Positions 1 to 64,000 of a stretch of 64,000 nt of DNA are shown here, piece after piece; position 1 is the stretch's first letter; every line of letters starts with the position of its first letter. The translations under genes were made by a program, and so were the position numbers. This stretch comes from Antedon mediterranea. Taxonomy: Eukaryota > Animalia > Echinodermata. The notes under the pieces are model-generated. The model worked only from the letters and a program-made list of their open reading frames with translations, was not told the origin of the DNA and made no database searches. The stretch lies in NCBI RefSeq assembly GCF_964355755.1, contig NC_092670.1:12944795-13008794 (forward strand), written 5' to 3'.

Positions 1-1171
1 TTGATGCACCTTGTCGTACCAAGAACATTGCTCGAGAGATACCCACTGTACCGTGGTACCGGTCAGTGTTTATGCACTGTGTCATCGGAGGGTTCTTACC
101 ATTCAGGTATGTAAATGGTGCAAAATTTACCATTTCATTTTTAACATAAATGAGTAAAAAGTCATGATTTTGATATAATAATGATAAGAACAATGGTAGT
201 CTTGTATAGCGCCTAATACAATGGTTCTAATATGGCCACTGGGTGATTGGTTGACACATTTTTGTTTCTGTTTTACTATGTTATATCTTTATACAAATAT
301 GACTTAAACCAAATCCAAGCCATATATAATAATAAATAAATTTTTCTTTTTATATTAGTGCTATATCAGTTGAGTTGTACTACATATTTGCCACCTTATG
401 GGGTCGTGAGCAGTATACACTTTATGGAATTCTATTTGTTGTTTACGGAATTTTATTGAGCGTGACGGCGTGTATATCTGTCGCCCTCACATACTTCCAA
501 CTATCAAATGAGGATTATAGATGGTGGTGGCGTTCGATTTTTAGCGCAGGGTAAGTACTGTATTATTAAGTTTTTAAAATACTGTTTTCTTTGTAGTATA
601 AATTAAAACAAACAATAGACTTACAGCAATACATTGTCACAATTGGTTAATCATTATTAGTTAATGTGCATATTTTAAAATAAGGGACCATGTCAAATTT
701 AATCTACTGCTATTACTGCAGTAACTAAATTTTTGTACTGCAAAATTAATAATAATATAATTTTAATATGTTTCAATGTAAAAGTTTATAAGGCAAAAAA
801 TCTTGCTAAATAATTGCATAAAAAGGTTAAAGAGTAAAATGAAGTTACTGCAGTAACTGCAGTAGAATAATATTGACATGGTCCTAAATTTTACATGGTT
901 GAACCATTGTTTTTTTACTTATAATTCAAGAATTTTGTCAGTTTTTAATTGTCTTCATTTTTCTTTCAGATCCACTGGTGTATTTGTGTTCTTGTACTCA
1001 ATTTTCTATTACTACAAGCGTTCCAGTATGTCCGGCTCATTGCAAACCGTTGAATTCTTTGGTTACTCGATTCTCGCTTGCTACATGTTCTTTCTCATGC
1101 TCGGGACCGTATCATTCTTCGCTTCACTGAAGTTCATAAGATATATTTATGTCAACCTAAAGATGGACTGA
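1..1171 (+). CDS. TM9SF1: Transmembrane 9 superfamily member 1, last three coding exons (<1..106, 359..550, 970..1171); 5' part outside window
   Basis: Spliced translation [20 protein letters not shown]...[32 protein letters not shown]...[24 protein letters not shown]...[12 protein letters not shown] matches the TM9SF1 C-terminus. GT-AG introns are in consistent phase. Confidence 0.95.
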
Positions 1172-2900
1172 ACAATCTGTATTTATTCTACCAAGATAAG
1201 GATGCATAATAGTATGTGTATAGTGATCAAAATCTGAACTTCAATCCTTAACTGCTGAAAATTATGCAGTAATACTGCCTTTTATAGAGTATCTATTTTG
1301 TAAAGTAATGCAAGGAAAAAAATCAAACAGTGTCTAAATCTGTATTTATTAAGTTATGTAGTTTCATTGATAATGCTAACTTGTTTATAAGAGTTGTAAT
1401 ATTGGATAACAATGTAGAAGATCGAGAGACATGATCCTATTGGGGGCCTGACAATGTGTTCCTTTATAGAAGTGTCCTCCCCTGAATAGGTGATGGCCGT
1501 AGTGCTAAAGTGTGTCCCCTGAATGTCCGTCACTACTGTATTTTACTAGCCAATCATCTGATAATCTATAGCACTGGACAGAAACAACACAGAGTTTGAT
1601 TTGGTAAATCTCCTCAACAGTCCAGTTTACACAACTTTTATTAAAATTCTAATTTTTAGATAGAACTACTAAACCATCTGCATTAATTCTACCAAGATAA
1701 GGATGCATTTGTATGTGTATAGTGACATTAATCTGAATATTACTCCTTAACTGCTCAAATTAATTTAATAGTAAAAAGGTTTGTGTAATTAAAAAATAGG
1801 GTACTTCAAAATGTATGTTTATTTAGATTTAAATTCTTTTTTTTTCCAGATATGTTTCTTAGAAACTATTAAATGTAACAACAATAGGTTCAAACTGCAG
1901 TATTCAAGATGGGTTATTTAAACCCAAAATTTTGCACCATAAGGGTATATTTCATGTTATGTAAGAATAGGCTATATATAAAGTGACTTTAATTAATTAA
2001 AAAAATATTCTATACCTTATAATATATAAATTAGTCTCTTAATGATAAATATAAACTTTGCAATGAAATATAATTTGTTTAGCTATTCTTATTTCAGAAA
2101 TTAATGCATTTGAAGATTTAATAATAGTAATTTTGTCGCTTTATTTACCTTTATTTTTTAAGAGTGTTGGAATTGAGACTTTATTTTAATTAAAGTAGGT
2201 TCATTAGTATTCTGGAACTTTTTAAAGAAAACTATATGTATATTTTGACAATATGATCTTATTGCATTCAGGTTCGACAGTATTTACGTTTGTATATTTT
2301 ACACCTCTTTTTGTAATTATTTAGCAAGCTTTTTAGGTAATCATATACACTGTTTACTGCAGTAACTGCAGCAGAATAATTTCTAAGACAGCTTAGCAAT
2401 TACTGCTATTAGTATCATAGTTTGACTATTATTTTTAAAAAAATTGGAAGTTTATTAGATTTTAAATTCTACATGTAATTATTAAAAAAAAAAAATGTTA
2501 TAATAGTTCTTTAATTTTAGTGATGCTTTTATTTTGTTGTTTATTTTGTGGTTGTATGTCTTTCTATATGCTGGGTTACTAATACTGTTTTAATTTCACA
2601 TCAATAATTGTTTTATGATTAATTTCTGCAAAATTCATATTGAAAAAAAAGGAACAAATGTATTTTTCATTTGATTTTTGTATTTAAATTGGGTGACCAT
2701 TTTGAATTGATTACTAATGCATAAATTGGGTTCAGGTTTTTCTTGTACCAAGTTTTACCGTATAATTATATTTTTTTACTTTCCTGTAGGCCTACTTAGC
2801 ATGTCAGTTGATACAGACTCCAACAACATGAATTAAATAGTTTTAAAAATTGTTTTTCTGAAGACTTGTATATTTGATAAATCTCATACGAAGCATAATA

Positions 2901-3086
2901 CAGTCAACTCTCCCAATACCGGACTCTCTGAAAACCAGAAACTCTCCCAATACCAGACTTTTTTTGAGGACCAAATGGTCCCAAATTTATATTTACCATT
3001 AAAAACACATTCCGAATACCAGACTTTCCAGAAAACCAGACTTATTTGGCCGGCCCAAAGGTGTCCGGTATTGGGAGAGTTGACTG
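2901..3086. mobile_element. Tc1/mariner-pogo type MITE
   Basis: Terminal inverted repeats CAGTCAACTCTCCCAATACCGGAC...GTCCGGTATTGGGAGAGTTGACTG, with TA on both flanks. Confidence 0.85.
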
Positions 3087-3513
3087 TACTACTATTATTA
3101 AACAAGATGGGTGTATACTATTTAAAACCCGCCTTTTGCTTCTTATGGAATGTATAAAACAGTCATTTAATTATTAAATTTGTCTTGTATTTGACATCTA
3201 GGCCTATATCAGTTCTTTTTGTAATTAAAACTTAATAATTTTATGAATCAACATTAAAATTATGAAGTAGTAGATTATTGTAATATTGAAGCCTGTTTTG
3301 TGTTTTTTTGTTTTCACTATTAGCGTAAACAAAGGCATTTTTTTGTTTAAATATAATTTGTTGGAATATAGATCGATTGCCGAAGATCGAAGAAGCAACA
3401 ATTCCAAAGATCTTCCATCAAGCGAGGGCGCTATATCAACCCTAAAAAACAACATCGAGCCATATGCGATGATAAGATGGTTATTTTTAGCTGTTAAATA
3501 TAACATTTTAACG

Positions 3514-6500
3514 ATGTTTTCCAGTAACGACATTATTTTTATTATCATAATATTTTTTATTCAACTAATTGATAAAACGTATGCGCATCCACATACACAC
3601 AAGGGTAAGTTTTAGTTAGGTTTTAGCTGCTAGGCCTCCTCCTAGGTAGCCTCTATAGAGTCGGCCTAGCTACTAGGAGGCTAGTGTAAGTAACACTACC
3701 GGAGGACAGCACACCTATTGTAAGTTTTTCGGTCGCAGGCGACCGAAATATTCTCCCGGTAGATTTTTTGATAAAATGTTATCAAGTACATGTCATGCTA
3801 ACATTACATTTAATGTTATTGTGATATTTAATTGTGCGTTTTGTACATTTTTAATTACAAAATAAAAAAAAACTGTTAAAATAATGTTATGTTTAATACT
3901 CCGAAACTGAAAACCTGTGATATTAGTGATAGACGTTTTGTTTTGTTGTTGTGTTATTATGATTTTAACGGGTCAGTCTAATTACCGAAAACAACCGAAA
4001 ACAACCGAAAACAAACCGGAAACAAACCGAAAAAAAACTTAAAAAAATCTAATTACCGAAAACAAATTTTTTTTTATGTCGCCCTCTATATTAATGATAT
4101 ATTGAAGTAGATAGCACTGCGTTATTACACGTGAGCCTTGGTTTGGTTGTCAGGATCTGACGAGTATTCGGCACCAAAATCAGGGGCGGATCCAGGATTT
4201 TGAAATAGGGAGGTGTGGGGGGGGGGGGGGAGCAAAGGTAAAGTTTTCCCCTATGACATGTTCATTTCAAACTGAGAAGCAAAAAGCAAAGCTAAATACG
4301 TCAGAGGTGTTTTTTTGTTTTATACTATAGTAGGCCTATACCCCCACCCCACAAATAATCCACTGAAAATTAATTAAATAGTCTATTATTTATTAAACTT
4401 TGTTATTCGGTGGCCATATAACAGCTAGGAGGCCTACTAAGAAATTTGTAATGCCTGAGATGATCATTGTGGGTGGGTGGGTAAGTTTAGTTCTGATAAA
4501 ATGATAAGAAGTATTGGAACCATGGTGGGGCCTGTGGCGAAGCTAATTTACTCCCATGACACCCCTAGCTAGATGGCCGGAAATGGGTACTCTCGCGCGT
4601 AAAATTCATGAAAAATGGAACCTCATAACTCATATCATTTGACGTTATTTTAATGTTGATTCTTGAATTTATTTGTTCACTAAACGAATAACTGTAATTT
4701 ATTTGAATGCAAATAGAGAGAAAATGATGCCTGTGCTCACGCATGAATTTGTTCAAAGTACTTGTTTCATTAAAAAATCACTTTGAAAGAAAGAGTATAG
4801 CTAGCCTTCTGGTGTAATGCCCAATTCACCACTAGACTTTACAAGTATTGTAATACAGTACAAATTAAAATCAAGGTTAAAATAAAAAAAAATATATATA
4901 AAGTTAATAAAACATTTATTAAATAAGTTAAATTCTTAATTCCAGCAGTGTGCGTTTTAGAGAGGATTCATTTTAAGTCTTTTGCAGCGACAGCTTAATT
5001 TTGATTAAGTTGTTTAACAATTAAACGTAATGTTGTTTCCCCTGATTAATGAGTTAATGAATGTTTTTCTCCGTTGAAATATATACTGGACCTACGGTTT
5101 ATAGTCTTTATCCGAGAAGACTCGTCTAACCACCAGAACCACGGAGTGAGTGAGCCTCGAACCCCTGCCGATGTTATGGCTACGTAATTACTGTTCCACT
5201 GTCTTAACCGCTCGGCCACTCACTCCCTACGAATGTCTACTAATGTTGATTTGCGAAATTATTGGTTTATGTTCCCGACCAAATCAACATTAAACTCAGA
5301 TTAAGATTATTCAGTATCTAACCATTTCCTGTCTACTTTATGAAACATATCAGTCGGTATAAATAATATAATAAATCTCATAGTACGGAAACTGCTCTAT
5401 CGCGTTAAAAGTGATATATTATGTTGATGAAACCTGATAAAGGGTGATATATTATGCTATAGTTTTGGCAGTTTTTTTTTTATCCTTTTGATACGATAGA
5501 TCACGACATCCTGATCAGTCGTATGCAGAATGAATTTGGCATTACTGGCTTTTCTTTATTAATTGGGTAGATAGAAATAAAATTACTTCAGCATTACATA
5601 AAAGGGAGTTTTTTATTGGCGTCTTTCTTGATTTTTCAAAGTCAGTCAAATACCACAATACTTCTATCACAATTAATTGATTGGTTTAAAAGTTATTTAT
5701 TATTTACCTCCGCCAAGGAGGGATCTCTAATCGATCGCGACGTGTGTCTGTTTATTTGATTGTCTGTCTGTTTGTTAGCAGAATTACTCAAAAAAGTTAT
5801 TGCAAGAAATATGTGGCCAAGGACCACTCCATTACATTTGGAGGCAATCCGGACCACGGTCCCAATTTTTGACCACTTTTTAGTATTATTTTCAGACCTG
5901 CTAGTGTTAAAGCGAATTTACGATTTGCACCGAATAGAGGTGTTTTTCACATGTACAAACTGTTTACATATAAACACAATATACACAAATAAACGTCGTA
6001 GAAGTGGTGTATTATTGTCATGCGGTAAGTACATTTGAAATCGCTGAAATTATACTATGTATTCGAGAACCATCCCTAGTTGTTAAAATTGTTATAAAAT
6101 ACTAAAAAAGTATTTTAGAAGTGATTATATCGAATTACAGTACTTATATGCTAATATATTAAAATGCTTATATATTATGCGTGGTGCGTGTGAGTGTTAG
6201 GCTACTATTATGTAGTTTCTTTTATATTATATGTAGGAATACTTTAACTTTCCAACTTGTATCTTTAAAACCTTATTTCATGTTTTTTTCTTTATGATAA
6301 TGTTTTATTTTTCAAAGGGTCTTACGACTACAGACAATTCCTTGTCTCTGTAAGATTCATGTAACATATACATTAAATATCTAACATATTGTAGATTCTG
6401 TAAGTAAATGCACGGTGTTATCATTGAGTTTGTACGATATTGAGTTAAATTTTGTGCACACTTCCATTTCGTATGGTCTCTATCTCCTTGGCTTTGCGCG

Positions 6501-9500
6501 CGCGGTCTTGTTGGCTTTAGAAACACCTATCAATAGAGGGCGACATTAAAAAAATATACTGTAGAAATTTGTTTGGCGTGCGAGGTCAATATAGTAGCTG
6601 CATCAAATTTGTTTTCGGTATTTAGATATTGTTATTTTGTTTTCGGTTTGTTTTCGGTTGTTTTTGGTTGTTTATGGTTGTTTTCAGTTGTTTATGGTTG
6701 TTTTCGGTTGTTTTCGGTAATTAGACTGACCGATTTTAACTTGTTAAATCTACCACTAAAGCATGTTAATAACATTTACTTAACATTAATACCGGGCCAC
6801 TACCTGGTGAAGATTAGTATGACCGCTTACTATTAATATATTATTATTAATTAGGCAGACAGATTGTTTATTATGTACTGAACTTTTTTTTTACTGCTTA
6901 GATGTGTTGATATGCCGACACTGTGGTCATGATATTGTAAAAGCATCTGATTTGGAATACTTTCCAGCTACAAAAGTTGTACAAAGTCGTGAATCCACCA
7001 TTCTAGGCATTCCGGACATCCTTGTACAGTTACTTCGTAATCCTCAGGGTAGGTGATTGGTGTAATAAAGTGCAATGTTGGCCCAGCCATCTACACCCCA
7101 TCAATTTACATCCCACACATCTACACCCCACCCACCTACACCCCGCCAATTTACACACTGCCCATCTACACCCCACCCATCTACACCCCACCCATCTACA
7201 CCCCACCCATCTACACCCCACCCATCAACACCCCACCCATCTACACCCTGCCCATCTACACTTCACCCATCTACACCCCACCCATCTACACCCTGCCCAT
7301 CTACACCCCGCCCGTCTACTCCCCACCCGTCTACACCCCACCCGTCTACACCCCACCCGTCTACACCCCACCCGTCTACACCCCACCCGTCTACACCCCA
7401 CCCGTCTACACCCCACCCAACTAAATTTTGATATGGAAATGTTCACTTCATTTTACAATTTTTAGGTGTCAAATATTAGGTCTCTAGTTTGAACAAAAAA
7501 TTCATATTTTTTGTCTTTTTTAAATAAATTTAAAAGTTTTATATTTGTTTTTTAGGCTCTACATTTGATGTCATAACAGCCACAGATGCTCAAGTTCTGG
7601 TAGATTCAAAGGTAGGTGTGAATATTTTTATTACAACTACAATTTTGTGGAAAATTTGTTTTTAAAGTGAATTATAAATATGGGACCATGTAGGAATTAT
7701 TCTACTGCAGTTTACTTTTTCAACAACTATTGGCATCACACACTGTTTATTGCAGTGACTGGCACCTCATAAACTTCTAATTTGAAAGCTCTGTCTACAC
7801 TATCAAACTTAATGTGATGATGTCATATCACTACCATATTTTGGCACATCACACTTTTTTTGTCAAACTAGTTTGATAGTACTCTATAGCTTAATACTAT
7901 AGAATGGCCAGGACTCTGTAAGCATTTAGTTAGTCTTGTTTTTTTCTAATTAAGCCATTTATAAGCTCTGTCTACACTATCAAACTTTATGTAATGATGT
8001 CATATCACTACCATATTTGAGCATATCACTACCATATTTGAGCATATCACTACCATATTTTGGCACAACACACTTTTTTTGTCAAACTAGTTTGATAGTA
8101 CTACAATATAGCTGAATACTATAGAATGGCCAGGACTCTGTAAGCATTTAGTTAGTCTTGTTTTTTTCTAATAAGGCAATTTATAAGCTCTGTCTACACT
8201 ATCAAACTTTAGGTGACAAAATGACATCACACTTTTTGTCAAACTAGTTTAGTGTAGACAGAGCTTCTGTTAATGATATATATATATATATATAACGCCT
8301 CGGTTGGGGCGACTTTTTCTCATTCTCACAGATTTCCTCATCTTTATCGTTTCAAATTAATTAATTAAAATTTCAGTATATCACCGGGCGGTTTAGAATT
8401 AATGTTCTGTGCCTGATTTGTTTATATATATAACTATCTTTATATTTCAGGTTTATCAATCAGATTCCTGGTTTGAAGACACAGCATGGCAGATCACACG
8501 CTGCCCACGGTGTCATTCACAAATGGGATGGTAAGTATTCAGTGATCTCCCAAAGCAGGTTTTGCTAGCAAGGTTTGCCTGAATAAATTGGCTCCAACCA
8601 GTATTAAAATAAACACTTATCTATTAATGGTAGGTTAGGCCAAGACAAGACATAAAAAAGATAGACAAAGAGCAATCAAAGACTGTATTTTGTCAATTGG
8701 ATTATTTTACTCTTTTTGTATTTGAGTATATTAGTTACATCTTATAATATATAGATAATTTGATACTAGAAGGAGGGGAGACTGTAATGTTAAATTTTTC
8801 TTATTATTTAGGTACATTTTTATTTTGTTATGTTTTCAATTTTCATTTTGTCTAAATGAAAAGCTACAGTATGTATTCTAAATGCAAACAAAACAAATTT
8901 GTTAAACAAAAGGTCTGAACTGATTTCAAAATGTCGTCATAACAAGAAAATTTACATACCACCTGACTAAAGCCTTATAACAACTCGAGATACGGTATTG
9001 TTCAGTCTATCTGAAGATCGTTTAACGTGAAACACCGTGTAATAGACGCCCGTGTTCTATCTAATTCATAAATATATATTCGCTCTTGATTTCAATTGAG
9101 CACTTTTGCTGCCTCAATGCATCTACATATATATGTATGTATATATTTATCTCTTCAACATCTTTAATATATTTTTGAATAAATTGAAATTAAAATTAAT
9201 TGAATTGAAATTAAAAATGATTGATTTACAATTTATTCAACACTCTTTCAATAACATTTCTGAGTTATTCATTCAATTGTTTAATTAATTATTTTTAGGA
9301 AATACCAGCCAAGTGATTCTTATGACGAAGAAGAAGTTTTCCATGGATTAATTTTAAATCACCTTGTGCATGAAGATTGTAAGTAATATATTATTATTAT
9401 TATATTTGTGTTGCAAATAACCAGAGATAAAAAATAAACCAGCAACTAACTATCCACATTGATTGGCCCCTTAAGTTACTTGCAATGCATGAGAAACAGT

Positions 9501-10683
9501 TTCAGTACACCAGCATTGAGTGGATAATATTAATACGCATTGGAGCTGGAGCTTGATGGTTAATACTATTTAATAAATTCATCTGGTTCCAAATATAAAT
9601 AAACTGAAAAATGATTATTTTTTTGTTGAACCAAACAATACAGACAAAATTGGTATAACTACCATAGTGATGTTTCATTGACATGCTGTCAACTTCCTCA
9701 AACTACTGTTTGGAATCATGGCCTGTACAGTCTTTGAGACACTGTGGTTGATGTTCTTGCCTTCCAAACCCAAGGTCCATGGTTCAATCCTGACTTAGTG
9801 CCAGGATTTTGACTCACACTTTTTTCATATACTCCTTAAGCCTCAAATGAGGTATAGTTTATAAGCATTATAAATTATGAACTAGTTTATCCATCCTGTA
9901 GTGGACGAGTTTGTGCTCACTGTTGGGTGTGTATGAAATAATAAAATAGAGAAAAATAGCAGAACAAACACAAAAACAAACCATCTGTATATGCAAAAAT
10001 TAAAATGTTCTAATGTTAATTGGCAATGGTGGTACAGTGGAACAGCACAAGTTTTCAATTGAACACGCACAATACAGATATCGAATTTCCCTCGCCTCAT
10101 TTGGCATAAAAAAAGATACAAAAGAAAGAAGACGCATGTTAAAAATCCAAAGCATCTTTTGAAAAGAGGATTCTATGTTATTGTTAAGTGGGGACATGGT
10201 CTCTGGTTACTTAGATATTCAACTGATGAGTTAAACTATTGACAATGCTAAACAATTAAAGAAATGTTCACACCACTTAAATATGATGATGATGCTTATT
10301 TAAAGTATCTAGTGATTTCCGTAGTGAAAGTAGGAACCAGTATATAAAAGACCACCCAAGTCATGAGAGTTTTTGTAATATTTTGAGTGATTTCCCGGCT
10401 GTCTATCGCTAAAGATATTCAAATACTGTAGGCCATGCTTGGAAAGTGCCTTGAAAACAGTTTACTACACATTCTAATACCCAAGATTTTTATTAGTGTC
10501 CTCTGTGTTTGGATGTGTTTTCACCTCTATGGTTTGTCCACACTTTTGAAAAGTCTATCAAGATTTTAAAAAATCAGCATTTTAGTACTACATAATAAGT
10601 ACTTTAGCCAAATATTTTTATTTATTTTTTATATTACAGATGCTAATGCTGTTGTATTGAAACATATGAACATCGTTAGGTGA
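3514..10683 (+). CDS. Signal-peptide plus CULT domain (cereblon thalidomide-binding/Yippee-like) protein, about 165 aa; exons 3514..3604, 6902..7048, 7556..7611, 8451..8530, 9299..9378, 10640..10683
   Basis: Spliced product MFSSNDIIFIIIIFFIQLIDKTYAHPHTHK-DVLICRHCGHDI...LLRNPQGSTFDVIT...SDSWFEDTAWQITRCPRCHSQMGWKY...FHGLILNHL. It has two CxxC, NPxG-x-F-x-V, SWFxxxxW, GW and FxGL motifs of CULT domains. All introns are GT-AG and phase-consistent. Confidence 0.85.
5086..5225 (-). mobile_element. tRNA-derived SINE fragment (MetaSINE-like core)
   Basis: Minus strand: A-box AGTGGCCGAGCGGTTAAG, B-box GGTTCGAG, then TCTCGGATAAAGACTATAAACCGTAGGTCC. Confidence 0.65.
5487..5550 (+). mobile_element. CR1/L2-type LINE reverse transcriptase remnant
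   Basis: Translates FDTIDHDILISRMQNEFGITG, resembling the AFDTVDH..L..L...GI.G RT motif. Confidence 0.55.
7088..7418. repeat. 15-bp minisatellite (CCATCTACACCCCAC)n, about 22 copies, intron 2 of the CULT gene
   Basis: Direct inspection; explains the overlapping Pro/His-rich ORFs. Confidence 0.95.
7787..8267. mobile_element. Three tandem copies of a short MITE family (AAGCTCTGTCTACACTATCAAACT...AGTGTAGACAGAGCTT); further partial copies near 14875-14940 and 44280-44385
   Basis: Inverted termini are complete in the copy near 8185-8267; the two upstream copies are duplicated with shared flanking sequence. Confidence 0.7.
9005..9047 (+). ncRNA. Minimal type I hammerhead ribozyme motif
   Basis: GTCTAT-CTGAAGA-tCGTttaACGt-GAAA-CACcGTG-TA-ATAGAC: 6-bp stem I, intact core boxes, short stems II and III, GUA cleavage triplet. 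Confidence 0.55.
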
Positions 10684-12068
10684 CGGCATCAACGATAATG
10701 AACTATCTATTTAGCTTTAAATTTAATGGTATCTATTTGAGGAGTAAATATTTGTTCTTATCTTGGTGGTGGATATTTTTAGTCTTTCGATTTGTAAGCA
10801 TCTTTGAAAGTGCCTCTTTTTATTTATAAGTAATGCAAATGTCTTGCCTATGCTTGGTTTATACCTTGTAATGGTTTTGTTGTTGATGAAAATAACAGAT
10901 AAACAGAGGTCTAAAACAAAATACACAGAGGCCCTACTTGTGTGTATGGGTGTAGTTAACGATTTTGCTTAATATTCGTAAAAAGAAATGCATTTTGGCA
11001 CACTTAGCGTGTCATATATTTGAGCTGGAATCAAAACGTCCTCTGTTCGCGTTCATAAAGGAATATACCAATGATTTTCTTAGGGGAATACTAACAAACG
11101 ACACTAACAGAAAGACTGTAGAGACGTAGGAAAAGTCTAATATGGGGGTGTATTCAATGTGGAAGAGTATCTGTATAGTTTGGTTGCTTTCGATTTATCC
11201 ATTTTCAAGCTTGTTAACAGCTTGTTAACAGTTATGTACTTATATTTATTTGCGACCAATTATTGAAGGAATTGAAAACAGTTTTTTGAGACAAATTTAA
11301 GCTTTAAGAAAGAGTACAGGTATGCTAAATACAAATACTGAAATCTGGTTGTAAAATAAATAACAGCTCATAGTAGATATATATTTAATTGCTTAAAACT
11401 TTATTACTGGTGTAAAAACTAGGGTGGATAATAAAATGTACAAATTGGTCTGTTTATATTATGGCATTAATGTTTCATACATACTCTATATACAAATTAT
11501 TATATTCGTTTTTAAAATGTTATTTAAGTTTGAAATTAATGTTTCATTAAACAAAATCGTCATGTAGACCATGTATAAGTAGTTGATCGTCCCCCACTGT
11601 AATTGAAAAAGTCTCATTGCAAAGCTGTTCAAATCAAACCTTTCCCTTTAAACCCCTCTCTCGGAACTTTCAAAAAGGAACATTAACACTCTTTTTTGCG
11701 TGGCCATAATTCCAATTCTGATTATTCAATCGGTTTGACGAGATATCCAAGTCCTATGCTGCTAAAAGTGTCGTTATCTTGTGTCATGTTATGTTTCGTA
11801 TATAGTTCCGAATATAAAATACCACTATTTCAATATTTCCAAATCTCCTGTTGAATTTGAGTTCGTCTTATACATTTCCCATTTAAATTAAATTTGTTCG
11901 TTGATTCTTTCACATCCAGAAATCGTATGATTATTTATCTGATTTGACCAGATATTCAATGCAAAATCATTTGCCATATTTTCTCCAAATCTCCTGTTGA
12001 ATTTGCTTTCGTCTTGTACAGTTCAAATTTACCATCACGTTTTTTCACTTTGAAAATAAACCAGTTTC

Positions 12069-15000
12069 TTATAATTCACAAGTCTCGTCATATCCATCCA
12101 TTCCAAATCTTACATAAGTATTTTTAACCGAGGAATGATCATTCAATCGTACTGATGGCGCTGTTCTTGTTGAACACCATGTTATAGTAAAACATACAAT
12201 TGACAGAAACTTCAATACTATTAATGTACCAAAAAATATAAAGCGAAAAGATACAGAATCGTATGCAAGACATTCGTACAGGTGGGTTTTGTCAGAGGGT
12301 TGGCTGAGCATACAGGTGGGTTGTAGAATTGCTGGGAAGTATAGAACGGCAGGCAAGATTCCTGTAATAAAAACATCAATAAATTTATAAGTAGATCGTT
12401 TGATTTATATTGTTATTATTATACAGTACTTTATTGCCTAATACAGTATTTATTTGGTTAAATAAAACACTGTTTAAACAATTTATAAAAATAGATTGTT
12501 GAAATGGTATGTTTTCAGGATTTTGTACGGTATACTTCCCGTTTTGTTTCATTTTATATACCACACATTACAACTATATCTTTGCCAACAGGCAGGTTGT
12601 TGTTTTGATATCAAAATTTATCGTATCGTATTCGTACATATCCTTTCAACGTAATGCATTCAACTACGTCAAAAAGCGACTTTATACCTTCTATAATAAG
12701 TTAATTGTGGTTTAGGAAAACTTCATAACAGTGTATGTCTACTTACCCAGTACGTAGGTAACAAATATGACTAGACCAACAGCCACAGATCTGTCGCTGT
12801 GTGAAACACACCTGGTAAAAGATCAAAACAAATTTTTAAATGTGTTAAAGCAAAAAGTTAAACTGATCAAACAAAATCACAATAAACAATATAGTTCATA
12901 ATACATTTTAGACGTCTTTGTGTTGAGTAAAACATGTTGTCTTAAGTAAGCTTTCAATGTATGATGACAAGGACTTAGGCCTACACATTGGTATGCTGTA
13001 AATCATCGCCTGAACATAGAAACTTTTGGTTAGGATAGTGAGGAAGCATGACGTCCCAACTTCGAATCCCTACATACCCACAATAATTTAACGTGTCGTC
13101 GTAAAACGAAGCTCCTTATTTATAAATTGTATGTCTCAACAAATTGAGATAGAGTGTTGTACAATTATAAATAACTATACCTTAAAACTACTAAAGTGGC
13201 TGGAACGTTTTGAATACCAGTGAGTGTAGCTGCGAAGAACAGAAGCAGGAGGATACTCCACATTGGATCGCAGTTGGCACTGCATACGCCAGCCACAGCG
13301 CTACCATTATTGCCACGTGAAAATGAACAGTTTTCAAAATTCTGATTCATTGAAATACAATTAATTTATACTGTACAGTATTATGTTTAGAAATATGATG
13401 TATATATATATATATATATATAAATATATATAAAATGTTATCGACAAGAAGGAGATGATATCGGGAAGAAGGAGATGGTATCGGGAAGAAGGAGATGGTA
13501 TCGGGAAGAAGGAGATGGTATCGGGAAGAACGAGATCTTATCTGGAAGAGTGAGTTTCAGGAAAAACCAGGTATAGGAATGAGGGATTACTAGTGAAGTA
13601 TTGGCGCAATGGTTAGCTAATTTGAACACGTTTTCTCATGATGATAACACATTTGAAAAGAACTTTATAAATAAATATTAAAAGATAAACGCGAACCCGC
13701 AAAAGACAATTATACGTATAGCGAGACATTATTCAGTAACTGAGGCCTAGTTATTAAACAAAAACAAATGTGTATCGCAATGAGGAAGAAAACGTGTGAT
13801 TTATGAATAGTTCACAGGATTTGGACCATAAAGAAAAAAACTTACCGTGTAGTTTCCCTGGGAACAGCCAGCGTAACATGGAGACGCGTATACAACGCCA
13901 TTTGAACCGCATACTGGGAAATATTTATCAGAACAACTATGGCATGTTGTCAAGTTTGCAGTCCTGAAAAGTGTGGAGAAATCATCTCAGAAATGTGTTC
14001 AAAAGATGACATGAATAGGAAAAAAAGTAAAAGAACCTAGGCTTAGGCTGTTTAATGTTCATCATAATTTGTTTGTTTGCTAAATGAATGGCGATAGAAA
14101 ACTTAAAACCAAGCCGTAGGTTCCTTCTATGTTTTCGAACTCGAAATGATCTTACCCGTCTTTAAATGGAGATATATTTATTCCGTCACAGTGTGGTGAG
14201 AAGAAAGTCCAATATAGTCCCCAAGATAGCAGACCGAACACCAGAACTGAGCGACAGAGTTGCTTGAGCTGTGAAACCTGACCTCTGATAAGTACCAAGG
14301 CTGCAATTGTACCACCGATGACCAAACCAAAAACTACAGATATTGCTGTTGAGGAGAATGTACAAGATGTTAGGGGCAAGCACGAGCTTCCCATGGATTA
14401 TCAACCCGAAACATACTCCTTCTTGGCTTTGCTTCGCGAACGAAGATTTTTATGAAGGAGTTTGTTCACGTCTGTCACAGGCTCCTATACAATTCGTCAA
14501 ATATAACACTTTATACTTTATCAGACAAAATCTTCGAACTTTAAAATACACAAATACAATACACATATAGAACAAAATAATTGATTTTTAGTTTTGAAAA
14601 TGTAGAATATCGACCTACCAATCTTTACATCGGCGACTCCTCCTTCAATGCTGTAGTCTCTCTCCAAAAATGGTGGCAAGAATTGGTAAATACCACACAA
14701 GATGGCTCCTTCAAATGCGTACGCAGCACAACTGCTGAGTAGTGTAGGGTTTTGAAGTAAACGAACAATTGTCTTTGGTCGAACCCTGCCTTTAATGGGA
14801 AAGAACAGAAATGTTTAGATCAATGCAATATAATTAACTAGAGAGTGTTAAAGGTCTGTGTCTGTTTCATCGCGCTCAAATATGGGCACATCACATTTTT
14901 TGTTAGTCACATAAAGTTTGATAGTGTAGACAGAGCTAAGTGTAATGCAATCAAAGCTTACATATTATCAACAGGAGAGAGGAACCATGGGCTGTATTCA

Positions 15001-18000
15001 CATCGGCTATTCATCAGATACCCGGCCCGGTACACTTTACTTTTCTAGATAATTATATCTAATTCTTTACCATTGTTTAATGGTTTATCATTACTTGAAA
15101 TTAAAAAAATAGGGAATCATTATCTTTGAGCGAAGTTAAATTACCACAACAAGAATCTAATTGTTTACATCGAATCTAAATAAAAATACTTGAAAAAAAC
15201 AATAATTTGATTTACTTGCTGATGATAGGCTGACTTCCTCCGCAAGTTGTCGATACTTTCCAAATGTTTCATGCCGTTTGCACATGCGCCGTACCTCTGG
15301 GCACTCGCCATCGTCTGTAACCGTCTCGATCTTCCGGAACGTCAAGATCACAAGACCAAGAGCCAATACGATGAGACCCAATACACAGAAACCTATCCAC
15401 CAGTGATCCATTACTTTCGATCCCCAGACTAATGGTTCATGGGTGATGGATTGTATTTCTGAACGCATACTGAAACTCATAAGTTCTCCCAAAACCAATC
15501 CTAACCCCTCTGCTGCATATATTGCCACTTTTAATGTAGAAAAAAAACCCAATATTATTAATGTTTAGTAAATCATAATAAAACATCCTGTAAGATATCT
15601 ACGATATGGAATGTAAGCAATTGGGTGGTAGATGGCTGCTTCGTAAGACATTACTGTAGCATACAACTCTAAACATAAGCCAATACCAAACAAGAACTGG
15701 AGAAGGCTACGATTGTTGGCGACTGCAACCAACCACTAGGTTTGTAAATCTAGTCAATTTAAGAAATCAAACGTTACACAACTCGCACAAAATACATCCA
15801 GACTTCAAAGCCACGACTGGATGCCATTCAGACTTAAAAGCCACTTCTGGATGCCATTCAGACTTAAAAGCCACTTCTGGATGCCATTCAGACTTAAAAG
15901 CCACGACTGGATGCCATCCAGACTTAAAAGCCACGACTGGATGCCATTCAGACTTCAAAGCCACGACTGGATGCCATTCAGACTTCAAAGCCACGACTGG
16001 ATGTCATTCAGACTTCAAAGCCACGACTGGATGCCATTCAGACTTCAAAGCCACGACTGGATGCCATCCAGACTTACGAGCCACGAGTGGATGCCATCCA
16101 GACTTACGAGCCACGAGTGGATGCCATCCAGAATTAAGAGCCACGACTGGATGCCATCCAGAATTAAGAGCCACGACTGGATGCCATTCAGACTTAAAAG
16201 CCACGACTGGATGCCATCCAGACTTAAAAGCCACGACTGGATGCCATCCAGACTTCAAAGCCACGACTGGATGCCATTCAGACTTCAAAGCCACGACTGG
16301 ATGTCATTCAGACTTCAAAGCCACGACTGGATGTCATTCAGACTTCAAAGCCACGACTGGATGTCATTCAGACTTCAAAGCCACGACTGGATGCCATCCA
16401 GACTTCAAAGCCACGACTGGATGCCATCCAGACTTACGAGCCACGAGTGGATGCCATCCAGACTTACGAGCCACGAGTGGATGCCATCCAGACTTAAGAG
16501 CCACGACTGGATGCCATCCAGACTTACGAGCCACGAGTGGATGCCATCCAGACTTACGAGCCACGAGTGGATGCCATCCAGACTTACGAGCCACGAGTGG
16601 ATGCCATCCAGACTTAAAAGCCACGACTGGATGCCATCCAGACTTCAAAGCCACGACTGGATGCCATTCAGACTTCAAAGCCACGACTGGATGTCATCCA
16701 GACTTCAAAGCCATGACTGGATGCCATTCAGACTTCAAAGCCACGACTGGATGCCATCCAGACTTACGAGCCACGAGTGGATGCCATTCAGACTTACGAG
16801 CCACGAGTGGATGCCATCCAGACTTAAGAGCCACGACTGGATGCCATCCAGAATTAAGAGCCACGACTGGATGCCATTCAGACTTAAAAGCCACGACTGG
16901 ATGCCATTCAGACTTAAAAGCCACGACTGGATGCCATCCAGACTTAAAAGCCACGACTGGATGCCATCCAGACTTCAAAGCCACGACTGGATGCCATTCA
17001 GACTTCAAAGCCACGACTGGATGTCATTCAGACTTCAAAGCCACGACTGGATGCCATTCAGACTTCAAAGCCACGACTGGATGCCATCCAGACTTACGAG
17101 CCACGAGTGGATGCCATCCAGACTTACGAGCCACGAGTGGATGCCATCCAGACTTAAGAGCCACGACTGGATGCCATCCAGAATTAAGAGCCACGACTGG
17201 ATGCCATCCGACAGAATGCTGATTGATGTATTAACTGCGATAGTAAGTAAAGCCAAAGAGATGACATCCACAACAATACTGAAGATATAGCAAAATTACC
17301 TAAAAATAATAACTGAAAATTGTGAGATCAGTTCCGTTTAGTAGTGAACGATGACTGAAGATGAGCATATGAAAAACCAAAAAACATTTTTGAGATAAAA
17401 CTTACCTATGTACATTGGAGTGTACTTTACTGGAAGAGTGTCACATATATAGGTTAAACCTAAGCTGATCTGAGGAGCAGCACCAAATCCACACATGATT
17501 AATCCAATTGATAACCAGCTTAAAGTCGGTGTCTCCGGTCCGTGATCACCATTTTTACTATTGTTAACTTCGCTAGCATTGCATAGTTCGATCGCAAGAG
17601 ATGGTGCTCCTAGTTTATCGATTTCATCTTTTGATATAAAGTATCCTAGCGTTGATATCAATGCTCCTAAGCCAATGAAGATGGTGCCAACTGATATCCA
17701 TCGAGTTCTGTGACGTTTTCCGCCGTTATAACTGACAAACATGATTGCTGTTATGATGCCAAAGTGGAAGGAAAGAGGAACTGTTGATGTATTGCCAAGA
17801 CCCACTTGTAGAAAATGTGTAACTAGCATTATTATTCCCTGTACATAACCTCGACATGTACATGATGTTATTAGTATCAATAGTAAAAGACTCCATGCGA
17901 TCAACGGTCTGTTGTGAGTCTTGGTACAGTCGACGTGTTTAGGGGTGGCATGCAATGACGATGATCGTGGCGGCGGATCGGGTACGTCGTCAGGCTCTGA

Positions 18001-18114
18001 AGGTGTAGGCGTAGTCTGCATTCCATTTTCAACGATTGAATTTTTGTCAATTTGTTCCTCTTGTTCTGTATCGCCATATTCAGCAGAAGTAAAATCAAGT
18101 TTATAGTCGGCCAT
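12069..18114 (-). CDS. Divergent SLCO/OATP organic anion transporter, about 672 aa; exons 18114..17406, 15527..15216, 14789..14619, 14345..14156, 13963..13846, 13341..13181, 12811..12747, 12361..12069
   Basis: OATP motifs [26 protein letters not shown]...PMYI, WWIGF, RLLQNP, FLPPFLE, the Kazal-like loop [18 protein letters not shown] and [14 protein letters not shown]. Exon phases add up; the exon-2 donor is the least certain. Confidence 0.88.
13439..13550. repeat. 20-bp tandem repeat (TATCGGGAAGAAGGAGATGG), about 5 copies, intronic
   Basis: Direct inspection. Confidence 0.85.
15790..17210. repeat. 30-bp minisatellite (GCCACGACTGGATGCCATYCAGACTTMAAA), about 47 copies, in the first coding intron of the SLCO gene
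   Basis: Head-to-tail units with no spacers; variant units recur in blocks. Confidence 0.97.
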
Positions 18115-20697
18115 TCTGTAAAATAAGTAAGCAAATAAGAAAACAAATTAATAATAAAATTTAGTTATGCTAATAAGTTATTGATATAATTTTGCATATT
18201 TTGGAGTTGGAACAAACATGTTTGTGCTAGGTCTACATTATTTTTCCAACACACCTATTTAAAATTCTCTATGCCCGGATTCAGATGGGATCGGATCGAC
18301 GTATTCTCGATTTTGAGAGATGAAAAAAAGAGGTTCGAGTCACGGTGTAAGAGACGGGGAAGGTGTTATCGACCCCCAATCTTTCCCAACACCCTGGCTT
18401 GATTCACTCACGATACGTAGTGAACGATAGGTTTAGTAGGCAGACATTTCTGCATGAATGCTTTCGCCCTATGAATATGACACTTATTTGTAAGTATACA
18501 TTTATTACTGACTTTTATATACCAATAATATATTGGTATTTTATGACATTGTAGGCCCATTATTATATATGGTAATAATATACCTCGTTATATTCATTTA
18601 GATAATAAATATTATCTGAGACTTTCAATTTATAGTAGAATATGATTGTTATATCCAAACAAAAACGAAACCTTGAACATTGTTATTCAATTTTCATGTA
18701 TAGTAATTTTTGGGTAGAGAAGGTTAACATAGAAATTAATCTAATCTTTTTAGTGTATTTTTAACATTTTTAAATCTGTATAATTTGTTGTGCTTTTTGT
18801 ATTTCTTTCTTGATGTATATTAAATTGTATTGATATTTGTCTACCCACGATCAAATGAATTTCCCAATGTGGGATAAAGTGTTTTTGAATTGAATATTGT
18901 AATTAATTTGAACGTACACCAGTATAGGGTTGTTAGTAGCCTTATTTGATGGTTAGTTCAACACTATTCTACCGTATAGCCTACTGGTGTAGGACTACTG
19001 ATCAACAGGCATACATACATACACAGTGTTACAACAACAAATATAACCGACGTGTTGTATTTACTATTACACTGCTGGTGTGTATCCGGTTGATTCCCAT
19101 CTTTCTAACCCTTTCTATCTTTTGTTTATAGTGTTTTAACATAATTTAAAACATTAATTTAATGAATGTTACTTACGTATTAGTGGTACATTTGTTCCTA
19201 ATCACTGACGCTGTCTCCTTTGTCTATTTGTTACACTATATGTGCACATGACACGAAGTCCAGATTGGCATTTTAGTAATCGTCTGTGTTTGCATAACCT
19301 ACAGATTAAGTGCACGTGGACTTTGATCCGCAATGCGTTTGTAGTTTGTTTTCATTCTTCCTACAGTCAACAATTGATGTGTCCAAATATATGACGTCAC
19401 TTTGCCTATTATATGTAAATGTGCTATTATCAAGTTGTTTGTTCATCCCCTACTGTTTAAAATGAGTAACATGGTGTTTTCTCTCATTGTGTTACGTTTT
19501 GAAACATCTTGTTTGGTTTCGTAATTAATTCCAAGTTAATAACGTCATCATTCTATTTAACACGTTTGTATTTGCTTAAATACTTATCTACCCATACATT
19601 TAAAAGAATCAAACTATTAAAAGTAAAAATGTATACGGTATTTATTAATATATATAATTATATATAATTTGTTTTTTGTTTTTAAAATACATAATCTAAA
19701 ATAGTAAAGACATTAAAATACAACGTGCATTTATATTAGGCCTACGCCTAATAATAAAATTATACGTTCCTGTATAGGCCTACGTTATCCGAGTACGTAC
19801 TAATATTAGGCTTGAAAATAAAATTCAAAGACACTGGTCCCACAGCTTGAGACAGTTTACAACACAATTAGTTTACCCTCCACAGTCCATTAAAAATATT
19901 CATTTATATTGCGTAAAATACATTAAAATGCATAAATAGGATGTATCTCTACGAATGTGCTCAGTGTAAAATTAATCCATCCGTTTGCCGTAGTCGATAA
20001 ATGGCACAAATTTTCAAAAAAGGTTGCCATCACATCATAAACCTACAAATAAGGTATAGGCCTAAGTCACTGTAACACGTTGTCTTCACGTATGCGTTCT
20101 TACGGGCATCCATATTTCCAAATTTCTATTTAACACCAAGAAATATCTGAAAGAAAAGCATAGATATTATGTACTGTAGGCCACCTATCTTTTATTAAAA
20201 TTTGAAAAACACAATTATAAGGCCAGGCAACATTACTGGTAATACTACACTAGACCATAGTCTACACAAAGTTAGTGAATCGGTTAAATTATTGGTATCT
20301 TGGTCCATTTTTTTCGATTGTAAATTTAAACTTTTAAAGGGTAAGCTTGAACTCTAAGTACTAAATTAGGCGTTATCTATATATAAATTTACGTAAGGGC
20401 AAAATTCGGTAAATCTCGGTTTATTTCTAGAATTTCTACTCGATGGTATATAAAGTTGGTTCATACTTTCGGTACTGATTTTAACCATCTGATGTAACCC
20501 TGTTTACTAATTAAATTGAGTTAGGTAATTAGTTATTGACGATTAAAACGAATTTAGGTTCAACGATTTGCCCCAAATAGGGGTGTTTTCCGATCGTGGT
20601 ATACACTGTCTAATGGATGTCCATCTTGAAAAATACCCGCCACAAAAATACGAGGAGGCTTCGCATTTTCCTATCTCCTCCTACGATAATTGTTTTT

Positions 20698-22366
20698 AAC
20701 TAGATGGTACGCTCGCTTCGCTCGCGTACCATCTAGGTCGTGCCCACAGATGGTTCTCGAATACATAATAATTTCAGCGTTAAAAAACTGGCGATTTCAA
20801 ATGTACGTACCGCAGGACAATAATACATGTCGTTTACAGCCTACAGGAACGAATACATAGACACTGTAATTTATGTACTCAACTAAAATTAGCACCATGG
20901 GAATTACTTCCGAAAGAGAAACTTGTCACAAAATGAGACCAATTGTTTAAGTCAAATTTAAACAAACTTGATTTGTGTTTTGTATGTAACATTAGGGTTG
21001 AGGTATGGGGAAGAGGATGGGTGCAAAGAGGAACAATTTTTAAATATTATTCTTTATCCATTTAGTAACGAAATATTAATTGAACTTATTCAACCTTATG
21101 TTCCTAAGCGGTCTCTGAGATCTAGATCTGAGTCTCTTCTTGCCCATATATTTCATCCTTCCACTAAGTTTTATGGAAATCGTTCATTTTCTTCGGCATC
21201 CGTTTCTCTATGGAATGCGTTGCCTATTGAAATCCGTCAGGCTACTTCCACCAGTGTCTTCAAATCTCTCCTCAAAACCCACTTTTTAATTTGTAAATTT
21301 CTAAATTGTTCTGTCTTTGTAAAGCGCATTGAGGCTTTCAGCATAATGCGCTATATCAAGTACCAGTTATTATTATTATTATTATTATTATTATTGTTTT
21401 CATGTTTTACAAATAATATACCACTAAACACAGTAAAACATTGCGATGTAATACTTTGTTGAAACTATCACCGTCCTAGTCGATTGAAATAGTACAGTAG
21501 CCCCTACATGTAACGATACATCACTACGACGTGTATATGTTTATATAATGTAAAACAATTTGTGAAAACCACCTCTATTCGGGGAAAATCATAAATTCGA
21601 TTTAATCGTCAATAAATATTAAATTATCTAACTCAACTTAATTAGTAGGCCTAATGGTTTTCAATTGTTTCCTAGAGCCAATTCATACTTAAGTTGGTTC
21701 CTACCCTACCCACCAAAGTTGTTCTGCGTTTAGGGCATGTGATGTACCGTAGGCCTATCCTCTACTGGTTTTACAACGCTACTCATGCCAGTGAGGGAAG
21801 GGTGATGATGTGGGTGGTTTAACTGCAATAATAAAGATTTATACATAATATACGGCGAGTGAAAACGCTAGCTCTTTATCCGTTTAAAAAAAATGTATAT
21901 CCAACCTCTGCAGCACAGATTGAAAAAAAAATGGATCGAATTTCTGTTATGAGTATACAATACTTGCCTTTACGACGCCTGAGGGAATAGACACTTGTGG
22001 AACAGAGATTGGAATGTTCCATTCCTCGCAAATCAATACATTTGTATAATCGTATATTAAATCTATCAAAATAGTATTTTTTAAAGAAAATCGGCCTGTC
22101 TTCAACATTATGATGGTGTACTCAATTTGAAATTGGTCTTATTTTGTGACAAGTTTCTCTTTCGGAAGTAATAAGGTGCTAATTTTAGTTGAGTACATAA
22201 ATCACAGTGTCTATTTATTCGTTCCTGTACACGACATGTATTATTGTCCTGCGGTACGTACATTTGAAATCGCCAGTTTTTTAACGCTGAAATTATTATG
22301 TATTCGAGAACCATCTGTGGGCACGACCTAGATGGTACGCGAGCGAAGCGAGCATACCATCTAGTA
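20698..22366. mobile_element. Two inverted copies (about 20698-20945 on -, about 22130-22366 on +) of a Helentron/HINE-like 3' end
   Basis: About 240-bp near-identical reverse-complement blocks ending in CTAGATGGTACGCGAGCGAAGCGAGC(G/A)TACCATCTAGT; a fragment of the same family lies near 6025-6075. Confidence 0.6.
21078..21395 (+). mobile_element. L2/CR1-clade LINE 3' end fragment
   Basis: PYVPKRSLRS...GNRSFSSASVSLWNALPIEIRQATSTSVFKSLLKTHF followed by a (TTA)n tail. Confidence 0.8.
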
Positions 22367-22390
22367 TTTAACAATTACTGTATTGTTTAC

Positions 22391-25300
22391 CTTAGATAAT
22401 TTGATGTCAACTTCTTCAACTTCTTTCAGAGAATTCGTGTCGGCAACGAGTCTTCCAATGTTAGATAATACGGGTCTTGGTGGTGGGGTACAATCACTGA
22501 TGAAATAGAATTTGTGATATTGTTGGGCAAAAGGAGCATTTGGTATACACTTGCTACATAATTTTCAAAGATATAGGTATTTACCAATTACAAAGGATGA
22601 AAATGAGAATAAAAGAATGGTGGAAGATGAGGAAGAGAGAAGGAGGAGAAAGAGTAGGAAGAAGAACTATCACTTACCCATCCTCTTTTCGGAAACAGTC
22701 AATAAGGTTCCTGGCAGCAAATAATAAGGCTAGAATGTCTGGTTCTGAGAGGCTATACTCAATGTCATTCAGTTCTTGGATAGCCACATTTATTACCACT
22801 CTCGATCTAAATAATAAATCATTTCGTTTTGATGTCGTTATAGGTAGTTGTGACTTTCACCAGTCTGTTAAGTTAGCCCATATTACGTTCTTTTCTGATG
22901 TAAACATGGGAAAATATTCATCAAACCTTTAGAATAACCCCAGGTATAAACTTAACTGATATTATAACGGTATGAATTTAATTAGTTAAATGTGATAGTG
23001 AAACAAAGTTAGATTACTCTTGTTTGTCCGAAGCAGATTGCCATCTAAAGGTACACGTTTGTTTGATTAAACACTACTGTCTTAGTCTTAAAGAAGAACA
23101 AAAGTTTTTATTCAGAACTTACTGCATAATTAAAGAAGACCATACTGCATCAGCCGTTGACACGTGATAGTAAACCGTATGGAAGTAGGATGGCTTCTTA
23201 GGCAGGCTATGAATTTGGATTGGAAATATTACTGGGTTCTTCTCTGTGCGATGACGGCATAAGGCAATGTTGAAATCTTCAATACAATCATGTGACTCAA
23301 TGTAGTTCGGTGACACAAAGGTTACGATCTTCGTTGCGTTATCCAGCAGATGTCTCATCTCTTGCGCAGATGCAGCTTCTTCGACAACCGGGAGAGACGG
23401 CGCAAAGTATTTCATAAGCCCGTAGAAAAACTTTGCATACTTCTTGTCGTTAGAAGAAAAGCTTAAGACGATGTTATTGATTTCGTTTGCAGGTTTCAGC
23501 CGCTTGCTGTCGCGAAGGAATAGCAGGGTTGCTAACTTCCATTTTTTATGAAGATTGTGCATTTTGTGACAAAAGCACCAAATTTGGCACAAACCTTCTT
23601 TAGGGTATATCTAACAATCCTAGAAGGGGTGCCCAAAAATCGGAACAATTTAACGACGTCATTTGGACCACGCCCTTTTTTTAGTATTACGTAATTAGGA
23701 GAAAACTTACATTTCGTATATACATACCAAGTTTGGTATCAAATTAAAACTCATGACATGTACATTGCAATACACACATAAAAAATATATGATTTCTCTT
23801 CAGACGGAATATATAGGTCAAATAATGTAATTTTCTGTCATATTGAAGGGGATTTCAATCAAAACGCGCCAATATTGTGCTATGTTATGAACATTGTAGT
23901 TATAAGAACAACAACATTCATTTTTGTAATAGAACTACTAATATATATTTATCCTGTACCAGTTACCGTACTTTCCTTTAACATAATATTAGGAACCACT
24001 GAAAAAAAGTATATAAAACATATATATAAGTAAACAGACAAAAGACCATTTGACTGACAATTATGGCGTTAGCATCCATAACAATACATGGAGGTGATTA
24101 TCAACTTTACTTTTATGAAATTATTTATCTGGAATCAAACACTTATAATGGTACAGAGTTGCTAGATGACGAACAAGTTCCACGGCATGGGTAACAAAGA
24201 CCAGTGCAAGAAAGACCTGCTGAACGGCACTTGCAGTTCCCTGCAGCCACCCTTTAGCAATTCCCTACATGCTTTGGATGCTTCAGGTAGTATGGTCCAG
24301 ACTGGTGTCCATGTACTGCCAGTTTTAGTCCAACCAAAGTCTTCTGGTGATGGAGCATTCTGCTGTGGCTGTAGACTGGTGGTCCAATTGCTTGCTTGGT
24401 ATATGGATCTTTTGGAATGCTGTAAAAGTGCATCCTGCAATAAACAATTTAAAGATTGGTGTTACCTTTTAATGAAAGAAAAAAAATGAACCTGATAATA
24501 AATTATTAAACCACAATTGCTCCTCTTACCTGTGTAGGAGGAATGTTGTCCATTGTCCGTGCCTTTCTTAAAAAAGATCTTGTCTTAGCTTAGTAACACT
24601 TCTTAAAGTCTTGTAGTATAGATGACATGTAAACTCCTCTAGCAACTGGAATTGAGATGAGTTGACTCCTAGAGATTTGAAAAGGTGATGTGCCATGAAA
24701 AGAAAGGCTTCTGTGACTGCTGGAAATGAGTTCCACGTCTCCCATGCGGAGTGTTTTGCTTTTCCGAAGGGATGTACTGTAGTATCGGACCCAGTAAATG
24801 CATGAAAAACTGGCAGCTCTCTTAACTTATCCTCTCCTAGGTTATGGCAGATGGTATTTATATTAAAATATTGGAAGTGCTTACCCATGCCAAATGCGAC
24901 CCAGATACACGTACCAGGATAACAGGCTATTAGATTGCAGAAAATACCAACCAGGATAACAATGACATCAGTATCAACTGTACGCACCAAAATAACCCTG
25001 CTACCTTTTAATGCACATCCTGGAGTCGGCCTCTTCATGGTTGCAGATTGACATAGGTTGAGTAGATGTCCGGGATACATCAGACTCGCCTACAGGACAT
25101 ATATCAAGAATTACTTACTAATTTAATATGCCTTTTTAATTAATTATTGGTACGAAACTGTATAAGTAAATTAATCATTTGGTTACAAACAAAATAAATT
25201 AGTATGTATCATAATAAAACTTACCTGATGTAATGTAAACTTCTTTGCAGTCAGAGTAATCATGGGTAGACACCTTCGTAGTTAAAAAGTTAAATAACTC

Positions 25301-28300
25301 CTCTTTATTTACTGGATCTTTCAGAAAGTCTGGAAAATTCCATGGAATCTTTGTTTGTCCCCCAACTTTCCTCCTGACCCCTTTTCCTCTTTTTTTCTCT
25401 CTTGTAGACTGCTTAAGACTATCTGTTCTGTAAGTGTCCCACACTATATCAATTCTGTTACTATTCTGCAGCTGCTGTCTGGTCCACGGTAGAAAGACCT
25501 GTCATACAAATGATACAAGAATAATGATCCGCATATAGAAGTGACCAATTATGTGGTGGTTAAACAATAGATACAATCCTGAATGCAAAGAAATGTACTC
25601 ACCTTATCACCGTAGTCATAAAATGTAAATGCATGGTTGCTGGAAAGAGCATGGACAATAGCAGCTCCGTCAAACACCTTTACATCAAAATATGTAGGAG
25701 GTTCAGGCTGGCCTTCAGTCTCCAAATGCTGTAGCAAATCAGACTTCTTAGTTGGTAGTCGAAGCTTTCCATTTACTGCCAAAGAGGGTGGCCATGGCTG
25801 GTTTTAATGCATGAAGAAGTCTTCCAAATCTCCATCACGAGATTGACTTGCAATATACAGTCGACTGAATAGGCTGCAGTCACTTTTTAAACTCTTAACT
25901 TGTTGCTTTGTTTTGGACACTGATTTTTACCGTGGTGTGTTGAACAACGGCAGCTTATTCTGTTTGATGGCTTGTTGAATTGCAACACTTCTGTCGAGAA
26001 TAACTTCCTTGAAATATTTTTGGTACTGGGTAGTACCTACATCCTGAATTGTACGAACTGTCACTACTGGACTTTCATTGTCACAATCTCGAGCATCCAA
26101 GACCAGAAGTTCTGAACAATTATCGAGGAATGGGTTGCCTGCATTTGAAATTGTTTTGTGTAGCCTGTTGACCTGAACTTTAAATGTTTCTTGGGTAGAG
26201 AGTCCTTGTTCTCGTTGCTGAAAGTCATTCGGATCATAAACCATGAACTGACTCTCGAACTCTGTAATCAGTCTCGCTTGTTCTGGCTCCGCCACCATCC
26301 ACCTCTTAAACGCTGTTGGATTTTCTGTAAGTCCGACTGCACCCCCAGTTCCTTTTACTAATTCGTTGTTCTGCTCATGAGATTGGTCAATGGGCATACA
26401 GGAGAACTTTCTTGTTGTTTTTTAAATAACCCAGAACTTCTTAAAATCTTCTTTGATGTTTACAGGTAGTGTATTCATGTCCCTAATGTGGATGGGAATT
26501 GCCTTTTTGCTCAGGGAACTGCAAGTGCCGTTCAGCAGGTCTTTCTTGCACTGGTCTTTGTTACCCATGCCGTGGAACTTGTTCGTCATCTAGCAACTCT
26601 GTACCATTATAAGTGTTTGTTTCCAGATAAATAATTTCATAAAAGTAAAGTTGATAATCACCTCCATGTATTATTATGGATACTAACGCCATAATTGTCA
26701 GTCAAATAGATCTTTTGTCTGTTTACTTTGTCCAGTGATTATTTAGTCAAGTTTGATACAGTACGGTATATGTTTTATATACTTTTTTTCAGTGGTTCCT
26801 AATATTATGTTAAAGGAAAGTAACTGGTACAGGATAAATATATATTAGTAGTTTTATTACAAAAATGAATGTTGTGGTTCTTATAACTACTGTACAATGT
26901 TCATAACATAGCACAATATTGGCGCGTTTTGATTGAAATCCCCTTCAATATGACAGATAATTACATTATTTGACCTATATATTCCGTCTGAAGAGAAATC
27001 ATATATTTTGTATGTGTGTATTGCAATGTACATGTCATGAGTTTTAATTTGATACCAAACTTGGTATGTATATACGAAATTTAAGTTTTCTCCTAATTAC
27101 GTAATACTAAAAAAAGGGCGTGGTCCAAATGACGTCCTTAAATTGTTCCGATTTTTGGGCACCCCTTCTAGGATTGTTAGATATACCCTAAAGAAGGTTT
27201 GTGCCAAATTTGGTGCTTTTGTCACAAAGTGCACAAAAAAAGTGCTAAGTTACCCTGCTAGAAGAAGCTATCGAGATCTGGTGGGAAATCTGTGTAGGGC
27301 TTTCGCGATTTATCTGGGTAAGGTTTGCTTAATTGGAATGCTCGTAGGTCTTCTTGTACAATATCTATATTCTTCTCTGATGACTGCCAAAAAAATAAAA
27401 AAAGAATTCGTAAAACGGAGATAATCACATATACATAGTCGTACTTTTGTTTATAGCTCTTAACAAACTAAAACTTTTCAAATATATATTATTTTCATAC
27501 AATTTTTAAGTAATAGGAATCGTGTAAACTTTGTTTTCCCTAAAACTTTACATTTCCATCCAATGATTGGTCGATTCTATGGTGTATCTAATTAATGTGA
27601 TAGTGTGTCAAATTCCTAGATACATCGTGACATGTGACATTATTTATACCACCCATTATATATTGATGTCTGTGGCGGATATGAGACGCTGTATCACGGA
27701 ACTTTAAGATGTAGCATGCCTACACAGAATCAGGTTGGCCTATTACGGTTATTGTCTAAACCTAGTTCAGACTGACAAACTTTTCTTTGCAAATTCAAGC
27801 AACCTGCGAACAGTTTTGTTAGTGTAGACCAGTTGACAAACTTCGGTAAACTGCGGAAAACATGTTTGCAGAAGTCTACACTAGGACAATTTTGCAAACT
27901 AGAGAAAACTAAAATATGGTATGGTGTACTAGAGCAAAACAGATTCTAAATGGTATGCATTTTACCTTTGCAAATATTTCTTTAGTGTTTTTAGTAGACT
28001 CCTTGTTGAAATAAGAGACGATTGCATCTGCAGTAGATTCTATGGCAGACTTAAATGATTTACCAACAGCGTTCACCAACTTGATTTGTTTAAATTCTAA
28101 TGGAATATCCTGGACATCCTCATCCAAAAAGATCGGAATCAGTGTCAAATCTCGATTCTAAAAATTAAAATCACTATTATTAGTACGCAAGTATCTATTA
28201 TATAAAAGAACATATCCCAGAGGGGGATGCGGAGAAGAAGAAGAAAAAGGAGGAGTAAGAGAAGGTGGAAAATGAAGATAATGAGATAGAGGAGAAAATC

Positions 28301-31300
28301 GAAGAATAGAAAGATGAGATAAAAGAGGAAGAAAAGGAGAAGAAAGAGAAAGGGGAGTAAGAGAAGGTGGAAAAGGAAGATAATGAGATAGAAGAGAAAA
28401 ACGAAGAAGAGAAAGATGAGATGAAAGAGGAAGAAAATTAGGAAAGGAGGAGTAAGAGAAGGTGGAAAAGAAAGGTAATGAGATAGAGGAGAAAAAAGGT
28501 GAAGAGAAGGATGAGATAAAAGAAGATATAGAGGAGAAAAATGAGGAAAATTAGGAGAAAGAGAATGAAAGGGAGGAGTAAGAGAAGGAGAAAAACAAAG
28601 AAGAGGAGGATGCGATAAAGAGGATATAGAGGAAGAAAATAAGAAATAGGAGAAAGAGAAGGAAAAGGAGGAGTAAGAGAATGTGGAAAAGGAAGATAAT
28701 GAGATAGAGGAGAAAATCTAAGAAGAGGAGGATGCAATAAAAGAGGATATAGAGGAAGACAATGAAGAATACTAGGAGAAGACAGAGAAGGAAAAGAAGG
28801 AGAATAAAGAAGCTGAGGATGATGAGGAGTGGAAAGAGGCCTGCAGACGAAGAAATATCAAGATAATAAGGAAAATGACGGACGAAGGAGCAAGAGATAG
28901 AGAAAGAAGGATGTGGAAGAGCTAACTGAATCTGTACGTGTACCCAATCACTTCTATTCTAAATATTACTGAATTCTATCTATATTTGATATTATTAATA
29001 AACATACCTTTTGAGAATGTTTTGCAAGCGCCAAGTTAAACTCTTCTCTGCAAACAGGTGACTTCAGATAATCTTTGGTTACCATTGCAACTAGCATCGT
29101 GCTGCCATCTATGGCATGGTATAAAGTCTGTTGCCAAGTAGTTCCTATAAATGTGATATTATTAATTTATTTTAATTACGCAAATAAATGGCACTGTTCT
29201 ATTCCATTACTTGTTGTATTACGTCATATTAAATTTTCAATGTTTAAATGTAATTATGTTGTCTGACGTCATATTATAGCTTCACGTGATGAAAGGTCTG
29301 AAATGGTTGAAATAATTATGAATGATGTACCGGTCTTAAGCTCTTGTGTGTCGAAAAAGACCTTCAGATTTTGGTCGAGCTTGGTCAAGATTTCTCTGAG
29401 CTGGGCAGCTTGCTCGGTGTTACGATGGCAGTACGAGATAAAGACGTCATACTCCAGTGTAGGGTGTTCATGTATCTCTGCATGTACGTCAACATTTAAC
29501 GTCAACGCAAGTTGCTCACAAGCATGGCTAATCTTCACTCTTCTGTAAATAACAACAAAATATGTATTGTTAATCACAGCGATAGAAAAGTATTCATTAG
29601 TATCTCGCTATCATATAAAACCTGCCAGTATACATACACCTATATTGTATGTACTGTATCTTAACATGTTCAGTTTGTTAGGAAAGTTTCTTGATACACA
29701 GGGCCGGGGCATGTTTATCACGTGTGACACTGTGTTTAGGAATTTGTATTATGACAACAAACAAACATGGCATTGCACATAATACTATATGTATAAATCT
29801 TTGTTTTTTATTTACTTACAAACAATCAATATATTGTACGAGTCCCATGTATGTTGGCATTTTCTGCACTTGTTCAATATAGAACGGAGCAAGTAGATCT
29901 CGTCGAGCCTTCCTGTTGCAGCATAATGCTATGTTGTACTGTTCGACACATGGTGTTGATTTTAGGTAACTGGGGCTTAGTACTGGAGAAAAACAAGAAA
30001 TTAAAAAAAAATGTATTTGCGATTTTACGAAAATGTAAAAGTGTTTTAGTCAAAAGCTTTTGGAAGTGTTGTTTGTGCGCGGAGAATTGACAGGAAAAAT
30101 CGATAATTAAATTAATTTTTCTTTAAATATTTATATAAATTATGAAAAGTTTTTCGTGGGAATTAGAGAACATGTATTTGGACAAAACAATGTACTTATG
30201 TTTTGAAATACGAAGATATAATTTCGTTCCTTTTATCGACCTCATAAGTATTATTATTTAATTTGCATGCCAATTTGCATCAAGCATACTACATGTGCGT
30301 GTTTGTGCATGTTCATTGTGGTAGTGTATGATGCAGCCACTTATTTGTTTGTGTTGGATTACCTTGCTTATTTGGTGTATATAATTAGAAGAAGTATTAC
30401 ATAAAGGAACTGATATACCATATTAATGTAATTCGTTATGTGCGTATGTAAGCGAGAAGGACAAGATAATGCTTTTGTAAAGTTCTACCGGCGCGCTCCA
30501 TCACATACTATTTTGTTTCACTGGATTTACTTTTTGGATATATACAAAATATGGAGAACAGAAGAACATCATTTGTCTTATTTCCTCTTTGTTTTCTGAG
30601 TTAACTGAAGCAACTATTGAATGGATTATTAAGTAAGGTAGGTGCAGTTATTTTTTAGTTAGTGTGTATTGTCAAGAAAATGTATCTCAATCGGCAATGC
30701 TTAGGAAAAACCAGTCGTGTTTTAATATGGCGTTTATTGTCGCGAGTAATTTACGTTAGCATTTGCGAGTAGAGAACTGGCGGAGCCTGGTTTGGATTGG
30801 TCGGTTAAAAATAATGAAGAGTAGGCCTATATTTTGGAAGTATCCATACACAGACACATAACAAAATATTTAATATTTGTTACAAAGTACTAACAGTGCA
30901 ATGGTCTGTGCAATATAGGAGGTTTTGTCGATGTAGGCTTATTTCGCATGACGGTATCAAACTGTTTTCGAATTCGGCGGGCACCCAAATACAATTGAAT
31001 TTAAATGCCTTTATTTTGTACGTTTTGTACCGGTACTGTTCAATCATCTAAGCATTTATAATAAAGTTAGGCCTACCTGTGATGACCCTAGCACACCTGA
31101 TCATGACTTCATACATGTCTTCCTGCCATACTTGGTCTTCTTTCAGCTCTTGCTGACTGCCAAAGATGCGAATATCGGGCTTAACAACTGCCAAGTGTTT
31201 GCTAATAGAACTCGCAGTTTCTCCATCCTCCTTGCTAAATGACAGGTATACATCAAACTCTATCTTCACTTTCTAAAATCAATGACGTCATAAGTAAAAT

Positions 31301-33290
31301 ATTTGTGCTAATATCTTTCTAATTACAATTGCTTTCCACTATTTCATTACTGTCATTTACAGGGTGTTTTCTATTAGTATTATTTTTACTTTTCCTATTT
31401 GTTGAGGCCTTCCTCTCGACCGTCTTACGTTTCTGTTTAATCAGTTTAGTGCAATCAAACACAATTGCTATACAATGAAAACACGAACACTAAAATGGAT
31501 GGACACATATACAAATAAAATGCAATCTTTCCTCAAAAAGTAATTAAAAAAAAAAATTGAAATATTTAGTTATTGCCGTAACAAAAACGCGTTTTTCTTA
31601 GACTTTACAGTACCTTTGGTATAACACTTTTCATGTCAAACTTCATCTTCAATTCTTTAAACTGTTCACACACTTCTTCAAGGCCTCTCATAGGTGGAGG
31701 ATCACCGGCTTCAAAGCAAGCGTAGAGCACAATCTTTAGCTTGCGGAGTGGCAGCCCTGCTTTCATCCAGTTTACGGCTGCCTCTACCATTCCTTTTAAC
31801 ATTAGCACTTTACTTCGTCCCTGATAAAAGTAGAAACAACTTGTGTTTTATGATATATTAATGACGTCTCATATGAAGTAGAATTGTCTTCATTTCCAAA
31901 GTACCCGTCTTTAAAAAAAAAGAAATAGGAGCAGAGAGGACCCATGATCACTCCTGCCAAGCAGAACAGGAATGACGATTCCTTTCCTCTGGCCCTCTAC
32001 ATCCTCTCTTTATTTCTGTATTTTACCAACTAAATTCCCTTCCCTTGATAGAAAAGTCCAAATTAGTTCTTGATGTTCACCACACCCTATCAACACACTA
32101 GTAGCACCATCGGTATTGTTTAAAACGTAATACGATTTCTATTTTACCTGGTCACCTGTGTTCAGCAGAGGTGTAATGACTGTGCCATCCTGGTTGTTAA
32201 GAACTGGAACCAAACAACGATATACGTCCGCAACAAGTTCCTGTGGTTTAGATTTCCCGTGACTTAAATAAATGATTTAACCATCGTTAGATAATTATGC
32301 TTCAAGCTCACATGGTACATCTGTGCCGTATAATTATGTACACAGTACATTGTATTTATATACAATATACATACTTGGCCTACTTGGGGGTATCTATTTG
32401 TTTCGTACTGAATAATTAGGCCTACGTCTTTTTGTTTTACCGAATGCATCCTAAGTAGGCTATATTTGAATGAATAAATTGAAATTAAAACTCACTATCT
32501 GGTCTCAAAGCAAAGAAGCCGTCTGTATGGCAAATGATCCGGTAGTGGATGGGACCACCAGCATGAGTAGAGGTTGCGAAGATCTTCTGCTTTATTTTTT
32601 GCCAGTTCTCTGACGTTTAGATTTAAGTTTCGCTTCAGAGCACCAATAACTGAGGTCGGTGTTGCTAAATAATCGCCTAACATATAAAATATGGGATTAA
32701 CAGAATTAGAAGAATTAGAATTCGCCTACACTTTCAATACCTCATTATTACAGTGTTTACATACAGTATTTTTTATTGAGCCTATCCCGATCGAGTTAAT
32801 GCCTTTTTTGAATTAAAAATATTTTTCTCATAAAGTAACCATGTCTTTCAAGATGTGCTTTTTTTTGTCGTCATAGGCCTACTTTTGTTGTGACACTTTT
32901 CATGTCAAAACTTTTTTAATCAAACTTAAATTTCCAGAGAGAGGCATAAAAACAATGTAATAGGAATACAATGAGTGCTGCAAAATAAACGAACATTCAC
33001 AGAAGTATGACATCACAATACAAATAGATACACTTATTAGAACATCAGATCAGAGAACGAGAACATTGCCAAATAATGTCATCGTAGTACCAGTAGGCCT
33101 GCATTTCTACATGAGCTAGGCCTACGCTAGATGCTATAACTAACATACCTCTGAATGCTGAAATCATTATCACGTCTACTTTATCTTGTTGTTCAAGTTT
33201 AGTGATGTCCCCAAAACATAAATCGATCTCACAACTGCCATTTTGCGTTATAACGGTTATTGTATCGGAGACAACAAATCCAGCAACCAT
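22391..33290 (-). CDS. Macro-TIR-TIR-TIR gene, copy A, interrupted in exon 10 by an Academ element (predicted 556-aa Macro-TIR-TIR product, or pseudogene); exons 33290..33149, 32676..32496, 32262..32148, 31820..31614, 31272..31077, 29982..29820, 29542..29331, 29144..29008, 28157..27966, 27383..27261 + 23517..23123, 22806..22678, 22496..22391; possible terminal exon 20146..20126
   Basis: Exon-by-exon paralog of copy B with the same intron phases. Macro-like LCFGDITKL..VDVIMISAF..TPLLNTGDQG; TIR starts FDVYLSFS, YDVFISYCH, NIVLSFS. Confidence 0.85.
23521..27260 (-). mobile_element. AcademX-type DNA transposon, internally deleted and rearranged, degenerate transposase
   Basis: Termini TAGCAGGGT...ACCCTGCTA; 3-bp TSD GAA (23518-23520, 27261-27263); about 720-bp inverted arms. 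ORF remnants PIDQSHEQNN..KGTGGAVGLTEN..RW, DGAAIVH, VRTVDTDV, FHAFTGSDT (XPG-like), QDALLQHSKR..YQA..W and a Cys-rich tail. Confidence 0.9.
28225..28920. repeat. Purine-rich (GA) low-complexity intronic tract with internal duplications
   Basis: Recurrent GGAGTAAGAGAAGGTGGAAAA...GATAATGAGATAGAGGAGAAAA blocks. Confidence 0.85.
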
Positions 33291-34544
33291 GTTGATAGGA
33301 CCTAATGATTAAACAATACGTGTTCAAACTTTAGCTTGCTTGAAACAAATTCTTGAAGTATTTTTCTGTCTTTACCAAGACAGTTCCTGGTCACAAGTAC
33401 TTAAAGTTCCAATATTAAGAATGACGATAAATCGAATCGTTTTATGACTAAGAAAGTGGATTAATTCCGAGGTCATCCCGGTCAATTCTTTCCTAGAATG
33501 TAGGCCTAAGTTCTTATTTCACAAGTTTAAAGCAACTTTAAGGAAAGTTGATGTATTCCTACATAGGAGCCTATGCGTTATCGGATATGAATTGCTAAAC
33601 GGTCTTCCTGTTATATGACAGGAGGAAGGAAGAAATAACATATCATGGCAATTAAGGTATCCCAATAGCTTGTATATTACCTTGATAGCTACCTTATATA
33701 GTAGGCTATCCACGTATTCAAAATTGTAGAGAGATATATAACACGTTTGTTAAAGTAAATGTTTTTAGACGTGTTGTGTTTGTATGCCCATATATGTTTG
33801 ATTAAATACACCAATACCTATTAGAGTTGAATCCGTAGCCGCGGCACGCTTATGTGTGACAAGTTGAAAGCCTCTCGTAGTAGTGCGCTTATAACCGCGC
33901 TTATTACAAAGTTGCATTGCGTTATTGTCAGTCAACACGTAGGCCTATGACACCCATACTTAGTGGCATTTGAAAGCATTGGTCTAATGCGCCTTATGCG
34001 TTATTGTCAAGCCGCTATGAGGCCTACCTATATGGCTATGCCTACGCCTGTCAAACATGCATTTAATTTGGAATATTCATATTATATCTATCTAAACACA
34101 ATACAAATATAAATACCTAAATATAAATTATATCAAGCATTGCGAACAAAGAATTAAAATAATCACCAAACCTACCGCAAGACTAGATTGTTTAGTTTTA
34201 TCCGCATGAACTGATTTAAATAATAGGAATGGTTTCAATGCAAGGATGAACTTATTGACCCGAAATAAAGAAATCGATTTGGTATATTTAATGTATGTGA
34301 GTAAGGACGCGATATAATGAGAATCATCATTTATGGCGATGACTAATAATTCATTAAAAAAAATTGATGGCGCGTATTACGTATACTGTAGGCCTATTAA
34401 TATTATACTTGCTTTGCATGACGAGAACACTAAAAGGCCGTGTTTTAGCAGCCAAAAATTAACCGATAATTTTATTTTGGCTGCGGAAACACAGCCATAG
34501 CAAAATGAATATTGCTTACTTGTGATCGCATGGCTATTCTGAAT

Positions 34545-35390
34545 TAAATTCCATGGTTATCCCGAATTCCATGGTTATCCTGGAATCGATGGTTTTATAC
34601 ATGTATTCCATTCTACGGTTATACTGCATTAAATCCTTTTTTCATGGTTATCCTTGATTATTGTTATCCTGTTTCCATGGTTATCGTTTAATACATGATC
34701 AATATCCTGGATTCCATGGTTATCTGTTTCTATAGGCCTACGTGTCTTCCATGGTTATCCTATGATCGTGCATTCTATTGTTGAGTATTATTTCCAATAT
34801 TATGATTGAAAAAAGATTCTATCGTGATCCTGGATGCCATGGTGATCCTGGATGCCATGGTGATCCTGAATTCCATGGTTATCCTGGATGCCATGGTGAT
34901 CCTAGATGCCATGGTTATCCTGGATGCCATGGTGATCCTGAATTCTATCGTGATCCTGGATGCCATGGTGATCCTGAATACTATGGTTATCCTGGATGCC
35001 ATGGTGATCCTGAATACTATGGTTATCCTGGATGCCATGGTGATCCTGAATTCCATGGTTATCCTAGATGCCATGGTTATCCTCATGCCATGGTGATCCT
35101 GAATTCTATCGTGATCCTGGATGCCATGGTGATCCTGAATTCCATGGTTATCCTAGATGCCATGGTTATCCTGGATGCCATGGTCCTGAATTCCATGGTT
35201 ATCGGGATGCCATAGTGATCCTGAATGCCATGGTGATCCTAAATTCCATGGTTATTGGGATGCCATGGTGATTCTAAATGGCATGGTTATCGGGGTGCCA
35301 TGGTGATCCTGAATTCCATGGTTATCCTGGAGGTTATCCTGGATGCCATCCATGGTGATCCTGAATTCCTGGTTTCATGGATGTCATGGT
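34545..35390. repeat. 18-bp minisatellite (CCATGGTKATCCTGGATG / CCATGGTGATCCTGAATT), degenerate at its left edge
   Basis: Direct inspection. Confidence 0.9.
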
Positions 35391-35709
35391 GATTATGCCG
35401 AATCCCATTTTGGGGATTATGCCGAATCCCATTTTGGGGATTATGCCGAATCCCATTTTGGGGATTATGCCGAATTCCATTTTGGGGATTATGCCGAATC
35501 CCATTTTGGGGATTATGCCGAATCCCATTTTGGGGATTATGCCGAATCCCATTTTGGGGATTATGCCGAATTCCATTTTGGGGATTATGCCGAATTCCAT
35601 TTTGGGGATTATGCCGAATCCCATTTTGGGGATTATGCCGAATTCCATTTTGGGGATTATGCCGAATCCCATTTGGGGGATTATGCCGAATCCCATTTTG
35701 GGGATTATG
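35390..35709. repeat. 24-bp minisatellite (GATTATGCCGAATYCCATTTTGGG), about 13 copies
   Basis: Direct inspection; 8-residue periodicity in the spurious ORFs (GDYAESHF). Confidence 0.9.
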
Positions 35710-36906
35710 TTCTATATTTAGTAGTTTTATTTATGTTAATAAATATTCATGGTTGGCTGTCAGAAGATCAACACGCTCATATTCCATGAGTTGTCTTTAA
35801 TTGGAGACAGACATCTACAATTACTTTCTATTTTTAAGGTTCTATAGTGCATTTATTAATAGGAAAACAATTCACAATGTACGTTACATGACTAACCTGG
35901 TCCCAAAAGGTCTTTAATTAGAGGTAGACTTCTTAGGTATCAATATTGTCATTATTATAAAAACAATTGTGCAGCATTGGCAGGAAACACAGAATGATTG
36001 ATAGTAAAAATAAAATAATAATTATACTGTATATAACAATTCAAGTACTAAGTAGGCCTACAGTAAAGTTAAAACGTCTAAAAAATAAAAGTTTTTACAT
36101 TTTATATAAAATCTATATCATATTAAAAATATTTACAATAAATATCAGAGGTTTGCAACAAATAGATAAAATTTGTTGATGTATAGATAGATAAAATAAA
36201 ATTAGTTGAGGTATATATTAAAAAATCCGCTATTTGATAGAGTAGAAAAAAATAAATAACCCGCAGCAACGTCACTAAATTTGTTTCCACTATAAACGCT
36301 TATCATTCCTCTCTGGCTATTTACTAATTATTACATTTTGATACTATCTTTTCAATTTAAACTACGATCTAGTTCATGTTTAATACCCAAAGACTGTTAC
36401 TGTCAAAGTAAAATATCAAATTTAAATATGATCACCTAAAGGTATGATATATATTACTGTACACATATTTCGATTACTTATCTAGTGTGCAGATAACAAA
36501 AATGTTTCCACACACATTAATGCACATTACAAAGATTGTACTGTTGTAATCATGACACATTATTATTATTGAGGGTATCTTAGCCAAGGATTTTTCTTTA
36601 AAGTATAATTTTGAATGTTTAAGTGAAATTTTTATTTTTGGTTTCGATCTTCTATCGAATTGTGAAAATGCTTTATTGTTTTATTATGTACAACAATTTC
36701 TTGTTAATTCTGGAAGATTTGATTGATGTTTCAGTTGATTTTTTGTTTTAAAATGTTATATTTGTTAATCTAAGACGCCTTGAAGCTAAGGTGGTTCCAC
36801 CTTGTAAGGCGCCTCTGTGTAATATACTGAATAAAAAAAAAAATCATGACATAGAATTGAACCCAAGAGCCTGGGGGATTCGACAGTATTACCGCAAAAT
36901 TGCTCA

Positions 36907-39900
36907 TTATAAGAAGAGGCACATTTTCGTTTTTTTGTCACCAGGAGGTGTACTATTTGTGTTGTGTACATCAGGTGTTTTCATGTCGTTGTCAGGTTTT
37001 TTCACATCGTCATCAGGTGTTTTCACATCATCATCAGGTGTTTTCACATCGTTTTCTAATTTCTTTGGTGAAGCTTCTTCATTGCTTTCTCCTCCTTGCA
37101 CTTCTGTATTCTTTCCCAAAGTTTCTTCAGGAAGACTTGCATTGACTTCAGTTTTCATATTCCCATTCTCATTCAGATCCAATTTTTCTTCATCTTCCGG
37201 TTCCTTTAACTCGGTAATCATACTTTCATCCTTCTTTATGTCCTTTTTATCGTTTTCTTCATTCAAAATTTCTTCTGGTTTTAAGTCTTCCTCAGATATC
37301 TCAACTTGTATCAGCATCTGATTGAAAGAAAGTATACTAGTTAAAAATGTAACTTTCTTCCAAAACAATTAACTGAAAATAATACTATTTATATTTCCAA
37401 CCCTTTAATTTTTCTGAAGTACAGTGTTACATATGTATCACATGTGAGAGCTGTATCATAGCATTACACTGGAAAAATTATGCCATATGTGGAGACTTCG
37501 AGTGAAAGTCTACAACCTTCCAAGTGGGTTTCTTAGTAAGCAAATTCAAGGCCTACCTGTGTTAGATTTTTAACACCAAGATCAGTTGCTTTATTCAGTT
37601 CTTTTGTGTCAATGATGAGCCTACCGATGTTGGACAAGACAGGTCTTGGTGGTGAGGTGCAAGTACTATTACTACAAACAAAAACACCCATAATTGATTA
37701 GAGTAACATTAAAGGAAAAATTATCTTTATCTTCTGGGATTTTAAACCTGTCTTAGCACACAAACTTATAACACATAAATAAAATGTAGTAGATGTAGTT
37801 TGGATGAAATCTAAGAATCAGCTTATCAGGGTGTATTTGTACCTTTGTGAAATAAACAAGTCTGTAACAATATCTGTACTAGACAATAAGTTAACGTACC
37901 TTTCGTTGCGGAAGCTGTCAACAAGTTTCCTGGCAGCAAATAGTAAAGCTAATATTTCAGAATTTGACACACTGAGGTTCATTTCTACAATGGACTCATG
38001 TATGGTGACCCTATTTCTGAAAAAAAAGAAAATGAAATTTAAAAAATTGTGTTACAATTTTATGTGGTAAAGAAGATGGGTTTCTAAACAATTCCTAAAA
38101 GATGATTAACATTTGAGACTTATATTGTATACATGTATAGTCTTTATTTTTGTGGTAGTAGGTAAATGACATTACTTACTTGTTTGTTAGAGTATACCAA
38201 ACTTTGTCTGTTGTAGCAACGTTGTAGTACACGGCATGAAAGTATGTTGGCTTCATAGGCAGCTCATGAACCTGTATTGGAAATATCACAGGGCTTTTTT
38301 GTGTACGATGGCGACATAACGCAATGTTAAAATCTTCAGCGCAGTCGTGTGACTCAGTATAGGTCGGCGAGACAAACGTCACAATTTTAGTTGCACTGTC
38401 TAGAAGACCTCTCATCTCTTGTGCAGATTTTACTTCACCAACCACTGACAAAGATGGTGCAAGGAATTTCAGAAGTCTGGTGAAAGATACAGCATATTTG
38501 TTATCATTCTTTGCAAAGCTTAAGACAATGTCACAGGTTTTCTCTTCGTCGGAAGCTTCAGGATGGGTGTAATTCTTAAGAAAGAAGCTATCAAGATCTG
38601 GTGGAAAGCTCTTGTAGGATATTCTGGTGTTGTCTGGGTACTTGACAGACAACTGAGATTCTCGTAAATGTTCTTGTACGCCATCCATTGTCATGCTGTC
38701 TACAGACTGAAAGAAAAGATTTGCTTTTATATAACTTTTAAAAGGGTTCAGTATGCCATTTAAGATATCCAAAAGAATGTGTTGTTTTCGATAATTACCT
38801 CTGTGAAAAGTTCCTTCAAGCTTTCAGTGGAATGATTTTGTAGGTATGAGACAATTGCCTTTGCAGTAGATTGGATTGCAGGTAAAAACGCTTTACCAGA
38901 TGCATTCACCAACTTAATTAGTTTAAACTCCAATGGAATGTCTTTGACGTTTTCATCCAGAAAAATTGGAACCAGTGTTAGTTCTCTATTCTGTGTGTGA
39001 AAAATCCAGTAGTTACATAATAAAATAAATTAATTATTCGTCAGTCACCAAATGATGTCTCACAGTATTTTTACGGTTGTTGAACAAGTCAACCTAATGG
39101 TGTGGCTGGAATGCAAAGAAATATCTCTTATATCTCATATTAAAATGTGGTGAACACCAACAGATTTTTGCAGGTCTACTGTTATGTATATGAATATTTT
39201 TAAACTACCTTTTGAGAATGCTTATCGAGTGCCAAATTGAACTCTTCTCTGCAAACTGGTGACTTCAAATATTCTTTTGTTACCAAGGCAACTAGAACTT
39301 TGCTCCCATCAATAGCATGATATAACGTTTGTTGCCACGAAGTGCCTAGAAATTAAACAAATTTGAAATGCTTACACATTTTGTTTACTATGTTTATTAA
39401 ACTTGGGGTTTGGAAAAAGTTGAAATTACCTGTCTTAAGCTCTTGTGTGTCAAAGAACACCTTTAAACTTGGATCAAGAAGGGTAATACTTTCTCTGAGC
39501 TGCGAGGCTTGTTTGGTATTACGATGACAGTATGATATAAAGACGTCATATTCCAGTGTTGGATGTTCTTGTATTTCAGCATGTATTTTAACGTTTAGTG
39601 TCAATACCAGCTGTTCACATGCAATGTCTAAATTTATGTTACTAAAATTGATAAAGATAAATATTTTTAAATTAAACACTACCTTTGAAATATATATTGG
39701 AGAACATGGAAAATGGCCAAAATAGTAGGTTTCTGCCATTGGCTAAAAGTAAAAAATCTAATCTCCTTTTCTTTCCATGCAAAACTCTGTTTAAAAAAAA
39801 AAATATTATTCTTGCACGCCCATAGAAGTTGGCAAGTTTCCTATACTTGATTTTTTTCTCATAAACTTATATTTAGGCTTTATTGTATATGGGCAGACAT

Positions 39901-42900
39901 GCATTTTTTTTATAGATTAGTTTCCACTAAGGTCTTTGCATCATTTTCTGTAGCACCAGTCACGTAACTTACTGTTACTAAGGGTCTTTCACACCTGTTC
40001 CGACATGGTTTGGATCCGGCGCCGGAAAATTTGATTTCATGACGCTCCACGCGGCTATGCGCATATTGATTGGTGCATAGCCGCGTGGAGCGTCAGAATA
40101 TCAAATTTTTAAATGAAAACAAAACATTAACGTTCGATTTGCCGGTCCAGCACCATGCCAGAGCAGGTGCGAAAGATCCTCTATTGTGTACACTTACAGG
40201 CAATCTATATACTGTACCAGCCCCATGTAAGTCGGCATATTCTCAATCTGCTCGATATAAAATGGAGCCAGTAGTTCTCTCTGAGACTTCCTGTTGCAAC
40301 ATAATGCTATGTTGTATTGCTCAACACATGATGTTGAGTTTAAATAACTAGGACTGAGAACTGAAATAAAAAATGTATGATTTAGGTTAAAAATACCATC
40401 AACGTACACAGGCTCTATGATGGCCATAATATTATCCTTAAATGAATTTCCAAGCATATTTCATTCACACAACTTTATTTACTATACTGTTTTGTGTAAG
40501 TTTACATAATTTAATAAATTACAGCTATTTTTATGAATTACAGCTAATTTTATTTGTGTGTAGAAAAAAAAAAAATACATTGACAAATATGATTTGTTTA
40601 GGGATAAGATGAAAGGTGTTTGGTCTCTGGTAAATGTTATTATTATCTGTCTCCTGACCACAATATAGTGATTCTATTCTATAAAATATTGTACTTTGCA
40701 CACTCAAATCCTAATATGTCCTACAATAAATTGAAGTTAGGCCTACCTGTTATTACCCTAGCACACCTAATCATGACTTCATACATGTCTTCCTGCCACA
40801 CTTCATTGCTGTTCAGTTCTTGCTGACTGCCAAAGATGCGAATGTCAGGCTTACAAGCTTGCAGGTGTGTGCGAATGGAGCTTGCAGTATTTTCATCCTG
40901 CTTGCTAACTGATAGGTAAACATCGTACTCAATCTTCACATTCTAAAAGAAGTTATAAATTAAAAGAAATAATTTGGAGAATGATGTTTAAAGTTAAAGT
41001 TCAAGCTTTCTATAAACAATATATATTAACCTTTGGTACAACACTCTTCATGTCATATTTGTTCTTCAGTTCATTGAACTTTGCACATATATCTTTAAAC
41101 CCTCCCATTGGTGGAGGGCTACCTTCTTCAAATCTGACATAGAGCACGATCTTTAGCTTGCGTAGTGGGAGTCCAGCTTTCATCCAGTTTACAGCCGCGT
41201 TCACCATTCCTTTTAACATTATTACTTTATCATGTCCCTGAAGAAAGAGAAATTGATAAAAATGAGAAAAACACATAACATAGCTAATGGCTGAAAGATG
41301 ACTTGAGACGACTTGTGTTTTTAATTCCAAGCATTTAGTCAATATTATTTATTGGAAGAATTTCATCTGGTTGTGGAATAGGTATTACATAAAATTTCTT
41401 TTTGAACAACCAAAAATAGTATAAGCGAACTTACAGTACGTTTCGAAACCTATCAGGTTTCATTCTAAACTGGCGTTTCATCGTCTAGCGTTGTTAATCC
41501 CATGATGATGACGTCATTTTTTTTTGGTTGTTCAAAAAGAAATTTTATGTAATATTATTTATGTTTCCTTACTTGGTCACCCGTGGTCAGCATAGGTGTA
41601 ATAACTGTGCCATCTTGGTTGTTTAGAACGGGAACCAAACAACGAAACACGTCTCCAACAAGCTTCTGAGGTTGTGATCCTCCAAGCCTAAACAATAACA
41701 AATTAGTGTTGTATTCATAGTATAAAGAAGAGTCTCAGCTTAAAATTGGTACCTTTCCAACCACAAAAACTAATATTGCTTTGATGTGGCTTACAAACCT
41801 GCACACCATTGGTGGTATATATGGCTATACTGCGTTGAAACACCGGTTCTCATCAGATCACCAAAGTTGGGCCCGGTTGCGTTCTGGATGGGAGACCGTC
41901 TAGAAATCGCGGCGGGTGCTGTATATACTGGAGAGTAATGGTAATATCGGACTAGCATGTGATAGGCATGGGTTCGAGGTTATCTGTACCATACTAATTG
42001 TATCTTTAGGCAAGATGCTTTACTGTCATTGCCTCGTCCTTCGGATGGGATGTAAAGCCGTTGGTCCCGTGTACTTAACAGTGCATGTTAAAGAACTTGG
42101 TACACTATTCGAAAAGAGTAGGGGATCGTCTCCCGGTGTGCTGATCTGGTAGGCGCTGCACTGCTGGCTGCCGTGGGTCCGTAGAGGGCCTAATCCGAAT
42201 CTCCTAATTTTCCAGTTAAGCTTGAGGACTAAGATAATTACCTTTACCTTTACCTTGTTTTAAAAACAGTGGTAGATTCAGGATTTAAACAATTTTAAGG
42301 CCAACCTCCTAACAATTGAAATTTGAGAACCAAGCCTAGTGCTTTATATCTTAAAGTTTCAACAATAAGGCCCTCCAATCCCATTTGATTTGGCTGAAAA
42401 GGAACTTGCCTTATTTCTGTCTCAAAGCACAGAAGTCGCTTATAAGGCAAAGTAGCAGGCAGCTCATGAGACCACCAGCATGAGTACAGGTTACGAAGAT
42501 CTTCTGCTTTATTTCGCGCCAGTTCTCTAACATTTAAACCCAGGTTCCGCTGCAATGCTCCGATGACCGATGTTGGTGTCGCAGAATAGTCGCCTATATT
42601 GGAAAAGATTATTTTCATCAATCAAACATTTAAAAGTTGGTCTTTATTTTTTTTGGAATAAGATTATTTGTATAATACAATTAATATTCAGCCTTTTTAA
42701 TTTGTGGTTTGTTGGTTTCAGATGGCAAAGACCATCTTTTGGATGGGACATAAAGACATTGGTCCCGTGTACGATTGGGATGGGTGTCTGCCTGGCCCAT
42801 GGATCATTATATAGTGATGGATGGTTGTTGATGTTTTGTGAACACGTGCAGATGTTTCTTATCCTCTACTGCATTTATAGTGATTTTCGGAATAATTTAT

Positions 42901-43046
42901 GTACCTCTAAACGCTGATATCAGTATCACATCAACCTTATCTTGATAGTGAAGTTTAGTGATGTCCCCAAAACACAATTGGATTTCACAATTTCCATTCT
43001 GTGTTACCACAGTGATAGTCTCATGGACAACAAATCCAGCAACCAT
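36907..43046 (-). CDS. Macro-TIR-TIR-TIR protein with acidic tail and C-terminal CaaX, copy B, intact, about 905 aa; exons 43046..42905, 42593..42410, 41687..41573, 41237..41031, 40942..40747, 40360..40198, 39641..39430, 39345..39209, 38990..38799, 38706..38180, 38016..37900, 37671..37557, 37317..36907
   Basis: Exon lengths sum to 2718 nt in consistent phase. Macro-like N-terminus (GDITKL, VDVILISAF, TPMLTTGDQG). Three TIRs: YDVYLSVS..SPSYLNSTSCVEQY; YDVFISYCH..FFDTQELKTG..YLKSPVCREEF; DIVLSFA..SPTYTESHDCAEDF. Ends KKTKMCLFL*. Confidence 0.88.
39981..40179. mobile_element. Palindromic MITE (PIF/Harbinger-like termini) in an intron of copy B
   Basis: Imperfect TIR GGTCTTTCACACCTG...CAGGTGCGAAAGATCC and a perfect inner IR TGACGCTCCACGCGGCTATGC/GCATAGCCGCGTGGAGCGTCA. 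Confidence 0.65.
41385..41553. repeat. Short inverted-repeat element (33-bp arms ATTACATAAAATTTCTTTTTGAACAACCAAAAA)
   Basis: Perfect reverse-complement arms around a core of about 100 bp. Confidence 0.7.
41815..42255 (+). mobile_element. SINE3: 5S rRNA-derived head, degenerate tRNA-like segment, Deu/Nin-like core, (CCTTTA)n tail
   Basis: GCGTTGAAACACCGGTTCTCATCAGATCACCAAAGTT...GGATGGGAGACCG...GGGTGCTGTA resembles 5S with an internal deletion. It is followed by CCTTCGGATGGGATGTAAAGCCGTTGGTCCC...CGAAAAGAGTAGGGG. Confidence 0.75.
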
Positions 43047-45288
43047 TTTGCTTTTTGTAAATTTTAAAATCCTAAGAAAATAACATTTGAATTATTAACA
43101 ATTAATTTAAATATCATAAATTTTAATTTCTATAAAACTAAATGTAAGAACAAAATGTGTTTCTCACAAATTGTAAAGACAGCTAATTAGGCCTATAAAT
43201 ACTAAATTATTGAAGTAACATAATAAAATCACGAATAAAAGCAATAGCTAGGACTAGATCTAGTAGTTATAAACCCAAATTTCAAGTTGAGCCAAGGCAA
43301 TGATGGGTCCAGCCAGGCTACTCGTGTCGTGAGTGAAGTATTGTCAGCAGGTATCCACACGGCGACTATTATAAGCTTAACTAAGTCTAACTAAGACTAA
43401 GTCTTGAAAACGCCAAGTTGGTTAAATGTAGTTTAGAATTAGCAAACTTTAATGTAGTAATAAAAATGGAGTTACAATACAATTTATTTGGATTTCAAAA
43501 AGGCACTTTGTAAGGCATCGTAGAACCAGAACAGAGTGATGAAACCTATTTTTAAGTTTACTCTTCACGCTTGGTTGATTCATAAAGACAACAAAACCAA
43601 GGTAACCTTCAAAACAACAGCCCGCCCTCTCGATCCATACGTACTCCGATGTTAAAGTTTTAAAGTAAACCTGCAGCCACAATTGCATTCCGATAATTAT
43701 CATAGATTTACATAGTTCAAACCAGGGAAGAGTAAAATTACATATAATATACTTTCACTATTCCCAGGTTCAAACTATGCATTCTCGTTCCCTCCATCTC
43801 TTGATCTATTAAGTTTTTTAAAGCACATAGAGACGATTTAATGTATAAATATAATAACTAACATTATTCACAATAAATCGATTACAATTGTTTTTAAGTT
43901 TGAGTATTATATATTTGATATAGACATAGATACACAATGTATAGTTATTCATAGCCCTATATGCCGCGGAATGAAGTAATTTATTAACAAAAATACATTA
44001 TTTTCTTCTAACTGCAAAACAAATAGCAAACCAAAGTTTTAGAAGGTAATCTTTTAAAATTTCGTATTTTAAACTTAAAATTTCAATCATATTTGATAAA
44101 TTTTGAATTTTTAAATAACTTTTTTAATTTTTTGTCTTGGAAACAAATTATATATGTTTTAAATGTACATATCACGAAAGAAAATCTGAATCTGAAATAA
44201 TCTAACTAATTATTATATTATATTGTAAGTGGACAATTATACAGTGTTGTAAGAGAACACAATCAAACTATAGTTTTAAAAAAAAGTGTGCTTAAATATG
44301 GCAGTGATAATATGACATCATCATGTCTATAATATGGGCACTTCACATATTTTGTCACAAAGTGTTATAGTGTACCCATAGCTAAGATTATATATTATAT
44401 ACTTGTTTCCACGAATCAACGCAAGTGTATTTGACCAATCACACAGACGGATTCATGATTTTCACATAAGGAGGAGCTAAAATATAATAGTCTGTCAAAA
44501 AATAGGTATAAAAATGAGTTCATAATTTCAGTTTTGCTGTAAAAAGTGTGTGTGAGATGGGCGTTGTGGGTGCCATGGACCCGTCACATCGGTCGTAAAC
44601 AGTTGATTTCCGCAAAATACTTAATTTTGTTTACTGTAGAGTTTATAGAAACGATGTTAAAAGACTGGAGCGGAAATACTTTACAAACGAATATTGATGT
44701 TGCGTATTCATAATCAAGGTTATATCTAGATACTATATACAATATAACCTAAAGCTTCATTGTTGTTGAGGTACTCTTCTACATAATAACCCTAATCACC
44801 CATGACCAAAGTAACATACAACAGTATTAGTAAATTTTAGATCTGTAAAAATAAACTAATATGTAAACGTTAACGAAACAGACATTACATAATTTATAAT
44901 AGTAGCCTATATTATTCTTCTCAATGCGTATGTGACTTTGTTATAAGATATTTTACTGTAAACAAAAATCAACTGTAAAAATTCTACTGTAGGCCTATTT
45001 AGTACCAGCATCTTAGTATACATTGTTTGTAATGCTGCTGAAAACACAATACTTTCACTGCAGCCGTGCAACATTATATAATTAGTAAATTACATTGAGA
45101 GAACACTGAGTAATGTAACATACAATGATAGCACATATAAATGAACAATGACCCGATACGTCACATACTGTACATTTGTGAAGAAATATCAGTCGATTCA
45201 CCGTGCGTTCACAGTCTATTGTACATGAATTGTCAAACGGAGCATTATACAGTAGTATAATACTATTACATTGTTATGTTTGACTGGC

Positions 45289-48200
45289 CTAATGACATTG
45301 TATTGTCATTGATGCTTTCCTCCTCAATGATGCGTGCATAGAACTAATATCATCGTCTTTATCGTCAGGATCACCGTCATCTTCGGATCCGGAATCTGGC
45401 TTAATATAACAGTTACAATCTTGAAGAAACATAATACTCAATTAGTACAAAATGATAATATTAAGAAAAATATTTTCTAATGTAATAATAATGGTTCTTA
45501 GTGATACCTGTAGTAACGTAAGCTTGGGTCAATTAAAATTCCATTCAACACTAGGACTAAGCGCAATGACGTAAGCACAACGCAAGAGAGTTCACCAATG
45601 ACAAGCAACAGTTCAAATAATTCCTTGCTCGTGATTGCGTTGCGTTGAAGTGGAAACCACGCGTCTGTACTCTCTGTTTAATAGCAAATATCTTTGTTTC
45701 TACTACCAAATATTGATGTTCCGATATCCGGATCTGAATTTTGTTTAATCTCTAACAAATTTAGGATAGGCCTACCTTCAATTTCTTCCTTTACTAAATT
45801 TGCTGCCTGCAAGATGTCAGCGTCTTCCAGAAACTGCTGAAGTGGTTTGAGCAAGTCAAGTGTGTTCCCACAAGTGTCGTTAACAGCCGTGTAAAGGTTT
45901 ATAGCAAAAGACTGGTAGTATGGTAATGTTCTAAAATTGGTTGACTGTGCGTCACTGAAGTCGAAAGCAAGCCTACAGAACTGAAGCCAATGACCAGGTT
46001 GTCCAAACTCTGTTATCATATTGAAACGATTTCTGGACAGGAGAGCAGGGATTGTGCGCAAGTCTTTTTCCCATACAGAAGCTCTACCATGAATCTATAA
46101 GAAGAAGAACGCTGTAAAGAATTCGACAATAGCACTAGAGCACACATCGAAAATCTGGTAATTTTATTTCCCACTAGTCCACTTTTTGTATTTCCAATAG
46201 GGTTTGGATTGGATGGATTTATCACCGAGTCATAATTTCACGGAAAGGTCTGTATTGTAGCTTCTTCGGTTTATGGCGAAGATCGTACCATTGTGGCCCT
46301 TTCTGAACTTGATGTCACAAAACGTATACAAATTCCATAAAGCACACGTGTTTCCACCAGTTCAACAAATCTACTAACTGTTCATTATTGTCTACTAAAG
46401 TAAAACTTTAACTGAACATTAGACACATATATACGGATATTAACAAGAAGATATTAATACAACCTTTGCTAAATACCTACGTGTTTTAATGCATCTTTTC
46501 GTGTTATATTTAAGTTGAAACTGCCTTGCTTAAGTTCTTGGCGACATTCAATAGAAGCATTTCTGTACACGGTACTAGGGACTTTGAACGAAAACATGGT
46601 AAACGTTTGTCGACCACAGAGTATATTTCCAATATGTATTTTCTAAAATATAAATGAAACAGTTATAGGATTATATAATTTACAATATTTACAAAATATA
46701 ATTTATTAATTAGGCATGCGTAAAATTATTGACAGCTGTTTCCAATCTGTTCATTTGCAACGATTTACAGTGTAATGTGAACATCATCGTACATCTGTAA
46801 ATGGAACGGTGAAGTAGAATACTTGAAAACATCCCGTGTGTTCATTTTATCACGTGATTTTAAAAACACCAGTTTGTGAACTGAGCATTACTTTATGCAA
46901 CACAAAGCATTACCTCCTCTTTTCCAAACAACTTCATTATCAGAAACTCCCCTCCTAGCTGGTTTAACAATATCGTTTTTTCAGCCCATTCCTAAATTGA
47001 GTATTGTAAATATTTTAATTAGCACGAAAATTATGAAGATCTTACAATAAACTATTTTTATACGACACGGTAATTTTCCATTTTCAATTAGTTGTTCATG
47101 TATGCATTGAACAACATTTACAGTACAGAAAGAAATAGTAGTCCGTGTTCACCGGTGCCACCTCTTATGTGAGGCATAATTAGACATTGCTTATCATCAG
47201 AACACTAATGTAATGCTTTATAAAGTTTCATTCATTCATTTATTTGGACAAAATAAAAAATTACAAAATAAAAATACAAAAAGAAAAAGATTACAAGTAA
47301 TAAACAAGAAATTTTATAAAATTCAATAAAACTGAACATTTTTTATTGTTTTAGACTTACATTTTCATTTGTTGTGTCTTCTATCTTCCTTACACTGATT
47401 GACAGTTCGTCACTACTTACGTCACCAATGACTGCCGATATCTTCACGGTTATAAAATGGTCAATTGGAATGTCGTAGAGACCCTCACAGTCTGTAATGT
47501 TTTTACGCTTAGGACTTCCAATGAGTTTGAAATCCGTTACGTGATTCAATTTCTGTAATGTGTGAATCCATCTTGTTTCCTGTTTTATCGAAATACTTTT
47601 CGACTTTAAAGGCTCCCAACTTGTATCGTTTGATCGTCTGACTTTTGGCTCATACGTCCACTCACTGCCATCAACCATATACAAATCAATTGTTAGAAAA
47701 ATAGATTGTTGGAGTTCAGTCACTGGTCCAACTACAATAACTGGACTAACCTGGTACTGCATACATACACCCCCAACTTGTCTGGTGTTCGCAGGGTCAT
47801 TGCCAACCTGGTAGAGAAACAAAACTGTAGGCTGCTTCAACGCTCCATTCGGTATTGTCAAGTGCGCTCCATTTACTGTCAGCGTTCCTCCGTCTTCCGT
47901 AAACAGGCCAGCAGAGAAATTATCCTGCTTAAAGTTGGTGTCGGAAGGATGAGATGTATAGTAAATATGAGACAGAAACCCTTCGTATCGAAAGGCTAAA
48001 CCACTGATATTTGTTTCGATGTGTGTCGGAATATTTGATTCGGAAAGGTCGCTCCGCTGAACCTGAAAACAAGAATTCAAAGGGATTAACATTAGCATCC
48101 ATTAGATTCATAGACACTGTATATGTTTCTATTTGATAAAATACAGACTAGTGGTGGAATGGACAGACAGAAAACACTACCAAAGCGATAGTACTATCGT

Positions 48201-49154
48201 TGAAGTGGATAATAATAGTATAAAGGATGACTAGGAATTTTGCCCAATTATGACTATGAAGTAAATTATTTTTTCTACTTGAAGTCATGTCTTTTTAAGA
48301 TTATCTTATAGTATATGCCTACTTATAATTAGTCTCACCTTTGGAGTCATGCATTCATAATTATCGTCTTTTGAAATAATTGGTGGTACGGTTATAACCG
48401 GACATGTTATCGATTTCTTTAATTTGGGTAGTGTGGCAGGTGGCCGCCTGTTCTTCTTCACGTCATCAATCTTAGCATATGGATTGGCCTCACCCTTGTT
48501 TGTCTGGCTATTTTCAATTACGTCAAACGCTTCATCTTGTATTGTTTTAAGTCCTTTTGTTCTGTGTTTAGGTAATGTATCATTTTCTTTTTTTAATAAG
48601 TCTTCATTTTGTTCCAATCGATCTTTCTTTCCGAATTTTTTTATTCTTGTAACTGTAGAGAGACCCACGTATCCATTATTTATGTCTCCAGCATCTAACT
48701 CATCCTGCGTATCACATTCAGTTTGGTAGTTGGTAGAAATCGTCATACTATTTTCTTTATCAGATGATGTTACATTTTGATATAATGTTTTTTCATATAT
48801 GTTCTCGGGTTTTTGTCCAACTCTGTCTATTAGCTTATTTCTTTCTGTGTTTATTCCTACAATTTGTGCCATATCTGTGTAACCATTAATGACGTCACCA
48901 CTCTCAAAGTTACGTAACTGACTATCGGTATTTTCATCTTTTGTTGGTTTCACCCGTCTCAGTCGTTTTTTTGCGTCGAGAATATCTGATGTTGTCAATA
49001 TCATCTTTTTTTGAATATCTATTTCCGAATCGTTATTTTCGGTATTTGTAAATAACTGACCATGTATAACAGTAGGGATTGTTATATCAGATCCTCGTCT
49101 TCTATCTAGTTTGCGTCTCGGAATAACCTCCGTTTCTGTCATGCTATCAGCCAT
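45289..49154 (-). CDS. Cytoplasmic ZU5-UPA-like-death-like adaptor, copy 1, about 727 aa; exons 49154..48339, 48062..47361, 46991..46914, 46642..46481, 46094..45776, 45395..45289
   Basis: ZU5 motif GLFTEDGGTLTVNGAHLTIPNGAL...VSPVIVVGP...IFLTI, a beta-rich UPA-like segment, and a helical C-terminus HWLQFCRLAFDFS...LQQFLEDADILQAANLV. Phases match the paralog. The death-fold call is weaker than the ZU5 call. Confidence 0.75.
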
Positions 49155-49904
49155 GATGAACTTTGACCCTTGATGACCTTTCAAAAACCATAAAGTTGAC
49201 CTATTTTTCAAGTTTTCTACAGATAGAAAAAAAAGTTTTTTATTATACTCAAAACTAGATTGGCATTATTTCGTAACACAACTTTTGTAATAGAGGCTAT
49301 CGAAGTCAGTTCGTCATAATTATATACTACCATTAATGTACACTCCTACCGTAATTAGGTCCCAGTTACTTTAATGAAATTCTGTTGTATATAGGCCAAT
49401 AGTAGTAGTTTTACGAATATTCTAGGCTTCTTGTCCGCAAATATCTCCTACCTTAGTGTATTTGTCAACAAAATCATTCCAAGTTGTCAAACGTCACACG
49501 ACATAGTAGTGTATTATTCTCCACTTAGACCTACAGTGTACACCTTTTTTTCGATAATCCACAAAATGAGGAAGTAGGAGTTATGTACACGGAAACCATG
49601 TGAAAACGTACCGTATACTCAATGCTTTTATCAAGTGCTCAATATGACAATAACTCTTTTAGAAGTAACGTATAAAAGCATTTAGCCTAGAAGAATAACT
49701 CTTTTGTGATTCACTAAACTTGTTTTGTACTATGATAATACCCAACAAACGTGTAATCATCTTTTTATAGATTATACTCTGCAACCAGCGTTTTAAAAAG
49801 TGTAGTGGAATTCCCATAAGCTATGTATTTCAATATGTAAGAATGGTGAGTATGGTAATATAGTCATCCTCATCATCAATATATTGGACCTTAAAAACAA
49901 ACTT

Positions 49905-50098
49905 TGTCTTTTCCACTGCTGAAAACCAACATTAAATCCAATAATCTTTTCAATTTCCACTTAAAACTAAGATTAAATTCAACCATCTTTCCCATTTCCA
50001 CTTAAAACCAACATTAAATCCAACAATCTTTGCCATTTCCACTTAAAACCAAAATTAAATCCAATCATCTTTACATTTCCACTGAAAACCAGCATTAA
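49905..50098. repeat. About 41-bp degenerate tandem repeat (TTTCCACTTAAAACCAACATTAAATCCAAC...), about 5 copies
   Basis: Direct inspection. Confidence 0.75.
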
Positions 50099-50499
50099 TC
50101 GTCATCGTGGTTATATTCATCATCATCATCATCATTCTCTTTTTGGAGTCATAATTGTCGTGATCAACCTAAACACAATCATTATTACCAAACACTGTAC
50201 AACAATATATAACAAAGAAATTACTTTTATTACAAGAATTCTTTATTACATTTTCTTTGTTTAATCTATGGAAAAGATAATTTGTTTTTAAATAATAATA
50301 AAGTTATCCATCCATAATTTATAATTTTATACAAGAGCATATCGAATGAAATAAACTATTTTTGTTAGTGATGAAACAAAACGTTTATTAGTCGTTAGTA
50401 ATATTATGAGAATGTTATGTTAGTTGTTAATAAAATAATAATTACTGTTAGATAATATATTTCCTCCTGATGAATCAAAATTGTATATGGTATTCATTA

Positions 50500-50890
50500 T
50501 ATGTTATCATCTTTCACAAACATTGTCATCTTTAAAAAATGTCGTCATCCCTAACCAATGTCGTCATCCTTAACCAATTTTATCATCTTTAACCATTTTC
50601 GTCAGCTTTACTCTATGCTGCCATCTTTGACCAATATCGTAATCTTTGACCAACATCTTCATCTTTAATCAATATCGTTATTCTTGACCAATATCGTTAT
50701 TCTTGACCAATATCGTTACCTTTACCAATATCGTTATCTTTGACCAATTTCGTCATCTTTAACCAATTTTGCCAACTTTACTCAATATTGTTGTCTTTGA
50801 CCAATGTTGTCATCTTTAAGCAATGTCGTCATTTTTCATCCGTGTCGTCATCTTTCACAAATATCCTCATTTTTAACCAATTTCGTCATG
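50500..50890. repeat. Degenerate 18-bp tandem repeat (ACCAATATCGTCATCTTT) running from the stop codon region into the 3' UTR of ZU5 copy 2
   Basis: Direct inspection. Confidence 0.75.
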
Positions 50891-53800
50891 TTTATTGTCA
50901 AAAACCTCTTCATCTTCCGATCCCGAATCGTTGTGGGAGAATTCAGCCGTAGAACGCTTGTCGCAAAGTGACAATGATTCTAAATGAATATAAAGGAAAC
51001 ATAATACTGTAGTAACACTCAATAAACACATTAGTTAGCGATATTTGTTTGTATGTATTGATGACGACGAAACAGGGACACTTCTTTTAGAATTTCTAAA
51101 AAGTTCACAATACCTTCAATTTCTTCTTTGACTACACTTGATGCTTGTAAGATGTCCGCGTCTTCTAGAAATTTCTGAAGTGGTGTGAGCAATTCAAGTG
51201 TGTTCCCACAAGTGTCGTTGATGGCCGTGTAAAGATTAATGGCAAACGATTTGAAGTATGGTAATGTTCTGAAATGGTTTGCCTGTGCTTCACTGAAGTC
51301 GAAAGCAAGCCTACAGAACTGAACCCAATGCTCACATTGTCCAAACTCTGTTATCATATTGAAACGATATTTGGAAAGTAGAGCAGAGAATGTACGCAAG
51401 TCTTTCTGCCAATGAAGCGTACCAGAAAGCTGTAAATACAAAGCGGTTATAATAGTGTTTTTTTTTTAAACTCAAAGTGTCGTGTCTATTAATCTAGGAT
51501 AAACTGGGCAAACGGAACATACTGTATCTTTGTCCATGGATAAACGAAAGGAAATTTGGTACCTTGGACCGTTCCTATTTTAAGACTATTAAAGTATTCT
51601 GTTCTCTCGTTATGAAGAAATGAGTTACTCCATCACCGCTGTATGGTGTGCATATTTACACATAAATGAAACAGTAACAGTACTGTATGCGGGCTAAATA
51701 ATGCAACAAAACCTACCGCGTGTGAATCTTTAAGTGTTATATTTAATTCAAAACTGTCTTCCTTAAGTTCTTGCCGGCACTTGATAGAAGCATTTCTGTA
51801 CACGGTACTAGGGACTTTGAAAGACAACTTTGTAAACGTTTGGTGACCACAGATTATGTTCCCAATATGAATTCTCTAAAAAAAACAACATTTAAAAATT
51901 CCAATACTATCATCGAAAGTGGAAGATGGACATCGTCAAAGGTCGAACTTAATATTTGGTAAATTTTTTATTAGGCCTATTATTTTTTAACAATGAATGG
52001 CACCCAACTTGATTATTTCTGTCTCCTAATCTTCTCACCTAGGCTGCTCATGTATTTATGTATTAGCCCTTCTGTTTTTATTCCGTCTGCTATTTGTTTT
52101 AGGCCCTTTACAATTGCTATTGGACATACAATTACTTAGAGCAATGCTTACCTCTTCTATGCCAAACACATTCATTATCAGAAACTCTCCTCCAAGCTGA
52201 TTTAGCAGGATAGTTTTCTCGGTACATTCCTGAAGTTTAAAAATTTAACATTTGTATTAAAGTTGTGCTGTAAACATTGTTCAATTAAAATTTAGTAAGC
52301 AACTTATGGAATTTTTCTTCATTTCATACGCGAAACTGAACACGAGCACGTAATTATCTGGTATCTGTACAATTACGTCAGATTAGAGCAAATCTTAATC
52401 AATTAGTACTCAGACGCAGGCACTACAAATTATCATCATACATTAATTTTGTTTCTTCTAAAAAAGAAATAGGTAGCTTTCTATTTGCAACGACCAACGA
52501 CCAAAGTTCATGTTAATTAATTGTGCGCATGCGGAGATATTGGGACGTGACGTGTCCTCGACGCAGGCGATGACCTGACTTAGTTTGGTCGTCGGTCGTC
52601 GAAAATCGCAAATCGAAAACTCCAACTTACATCAGCATTTTTAGAATCGTCTGTGTCCGCTTTCTTAACGGTGATTGACAGTTCATCACTCTTTACGTTC
52701 TCAATAACTGCCCCCATTTTCACTGTCATGAAATGTTTGATTGGAACGTCATAAGGCCCGTCTGAATCCGAAATATTTTTACGCTTAGGACTTCCATTCA
52801 GTTTGAAATCCATTACGTGATTTAATATCTGTAATGTGTGAATCCATCTTGTTTCCTGTTTTATCGAAATACTTTTCGACTTTAAAGGCTCCCAACTTGT
52901 ATCGTTGGATCGTCTGACTTTTGGCTCATACGTCCACTCACTGCCATCAACCATATACAAATCAATTGTTAGAAAAATAGATTGTTGAAGTTCAGTCACT
53001 GGTCCAACTACAATAACTGGACTAACCTGGTACTGTATACACACACCCCCAACTTGTCTGGTGTCATCCGGGTCTTTGTTGACACGGTAGATGAACAAAA
53101 CCGTAGGCTTCTGCAGCGCTCCATTTGGTATCGTCAAGTGCGCTCCATTTACTGTCAAAATTCCCCCGTCTTCCTTAAATATACCAGCAGAGAAATGTCC
53201 CTGCTTAAAATTGCTGTCGAATGGATTGGATGTATCGTGGTAAATATGAGACAGAAATGCTTCGTAGCGTGAAGCAAGACCTTTGAAATTGGTTTCAATG
53301 TTTGTTGGAATATTTGAATTTGAAAGATCGTCACGTGGTGGCAGTGGAAGCGGAACCTAAAAATAGAAAGATGGAAAAAATATTACAAATAGGGCAACAG
53401 ATGCCACTCAAGATTTCAAGGTCTACATTTTTATTCAGCTCTATGAAACAAAAAAGTACAAATGGAGAAAAACCAATTACCTTTGGAATCATGAATGCAT
53501 AATCATCTTCCGGCGTTATCAATTCTTTACTTTCTAGGATAGATTCAGGTACGATTATAGCTGGAGCAGGTTTTGTTCGTTTTTTAGGCATAGGGGCAGG
53601 TGGTCGCTTTTTCTTCTTAATTTCACTAATCGTTGCATACAGAGAGTTATTACATTCTGTGTTTCCTGTGACCCTATCTAATTCATCATTCTTTGTTCCG
53701 TCAGGTGTTTCAGTTGTGTTGTCTTTAGATAGTGTCTTACTTTTCTTATCAGGTTGCAGTACGCTTTTATTTTGATCCTGTTTAGGGGTCTTTTTTTGTC

Positions 53801-54269
53801 TGTGTTCGACCTGATCTTTTTGTGGATTTTGAGATATTTCGTGAGAGAGATTTGTGTTTACAGGCTTCAGTTGTATCTGCTTTATAGTATTAACGTTTTC
53901 ATTCGTGGTGATAACTTGCTTTGTTGCATTCTCATCTCTTGGTGTCACTTTTCTCAGCCGGTTTTTTCCAGCGACAAAGTCAACGTTAGAAGACATCATC
54001 ATCATAGCATTTTTGGTTAAAGACGGATTGATTCGCTTGATCATATAATCCCTTTTCACATTAACATCTTCGGTGTTTGGAAATACTTTGCCCTCTTCGT
54101 CTCCAATGACTCTTGCATCTACAATACGAATATCTGAAACTTTTCTCTCTGAAGGACGTCTCAGAAGTGGCTTAGGTTGATGAGGAACCTCCGCCTCCTC
54201 GGACTCCTCGGTCGTCGCCTTATTCGCTTCCTCAGGAATATCATCCATAATGTCTTCTCCCTGCTCCAT
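50873..54269 (-). CDS. Cytoplasmic ZU5-UPA-like-death-like adaptor, copy 2, about 724 aa; exons 54269..53481, 53356..52631, 52229..52152, 51875..51717, 51429..51114, 50979..50873
   Basis: Paralog of copy 1 with the same exon structure; shares the ZU5 core, SFKVPSTVYRNASI, RFNMITEFGQ..HW.QFCRLAFDFS and DSGSED. Confidence 0.75.
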
Positions 54270-55879
54270 ATGTAATCACTGTATACAGCTGCAAGGTGAT
54301 GACAATTTTCTATTTAGAAAGATAAGGTTATAGCTACAATTTGGAAGGTTAAGTGATTTGACTGTCTGCGTTCGTAAGAGATCCCGATCGGTCGTCGATA
54401 GTTCATATTTTCGGATTCATTACTTATAATTAAAAGATAATCCTTCAAAACACACCCTGGGTATAAATAGTTGTTTGGAGTATAATGAGACAAAGAACTG
54501 ATGGTTCTGAACTGTGTCGAGTGGGATCTATATAGGAAAATATAACAGAGTTCTTAGAGTGACAAAATAAACTTATCGACAAAGGTTTAGACAAAATTAA
54601 TAAGACAACCAGTTTACGATTTGAACCGTGTGGCAGACTATACATATGAATCATATAAGTATGATATAATTTATTGCCGCGTCAAAAAAACATGGCGACA
54701 CCACAGTTTTATGTATAATTATATAATTTGCCGGAAGTAAGAAAAAATCATCATTCCGGTATACGTTTTACCGTAACAATATGCCTAATGCTCTAAAACA
54801 GAAATAATAATAATAATAATAATAATAAAAATACTGTTAATTTCTATAGTAGTTAGAAGCTAAAATTTTACCTTAATGATCGTCATAAACCATTTCCAAA
54901 AAAAATAGTGATTGTCGCTATATTTGCCAACAGTGTATTTTATTTCCACTGTCGTATGTGTTTAGTATTTGGTTAACTTTTTTCTTTATCTCACACAATG
55001 ATATCTATTCTATATACACGGAAGTCAGTTGAAAACGTTCCTACACAATGCATTTTAACAAGTTGAAGAGCTTATCTTTAACAATAACTGGTGATATGTA
55101 TAAAAGTTTCTTGCCCAGAGGTATAGCAGCTCTTTTGTTATGTCTCTCGGTGTGTTTTGTACTGACTGATCTAGCCTAAATTCCCCAGACAAGTGTAATA
55201 TTCTTTTTATAGACTCTTTTTTACAAACTTTAGAAACTAATAAATAACGTTTGAAAGAAATTGTATCCATTAGCGTTATTTCCCATAAGTTCCTAATATT
55301 TCTATAGGTCTATCCACGACTCAGTTTCTCGACGTTTGTATATACTTCGATCATCTCCAGGAGTGACGTTGTGCTCCACGAACTTTAGGCCTATATATAA
55401 TATAAACCATAATAACTTGCATTCAGCTATCGTTAAAGATTATACGTATTTGTGCCAACTCGCACTACTATAGTTTTTACTATTTAAACTTTCTATATAC
55501 AAATACACCAAACCAATTCGCTTCTTGACATCTTTTTATATAGTATTTTGTCTTTGTATTGTCAACATTATTCTCCTGCAGTTACTGCATTATTGGTCAT
55601 CACACTATTATATCGACTATCGAATCAAACTCAAATCATGTTAAAGCAGTAAAATGTAGTTACCACAGTAAAAATAATTTTGACAAGATCACTATTTGCT
55701 TCGATAAATAAAAAAAGTGAAATACTAATTAGTTAGTAGTAACATGGCACGTTGTGCGATAATCACCGAGCTGGTAGTGGCTCTGATGGATTAACGTTCC
55801 GTTTATAACAAATGCTTTTCTTTGGTTTTAAACTAATCCCATACGTTATGCAATCTTTAGTAAATTGTTTACAATTCTT

Positions 55880-57465
55880 AATAGGTGATCATTTAGAATA
55901 AAATGATCACCTATTGTTATTGTATTAAATCTTTATTATTCTTCTTCTTCTTTCTTTACACTTTTTGTTTAACAAATATCTCAAAAAGTTGAATGTCAAT
56001 GATTACCAAAATTTCACAATGTCTTTCAAATACTGTAACTTAGTCCTAATAAGCTTTTCAGCGTGATCACTCATCCGTGACAACACGTATACGCCATTTT
56101 GTGAAATCACATATCAATCATATCTCCATAATTCATTATCACATATTAATAAAATTCACTACACGTAAACTTCAGGTCAAGGTAAAAAATATTAGCAAAT
56201 AAAAACTTGTACGTTTCAAGGTCATGCGCGTGAAATCGCGCGTTAAAAATTTAAAAAGCTCAAAATTAAGTTTTGATCAATTTAGAGCATGAATTAGGCA
56301 ATTTGCATGTTTCAAAAAATTACTGCGCAAAAACACGTTTTTGCGTACGCGATTCTTAGAAGGCGTAAAAAATAAAATTTGATGTATAAATCACATTCTA
56401 CTCACAATTCTTTGTACATTCACCGATCTTGAGTCCATTCCGACTTAAAATAACGGTATACGAGCACGTTAAAAATGACGAAATGCGCACATAAATTTCA
56501 CAAAAGTTCTGAAAATGGTGAAAAATATGTCTTTTTTAAAATGAAAATAACTCTTCAGAATGCACGATGACCCCTAAGTTTTTTAACTTATTCGGGAAGC
56601 CATTGAGTTTTAGATATAAATGTATATACACATTAAACGTACAAAATGGTATTACGTCATCAAATGGCCACTTGAATTTAACAATTAGGATTTTTTTCCG
56701 TTTTGTGTAAGTTATCACATTCAATAGAGCGCATCTCCGCTATTTGAGCTCGATTTTTGCACAAATTTCAGTGTGTGCTTGCTTAATTATTTATCTTTCT
56801 CATAAGTTGTCAGTGTTTTCATTTTGATGACGTCATCAAGCGTAAAAATTTGAATAACGTAGGTCGTGTAATTTCACCTTCGCCGTAAATTTGAATATCT
56901 TACAGCTCTTCAGAATTGAAGGTTACCTTGATGATTATAATTTATTATGAAAGCTGATGAAATTTAGATATGAATTCATATAAAAACCAAGCCTATCGGA
57001 TGTTGTGACGTTAACATATGGCCAGATGAAGTTAAAAAGTAGTTTTTTCATCTTTTTCGTCAAAGTTATACACATTTCAAAGAGCGCGCACAGCGCTTCT
57101 ACGTGCCAGATTCTCTTCCAATTCTTATATTTATTTGCTCAATTCATTATCTTTTGAAATTGTCATCTTTGAGTTTATTTTGATAATTCCATCATACCAA
57201 AAAATTAGAACATGATGTGTGTCCCGTAATTTCACCTATGCTACACTGTATATAGATATACAGTATATACTGTACATATTGTATGGCATATAATACTAAT
57301 AGGCACAACTCAGCACTATAAGCGTATGCATCATGTCATAGGATGGCGTACATCAACTTTTTACGATCGTATGTTAACGTACATGCATGTTTAAAAAGTG
57401 TTAATTTCATTAAAATGATAAAAATGATCACCTATAATTCGTCAAAGTGACGAATTAAATTCTAG
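55880..57465 (+). mobile_element. Non-autonomous Helentron/HINE (DINE-1-like) element, about 1.6 kb
   Basis: 5' subterminal IR ATAGGTGATCATTT with its complement nearby (55901-55914), a TTA/TTC microsatellite, a 3' copy AAATGATCACCTAT (57422-57435), stem-loop AATTCGTCA-AAG-TGACGAATT and terminal CTAG. Confidence 0.8.
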
Positions 57466-57662
57466 TTACATGTGTTGTTGTTAATATGCTTTTGACTCAT
57501 TGTCTGGATATGAATAATCATGCTTTCCCAATTCTCAGTATTATAACCTTGGCGCTATCGTCATCGTAATAATAGCTGGAAGCTTTCGGTTATTAACAAT
57601 CAGGATATATAACCTTTGTGTTGTGAAGTTTGTCAACCCTATAGACGAACAGATCGCCCAGA

Positions 57663-60600
57663 CAGTTAGTCCAGTCAATCTAGCAAATAAAAGGGGGTGA
57701 CCCACCACTAATTGCAAAAGAATTTATTTCACTGCAGTGCATTTCAGCATGGCTCCCTAATCAACATACTAAAAGTCCCCAAAAATCTAAGCATGGGAAA
57801 TTTGCTAATTTGCATAATATGCAAATTAGCTTCCGCCATTAGAAAAAAATCAAAATATTGCCATAACTTTGGATTGGACTGTCCAATTGAAACAAATTAA
57901 GTGTTCAAAGGTATGTTGTCATGGTCAGTGAACAAGATAAACATACTTTTAAATTAATTATTTGATTCTAATTTGCATAATATGCAAATTAGTTATTGAA
58001 ATTGTGTAAAACAGATCAGAATTATGCTAAAACTTTAGTTTGGATGGTCTGATTTAAACAATTAAATCTTCAGAAGTATTAATGACCAATTACCATGATA
58101 GCCATACTTTTATTTCAATTCAGTATAATGCATATAATTTACATAATATGCAAATTAGCTCATAAATAGAAGTACCTTTATTCTGGGTATAAACATTAGA
58201 CTGGAAGCACCTAACTAAATAAGCAAGTACCGGTAAGGTTTTGGCAGAAAATATAAATGAACTAGAAGTCATATATCAGAAAGTCAGCAAAAGTATTCAT
58301 AATATATAAACAAGACAGTCATACCCTTAATCAAATTACAGTTTATGAATATTTACAAAATATGCAAATTACCAATAGACTGGATACACAAATACACAAC
58401 AAACAAGTGGGGTTTTCCTGAATACATGAACCATATAAAAAAGTCATCACATCTATGTGTGAATATTGTACATCATGAATTTCAGGTTTTACCATACACT
58501 GCATCCAGATTGTTAGGAATCAGTTATATAAATCATTTTGGAACATTTCATAGAATGATGGGACTCATTGCCACTTTTACACCAGAAAAATGTCTACATA
58601 AACCTGTACCTAGAATGTCAGTTACAACATCATCAAAGTAGGCAGGATTAACATCAAAACTTTCAAATCCCAGCACACAGGACTTCAATCAATGGAAGTG
58701 TATGATTCAACGTATCATGTTGATCTTCTGTGGGACGTGGTATTTGCTCTTCGCCCCAAAATGCCTGGGTGGTCAGGTCTAATGCAGGCCGTAAATCATG
58801 GTAATTATCCTGGAAAATCATTGATGCGATTCCTGCTCATGATAGATTTAAATCCATCTGACATGTCATGTATCTTCTCCACACTCTCGTATGTTTGTGA
58901 ACAAGCTAAGGCATACAATGTCACACTCGTTATTACATTTGATCAACCACTTTGGTGGAAAGCCATGATGATCATCGAATCAGAGCCAGATTGCAGTTAT
59001 CTGAAGTCTATTGTCCTGAGACTAGAGGGCTTACATATGGAAATGAGCTTCTTGGGCTGCATTGGTTATATTATGGCAGGAAGTGGTCTACAAGTGATCC
59101 TTGAAGTAGCATATGCAGGAAATGCCGTCAAGCATATGCTGAGTGGAAAAGCAATCTCCAGAGCAGTCCGAGGACATCTCTTGGTTGATGCTGCCTTACA
59201 TACCATATTACTAGCTAATGCTTCCTATATCCCCTTTTCAACCTGATCAACTACAACACAATCGAGACACGGAAACAACCTGTGAGAACGATCAAACAAC
59301 AGAACATTTAGAAGAAATGGAAATAGAAGTTGATGCTGACATTATTCCAAACACACGGCCAGATCAAGATTTGCTCGAAGCCAGTAAGATTTTGGATAAT
59401 CTAATAAATGATCCCGACGCTCATATTGACCTTTCCTCTTCAGATGTCCTTACAAGAATTACTCATAGATTGAAAGACGAGCGGAACTTACTTAGTGATA
59501 AAAGGACTGCCCAACTCTGGTTGCAATATTTGGACATGGTTGCTGTTTTTAAAAAATTCATAAAAGCTGAACGTGGGAATTGGACTTTACATCTTTCAGC
59601 AGTAAAGGATATGTTACCTTTTTCTGCTGCGGCTGGGCATAACCTGTACACAAAATCTGCGTATCTGTACTTGCAAAAAATGTACCAACTCGAAAAGACT
59701 CACCCCAATGTCTACACCAACTTCATAAATGGTTTTCATGTGATTAGAAGAAGTGATCGGTACTGGGCAGGACTATCTACCGATCTTATTATTGAGCAAG
59801 TCCTAATGAGAAGTGTCAAAACAAGTGGACGTGGTGGGTTAACGAGAGGTAGAGGCATGACAGAAGTTCATCGGTTGACCTGGGTACTGGGAATGCCTTC
59901 TTGTGCCGAGGTAAACTTTGCAATGCAAGAGCTCACCAGTGTTAACTACAACACTAGGGAGCAACACAAAGACACATCACAATCTCGTCAAAAAAGAGAC
60001 ACAGAAGATACTTAAAACTAATCGAAGCATTCAAGGAGTGGGATCCATTTGGTAGTGAGTCATCACTGCGTAGCATAGTAAGTGGTGTTGCTGCTACTGA
60101 CAATGTAAATGTTGACCAGGCAAGGTATGTGGGCCAGCGTATACTTGAATCGATGGTTGGAAAGAACATTGATGAGTTCTCTTTCCAAAGGAAAAAAAAC
60201 AAGCAGTCACACTTGGATCCAAAACAGCTGTTGTCATTTGCGGAGATCCAGTCCAAGTTGATCCACAATTACTCTTTCAGCGATTAAGTGTTATCGCAAC
60301 ACGTGAAGAGGTGGGAGATCCCGCAAATTTATTTAAATATGAATTTTGCAGTCATCCAACTACATTATTCGATAATGTTGGGCTTCCAAGGGAGGCAAAT
60401 AAGGCGACACTAGCCGATGCCCTTTGGGAGATTGTAAAACAGGATCAGACAGACCCCTCCCCCCTCCCTTAATGATCCACATTATGTGCTTGATTGTGGT
60501 GCCCTCTTGCAACGTTTATCATGGTCAAGAGGTCAAACATTTGACACTATTTGTCATAAATATGTATCATATGTGACAAGTCAGTATGGAATTCCAACTA

Positions 60601-62429
60601 TTGTATTTGATGGTTATGAAGATGGACCTGCAATCAAAGATGCTACACACTGCAGACGTACAGGCAGTTCCAAGGGACCAAATTTTTTGTTTACAGGAGA
60701 GACTTTGCTAATTAAGAAGAAAAATGAATTTCTGACCAACAAAGTAAACAAGCAACGATTTCTTCATTTGCTGAGTTTACATCTTGAAAAGGCAGGTTAT
60801 ACAACAATTCATGCCAAAGGAGATGCAGATATCCTAATTGTCAAGACAGCAGTTGAGTCGGCAAGGGAGTTGGTGACGATCTGATTTGCTAATCCTGCTT
60901 TGCTATTATGGAGATACAATTGAGAAGGACCTCTTTTATACCAGAAATAAAGACCAACACCAAAAAGCACAAGGTATGGAACATACAGAAAACAGTGATG
61001 ATCTTGGGGAATAAATTATGTTCCAGACTTTTCTTTGTGCATGCTTTACTTGGATGCGACACAACGTCGAGAGTATTTGGTATAGATCGGAAATGTAGCA
61101 CTGAAGCAAGTCCAGAACAGTGTTGATTTCCAGCAATTTTCTGACCTGGTTACTAAAGAGGGTGCGACAAAGAAAGATATAATTGCAGCAGGAGAAGACT
61201 CTCTGATTCATCTCTATAAGGGCAAGTATGGTGAAAGTATATACGTTCTACGGTACAAGCGATTCTGTGAGAAGGTGGTAAAGAGTAGCACATGTGTTGA
61301 ACCACAGACATTGCCTTTGTAATCTGCAGCTACACAATACCATAGTCTGCCAGTATATTTTCAGATATAAACATGGAAAGAAACTGCTGCACAAATGAAA
61401 GCAGAAGAATTGAGATGGAAGGTAACTAATGGACAACTGCTGCCACACACATCTCCAGGCTGCACCTGAAAAGTTGATCAAGATAAATCAGATGTAACTG
61501 CAAAACTGGTTGCAGTACTAGCAGATGCACTTGTAAACTATATTCAATTAGTTGTACATGGATATGTGGGGTGTGCAAAGGTTCCAGTTGCACAAACTCT
61601 TCTTCAGTAGATATAGATGATCTCAGTGATAATGATTGATATGCTTTACAACATTTGAAATTCCAGAATCATAAAGTGCTTTATTTATTCCCGATTATTT
61701 TTAAACAGGTAAAATCAAGAACAATATTACAGTTTAGATGATCCGAATTTGCCTAAATTATATGCAAATTTGATTTAAATTTTAAAATCAAGGTGGTTCT
61801 TTAGACATTGTTTTATTGAATCCAAATTTAAGATCCTCGTTGCGTGATTACTGTATGAAGGAGCTAATTACAAATTATACATAATCCTATTAATGTTATT
61901 AATATGCATATTTTCATTTCGAAAATTCACTATTAAAACAAAAATACGACATTTGGAATGTTAATTTTGAATAATATGCAAATTTATTCTAATTTATTCC
62001 TAACGCGTGTTTAATCTTTCTATTGACCATGAAAATGTGAGTTTTACTGCTTAGTTTGATTGAATTGCAGCATTTTATGCACATTTATAAAGAAAATAGA
62101 TTAATTCATAATGAAAAAAGGCTAATTTGCATATTATGCAAATTAGACAAATTTCCCATGTTGGGATTTTGGGGGACTTTTAGTATAGTGTTTAGGGGAC
62201 CATACTAAAATGTATTGTAGTAAAAAAAATTCTTTTGCAATTAGTGGTGGGTGAAGGTACTATTTTGACTGGACTAAGTGGCGTTACGCAGGTGACAAGG
62301 AAGGGCCCCTGGTTTAACACGCAGGGCCCTTCAACCCTGGATAGTTGCTTTGATGCTTCTATGCTTCGGGGCCCCAAAACTCTCGGACCCCTGGGTTAAG
62401 CCAGTGAGCGCTCATAGCCGTTACCACTG
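57663..62429. mobile_element. Short hAT-type MITE split by the second Academ insertion (57663-57666 + 62280-62429)
   Basis: Removing the Academ and one TSD restores CAGTGGCGTTAC...GTTACCACTG, flanked by CGCCCAGA / CACCCAGA (7/8-matching 8-bp TSD). Confidence 0.65.
57667..62276 (+). mobile_element. AcademX DNA transposon with frameshifted, 5'-truncated transposase (about 58650-61640)
   Basis: Termini TAGTCCAGTCAA...TTGACTGGACTA; 3-bp TSD AGT; subterminal IRs. Motifs TFDQPLWWKA, MAGSGL, HMLSGKAISRAVRGH, GNWTLHL, DLIIEQVLMRS..GGLTRGRG, FDGY, GDAD, HALLGCDTTSR and a Cys-rich C-terminus. Confidence 0.92.
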
Positions 62430-64000
62430 CACCCAGACCAACGATTCGGGTTTTACGATATTGTCCCTATGTATTTATGTATCACGGTCACCGTCGTATA
62501 TTCAACAGCATTTCACGTTATCCATTCCAAATACACAAAATACTCAATTGATTATTAAAGCAATTGTACTACAATATAATAAACGCATTTAAAACAATTT
62601 ATTCAACAAAATGTTTATCCAGGATTTCACAATCAGGTAAAGAAAAACTTTTATTTTATCCCCATCCAAGTTAAAATCATCACTATGATATAATTATATT
62701 TTTTAAATAGTTTTTTTTATTAATACATTCAATTCAATTGCAATTTATTTTTATTTTTCTCTTTATCATGAAGATATAGCATTAGTGATAAATAACATAG
62801 ACAGAGGAAGAAGTATAACAAATAGATATTATAATCAAGGCTAACCGCGTGTAATTATAATAATATGGTAAAATATTTTTGTTTTTTCTGTTTGGTATGA
62901 ATAGCCATTGACATTCTAATAAAAATTACATTCATCTATAAATACTTTTTGATGGTTTGTGATTCATTTATGATCGGAAACATCTGTATTGATGTTTCTA
63001 TACGATACTTTCCACACATGAATATCAACAATAGGTCAATAAATACAAATAATATTACTATTTACAATTGAACTGTGTAACAACATTAAAAACAGCGTAA
63101 AAACTCGTATCAAAAACTCCATCAGAAAAGATAACTCAGTTGTGTGGGCGTAAACAAAAATAAAATTTAGCAATACTCAAAGAGACCAATATTTGCAATG
63201 AATCTTTTCGTACGTTAGGTTTTTAGACTCTACTGCTCACTACGGTTGGTCGGTCGGTCGGTAAACACTAACTCAAATTTGAGCACGCGACTGCAGCCAT
63301 GTATATGACATTGTTTTTGTTATTGATCCCTGCATAATAACAGCCTTCTGAGTCTGACAGAAGTGGAATGTTTTAAATCACACACATGGAAATGCAGACA
63401 AAAAATAGCTAAACTTAAAAGTCTATATGGATTAACACTGCAGTTTAAAACTAATAAGCATTTCAACAGTTGTTAAATGTAATGCATTTCAACTAGCCAA
63501 CTCCCATTCCACATTACTTCATAGTGAATCAGTTTTTATTTGGACGGACTTTGCAAAAATAAAAACATATATACTGTATATTCTAACACACGTTATGGAT
63601 AATTACATACATTTACTATAATTATTTTACATTTCACAAGCTTCTTTGGTCGTTTGTTTTTATACTGTAGTCAATGTATTATTTTACATATAAAGCATGT
63701 TTATGTGTTGGATGGTGAGAATATTTTAAAGATTTATAAATAATAATAAATAAATAAGAACACTACTCAACCCACACTTGCATTTGTTTCCCCTCGTTCT
63801 TTCATGAGAAAGTTTCCGCATAAAAGAGGTGTTCCAAAAGATGAGTTTTACAATTATTAGCGGTGATTAATTTAATATTGGTTAAAAAAGAAATGTGTTG
63901 GCACACACGGCGTGTCATACGCATAATAAGTAATAACACTAGAAATTTGATAATACTTTGTATTTGGTACCTCTGTTACAATGCAATGTCAGCTTTCCGA

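Follow-up and report, generated by a model that had tools for sequence, protein, structure and literature searches.

Type II Thoeris is a bacterial defense system in which a macrodomain and a TIR domain likewise occur together and NAD+/ADPR chemistry is expected. In the portions of the descriptions that we consulted, it is made of two genes, with the TIR protein ThsB acting upstream through His-ADPR and the ThsA macrodomain fused to a transmembrane pore. TIR-STING (bacterial and oyster), TIR-SAVED, Cat1, and SARM1 each join a nucleotide-binding module to a Glu-bearing TIR. Bacteria and invertebrates both have this sensor-gated TIR effector architecture, which is expected to be activated by assembly. 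The closest solved folds to the macrodomain described here are the reader macrodomains of PARP9, PARP14, PARP15, and macroH2A. Finally, the ecTIR-DC families (Gerdol 2017, via PMC6321704 and PMC5549309) are described in the citing passages as conserved cytosolic invertebrate TIR proteins with no vertebrate members.

Here we describe a Macro-TIR family that includes two paralogues of the crinoid Antedon mediterranea. Unlike type II Thoeris, Macro-TIR is a single polypeptide. Compared with TIR-STING, TIR-SAVED, Cat1, and SARM1, the predicted sensor is an N-terminal macrodomain and there is no cyclase partner; in the animal form the TIR is triplicated, with one predicted catalytic copy, and a putative CaaX anchor is present. 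Judged through citing descriptions, the family may be one of the ecTIR-DC families, although the passages in PMC6321704 and PMC5549309 that we consulted do not mention a macrodomain, a CaaX box, or a bacterial relative.

Two spliced Macro-TIR genes in Antedon

We analyzed a 64,000-nucleotide stretch of the A. mediterranea genome (the window). The original prediction placed two paralogous, multi-exon genes at positions 22391 to 43046. We found that RefSeq models match both genes, which lie on the minus strand and whose proteins are labeled "uncharacterized." Both genes are real. The last exon of copy A (20146-20126) falls outside that range. The features are as follows.

36907 to 43046, minus strand: copy B gene, 13 coding exons, 905 aa, XP_071958782.1 (translation match and spliced contig)
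41031 to 43046, minus strand: copy B macrodomain, divergent, exons 1 to 4, aa 1 to about 210
39600 to 40942, minus strand: copy B TIR1, aa 219 to 352; predicted to be inactive, with Gln296 in place of the catalytic Glu
38830 to 39560, minus strand: copy B TIR2, aa 364 to 503; full catalytic set, predicted NADase
38179 to 38706, minus strand: copy B exon 10, degenerate TIR3, aa 571 to 690; Asp641 at the catalytic position
36907 to 37317, minus strand: copy B last exon, low-confidence acidic tail, then basic residues, then CaaX box (predicted prenylation signal)
20126 to 33290, minus strand: copy A gene, 13 coding exons, XP_071958716.1; 772 aa in the insertion-free allele
20126 to 20146, minus strand: copy A last coding exon
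23521 to 27260, no strand assigned: DNA transposon within the copy A TIR3 exon, 3,740 bp, polymorphic

Copy B thus reads Macro-TIR-TIR-TIR, followed by a helical region, the acidic tail, and the CaaX box. In sequencing run X1, a 1,571-nt contig joins copy B exons end to end, and a 1,248-nt contig does the same for copy A. That X1 is RNA is a guess, supported by these exon-to-exon contigs, and contig depths are not usable to rank expression. We found a GC donor after copy B exon 2; the other exon flanks inspected in the two copies are GT-AG. We rejected a pseudogene or chance reading on the strength of the spliced contigs and the conserved family, and we rejected bacterial contamination on the strength of the introns and the placement in an animal clade. 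We also found a third Antedon paralogue, and tandem paralogues occur in echinoderms.

In the window sequence, the transposon splits the copy A TIR3 exon, and a stop arises at the junction. The element has long terminal inverted repeats, a 3-bp target duplication, and broken transposase-like open reading frames. It may belong to an Academ-like family; support for this assignment was sought in Pfam and the literature, and none was found there. Another copy A allele lacks the 3.7-kb element. Because an insertion-free spliced allele exists, we rejected the idea that copy A is a dead gene. Its RefSeq model has no CaaX box. The original prediction had missed this transposon, as well as the CaaX box, the invariant macrodomain Glu, and the confinement of the catalytic set to TIR2.

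The N-terminal domain has a predicted macro fold with an unusual pocket

The N-terminal domain is named by neither Pfam (no Macro model at E ≤ 1), PADLOC, nor NCBIfam. We found all of the macrodomain motifs that had been quoted for it in the translations. Foldseek, which had been proposed as a check, gave macroH2A1.1 (E 2e-6) and PARP14 as the best matches to the domain model, and the VIA comparison with PARP9 macro 2 gave a Z score of 15.6 (rmsd 3.0, 183 residues aligned). The model scored Z 15 to 16 against PARP9, PARP14, and macroH2A and 11.6 against Thoeris ThsA. The model of a bacterial homologue reached Z 17.4 against PARP14, and a profile hit to PARP14 had an E of 3.3e-5. From the models, we concluded that the predicted fold is that of the macro superfamily. 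A viral fold search returned generic macrodomains only.

The family shares only 12 to 17% identity with the PARP9/14/15 and macroH2A macrodomains. Like them, it retains the adenine-pocket GD(I/L) motif and the phosphate-loop (second-loop) Gly, corresponding to G27 (65/67 animal and 72/74 prokaryotic macrodomains), D28 (58/67 and 69/74), and G145 (62/67 and 74/74). It differs from them in its loops, in the invariant Glu that occupies the VGP position, and in its partner, which is a TIR instead of an ADP-ribosyltransferase. NAAN and GGGV loops are motifs of MacroD-type hydrolases. As the original prediction held, they are missing here; SAF..Y and PTxS/T-type (PTP-type) loops stand in their place, in animals and bacteria alike.

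Glu105 is invariant (67/67 animal and 74/74 prokaryotic macrodomains) and aligns with the Gly of the conserved VGP motif of PARP14; in copy B its codon lies at about 42423-42421. We take the strand end at this position to face the distal ribose and to bear the catalytic Lys in TARG1 and DarG. Through Glu105, the macrodomain could be an enzyme instead of a sensor. Because the pocket carries this residue, the proposal that the macrodomain is a binding module only is not established. In the ESM Atlas, a similar predicted fold occurs in a cluster with DUF4145 instead of TIR (a lead, with feature scores of <0.9), as expected for a swappable sensor.

The suggested tie to type II Thoeris in particular was not supported. 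ThsA_Macro (PF20016) had no match in either Antedon protein at E ≤ 1 and matched 1/38 homologues (E 0.012). EcThsA scored Z 11.6 to 12.1, versus 15 to 17 for PARP9/14, and ranked 40 and 50 with the animal and bacterial models, far below PARP9/14 and macroH2A. A ThsA_Macro search of five host genomes gave no match anywhere, with the controls equally silent, and does not bear on this point. We also found no transmembrane-like segment in the Antedon sequence or model, as predicted. The transmembrane effector of Thoeris is missing, as is a conserved partner.

TIR2 alone keeps the full catalytic set

We found three TIR_2 stretches in each of the two Antedon proteins by Pfam and no LRR, SAM, or NACHT domain in either at E ≤ 1, in agreement with the predicted architecture. 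A set of three equivalent TIRs was not supported. Enzymatic TIRs carry a Glu on helix alphaC, which we scored by sequence alignment. This Glu is present in TIR2 of 72/74 members (the remaining 2 are gaps; copy B Glu441, at about 39244-39242), and FxSY, D, W, and C are also kept. TIR1 has the Glu in only 4/74 members. TIR3 has it in 66/74, with Asp in both Antedon copies. The TIRs of prokaryotic loci have it in 68/68 cases. On this alignment, the full catalytic set is confined to TIR2, for which NADase activity is predicted. From cnidarians to molluscs and echinoderms, TIR2 has all the catalytic-site residues of the bacterial TIR. That its site was kept while TIR1 lost its own suggests that the active site is under selection.

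A bacterial TIR profile gave median scores of 116 bits for TIR1 and 107 bits for TIR2, compared with 20 to 68 bits for unrelated neighboring TIRs. TIR1 lacks the catalytic Glu yet is very close to the bacterial TIR and would thus serve as a regulatory or nucleating TIR. The best fold matches of the TIRs are scaffold TIRs, namely, MAL/TIRAP, Hydra TRR-2, and MyD88.

Most long members end in a CaaX box

A C-terminal CaaX box (36921-36910 in copy B) is present in 42/71 members, compared with a Cys frequency of 2.5%, and in 33/38 long members. The Cys stands four residues from the C terminus, the end is aliphatic (the final residue is Leu in 26/42 CaaX members), and a flexible basic tail lies upstream. 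We infer that the tail is a prenylation signal and membrane anchor in long isoforms.

Bacterial Macro-TIR proteins

Sequence comparison indicates that this unnamed family is common to many invertebrates, some protists, and many bacteria. Members were drawn from the matches listed by the homologue search, beyond which there were 690 further hits. Among the matches listed, the three-TIR form occurs in cnidarians, spiralians, echinoderms, hemichordates, and one thraustochytrid. The animal family is low copy, and its unrooted tree roughly tracks phyla.

The prokaryotic protein, of about 340 aa, is widespread, its macrodomain is about 40 to 47% identical to the animal one, and it has the same odd pocket loops. 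This bears out the bacterial connection suggested for the N-terminal domain; we rejected the earlier reading of the fusion as specific to animals, because this Macro-TIR unit is a common prokaryotic protein. A TIR follows the macrodomain in 88/104 prokaryotic representatives with a full macrodomain (among the matches listed). The model of the bacterial two-domain protein had a pTM of 0.85, which fits a defined domain arrangement. PADLOC and NCBIfam matched only its TIR part and not the whole protein.

Across 80 bacterial loci, we found no conserved partner gene, which would require the sensor and the effector to lie in a single protein. Most members have no other sensor domain. Most loci sit among ordinary genes; a few have SLATT, SIR2, or TPR-S neighbors. 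By our own classification, first neighbors were of conflict type in 19/114 cases versus 5 to 6/115 distant open reading frames (P = 0.002 to 0.006), a modest excess, with several positive loci being close kin and the open reading frame caller being crude. By Pfam, a conflict-type first neighbor was present in 13/71 loci and absent in 58/71. Occurrence is patchy over many phyla with changing neighbors, and there are fusions to Hsp70, kinase, CHAT, and T6SS-sheath domains. The literature that we searched contained no family of Macro-TIR fusions. Members may be included in the TIR tables that accompany 10.64898/2026.04.20.719644 and 10.64898/2025.12.03.692087.

A model for Macro-TIR function

We tentatively favor, at a little short of even confidence, a macro-gated, membrane-anchored TIR NADase that runs from sensor to effector like TIR-STING and not like Thoeris, with a likely origin in bacterial single-gene defense. 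In its favor are the closeness of both the animal and the bacterial macrodomain models to ADPR-binding domains (PARP9, PARP14, and macroH2A), the retained GD motif and loop Gly, the single-gene prokaryotic form with its TIR Glu and conflict-type neighbors, the catalytic residues of TIR2, and the conserved CaaX box. According to this model, the macrodomain would bind a ligand that arises in infection, be it ADP-ribose, one of its derivatives, or an ADP-ribosylated protein. Binding would release or cluster the Macro-TIR1 unit. TIR2, whose catalytic residues are observed, would then assemble and cleave NAD+, leading to depletion or a cADPR-type signal, while the CaaX motif, if prenylated, would keep long isoforms on the membrane. 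The overall logic would be that of TIR-STING and TIR-SAVED with ADP-ribose as the input. A fuller evolutionary account is possible but on balance doubtful. In it, an undescribed bacterial single-gene defense protein, in which a new macrodomain class senses ADP-ribosylation or an ADPR derivative and triggers a TIR NADase, would have entered eukaryotes once. Its TIR would have triplicated into regulatory, catalytic, and scaffold copies, it would have gained a lipid anchor, and in animals ranging from cnidarians to echinoderms it would still act as a pattern-recognition receptor for ADP-ribose.

Several observations count against a macro-gated NADase: the scaffold TIRs as best fold matches, the activity of only 12/61 Glu-bearing animal TIRs expressed in E. 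coli (10.64898/2026.04.20.719644), the 58/71 loci without a conflict-type first neighbor, the enzyme option opened by Glu105, the Asp in Antedon TIR3, and the copy A model without CaaX. Glu105 would also suit a protein, close to the one in the original prediction, in which infection activates the TIR by other means and the macrodomain binds or hydrolyzes the ADPR-type product of that TIR, so that the signal feeds back or limits itself. According to a review, the Macro domains in TIR anti-phage systems are predicted to control them by targeting cADPR (PMC9503650). The SLATT, SIR2, and TPR-S neighbors could receive a signal. We consider this arrangement unlikely, though the strongest competitor: the 80 loci share no downstream effector, most members lack another sensor, and both animal and bacterial models place non-catalytic reader macrodomains above DarG and MacroD.

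The TIR fold matches, the degenerate TIR1 and TIR3, the conserved CaaX anchor, and the inactivity of most animal TIRs tested would suit a non-enzymatic membrane adaptor, in which a prenylated triple TIR, docked by its macrodomain on ADP-ribosylated proteins, would seed TIR-TIR assemblies in the manner of TIRAP/MAL. This is somewhat less likely still, given a TIR2 site kept across cnidarians, molluscs, and echinoderms while TIR1 lost its own, and a bacterial relative that stands alone with its site intact. A housekeeping role in NAD+/ADP-ribose metabolism or stress sensing, with no part in responses to pathogens, fits the ordinary surroundings of most bacterial loci and the low-copy, roughly phylum-tracking animal family. 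The patchy spread, changing neighbors, conflict-gene enrichment, domain fusions, and echinoderm tandem paralogues make it improbable.

Implications

Macro-TIR is a further candidate immune module common to bacteria and animals, beside cGAS-STING, gasdermin, SIR2, and SARM1-type TIR. It has escaped notice because the sensor domain does not reach the cutoffs of Pfam, PADLOC, and NCBIfam. Given its conservation, the unusual pocket may indicate a new ADPR-type ligand. The cross-kingdom identity of about 40 to 47% and the 340-aa single-gene bacterial form make the family directly testable. If the macro-gated NADase model is true, the family would provide a route by which ADP-ribose could feed TIR signaling in animals.

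Two spliced genes encode Macro-TIR-TIR-TIR proteins

Three-frame displays of the window showed a pair of paralogous genes, each with several exons, on the minus strand. We found that a one-exon query was 100% identical to protein P0001 and 64% identical to P0002, both titled "uncharacterized protein [Antedon mediterranea]." We mapped both proteins exon by exon.

43046-36907, minus strand: copy B (P0001, XP_071958782.1), 13 coding exons
33290-20126, minus strand: copy A (P0002, XP_071958716.1), 13 coding exons
23521-27260: transposable element in the copy A TIR3 exon, 3,740 bp, inverted arms of ~700 bp, 3-bp target duplication

The copy A protein is 71% identical to copy B across 86% of P0001. 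Pfam found three TIR_2 stretches per protein and no match in residues 1 to 215 of either. All of the motifs quoted in the original prediction were found in the predicted proteins. The proposed splicing was borne out by exon-to-exon contigs for both copies in X1, a presumed RNA run whose RNA status was guessed by the tool and whose study differs from that of the other four runs. One X1 contig joins copy B exons directly (e.g., 38990-38799 then 38706-38180), and in a second, copy A exons 23520-23123, 22806-22678, and 22496-22391 directly abut one another. The copy B intron 2 donor is GC (42410, minus strand); its copy A counterpart is GT.

In the window, the element at 23521-27260 splits the copy A TIR3 exon and brings a stop codon to the junction. 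The second X1 contig passes from 23520 directly to the sequence at 27264, the exact empty site, and the RefSeq model of copy A also reads across this site without the insertion. This shows that the insertion is polymorphic and that an intact copy A allele is spliced. Judging by its ends and ORF motifs, the element may be Academ-like. Frameshifted transposase-like ORFs at 58614-60884 (plus strand) have motifs resembling ORFs in this insertion; neither Pfam nor a tblastx comparison with the insertion gave a match. The last copy A intron holds another element with inverted arms (20682-22382), which is high-copy in all four runs. Minisatellites of 18 and 24 bp lie between the copies (34760-35780), and a purine-rich repeat lies in a copy A intron (28200-28950).

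Immediately upstream of copy B are two tandem paralogous genes (45678-54275, minus strand). Each has a long N-terminal exon of low complexity, an exon encoding a ZU5 domain (Pfam E value of 2.4e-6, below the cutoff), and a C-terminal exon that is death-domain-like by eye. This may be an immune gene cluster. Exons of an OATP/SLCO transporter gene lie at 12069-18147 (minus strand), with a 24-bp tandem array (~15700-17200) inside an intron.

The N-terminal domain is predicted to be a macrodomain

We built an AlphaFold2 model of P0001 from a 41-sequence alignment (mean pLDDT, 77.9; pTM, 0.57), in which residues 781 to 905 are disordered. The anticipated macro fold was recovered: the best Foldseek matches were macroH2A1.1 and PARP14, and VIA-align of residues ~5 to 210 ranked PARP9 macro 2 (Z, 15.6; RMSD, 3.0; 183 aligned) ahead of PARP14 (15.2), macroH2A (14.7), DarTG (11.8), EcThsA (11.6), and MacroD1/2 (11.1). 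A confident model of a bacterial Macro-TIR protein (pLDDT, 92; pTM, 0.85) gave a ranking of PARP14 (17.4), macroH2A (17.3), and EcThsA (12.1). As modeled, the domain is a macrodomain closer to the reader class than to ThsA. Glu105, at a position outside the scan patterns, was present in 67/67 animal and 74/74 prokaryotic macrodomains and aligns with the Gly of the VGP motif in PARP14.

The family is widespread in animals and prokaryotes

The N-terminal region identified 52 family proteins among 571 candidates, and an alignment query identified 83 among 7,990 scored. Named matches came from all five echinoderm classes, hemichordates, Owenia, two nemerteans, Lingula, bivalves, gastropods, Macrostomum, Nematostella, and Rhopilema. 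None of the named matches came from chordates, arthropods, or nematodes, an absence that word-indexed searches cannot establish. The protist Mucochytrium quahogii has a macrodomain with three TIRs, and a Pavlovales haptophyte has one with two, the second cut short. Members are titled "uncharacterized" or "TIR domain-containing" or carry automatic enzyme labels. Three sea urchin isoform models (P0017, P0019, and P0020) join the first half of TIR1 to the second half of TIR2; the resulting single hybrid TIR retains the TIR2 Glu.

A HMMER search of 1.84 billion representatives returned 840 proteins at an E value of ≤0.001, with 150 listed. The non-animal matches listed were mostly ~340 amino acids long, with ~40 to 47% identity across the macrodomain, and Pfam found one C-terminal TIR_2 in most of the 108 listed matches scanned. 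Among the matches listed, a TIR follows the macrodomain in 88 of the 104 representatives that are presumed prokaryotic and have this domain in full; one or two of the 104 group with eukaryotes in a 226-row tree; most of the remaining 16 stop shortly past the macrodomain. The predicted bacterial link led to a close ~340-amino-acid Macro-TIR counterpart. Longer fusions add Hsp70, kinase, second TIR, FHA, CHAT, or T6SS-sheath domains. Fusions to Hsp70 (P0067, P0074, P0099, and P0110) and to the type VI secretion sheath (VipA/VipB; P0108, P0144, P0148, and P0151) were recurrent.

A genome scan confirmed 107/216 candidate stretches, and the 80 loci retained span 11 named bacterial and 2 archaeal phyla. 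Animal and bacterial profiles aligned over 196 columns (probability, 100; E value, 4.5e-67). Ser, Trp, Glu, and Gly were invariant among 43 sequences not found by motif, and the odd pocket loops first noted in Antedon proved common to animal and bacterial members. On a Promethearchaeota (Asgard) contig, L064 is a macro-only or truncated member that clusters with a cyanobacterial sequence and apart from eukaryotes.

Origin of the three TIRs

A single branch (SH-aLRT, 97) of an unrooted 65-row IQ-TREE macrodomain tree, a subset of the 226-row FastTree that omits long rows P0066 and P0158, separates 27 eukaryotic from 38 prokaryotic rows, and another (SH-aLRT, 80) sets apart the 24 animal-like rows. 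No bacterial sister group was found in this tree. Because the one-TIR form is so widely spread among prokaryotes, we infer that the family entered eukaryotes from bacteria once and that its TIR was triplicated afterward. Scores against a bacterial TIR profile also support this: median scores were 116 bits for animal TIR1 and 107 for TIR2 (63/70 proteins with three TIRs), and nine unrelated neighboring TIRs scored 20 to 68 bits once three split pieces of Macro-TIR genes were set aside. With the full profile, TIR2 of P0001 scored 110 bits and any PDB TIR ≤56.5. The thraustochytrid three-TIR form implies that triplication predates animals or passed between eukaryotes.

The catalytic position of TIR2 is Glu in 72/74 proteins (2 gaps), and TIR2 retains F, S, Y, D, W, and C, as do 67 to 68 of 68 bacterial TIRs. 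In TIR1, this position is Gln in 55/74 and Glu in 4/74; in TIR3, it is Glu in 66/74, without the rest of the set, and Asp in both Antedon copies. Judged by eye, the Mucochytrium TIRs follow the same pattern. At its C terminus, copy B carries basic residues and a CaaX box. Cys is fourth from the end in 42/71 members with a macrodomain and three TIRs (background Cys frequency, 2.5%) and in 33/38 members of at least 850 amino acids, counts that are not independent since the members are kin.

Bacterial gene neighborhood

Clustering 931 ORFs from the 80 loci revealed no conserved partner gene in more than 9 loci. We scanned 115/142 first-neighbor ORFs, omitting mostly short ones and near-duplicates; one was Macro-TIR itself. 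By our own classification, and with some loci being kin, conflict-type families occurred in 19/114 first neighbors (13/71 loci), versus 5 to 6 of a random 115 drawn from 193 ORFs at a distance of 5 kb or more (Fisher P, 0.002 to 0.006). The families were SIR2, STAND, SLATT, TPR-S, CHAT, Schlafen, TIR, subtilase, DUF6361, DUF4357, DUF6884, DUF4062, Uma2, and T5orf172; PADLOC echoed several of these assignments. The 58/71 loci without such a neighbor count against a strong defense claim. Candidate multigene systems adjoin Macro-TIR to TPR-S/MAP3K-TRAF-binding proteins (L061, L071, and L079), SIR2-STAND proteins (L007 and L026), SLATT proteins (L018 and L022), or STAND plus subtilase (L065).

Possible mechanism and relation to known systems

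With no fixed partner, transmembrane effector, or second sensor, the simplest self-contained circuit would have the macrodomain as input and the TIR as output, a reading that we hold tentatively, as somewhat short of probable. The main caution against it is that only 12/61 animal TIRs bearing the Glu showed activity in E. coli (10.64898/2026.04.20.719644) and that the family's TIR folds are most similar to MAL and MyD88. Of the rival readings, the least unlikely is a writer that incorporates a reader or an eraser; a non-enzymatic prenylated adaptor is somewhat less likely, and a housekeeping role is improbable.

The Thoeris-like identity first proposed did not hold for type II Thoeris: neither of two architectural features tested, from definitions in the available parts of PMC11204291 and 10.64898/2025.12.03.692087, was found. 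In predicted working, TIR-STING or TIR-SAVED would be closest; the sensor of the Macro-TIR family differs.

We found no description of the Macro-TIR fusion in the literature searched, which for preprints comprised the main text. As a partial precedent, the available text of PMC9503650 presents Macro domains of TIR anti-phage systems as predicted regulators, via cited earlier work that is probably Burroughs and Aravind (2020). The word "macro" is absent from the main text of the 2026 animal TIR preprint (10.64898/2026.04.20.719644), and its two word-start matches in the accessible portion of a TIR atlas (PMC13142454) are unrelated words. The accessible portions of PMC8195603 and PMC7159879 hold no description of the family; the ecTIR-DC catalogue, as partly seen through PMC6321704 and PMC5549309, may include the three-TIR form.

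We concluded that Macro-TIR-TIR-TIR proteins are a real, spliced, conserved, and uncharacterized family, whose close bacterial counterpart is testable.

Follow-up and report, generated by a model that had tools for sequence, protein, structure and literature searches.

Two neighbouring genes of the feather star Antedon mediterranea, A and B, lie in the 64,000-nucleotide stretch of DNA analysed here (the window). Each encodes three TIR domains that differ at the column of the catalytic glutamate, which raises the question of what each domain contributes to such a protein. Enzymatic TIRs normally depend on ligand-driven oligomers because each TIR site spans two domains. If the three domains divide a site between them, this natural chain of complementary TIR halves would be a simple testable model of the two-domain rule, and also a model for how pseudo-enzyme domains arise. 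Literature searches returned no description of a macrodomain triple-TIR family, of which the TIRs tested by Hurieva et al. could include a member, and a search for Macro-TIR returned no function in print. Pfam, NCBIfam and PADLOC models gave generic TIR only and no family name. The macrodomain triple-TIR protein is uncharacterised.

Structure of gene B and its macrodomain

The 13-exon model of gene B was translated without internal stops and matches the database protein exactly. It has the order macrodomain, TIR1, TIR2, TIR3, helical region, acidic disordered tail and CaaX-type motif.

36907..43046, minus strand: gene B, 13 coding exons, 905 aa, database protein P0001
41066..42992, minus strand: macrodomain, aa 19-205, exons 1-4
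39637..40933, minus strand: TIR1, aa 220-338
40317..40319, minus strand: codon CAA of Q296, catalytic column of TIR1
38903..39556, minus strand: TIR2, aa 365-482
39242..39244, minus strand: codon GAG of E441, predicted catalytic glutamate of TIR2
38199..38538, minus strand: TIR3, aa 573-686
38332..38334, minus strand: codon GAT of D641, catalytic column of TIR3
36910..36921, minus strand: CaaX-type motif at the C-terminus, preceded by basic residues, predicted prenylation

Gene B is spliced as modelled. Eight of its 12 introns appear as joints in run X1, which we guess to be RNA and whose contigs track the exon bounds, and a ninth is represented by adjacent pieces of a single X1 contig. We take the C-terminal motif to be CaaX, a prenylation signal; a Cys at position -4 was found in 45 of 78 homologs.

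The N-terminal macrodomain was absent from the original prediction, as were the CaaX tail and the bacterial relatives described below. Conservation within the family is highest in this domain, with 39 of its 186 columns reaching 90% or more, and a Pfam search left it unmatched. Foldseek with the full model returned macroH2A1.1 as the top match (E 9e-7). The model of homolog P0081 aligned with the PARP14 macrodomain over 180 residues (Z 16.8, rmsd 3.1), and its macrodomain gave closer matches to PARP14, PARP9 and macroH2A (Z 16-17) than to EcThsA (Z 12.5). The Asp of the GD motif and the TGxQG loop line up with Af1521 and PARP14, and D24 and G139 are invariant among 43 relatives. Macrodomains are an ADP-ribose-binding fold, in which the GD Asp and the diphosphate-loop Gly are presumably the ADP-ribose-binding residues. 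By its motifs, a GD Asp and a Gly-containing diphosphate loop, the domain is predicted to bind ADP-ribose.

The catalytic column in genes A and B

Gene A is a tandem paralog of gene B, 72% identical across aa 1-765.

22391..33290, minus strand: gene A, database protein P0002, 772 aa
29939..29941, minus strand: codon CAG of Q295, TIR1
29041..29043, minus strand: codon GAG of E440, TIR2
23275..23277, minus strand: codon GAT of D637, TIR3

The original prediction had assigned Q, E and D to TIR1, TIR2 and TIR3 of both genes. These residues were correct: all six motifs at the S-x-x-C-x-x-E position are present in the sequence as given, and the TIR2 Glu codons lie exactly at 39244-39242 (B) and 29043-29041 (A). 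The register was confirmed as well, since Q296, E441 and D641 share one column in a 343-domain TIR alignment. In the AlphaFold2 model of gene B the alphaC helices begin 5 residues before the column residue (291/436/636) and the betaC strands end 13 residues before it (283/428/628). V437 and E441 of TIR2 line up with W82 and E86 of Roq1. According to Manik et al., Roq1 W82 corresponds to AbTir W204, four residues ahead of the catalytic E208. The Asp of TIR3 lines up with the Glu of RUN1 WCLDE in a weak match (E 0.66), and for the 53-aa TIR1 exon the matches among PDB sequences were all at chance level. The Glu at C+2 had been raised as a possible catalytic residue of TIR1 and TIR3; by the alignment and the secondary structure of the model it is ruled out in that role.

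Q/E/D had also been read as a selected pattern, and this was not supported: Q/E/D occurs in 2 of 78 homologs and Q/E/E in 53. As a family signature Q/E/D was rejected, its only carriers among the 78 being the sister paralogs A and B; the TIR3 of a third Antedon paralog carries Glu. The TIR3s of A and B are sister branches in a quick tree (support 100), and their Asp is therefore one event rather than two independent observations. On this tree the agreement of A and B in Q/E/D is shared descent. When A and B are compared, dN/dS is 0.09-0.14 for the three TIRs, a rough figure at dS ~1.3, which places each of them under purifying selection.

TIR1, TIR2 and TIR3 across the family

We compared 340 aligned domains (88 TIR1, 89 TIR2, 85 TIR3 and 78 from single-TIR relatives). 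TIR2 is the sole one of the three to keep the whole pocket, which comprises betaA F/S/Y, FxD, the BB-loop G, alphaB W, C and E. Among the 89 TIR2 domains F was found in 83, S in 88, Y in 85, D in 85, the BB-loop G in 89 and W in 88, and Glu occupies the catalytic column in 88. The originally predicted motif leaves out the Trp that precedes the Glu by four residues. TIR2 has Val there in 76 domains (Met in 9, Phe in 2) and as a group does not show the cyclic-ADPR-type aromatic (cf. AbTir W204).

The catalytic column of TIR1 holds Gln in 69 and Glu in 4 of 88 aligned domains; among 78 homolog rows Gln was found in 63, gaps in 3 and Glu in 2. In these alignments the Gln is family-wide. TIR1 lacks the betaB Asp and the BB-loop Gly and retains the C-terminal motif PxYMxxxQYxDC. 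In TIR3 the homolog rows carry Glu in 67 of 78 (including one misaligned fragment row), Asp being confined to A and B, and the domain alignment gives Glu in 74/85 and the alphaC Ser in 75/85; as aligned, the Asp is local to A and B and not family-wide. Two stramenopile-like proteins read H/E/A and S/E/G, and in a quick TIR tree TIR1, TIR2 and TIR3 group by position with these proteins included. Judged by alignment, the alphaC Glu of enzymatic TIRs is present in TIR2 and not in TIR1 (Q) or the TIR3 of A and B (D), and a pocket with an intact BB loop is present in TIR2 only.

One active TIR between two pseudo-enzymes had been proposed. This remains largely supported, as TIR2 alone has the full pocket and the Gln of TIR1 is family-wide, but the Asp is not the reason to discount TIR3. 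According to Manik et al., AbTir E208D has reduced activity and E208A is inactive, so that Asp in TIR3 need not mean a dead site. TIR3 looks like a pseudo-enzyme because its BB loop carries a 7-residue deletion (the median betaB-alphaB segment is 13 aa long, against 20 elsewhere in the alignment) and because it no longer has the betaA Phe, the betaB Asp, the alphaB Trp or the Cys. In view of these losses it is also improbable that most family members have a second active site in TIR3, merely weakened by the Asp of A and B, as its frequent Glu and alphaC Ser and the residual activity of E208D might suggest. AbTir needs an intact BB loop (Manik et al.), and the TIR3s of the two protist proteins have Ala or Gly at the column.

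When matched to the single-TIR consensus, TIR2 scored highest over the N-terminal half (17 columns; TIR2 0.82, TIR1 0.48, TIR3 0.26) and TIR1 over the C-terminal half (18 columns; TIR2 0.22, TIR1 0.66, TIR3 0.33). TIR1 retains the C-terminal surface lost from TIR2, so that the pair resembles a two-domain TIR site split into matching halves. Head-to-tail contact between TIR2 and TIR1 was addressed by this complementarity only; a complex prediction for TIR1 (aa 216-352) and TIR2 (aa 362-506), run without alignments, scored 0.00 and is uninformative either way.

Single-TIR relatives

The single-TIR Macro-TIR relatives are ~340 aa long, bacterial where named, and ~40-48% identical in the macrodomain. 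They share the domain order of gene B, with one TIR that has both halves and without a CaaX motif. Their TIR scored nearly equally against the TIR1 and TIR2 profiles and carries Glu at the catalytic column in 74 of 78 (43 of 43 in the aligned subset). Some are fused to HSP70, kinase, FHA, CHAT or T6SS-sheath domains. A quick, unrooted macrodomain tree sets 25 eukaryote-type sequences apart from 45 single-TIR sequences (support 91) and does not fix the direction of transfer. The bacterial context is sparse. Genome contigs yielded 1 locus, and among 401 genomes from the phylum of the seed the only positive one was the seed itself; of 42 metagenome loci, 10 extended over the macrodomain, and a plasmid search for Macro-TIR gave no match. 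Among ten full-length bacterial loci read by hand, most of them on short contigs, three had a defence-like neighbour.

A bacterial Macro-TIR model matched a mollusc cluster over 328 residues (TM 0.83). The Macro+TIR arrangement looks conserved between these models, with TIR1 in the place of the single bacterial TIR, and the C-terminal motif of TIR1 could in consequence be a macrodomain-docking face instead of a TIR partner surface. This would suit another model, in which TIR2 is the sole enzyme and forms oligomers where a second TIR2 completes the site. The TIR1 surface would then be the docking site of the macrodomain, and TIR1 and TIR3 would serve as spacers or autoinhibitors, as in the original prediction. 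Purifying selection on all TIRs also fits such a model. We consider it rather unlikely, however, as TIR2 has lost the ancestral C-terminal surface (0.22) that a head-to-tail site would be expected to use.

A possible split active site

The explanation we prefer, as possible rather than probable, is an immune protein that cleaves NAD+ and is anchored to the membrane, with TIR2 providing the catalytic pocket, TIR1 the partner surface that completes it and TIR3 a scaffold. Its ancestor would have been a Macro-TIR unit whose single TIR had both halves; the TIR would then have been triplicated and the halves divided. The nicotinamide-ribose pocket would have stayed with TIR2, together with the BB loop and the Glu, and the betaD-betaE surface with TIR1, whose Glu became Gln; TIR3 would have lost the BB loop to become a likely non-catalytic scaffold. 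Since TIR NADase sites span two head-to-tail TIRs (Manik et al.), TIR2 would dock on TIR1, either within a chain or between chains clustered at the membrane by the predicted prenyl anchor. All 12 cyclic-product TIRs of Manik et al. have the cyclisation-linked aromatic, and because TIR2 lacks it we predict that it releases linear ADP-ribose or a conjugate. The macrodomain would serve as a gate on the enzyme and have this product, or ADP-ribosylated partners, as its ligand. In favour of the explanation, changing E to Q in animal TIRs abolishes cADPR (Hurieva et al.), and MyD88 shares the Gln of TIR1. Residues, register, conservation, fold, splicing and relatives are observed here, whereas activity, TIR1-TIR2 contact, product, ligand, lipid anchor and immune role are predictions.

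Several observations count against this split-site explanation. Hurieva et al. expressed Glu-bearing animal TIRs alone and found 12 of 61 active and 49 without activity, and TLR2 was inactive with its Glu present. A dead TIR3 site would not need the Glu that 74 of 85 TIR3s carry, and Glu is also found in 4 of 88 TIR1s. The database model of gene A, whose last short exon was not located, is without CaaX, and a defence-like neighbour was seen in only 3/10 bacterial loci.

The inactive TIRs, TLR2 among them, also favour a protein without enzyme activity that acts in Toll-pathway signalling as an adaptor or regulator, much as MyD88 or MAL do, and whose Glu residues are structural. The family profile matches the TIRs of TLR2, MyD88 and MAL, as well as plant enzyme TIRs, and TIR2 lacks the alphaC Trp. 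Yet TIR2 holds nearly all pocket residues from cnidarians to echinoderms where TIR1 and TIR3 lost them, and the fusion to an ADP-ribose-binding fold also speaks against such a role, so that we regard an adaptor as quite unlikely.

Comparison with known TIR systems

The TIR fold is shared with SARM1, Roq1/RUN1/L6 and AbTir, and TIR2, which retains the pocket and the Glu, aligns with Roq1 in the same register. Unlike SARM1, plant and AbTir TIRs, the feather-star protein has three unequal TIRs per chain with complementary losses; in TIR2, Val replaces the Trp before the Glu of enzyme TIR assemblies. A macrodomain and CaaX stand in place of the ARM/SAM or NB-LRR of SARM1 and plant TIRs. Like TIR1, the MyD88 TIR carries Gln in the catalytic column, and the betaD-betaE stretches of the two are alike, but the feather-star protein has no death domain and TIR1 belongs to the Macro-TIR lineage. 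Gerdol et al. in 2017 reportedly described the ecTIR-DC families, invertebrate-wide TIR proteins said to be of unknown function. ecTIR-DC 8 of Trichoplax has 1,082 aa and two annotated TIRs, with no macrodomain drawn in the figure of PMC6321704; it was compared with the feather-star protein by domain drawing.

Type II Thoeris (ThsB TIR and Macro-domain ThsA) likewise pairs a TIR with a macrodomain. In one report, TIR-made His-ADPR binds the Macro domain of the effector (10.64898/2025.12.03.692087). Thoeris is a bacterial operon with a transmembrane ThsA, whereas here the macrodomain and TIRs form one chain without a membrane-pore domain, encoded by a single spliced animal gene, and none of the PF20016 / Thoeris models reached cut-off against this protein. 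It is unlikely, but conceivable, that a Thoeris-like ADP-ribose circuit operates in one animal protein. A two-domain active site, hard-wired from two subfunctionalised duplicates as TIR2 pocket and TIR1 lid, would make an ADP-ribose signal sensed by the protein's own macrodomain. Such a feed-forward switch would operate at the membrane, be conserved from cnidarians to echinoderms and have a match in a putative Macro-TIR defence protein of bacteria.

Across invertebrates the macrodomain triple-TIR protein is a candidate for immune signalling based on NAD, equipped with a predicted ADP-ribose-binding module of its own, and its small bacterial Macro-TIR counterpart is assayable against phage. Screens that judge TIR activity by Glu alone on single domains would misjudge TIR3 and might miss TIR2.

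A transposon in gene A

Gene A is interrupted in this assembly.

23518..27260, no strand: DNA transposon, 3,743 nt, in exon 10 of gene A, just before TIR3

The element has ~170-nt terminal inverted repeats and a 3 bp target duplication, and brings an in-frame stop into the gene. The insertion-free joint (23517->27261) was found in 4 of 4 sequencing runs (2 samples), with the transposon itself at high depth. These joints rule out that gene A is a fixed pseudogene, and the insertion is polymorphic.

Genes A and B encode proteins with a macrodomain and three TIR domains

The window is animal DNA with introns, and two tandem paralogs were modeled in it:

43046..36907, minus strand, gene B: 13-exon model, 905 aa, without internal stops, identical to database protein P0001
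33290..22391, minus strand, gene A: matches database protein P0002; a short last exon lies outside these coordinates

The source organism of P0001 is the crinoid Antedon mediterranea. Eight of the 12 gene B introns were joined at the modeled boundaries in contigs of X1, a run guessed to be RNA, and a ninth was represented by adjacent pieces within one X1 contig. Intron 2 (window 42410, minus strand) has a GC donor and is a GC-AG intron in the model, in agreement with P0001; this joint was absent among those seen in X1.

Pfam recognized three TIR stretches in P0001 and gave no match for aa 1-215. The N-terminal domain, the most conserved part of the family, is a macrodomain as judged from structure models. 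The best Foldseek match of the full model was macroH2A1.1, and the model of the homolog P0081 scored Z 16.2-16.8 against PARP14, PARP9, Af1521 and macroH2A, and Z 12.5 against EcThsA. Two motifs of the domain, GD and TGxQG, line up with those of Af1521 and PARP14. A CaaX-type motif ends 45 of 78 family proteins, following a disordered acidic tail.

The catalytic column reads mostly Q/E/E across the family

The original prediction was that Gln, Glu and Asp at the catalytic position of TIR1, TIR2 and TIR3 form a selected pattern. These residues are present in both A and B at the positions first given and occupy one shared column in a 343-domain alignment. All three alphaC helices begin 5 residues ahead of them in the AlphaFold2 model (mean pLDDT 80.8). 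TIR2 V437/E441 align with Roq1 W82/E86, reported as the equivalents of AbTir W204/E208 (10.1101/2022.05.07.491051).

With aa 1-760 of P0001 as query, 78 proteins were recovered, A and B among them; the source animals are echinoderms, hemichordates, molluscs, an annelid, nemerteans and cnidarians. The column contained the following residues:

TIR1: Q 63, L 6, E 2, four singles, 3 gaps
TIR2: E in 75/78
TIR3: E 67 (including one misaligned truncated row), N 3, D 2, three singles, 3 gaps

Q/E/E was found in 53/78 rows, as against 2/78 for Q/E/D, which are A and B only. TIR3 has Glu in P0004, a third Antedon paralog outside the window, and in the crinoid Anneissia. The Asp represents one substitution, because the TIR3s of A and B are sisters (support 100), and AbTir E208D is described as reduced in activity, not dead (10.1101/2022.05.07.491051). 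Given this rarity, the single substitution and the AbTir result, the claim of selection on Q/E/D fails. The TIR1 Gln is, by its distribution in this set, old and family-wide; in animal TIRs, E-to-Q reportedly abolished cADPR production (10.64898/2026.04.20.719644). A sea-star paralog group (P0023-P0025, P0027, P0030, P0040) has Leu at this TIR1 position. The three residues are H/E/A in P0105, a labyrinthulomycete protein, and S/E/G in its sister P0209.

TIR1 and TIR2 resemble complementary halves of the single TIR

We aligned 88 TIR1, 89 TIR2 and 85 TIR3 domains with 78 single TIRs, the lone TIR domains of Macro-TIR relatives; 3 eukaryote-type rows (P0104, P0138, P0210) had been removed from this single group. 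TIR2 (n=89) retained the betaA Phe (83), Ser (88), Tyr (85), betaB Asp (85), BB-loop Gly (89), alphaB Trp (88), Cys (89) and Glu (88). TIR1 has lost the betaB Asp, BB-loop Gly and Glu. TIR3 usually keeps the Glu (74/85); its pocket Phe, Asp, Trp and Cys are lost and its betaB-alphaB segment has 13 residues vs 20. The dN/dS of A vs B was 0.09-0.14 for the three TIRs and 0.33 for the linker (Nei-Gojobori script), rough values because dS is ~1.3. The proposal that TIR2 is the sole active TIR, flanked by pseudo-enzymes, is favored by its being alone in having a complete pocket, while Q/E/D does not serve as its basis; on these alignments pocket conservation is the stronger one.

Conservation in the C-terminal half of TIR1 and TIR2 mirrors that of the N-half in reverse. 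N-half/C-half matches to the single-TIR consensus were 0.82/0.22 for TIR2, 0.48/0.66 for TIR1 and 0.26/0.33 for TIR3. The single-TIR motif PxYMxxxQYxDC is retained in TIR1 (P 88/88, Y 84/88, Q 87/88) and lost from TIR2; the main alternative to the proposal below is that in TIR1 it forms a macrodomain-docking surface.

TIR NADase sites are described as built from two head-to-tail TIRs, one giving both the pocket and the BB loop and the other binding the adenine end (10.1101/2022.05.07.491051). Because the losses in the two domains are complementary, they suggest a split NADase site with TIR2 as pocket and TIR1 as partner, which would pair in cis or between chains clustered at the membrane. Caution is called for because only 12/61 Glu-bearing animal TIRs were reported active alone, and TLR2 inactive (10.64898/2026.04.20.719644). 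Four positions before the Glu, TIR2 has no aromatic residue (V 76/89), as is also the case in single TIRs; an aromatic is reported there in 12/12 cyclic-product TIRs (10.1101/2022.05.07.491051). For a TIR2-TIR1 site we therefore predict linear ADP-ribose or a conjugate as product, which would be of the ligand class of macrodomains.

In mode of working the Antedon protein may be likened to an enzyme TIR assembly. Its Macro and TIR domains recall type II Thoeris, although we do not place it within Thoeris. We found no description of the Macro-triple-TIR family in the literature; ecTIR-DC 8 (Gerdol et al. 2017), compared at the level of a domain cartoon, may be the same family. This analysis adds the corrected Q/E/E family pattern, the BB-loop deletion in TIR3 and the complementarity of TIR1 and TIR2.

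Macro-TIR relatives in microbes

The macrodomain query gave 745 representatives at E <= 0.001, and many ~340-aa Macro-TIR proteins (~40-48% identity) were among the best 150 of these. The few named sources were Xenobiia, Solimonas and Methylococcaceae. Atlas clusters resembling them are 84-100% bacterial, and one Atlas Macro-TIR model matched a mollusc cluster with TM 0.83 over 328 residues.

Three of 10 full-length loci inspected had defence-like neighbours; none was seen in the partial locus L006. L003 (104-2243) has ThsB_TIR, SLATT/DUF4231 and Macro-TIR in head-to-tail order. The reported type VII Thoeris layout is TIR plus SLATT (10.64898/2025.12.03.692087), and by analogy L003 combines a type VII Thoeris-like pair with one further gene, Macro-TIR. 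The neighbours are DUF4062-NACHT-WD40 plus VapD-like in L001, and HEPN in L012. The protein is rare, found in 1/401 genomes searched, the seed itself. Single-frame fusions join the Macro-TIR unit to HSP70, Ser/Thr kinase, FHA, CHAT/AAA or type VI secretion sheath (VipA/VipB) domains (P0096, P0106, P0108, P0145, P0156, P0174, P0181, P0194, P0198). These fusions suggest a portable effector module in microbes.

A polymorphic transposon in gene A and other features of the window

In the assembly, exon 10 of gene A is split by a 3,743-nt transposon (window 23518-27260). It is multi-copy, with ~170-nt terminal inverted repeats beginning TAG, a 3-bp target duplication and broken transposase-like frames that gave no Pfam match; we take it to be a candidate Academ-like element. 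The insertion is polymorphic. A fixed pseudogene was ruled out for gene A because the insertion-free form is present in 4/4 runs (2 samples).

Other features were as follows:

17338-18114, minus strand: organic anion transporter (OATP) gene exon, E 3e-22
34775-35789, between A and B: short-period tandem repeats giving spurious repetitive ORFs on both strands
40026-40109 and 41383-41554: high-copy inverted-repeat (MITE-like) elements inside gene B introns
45678-54269, minus strand: two similar tandem gene pieces, one ZU5 match each
47346-48098, minus strand: ZU5 match, E 2e-6
52583-53158, minus strand: ZU5 match, E 2e-4
45678-46061 and 51031-51441, minus strand: near-duplicate ORFs in the ZU5 gene pieces
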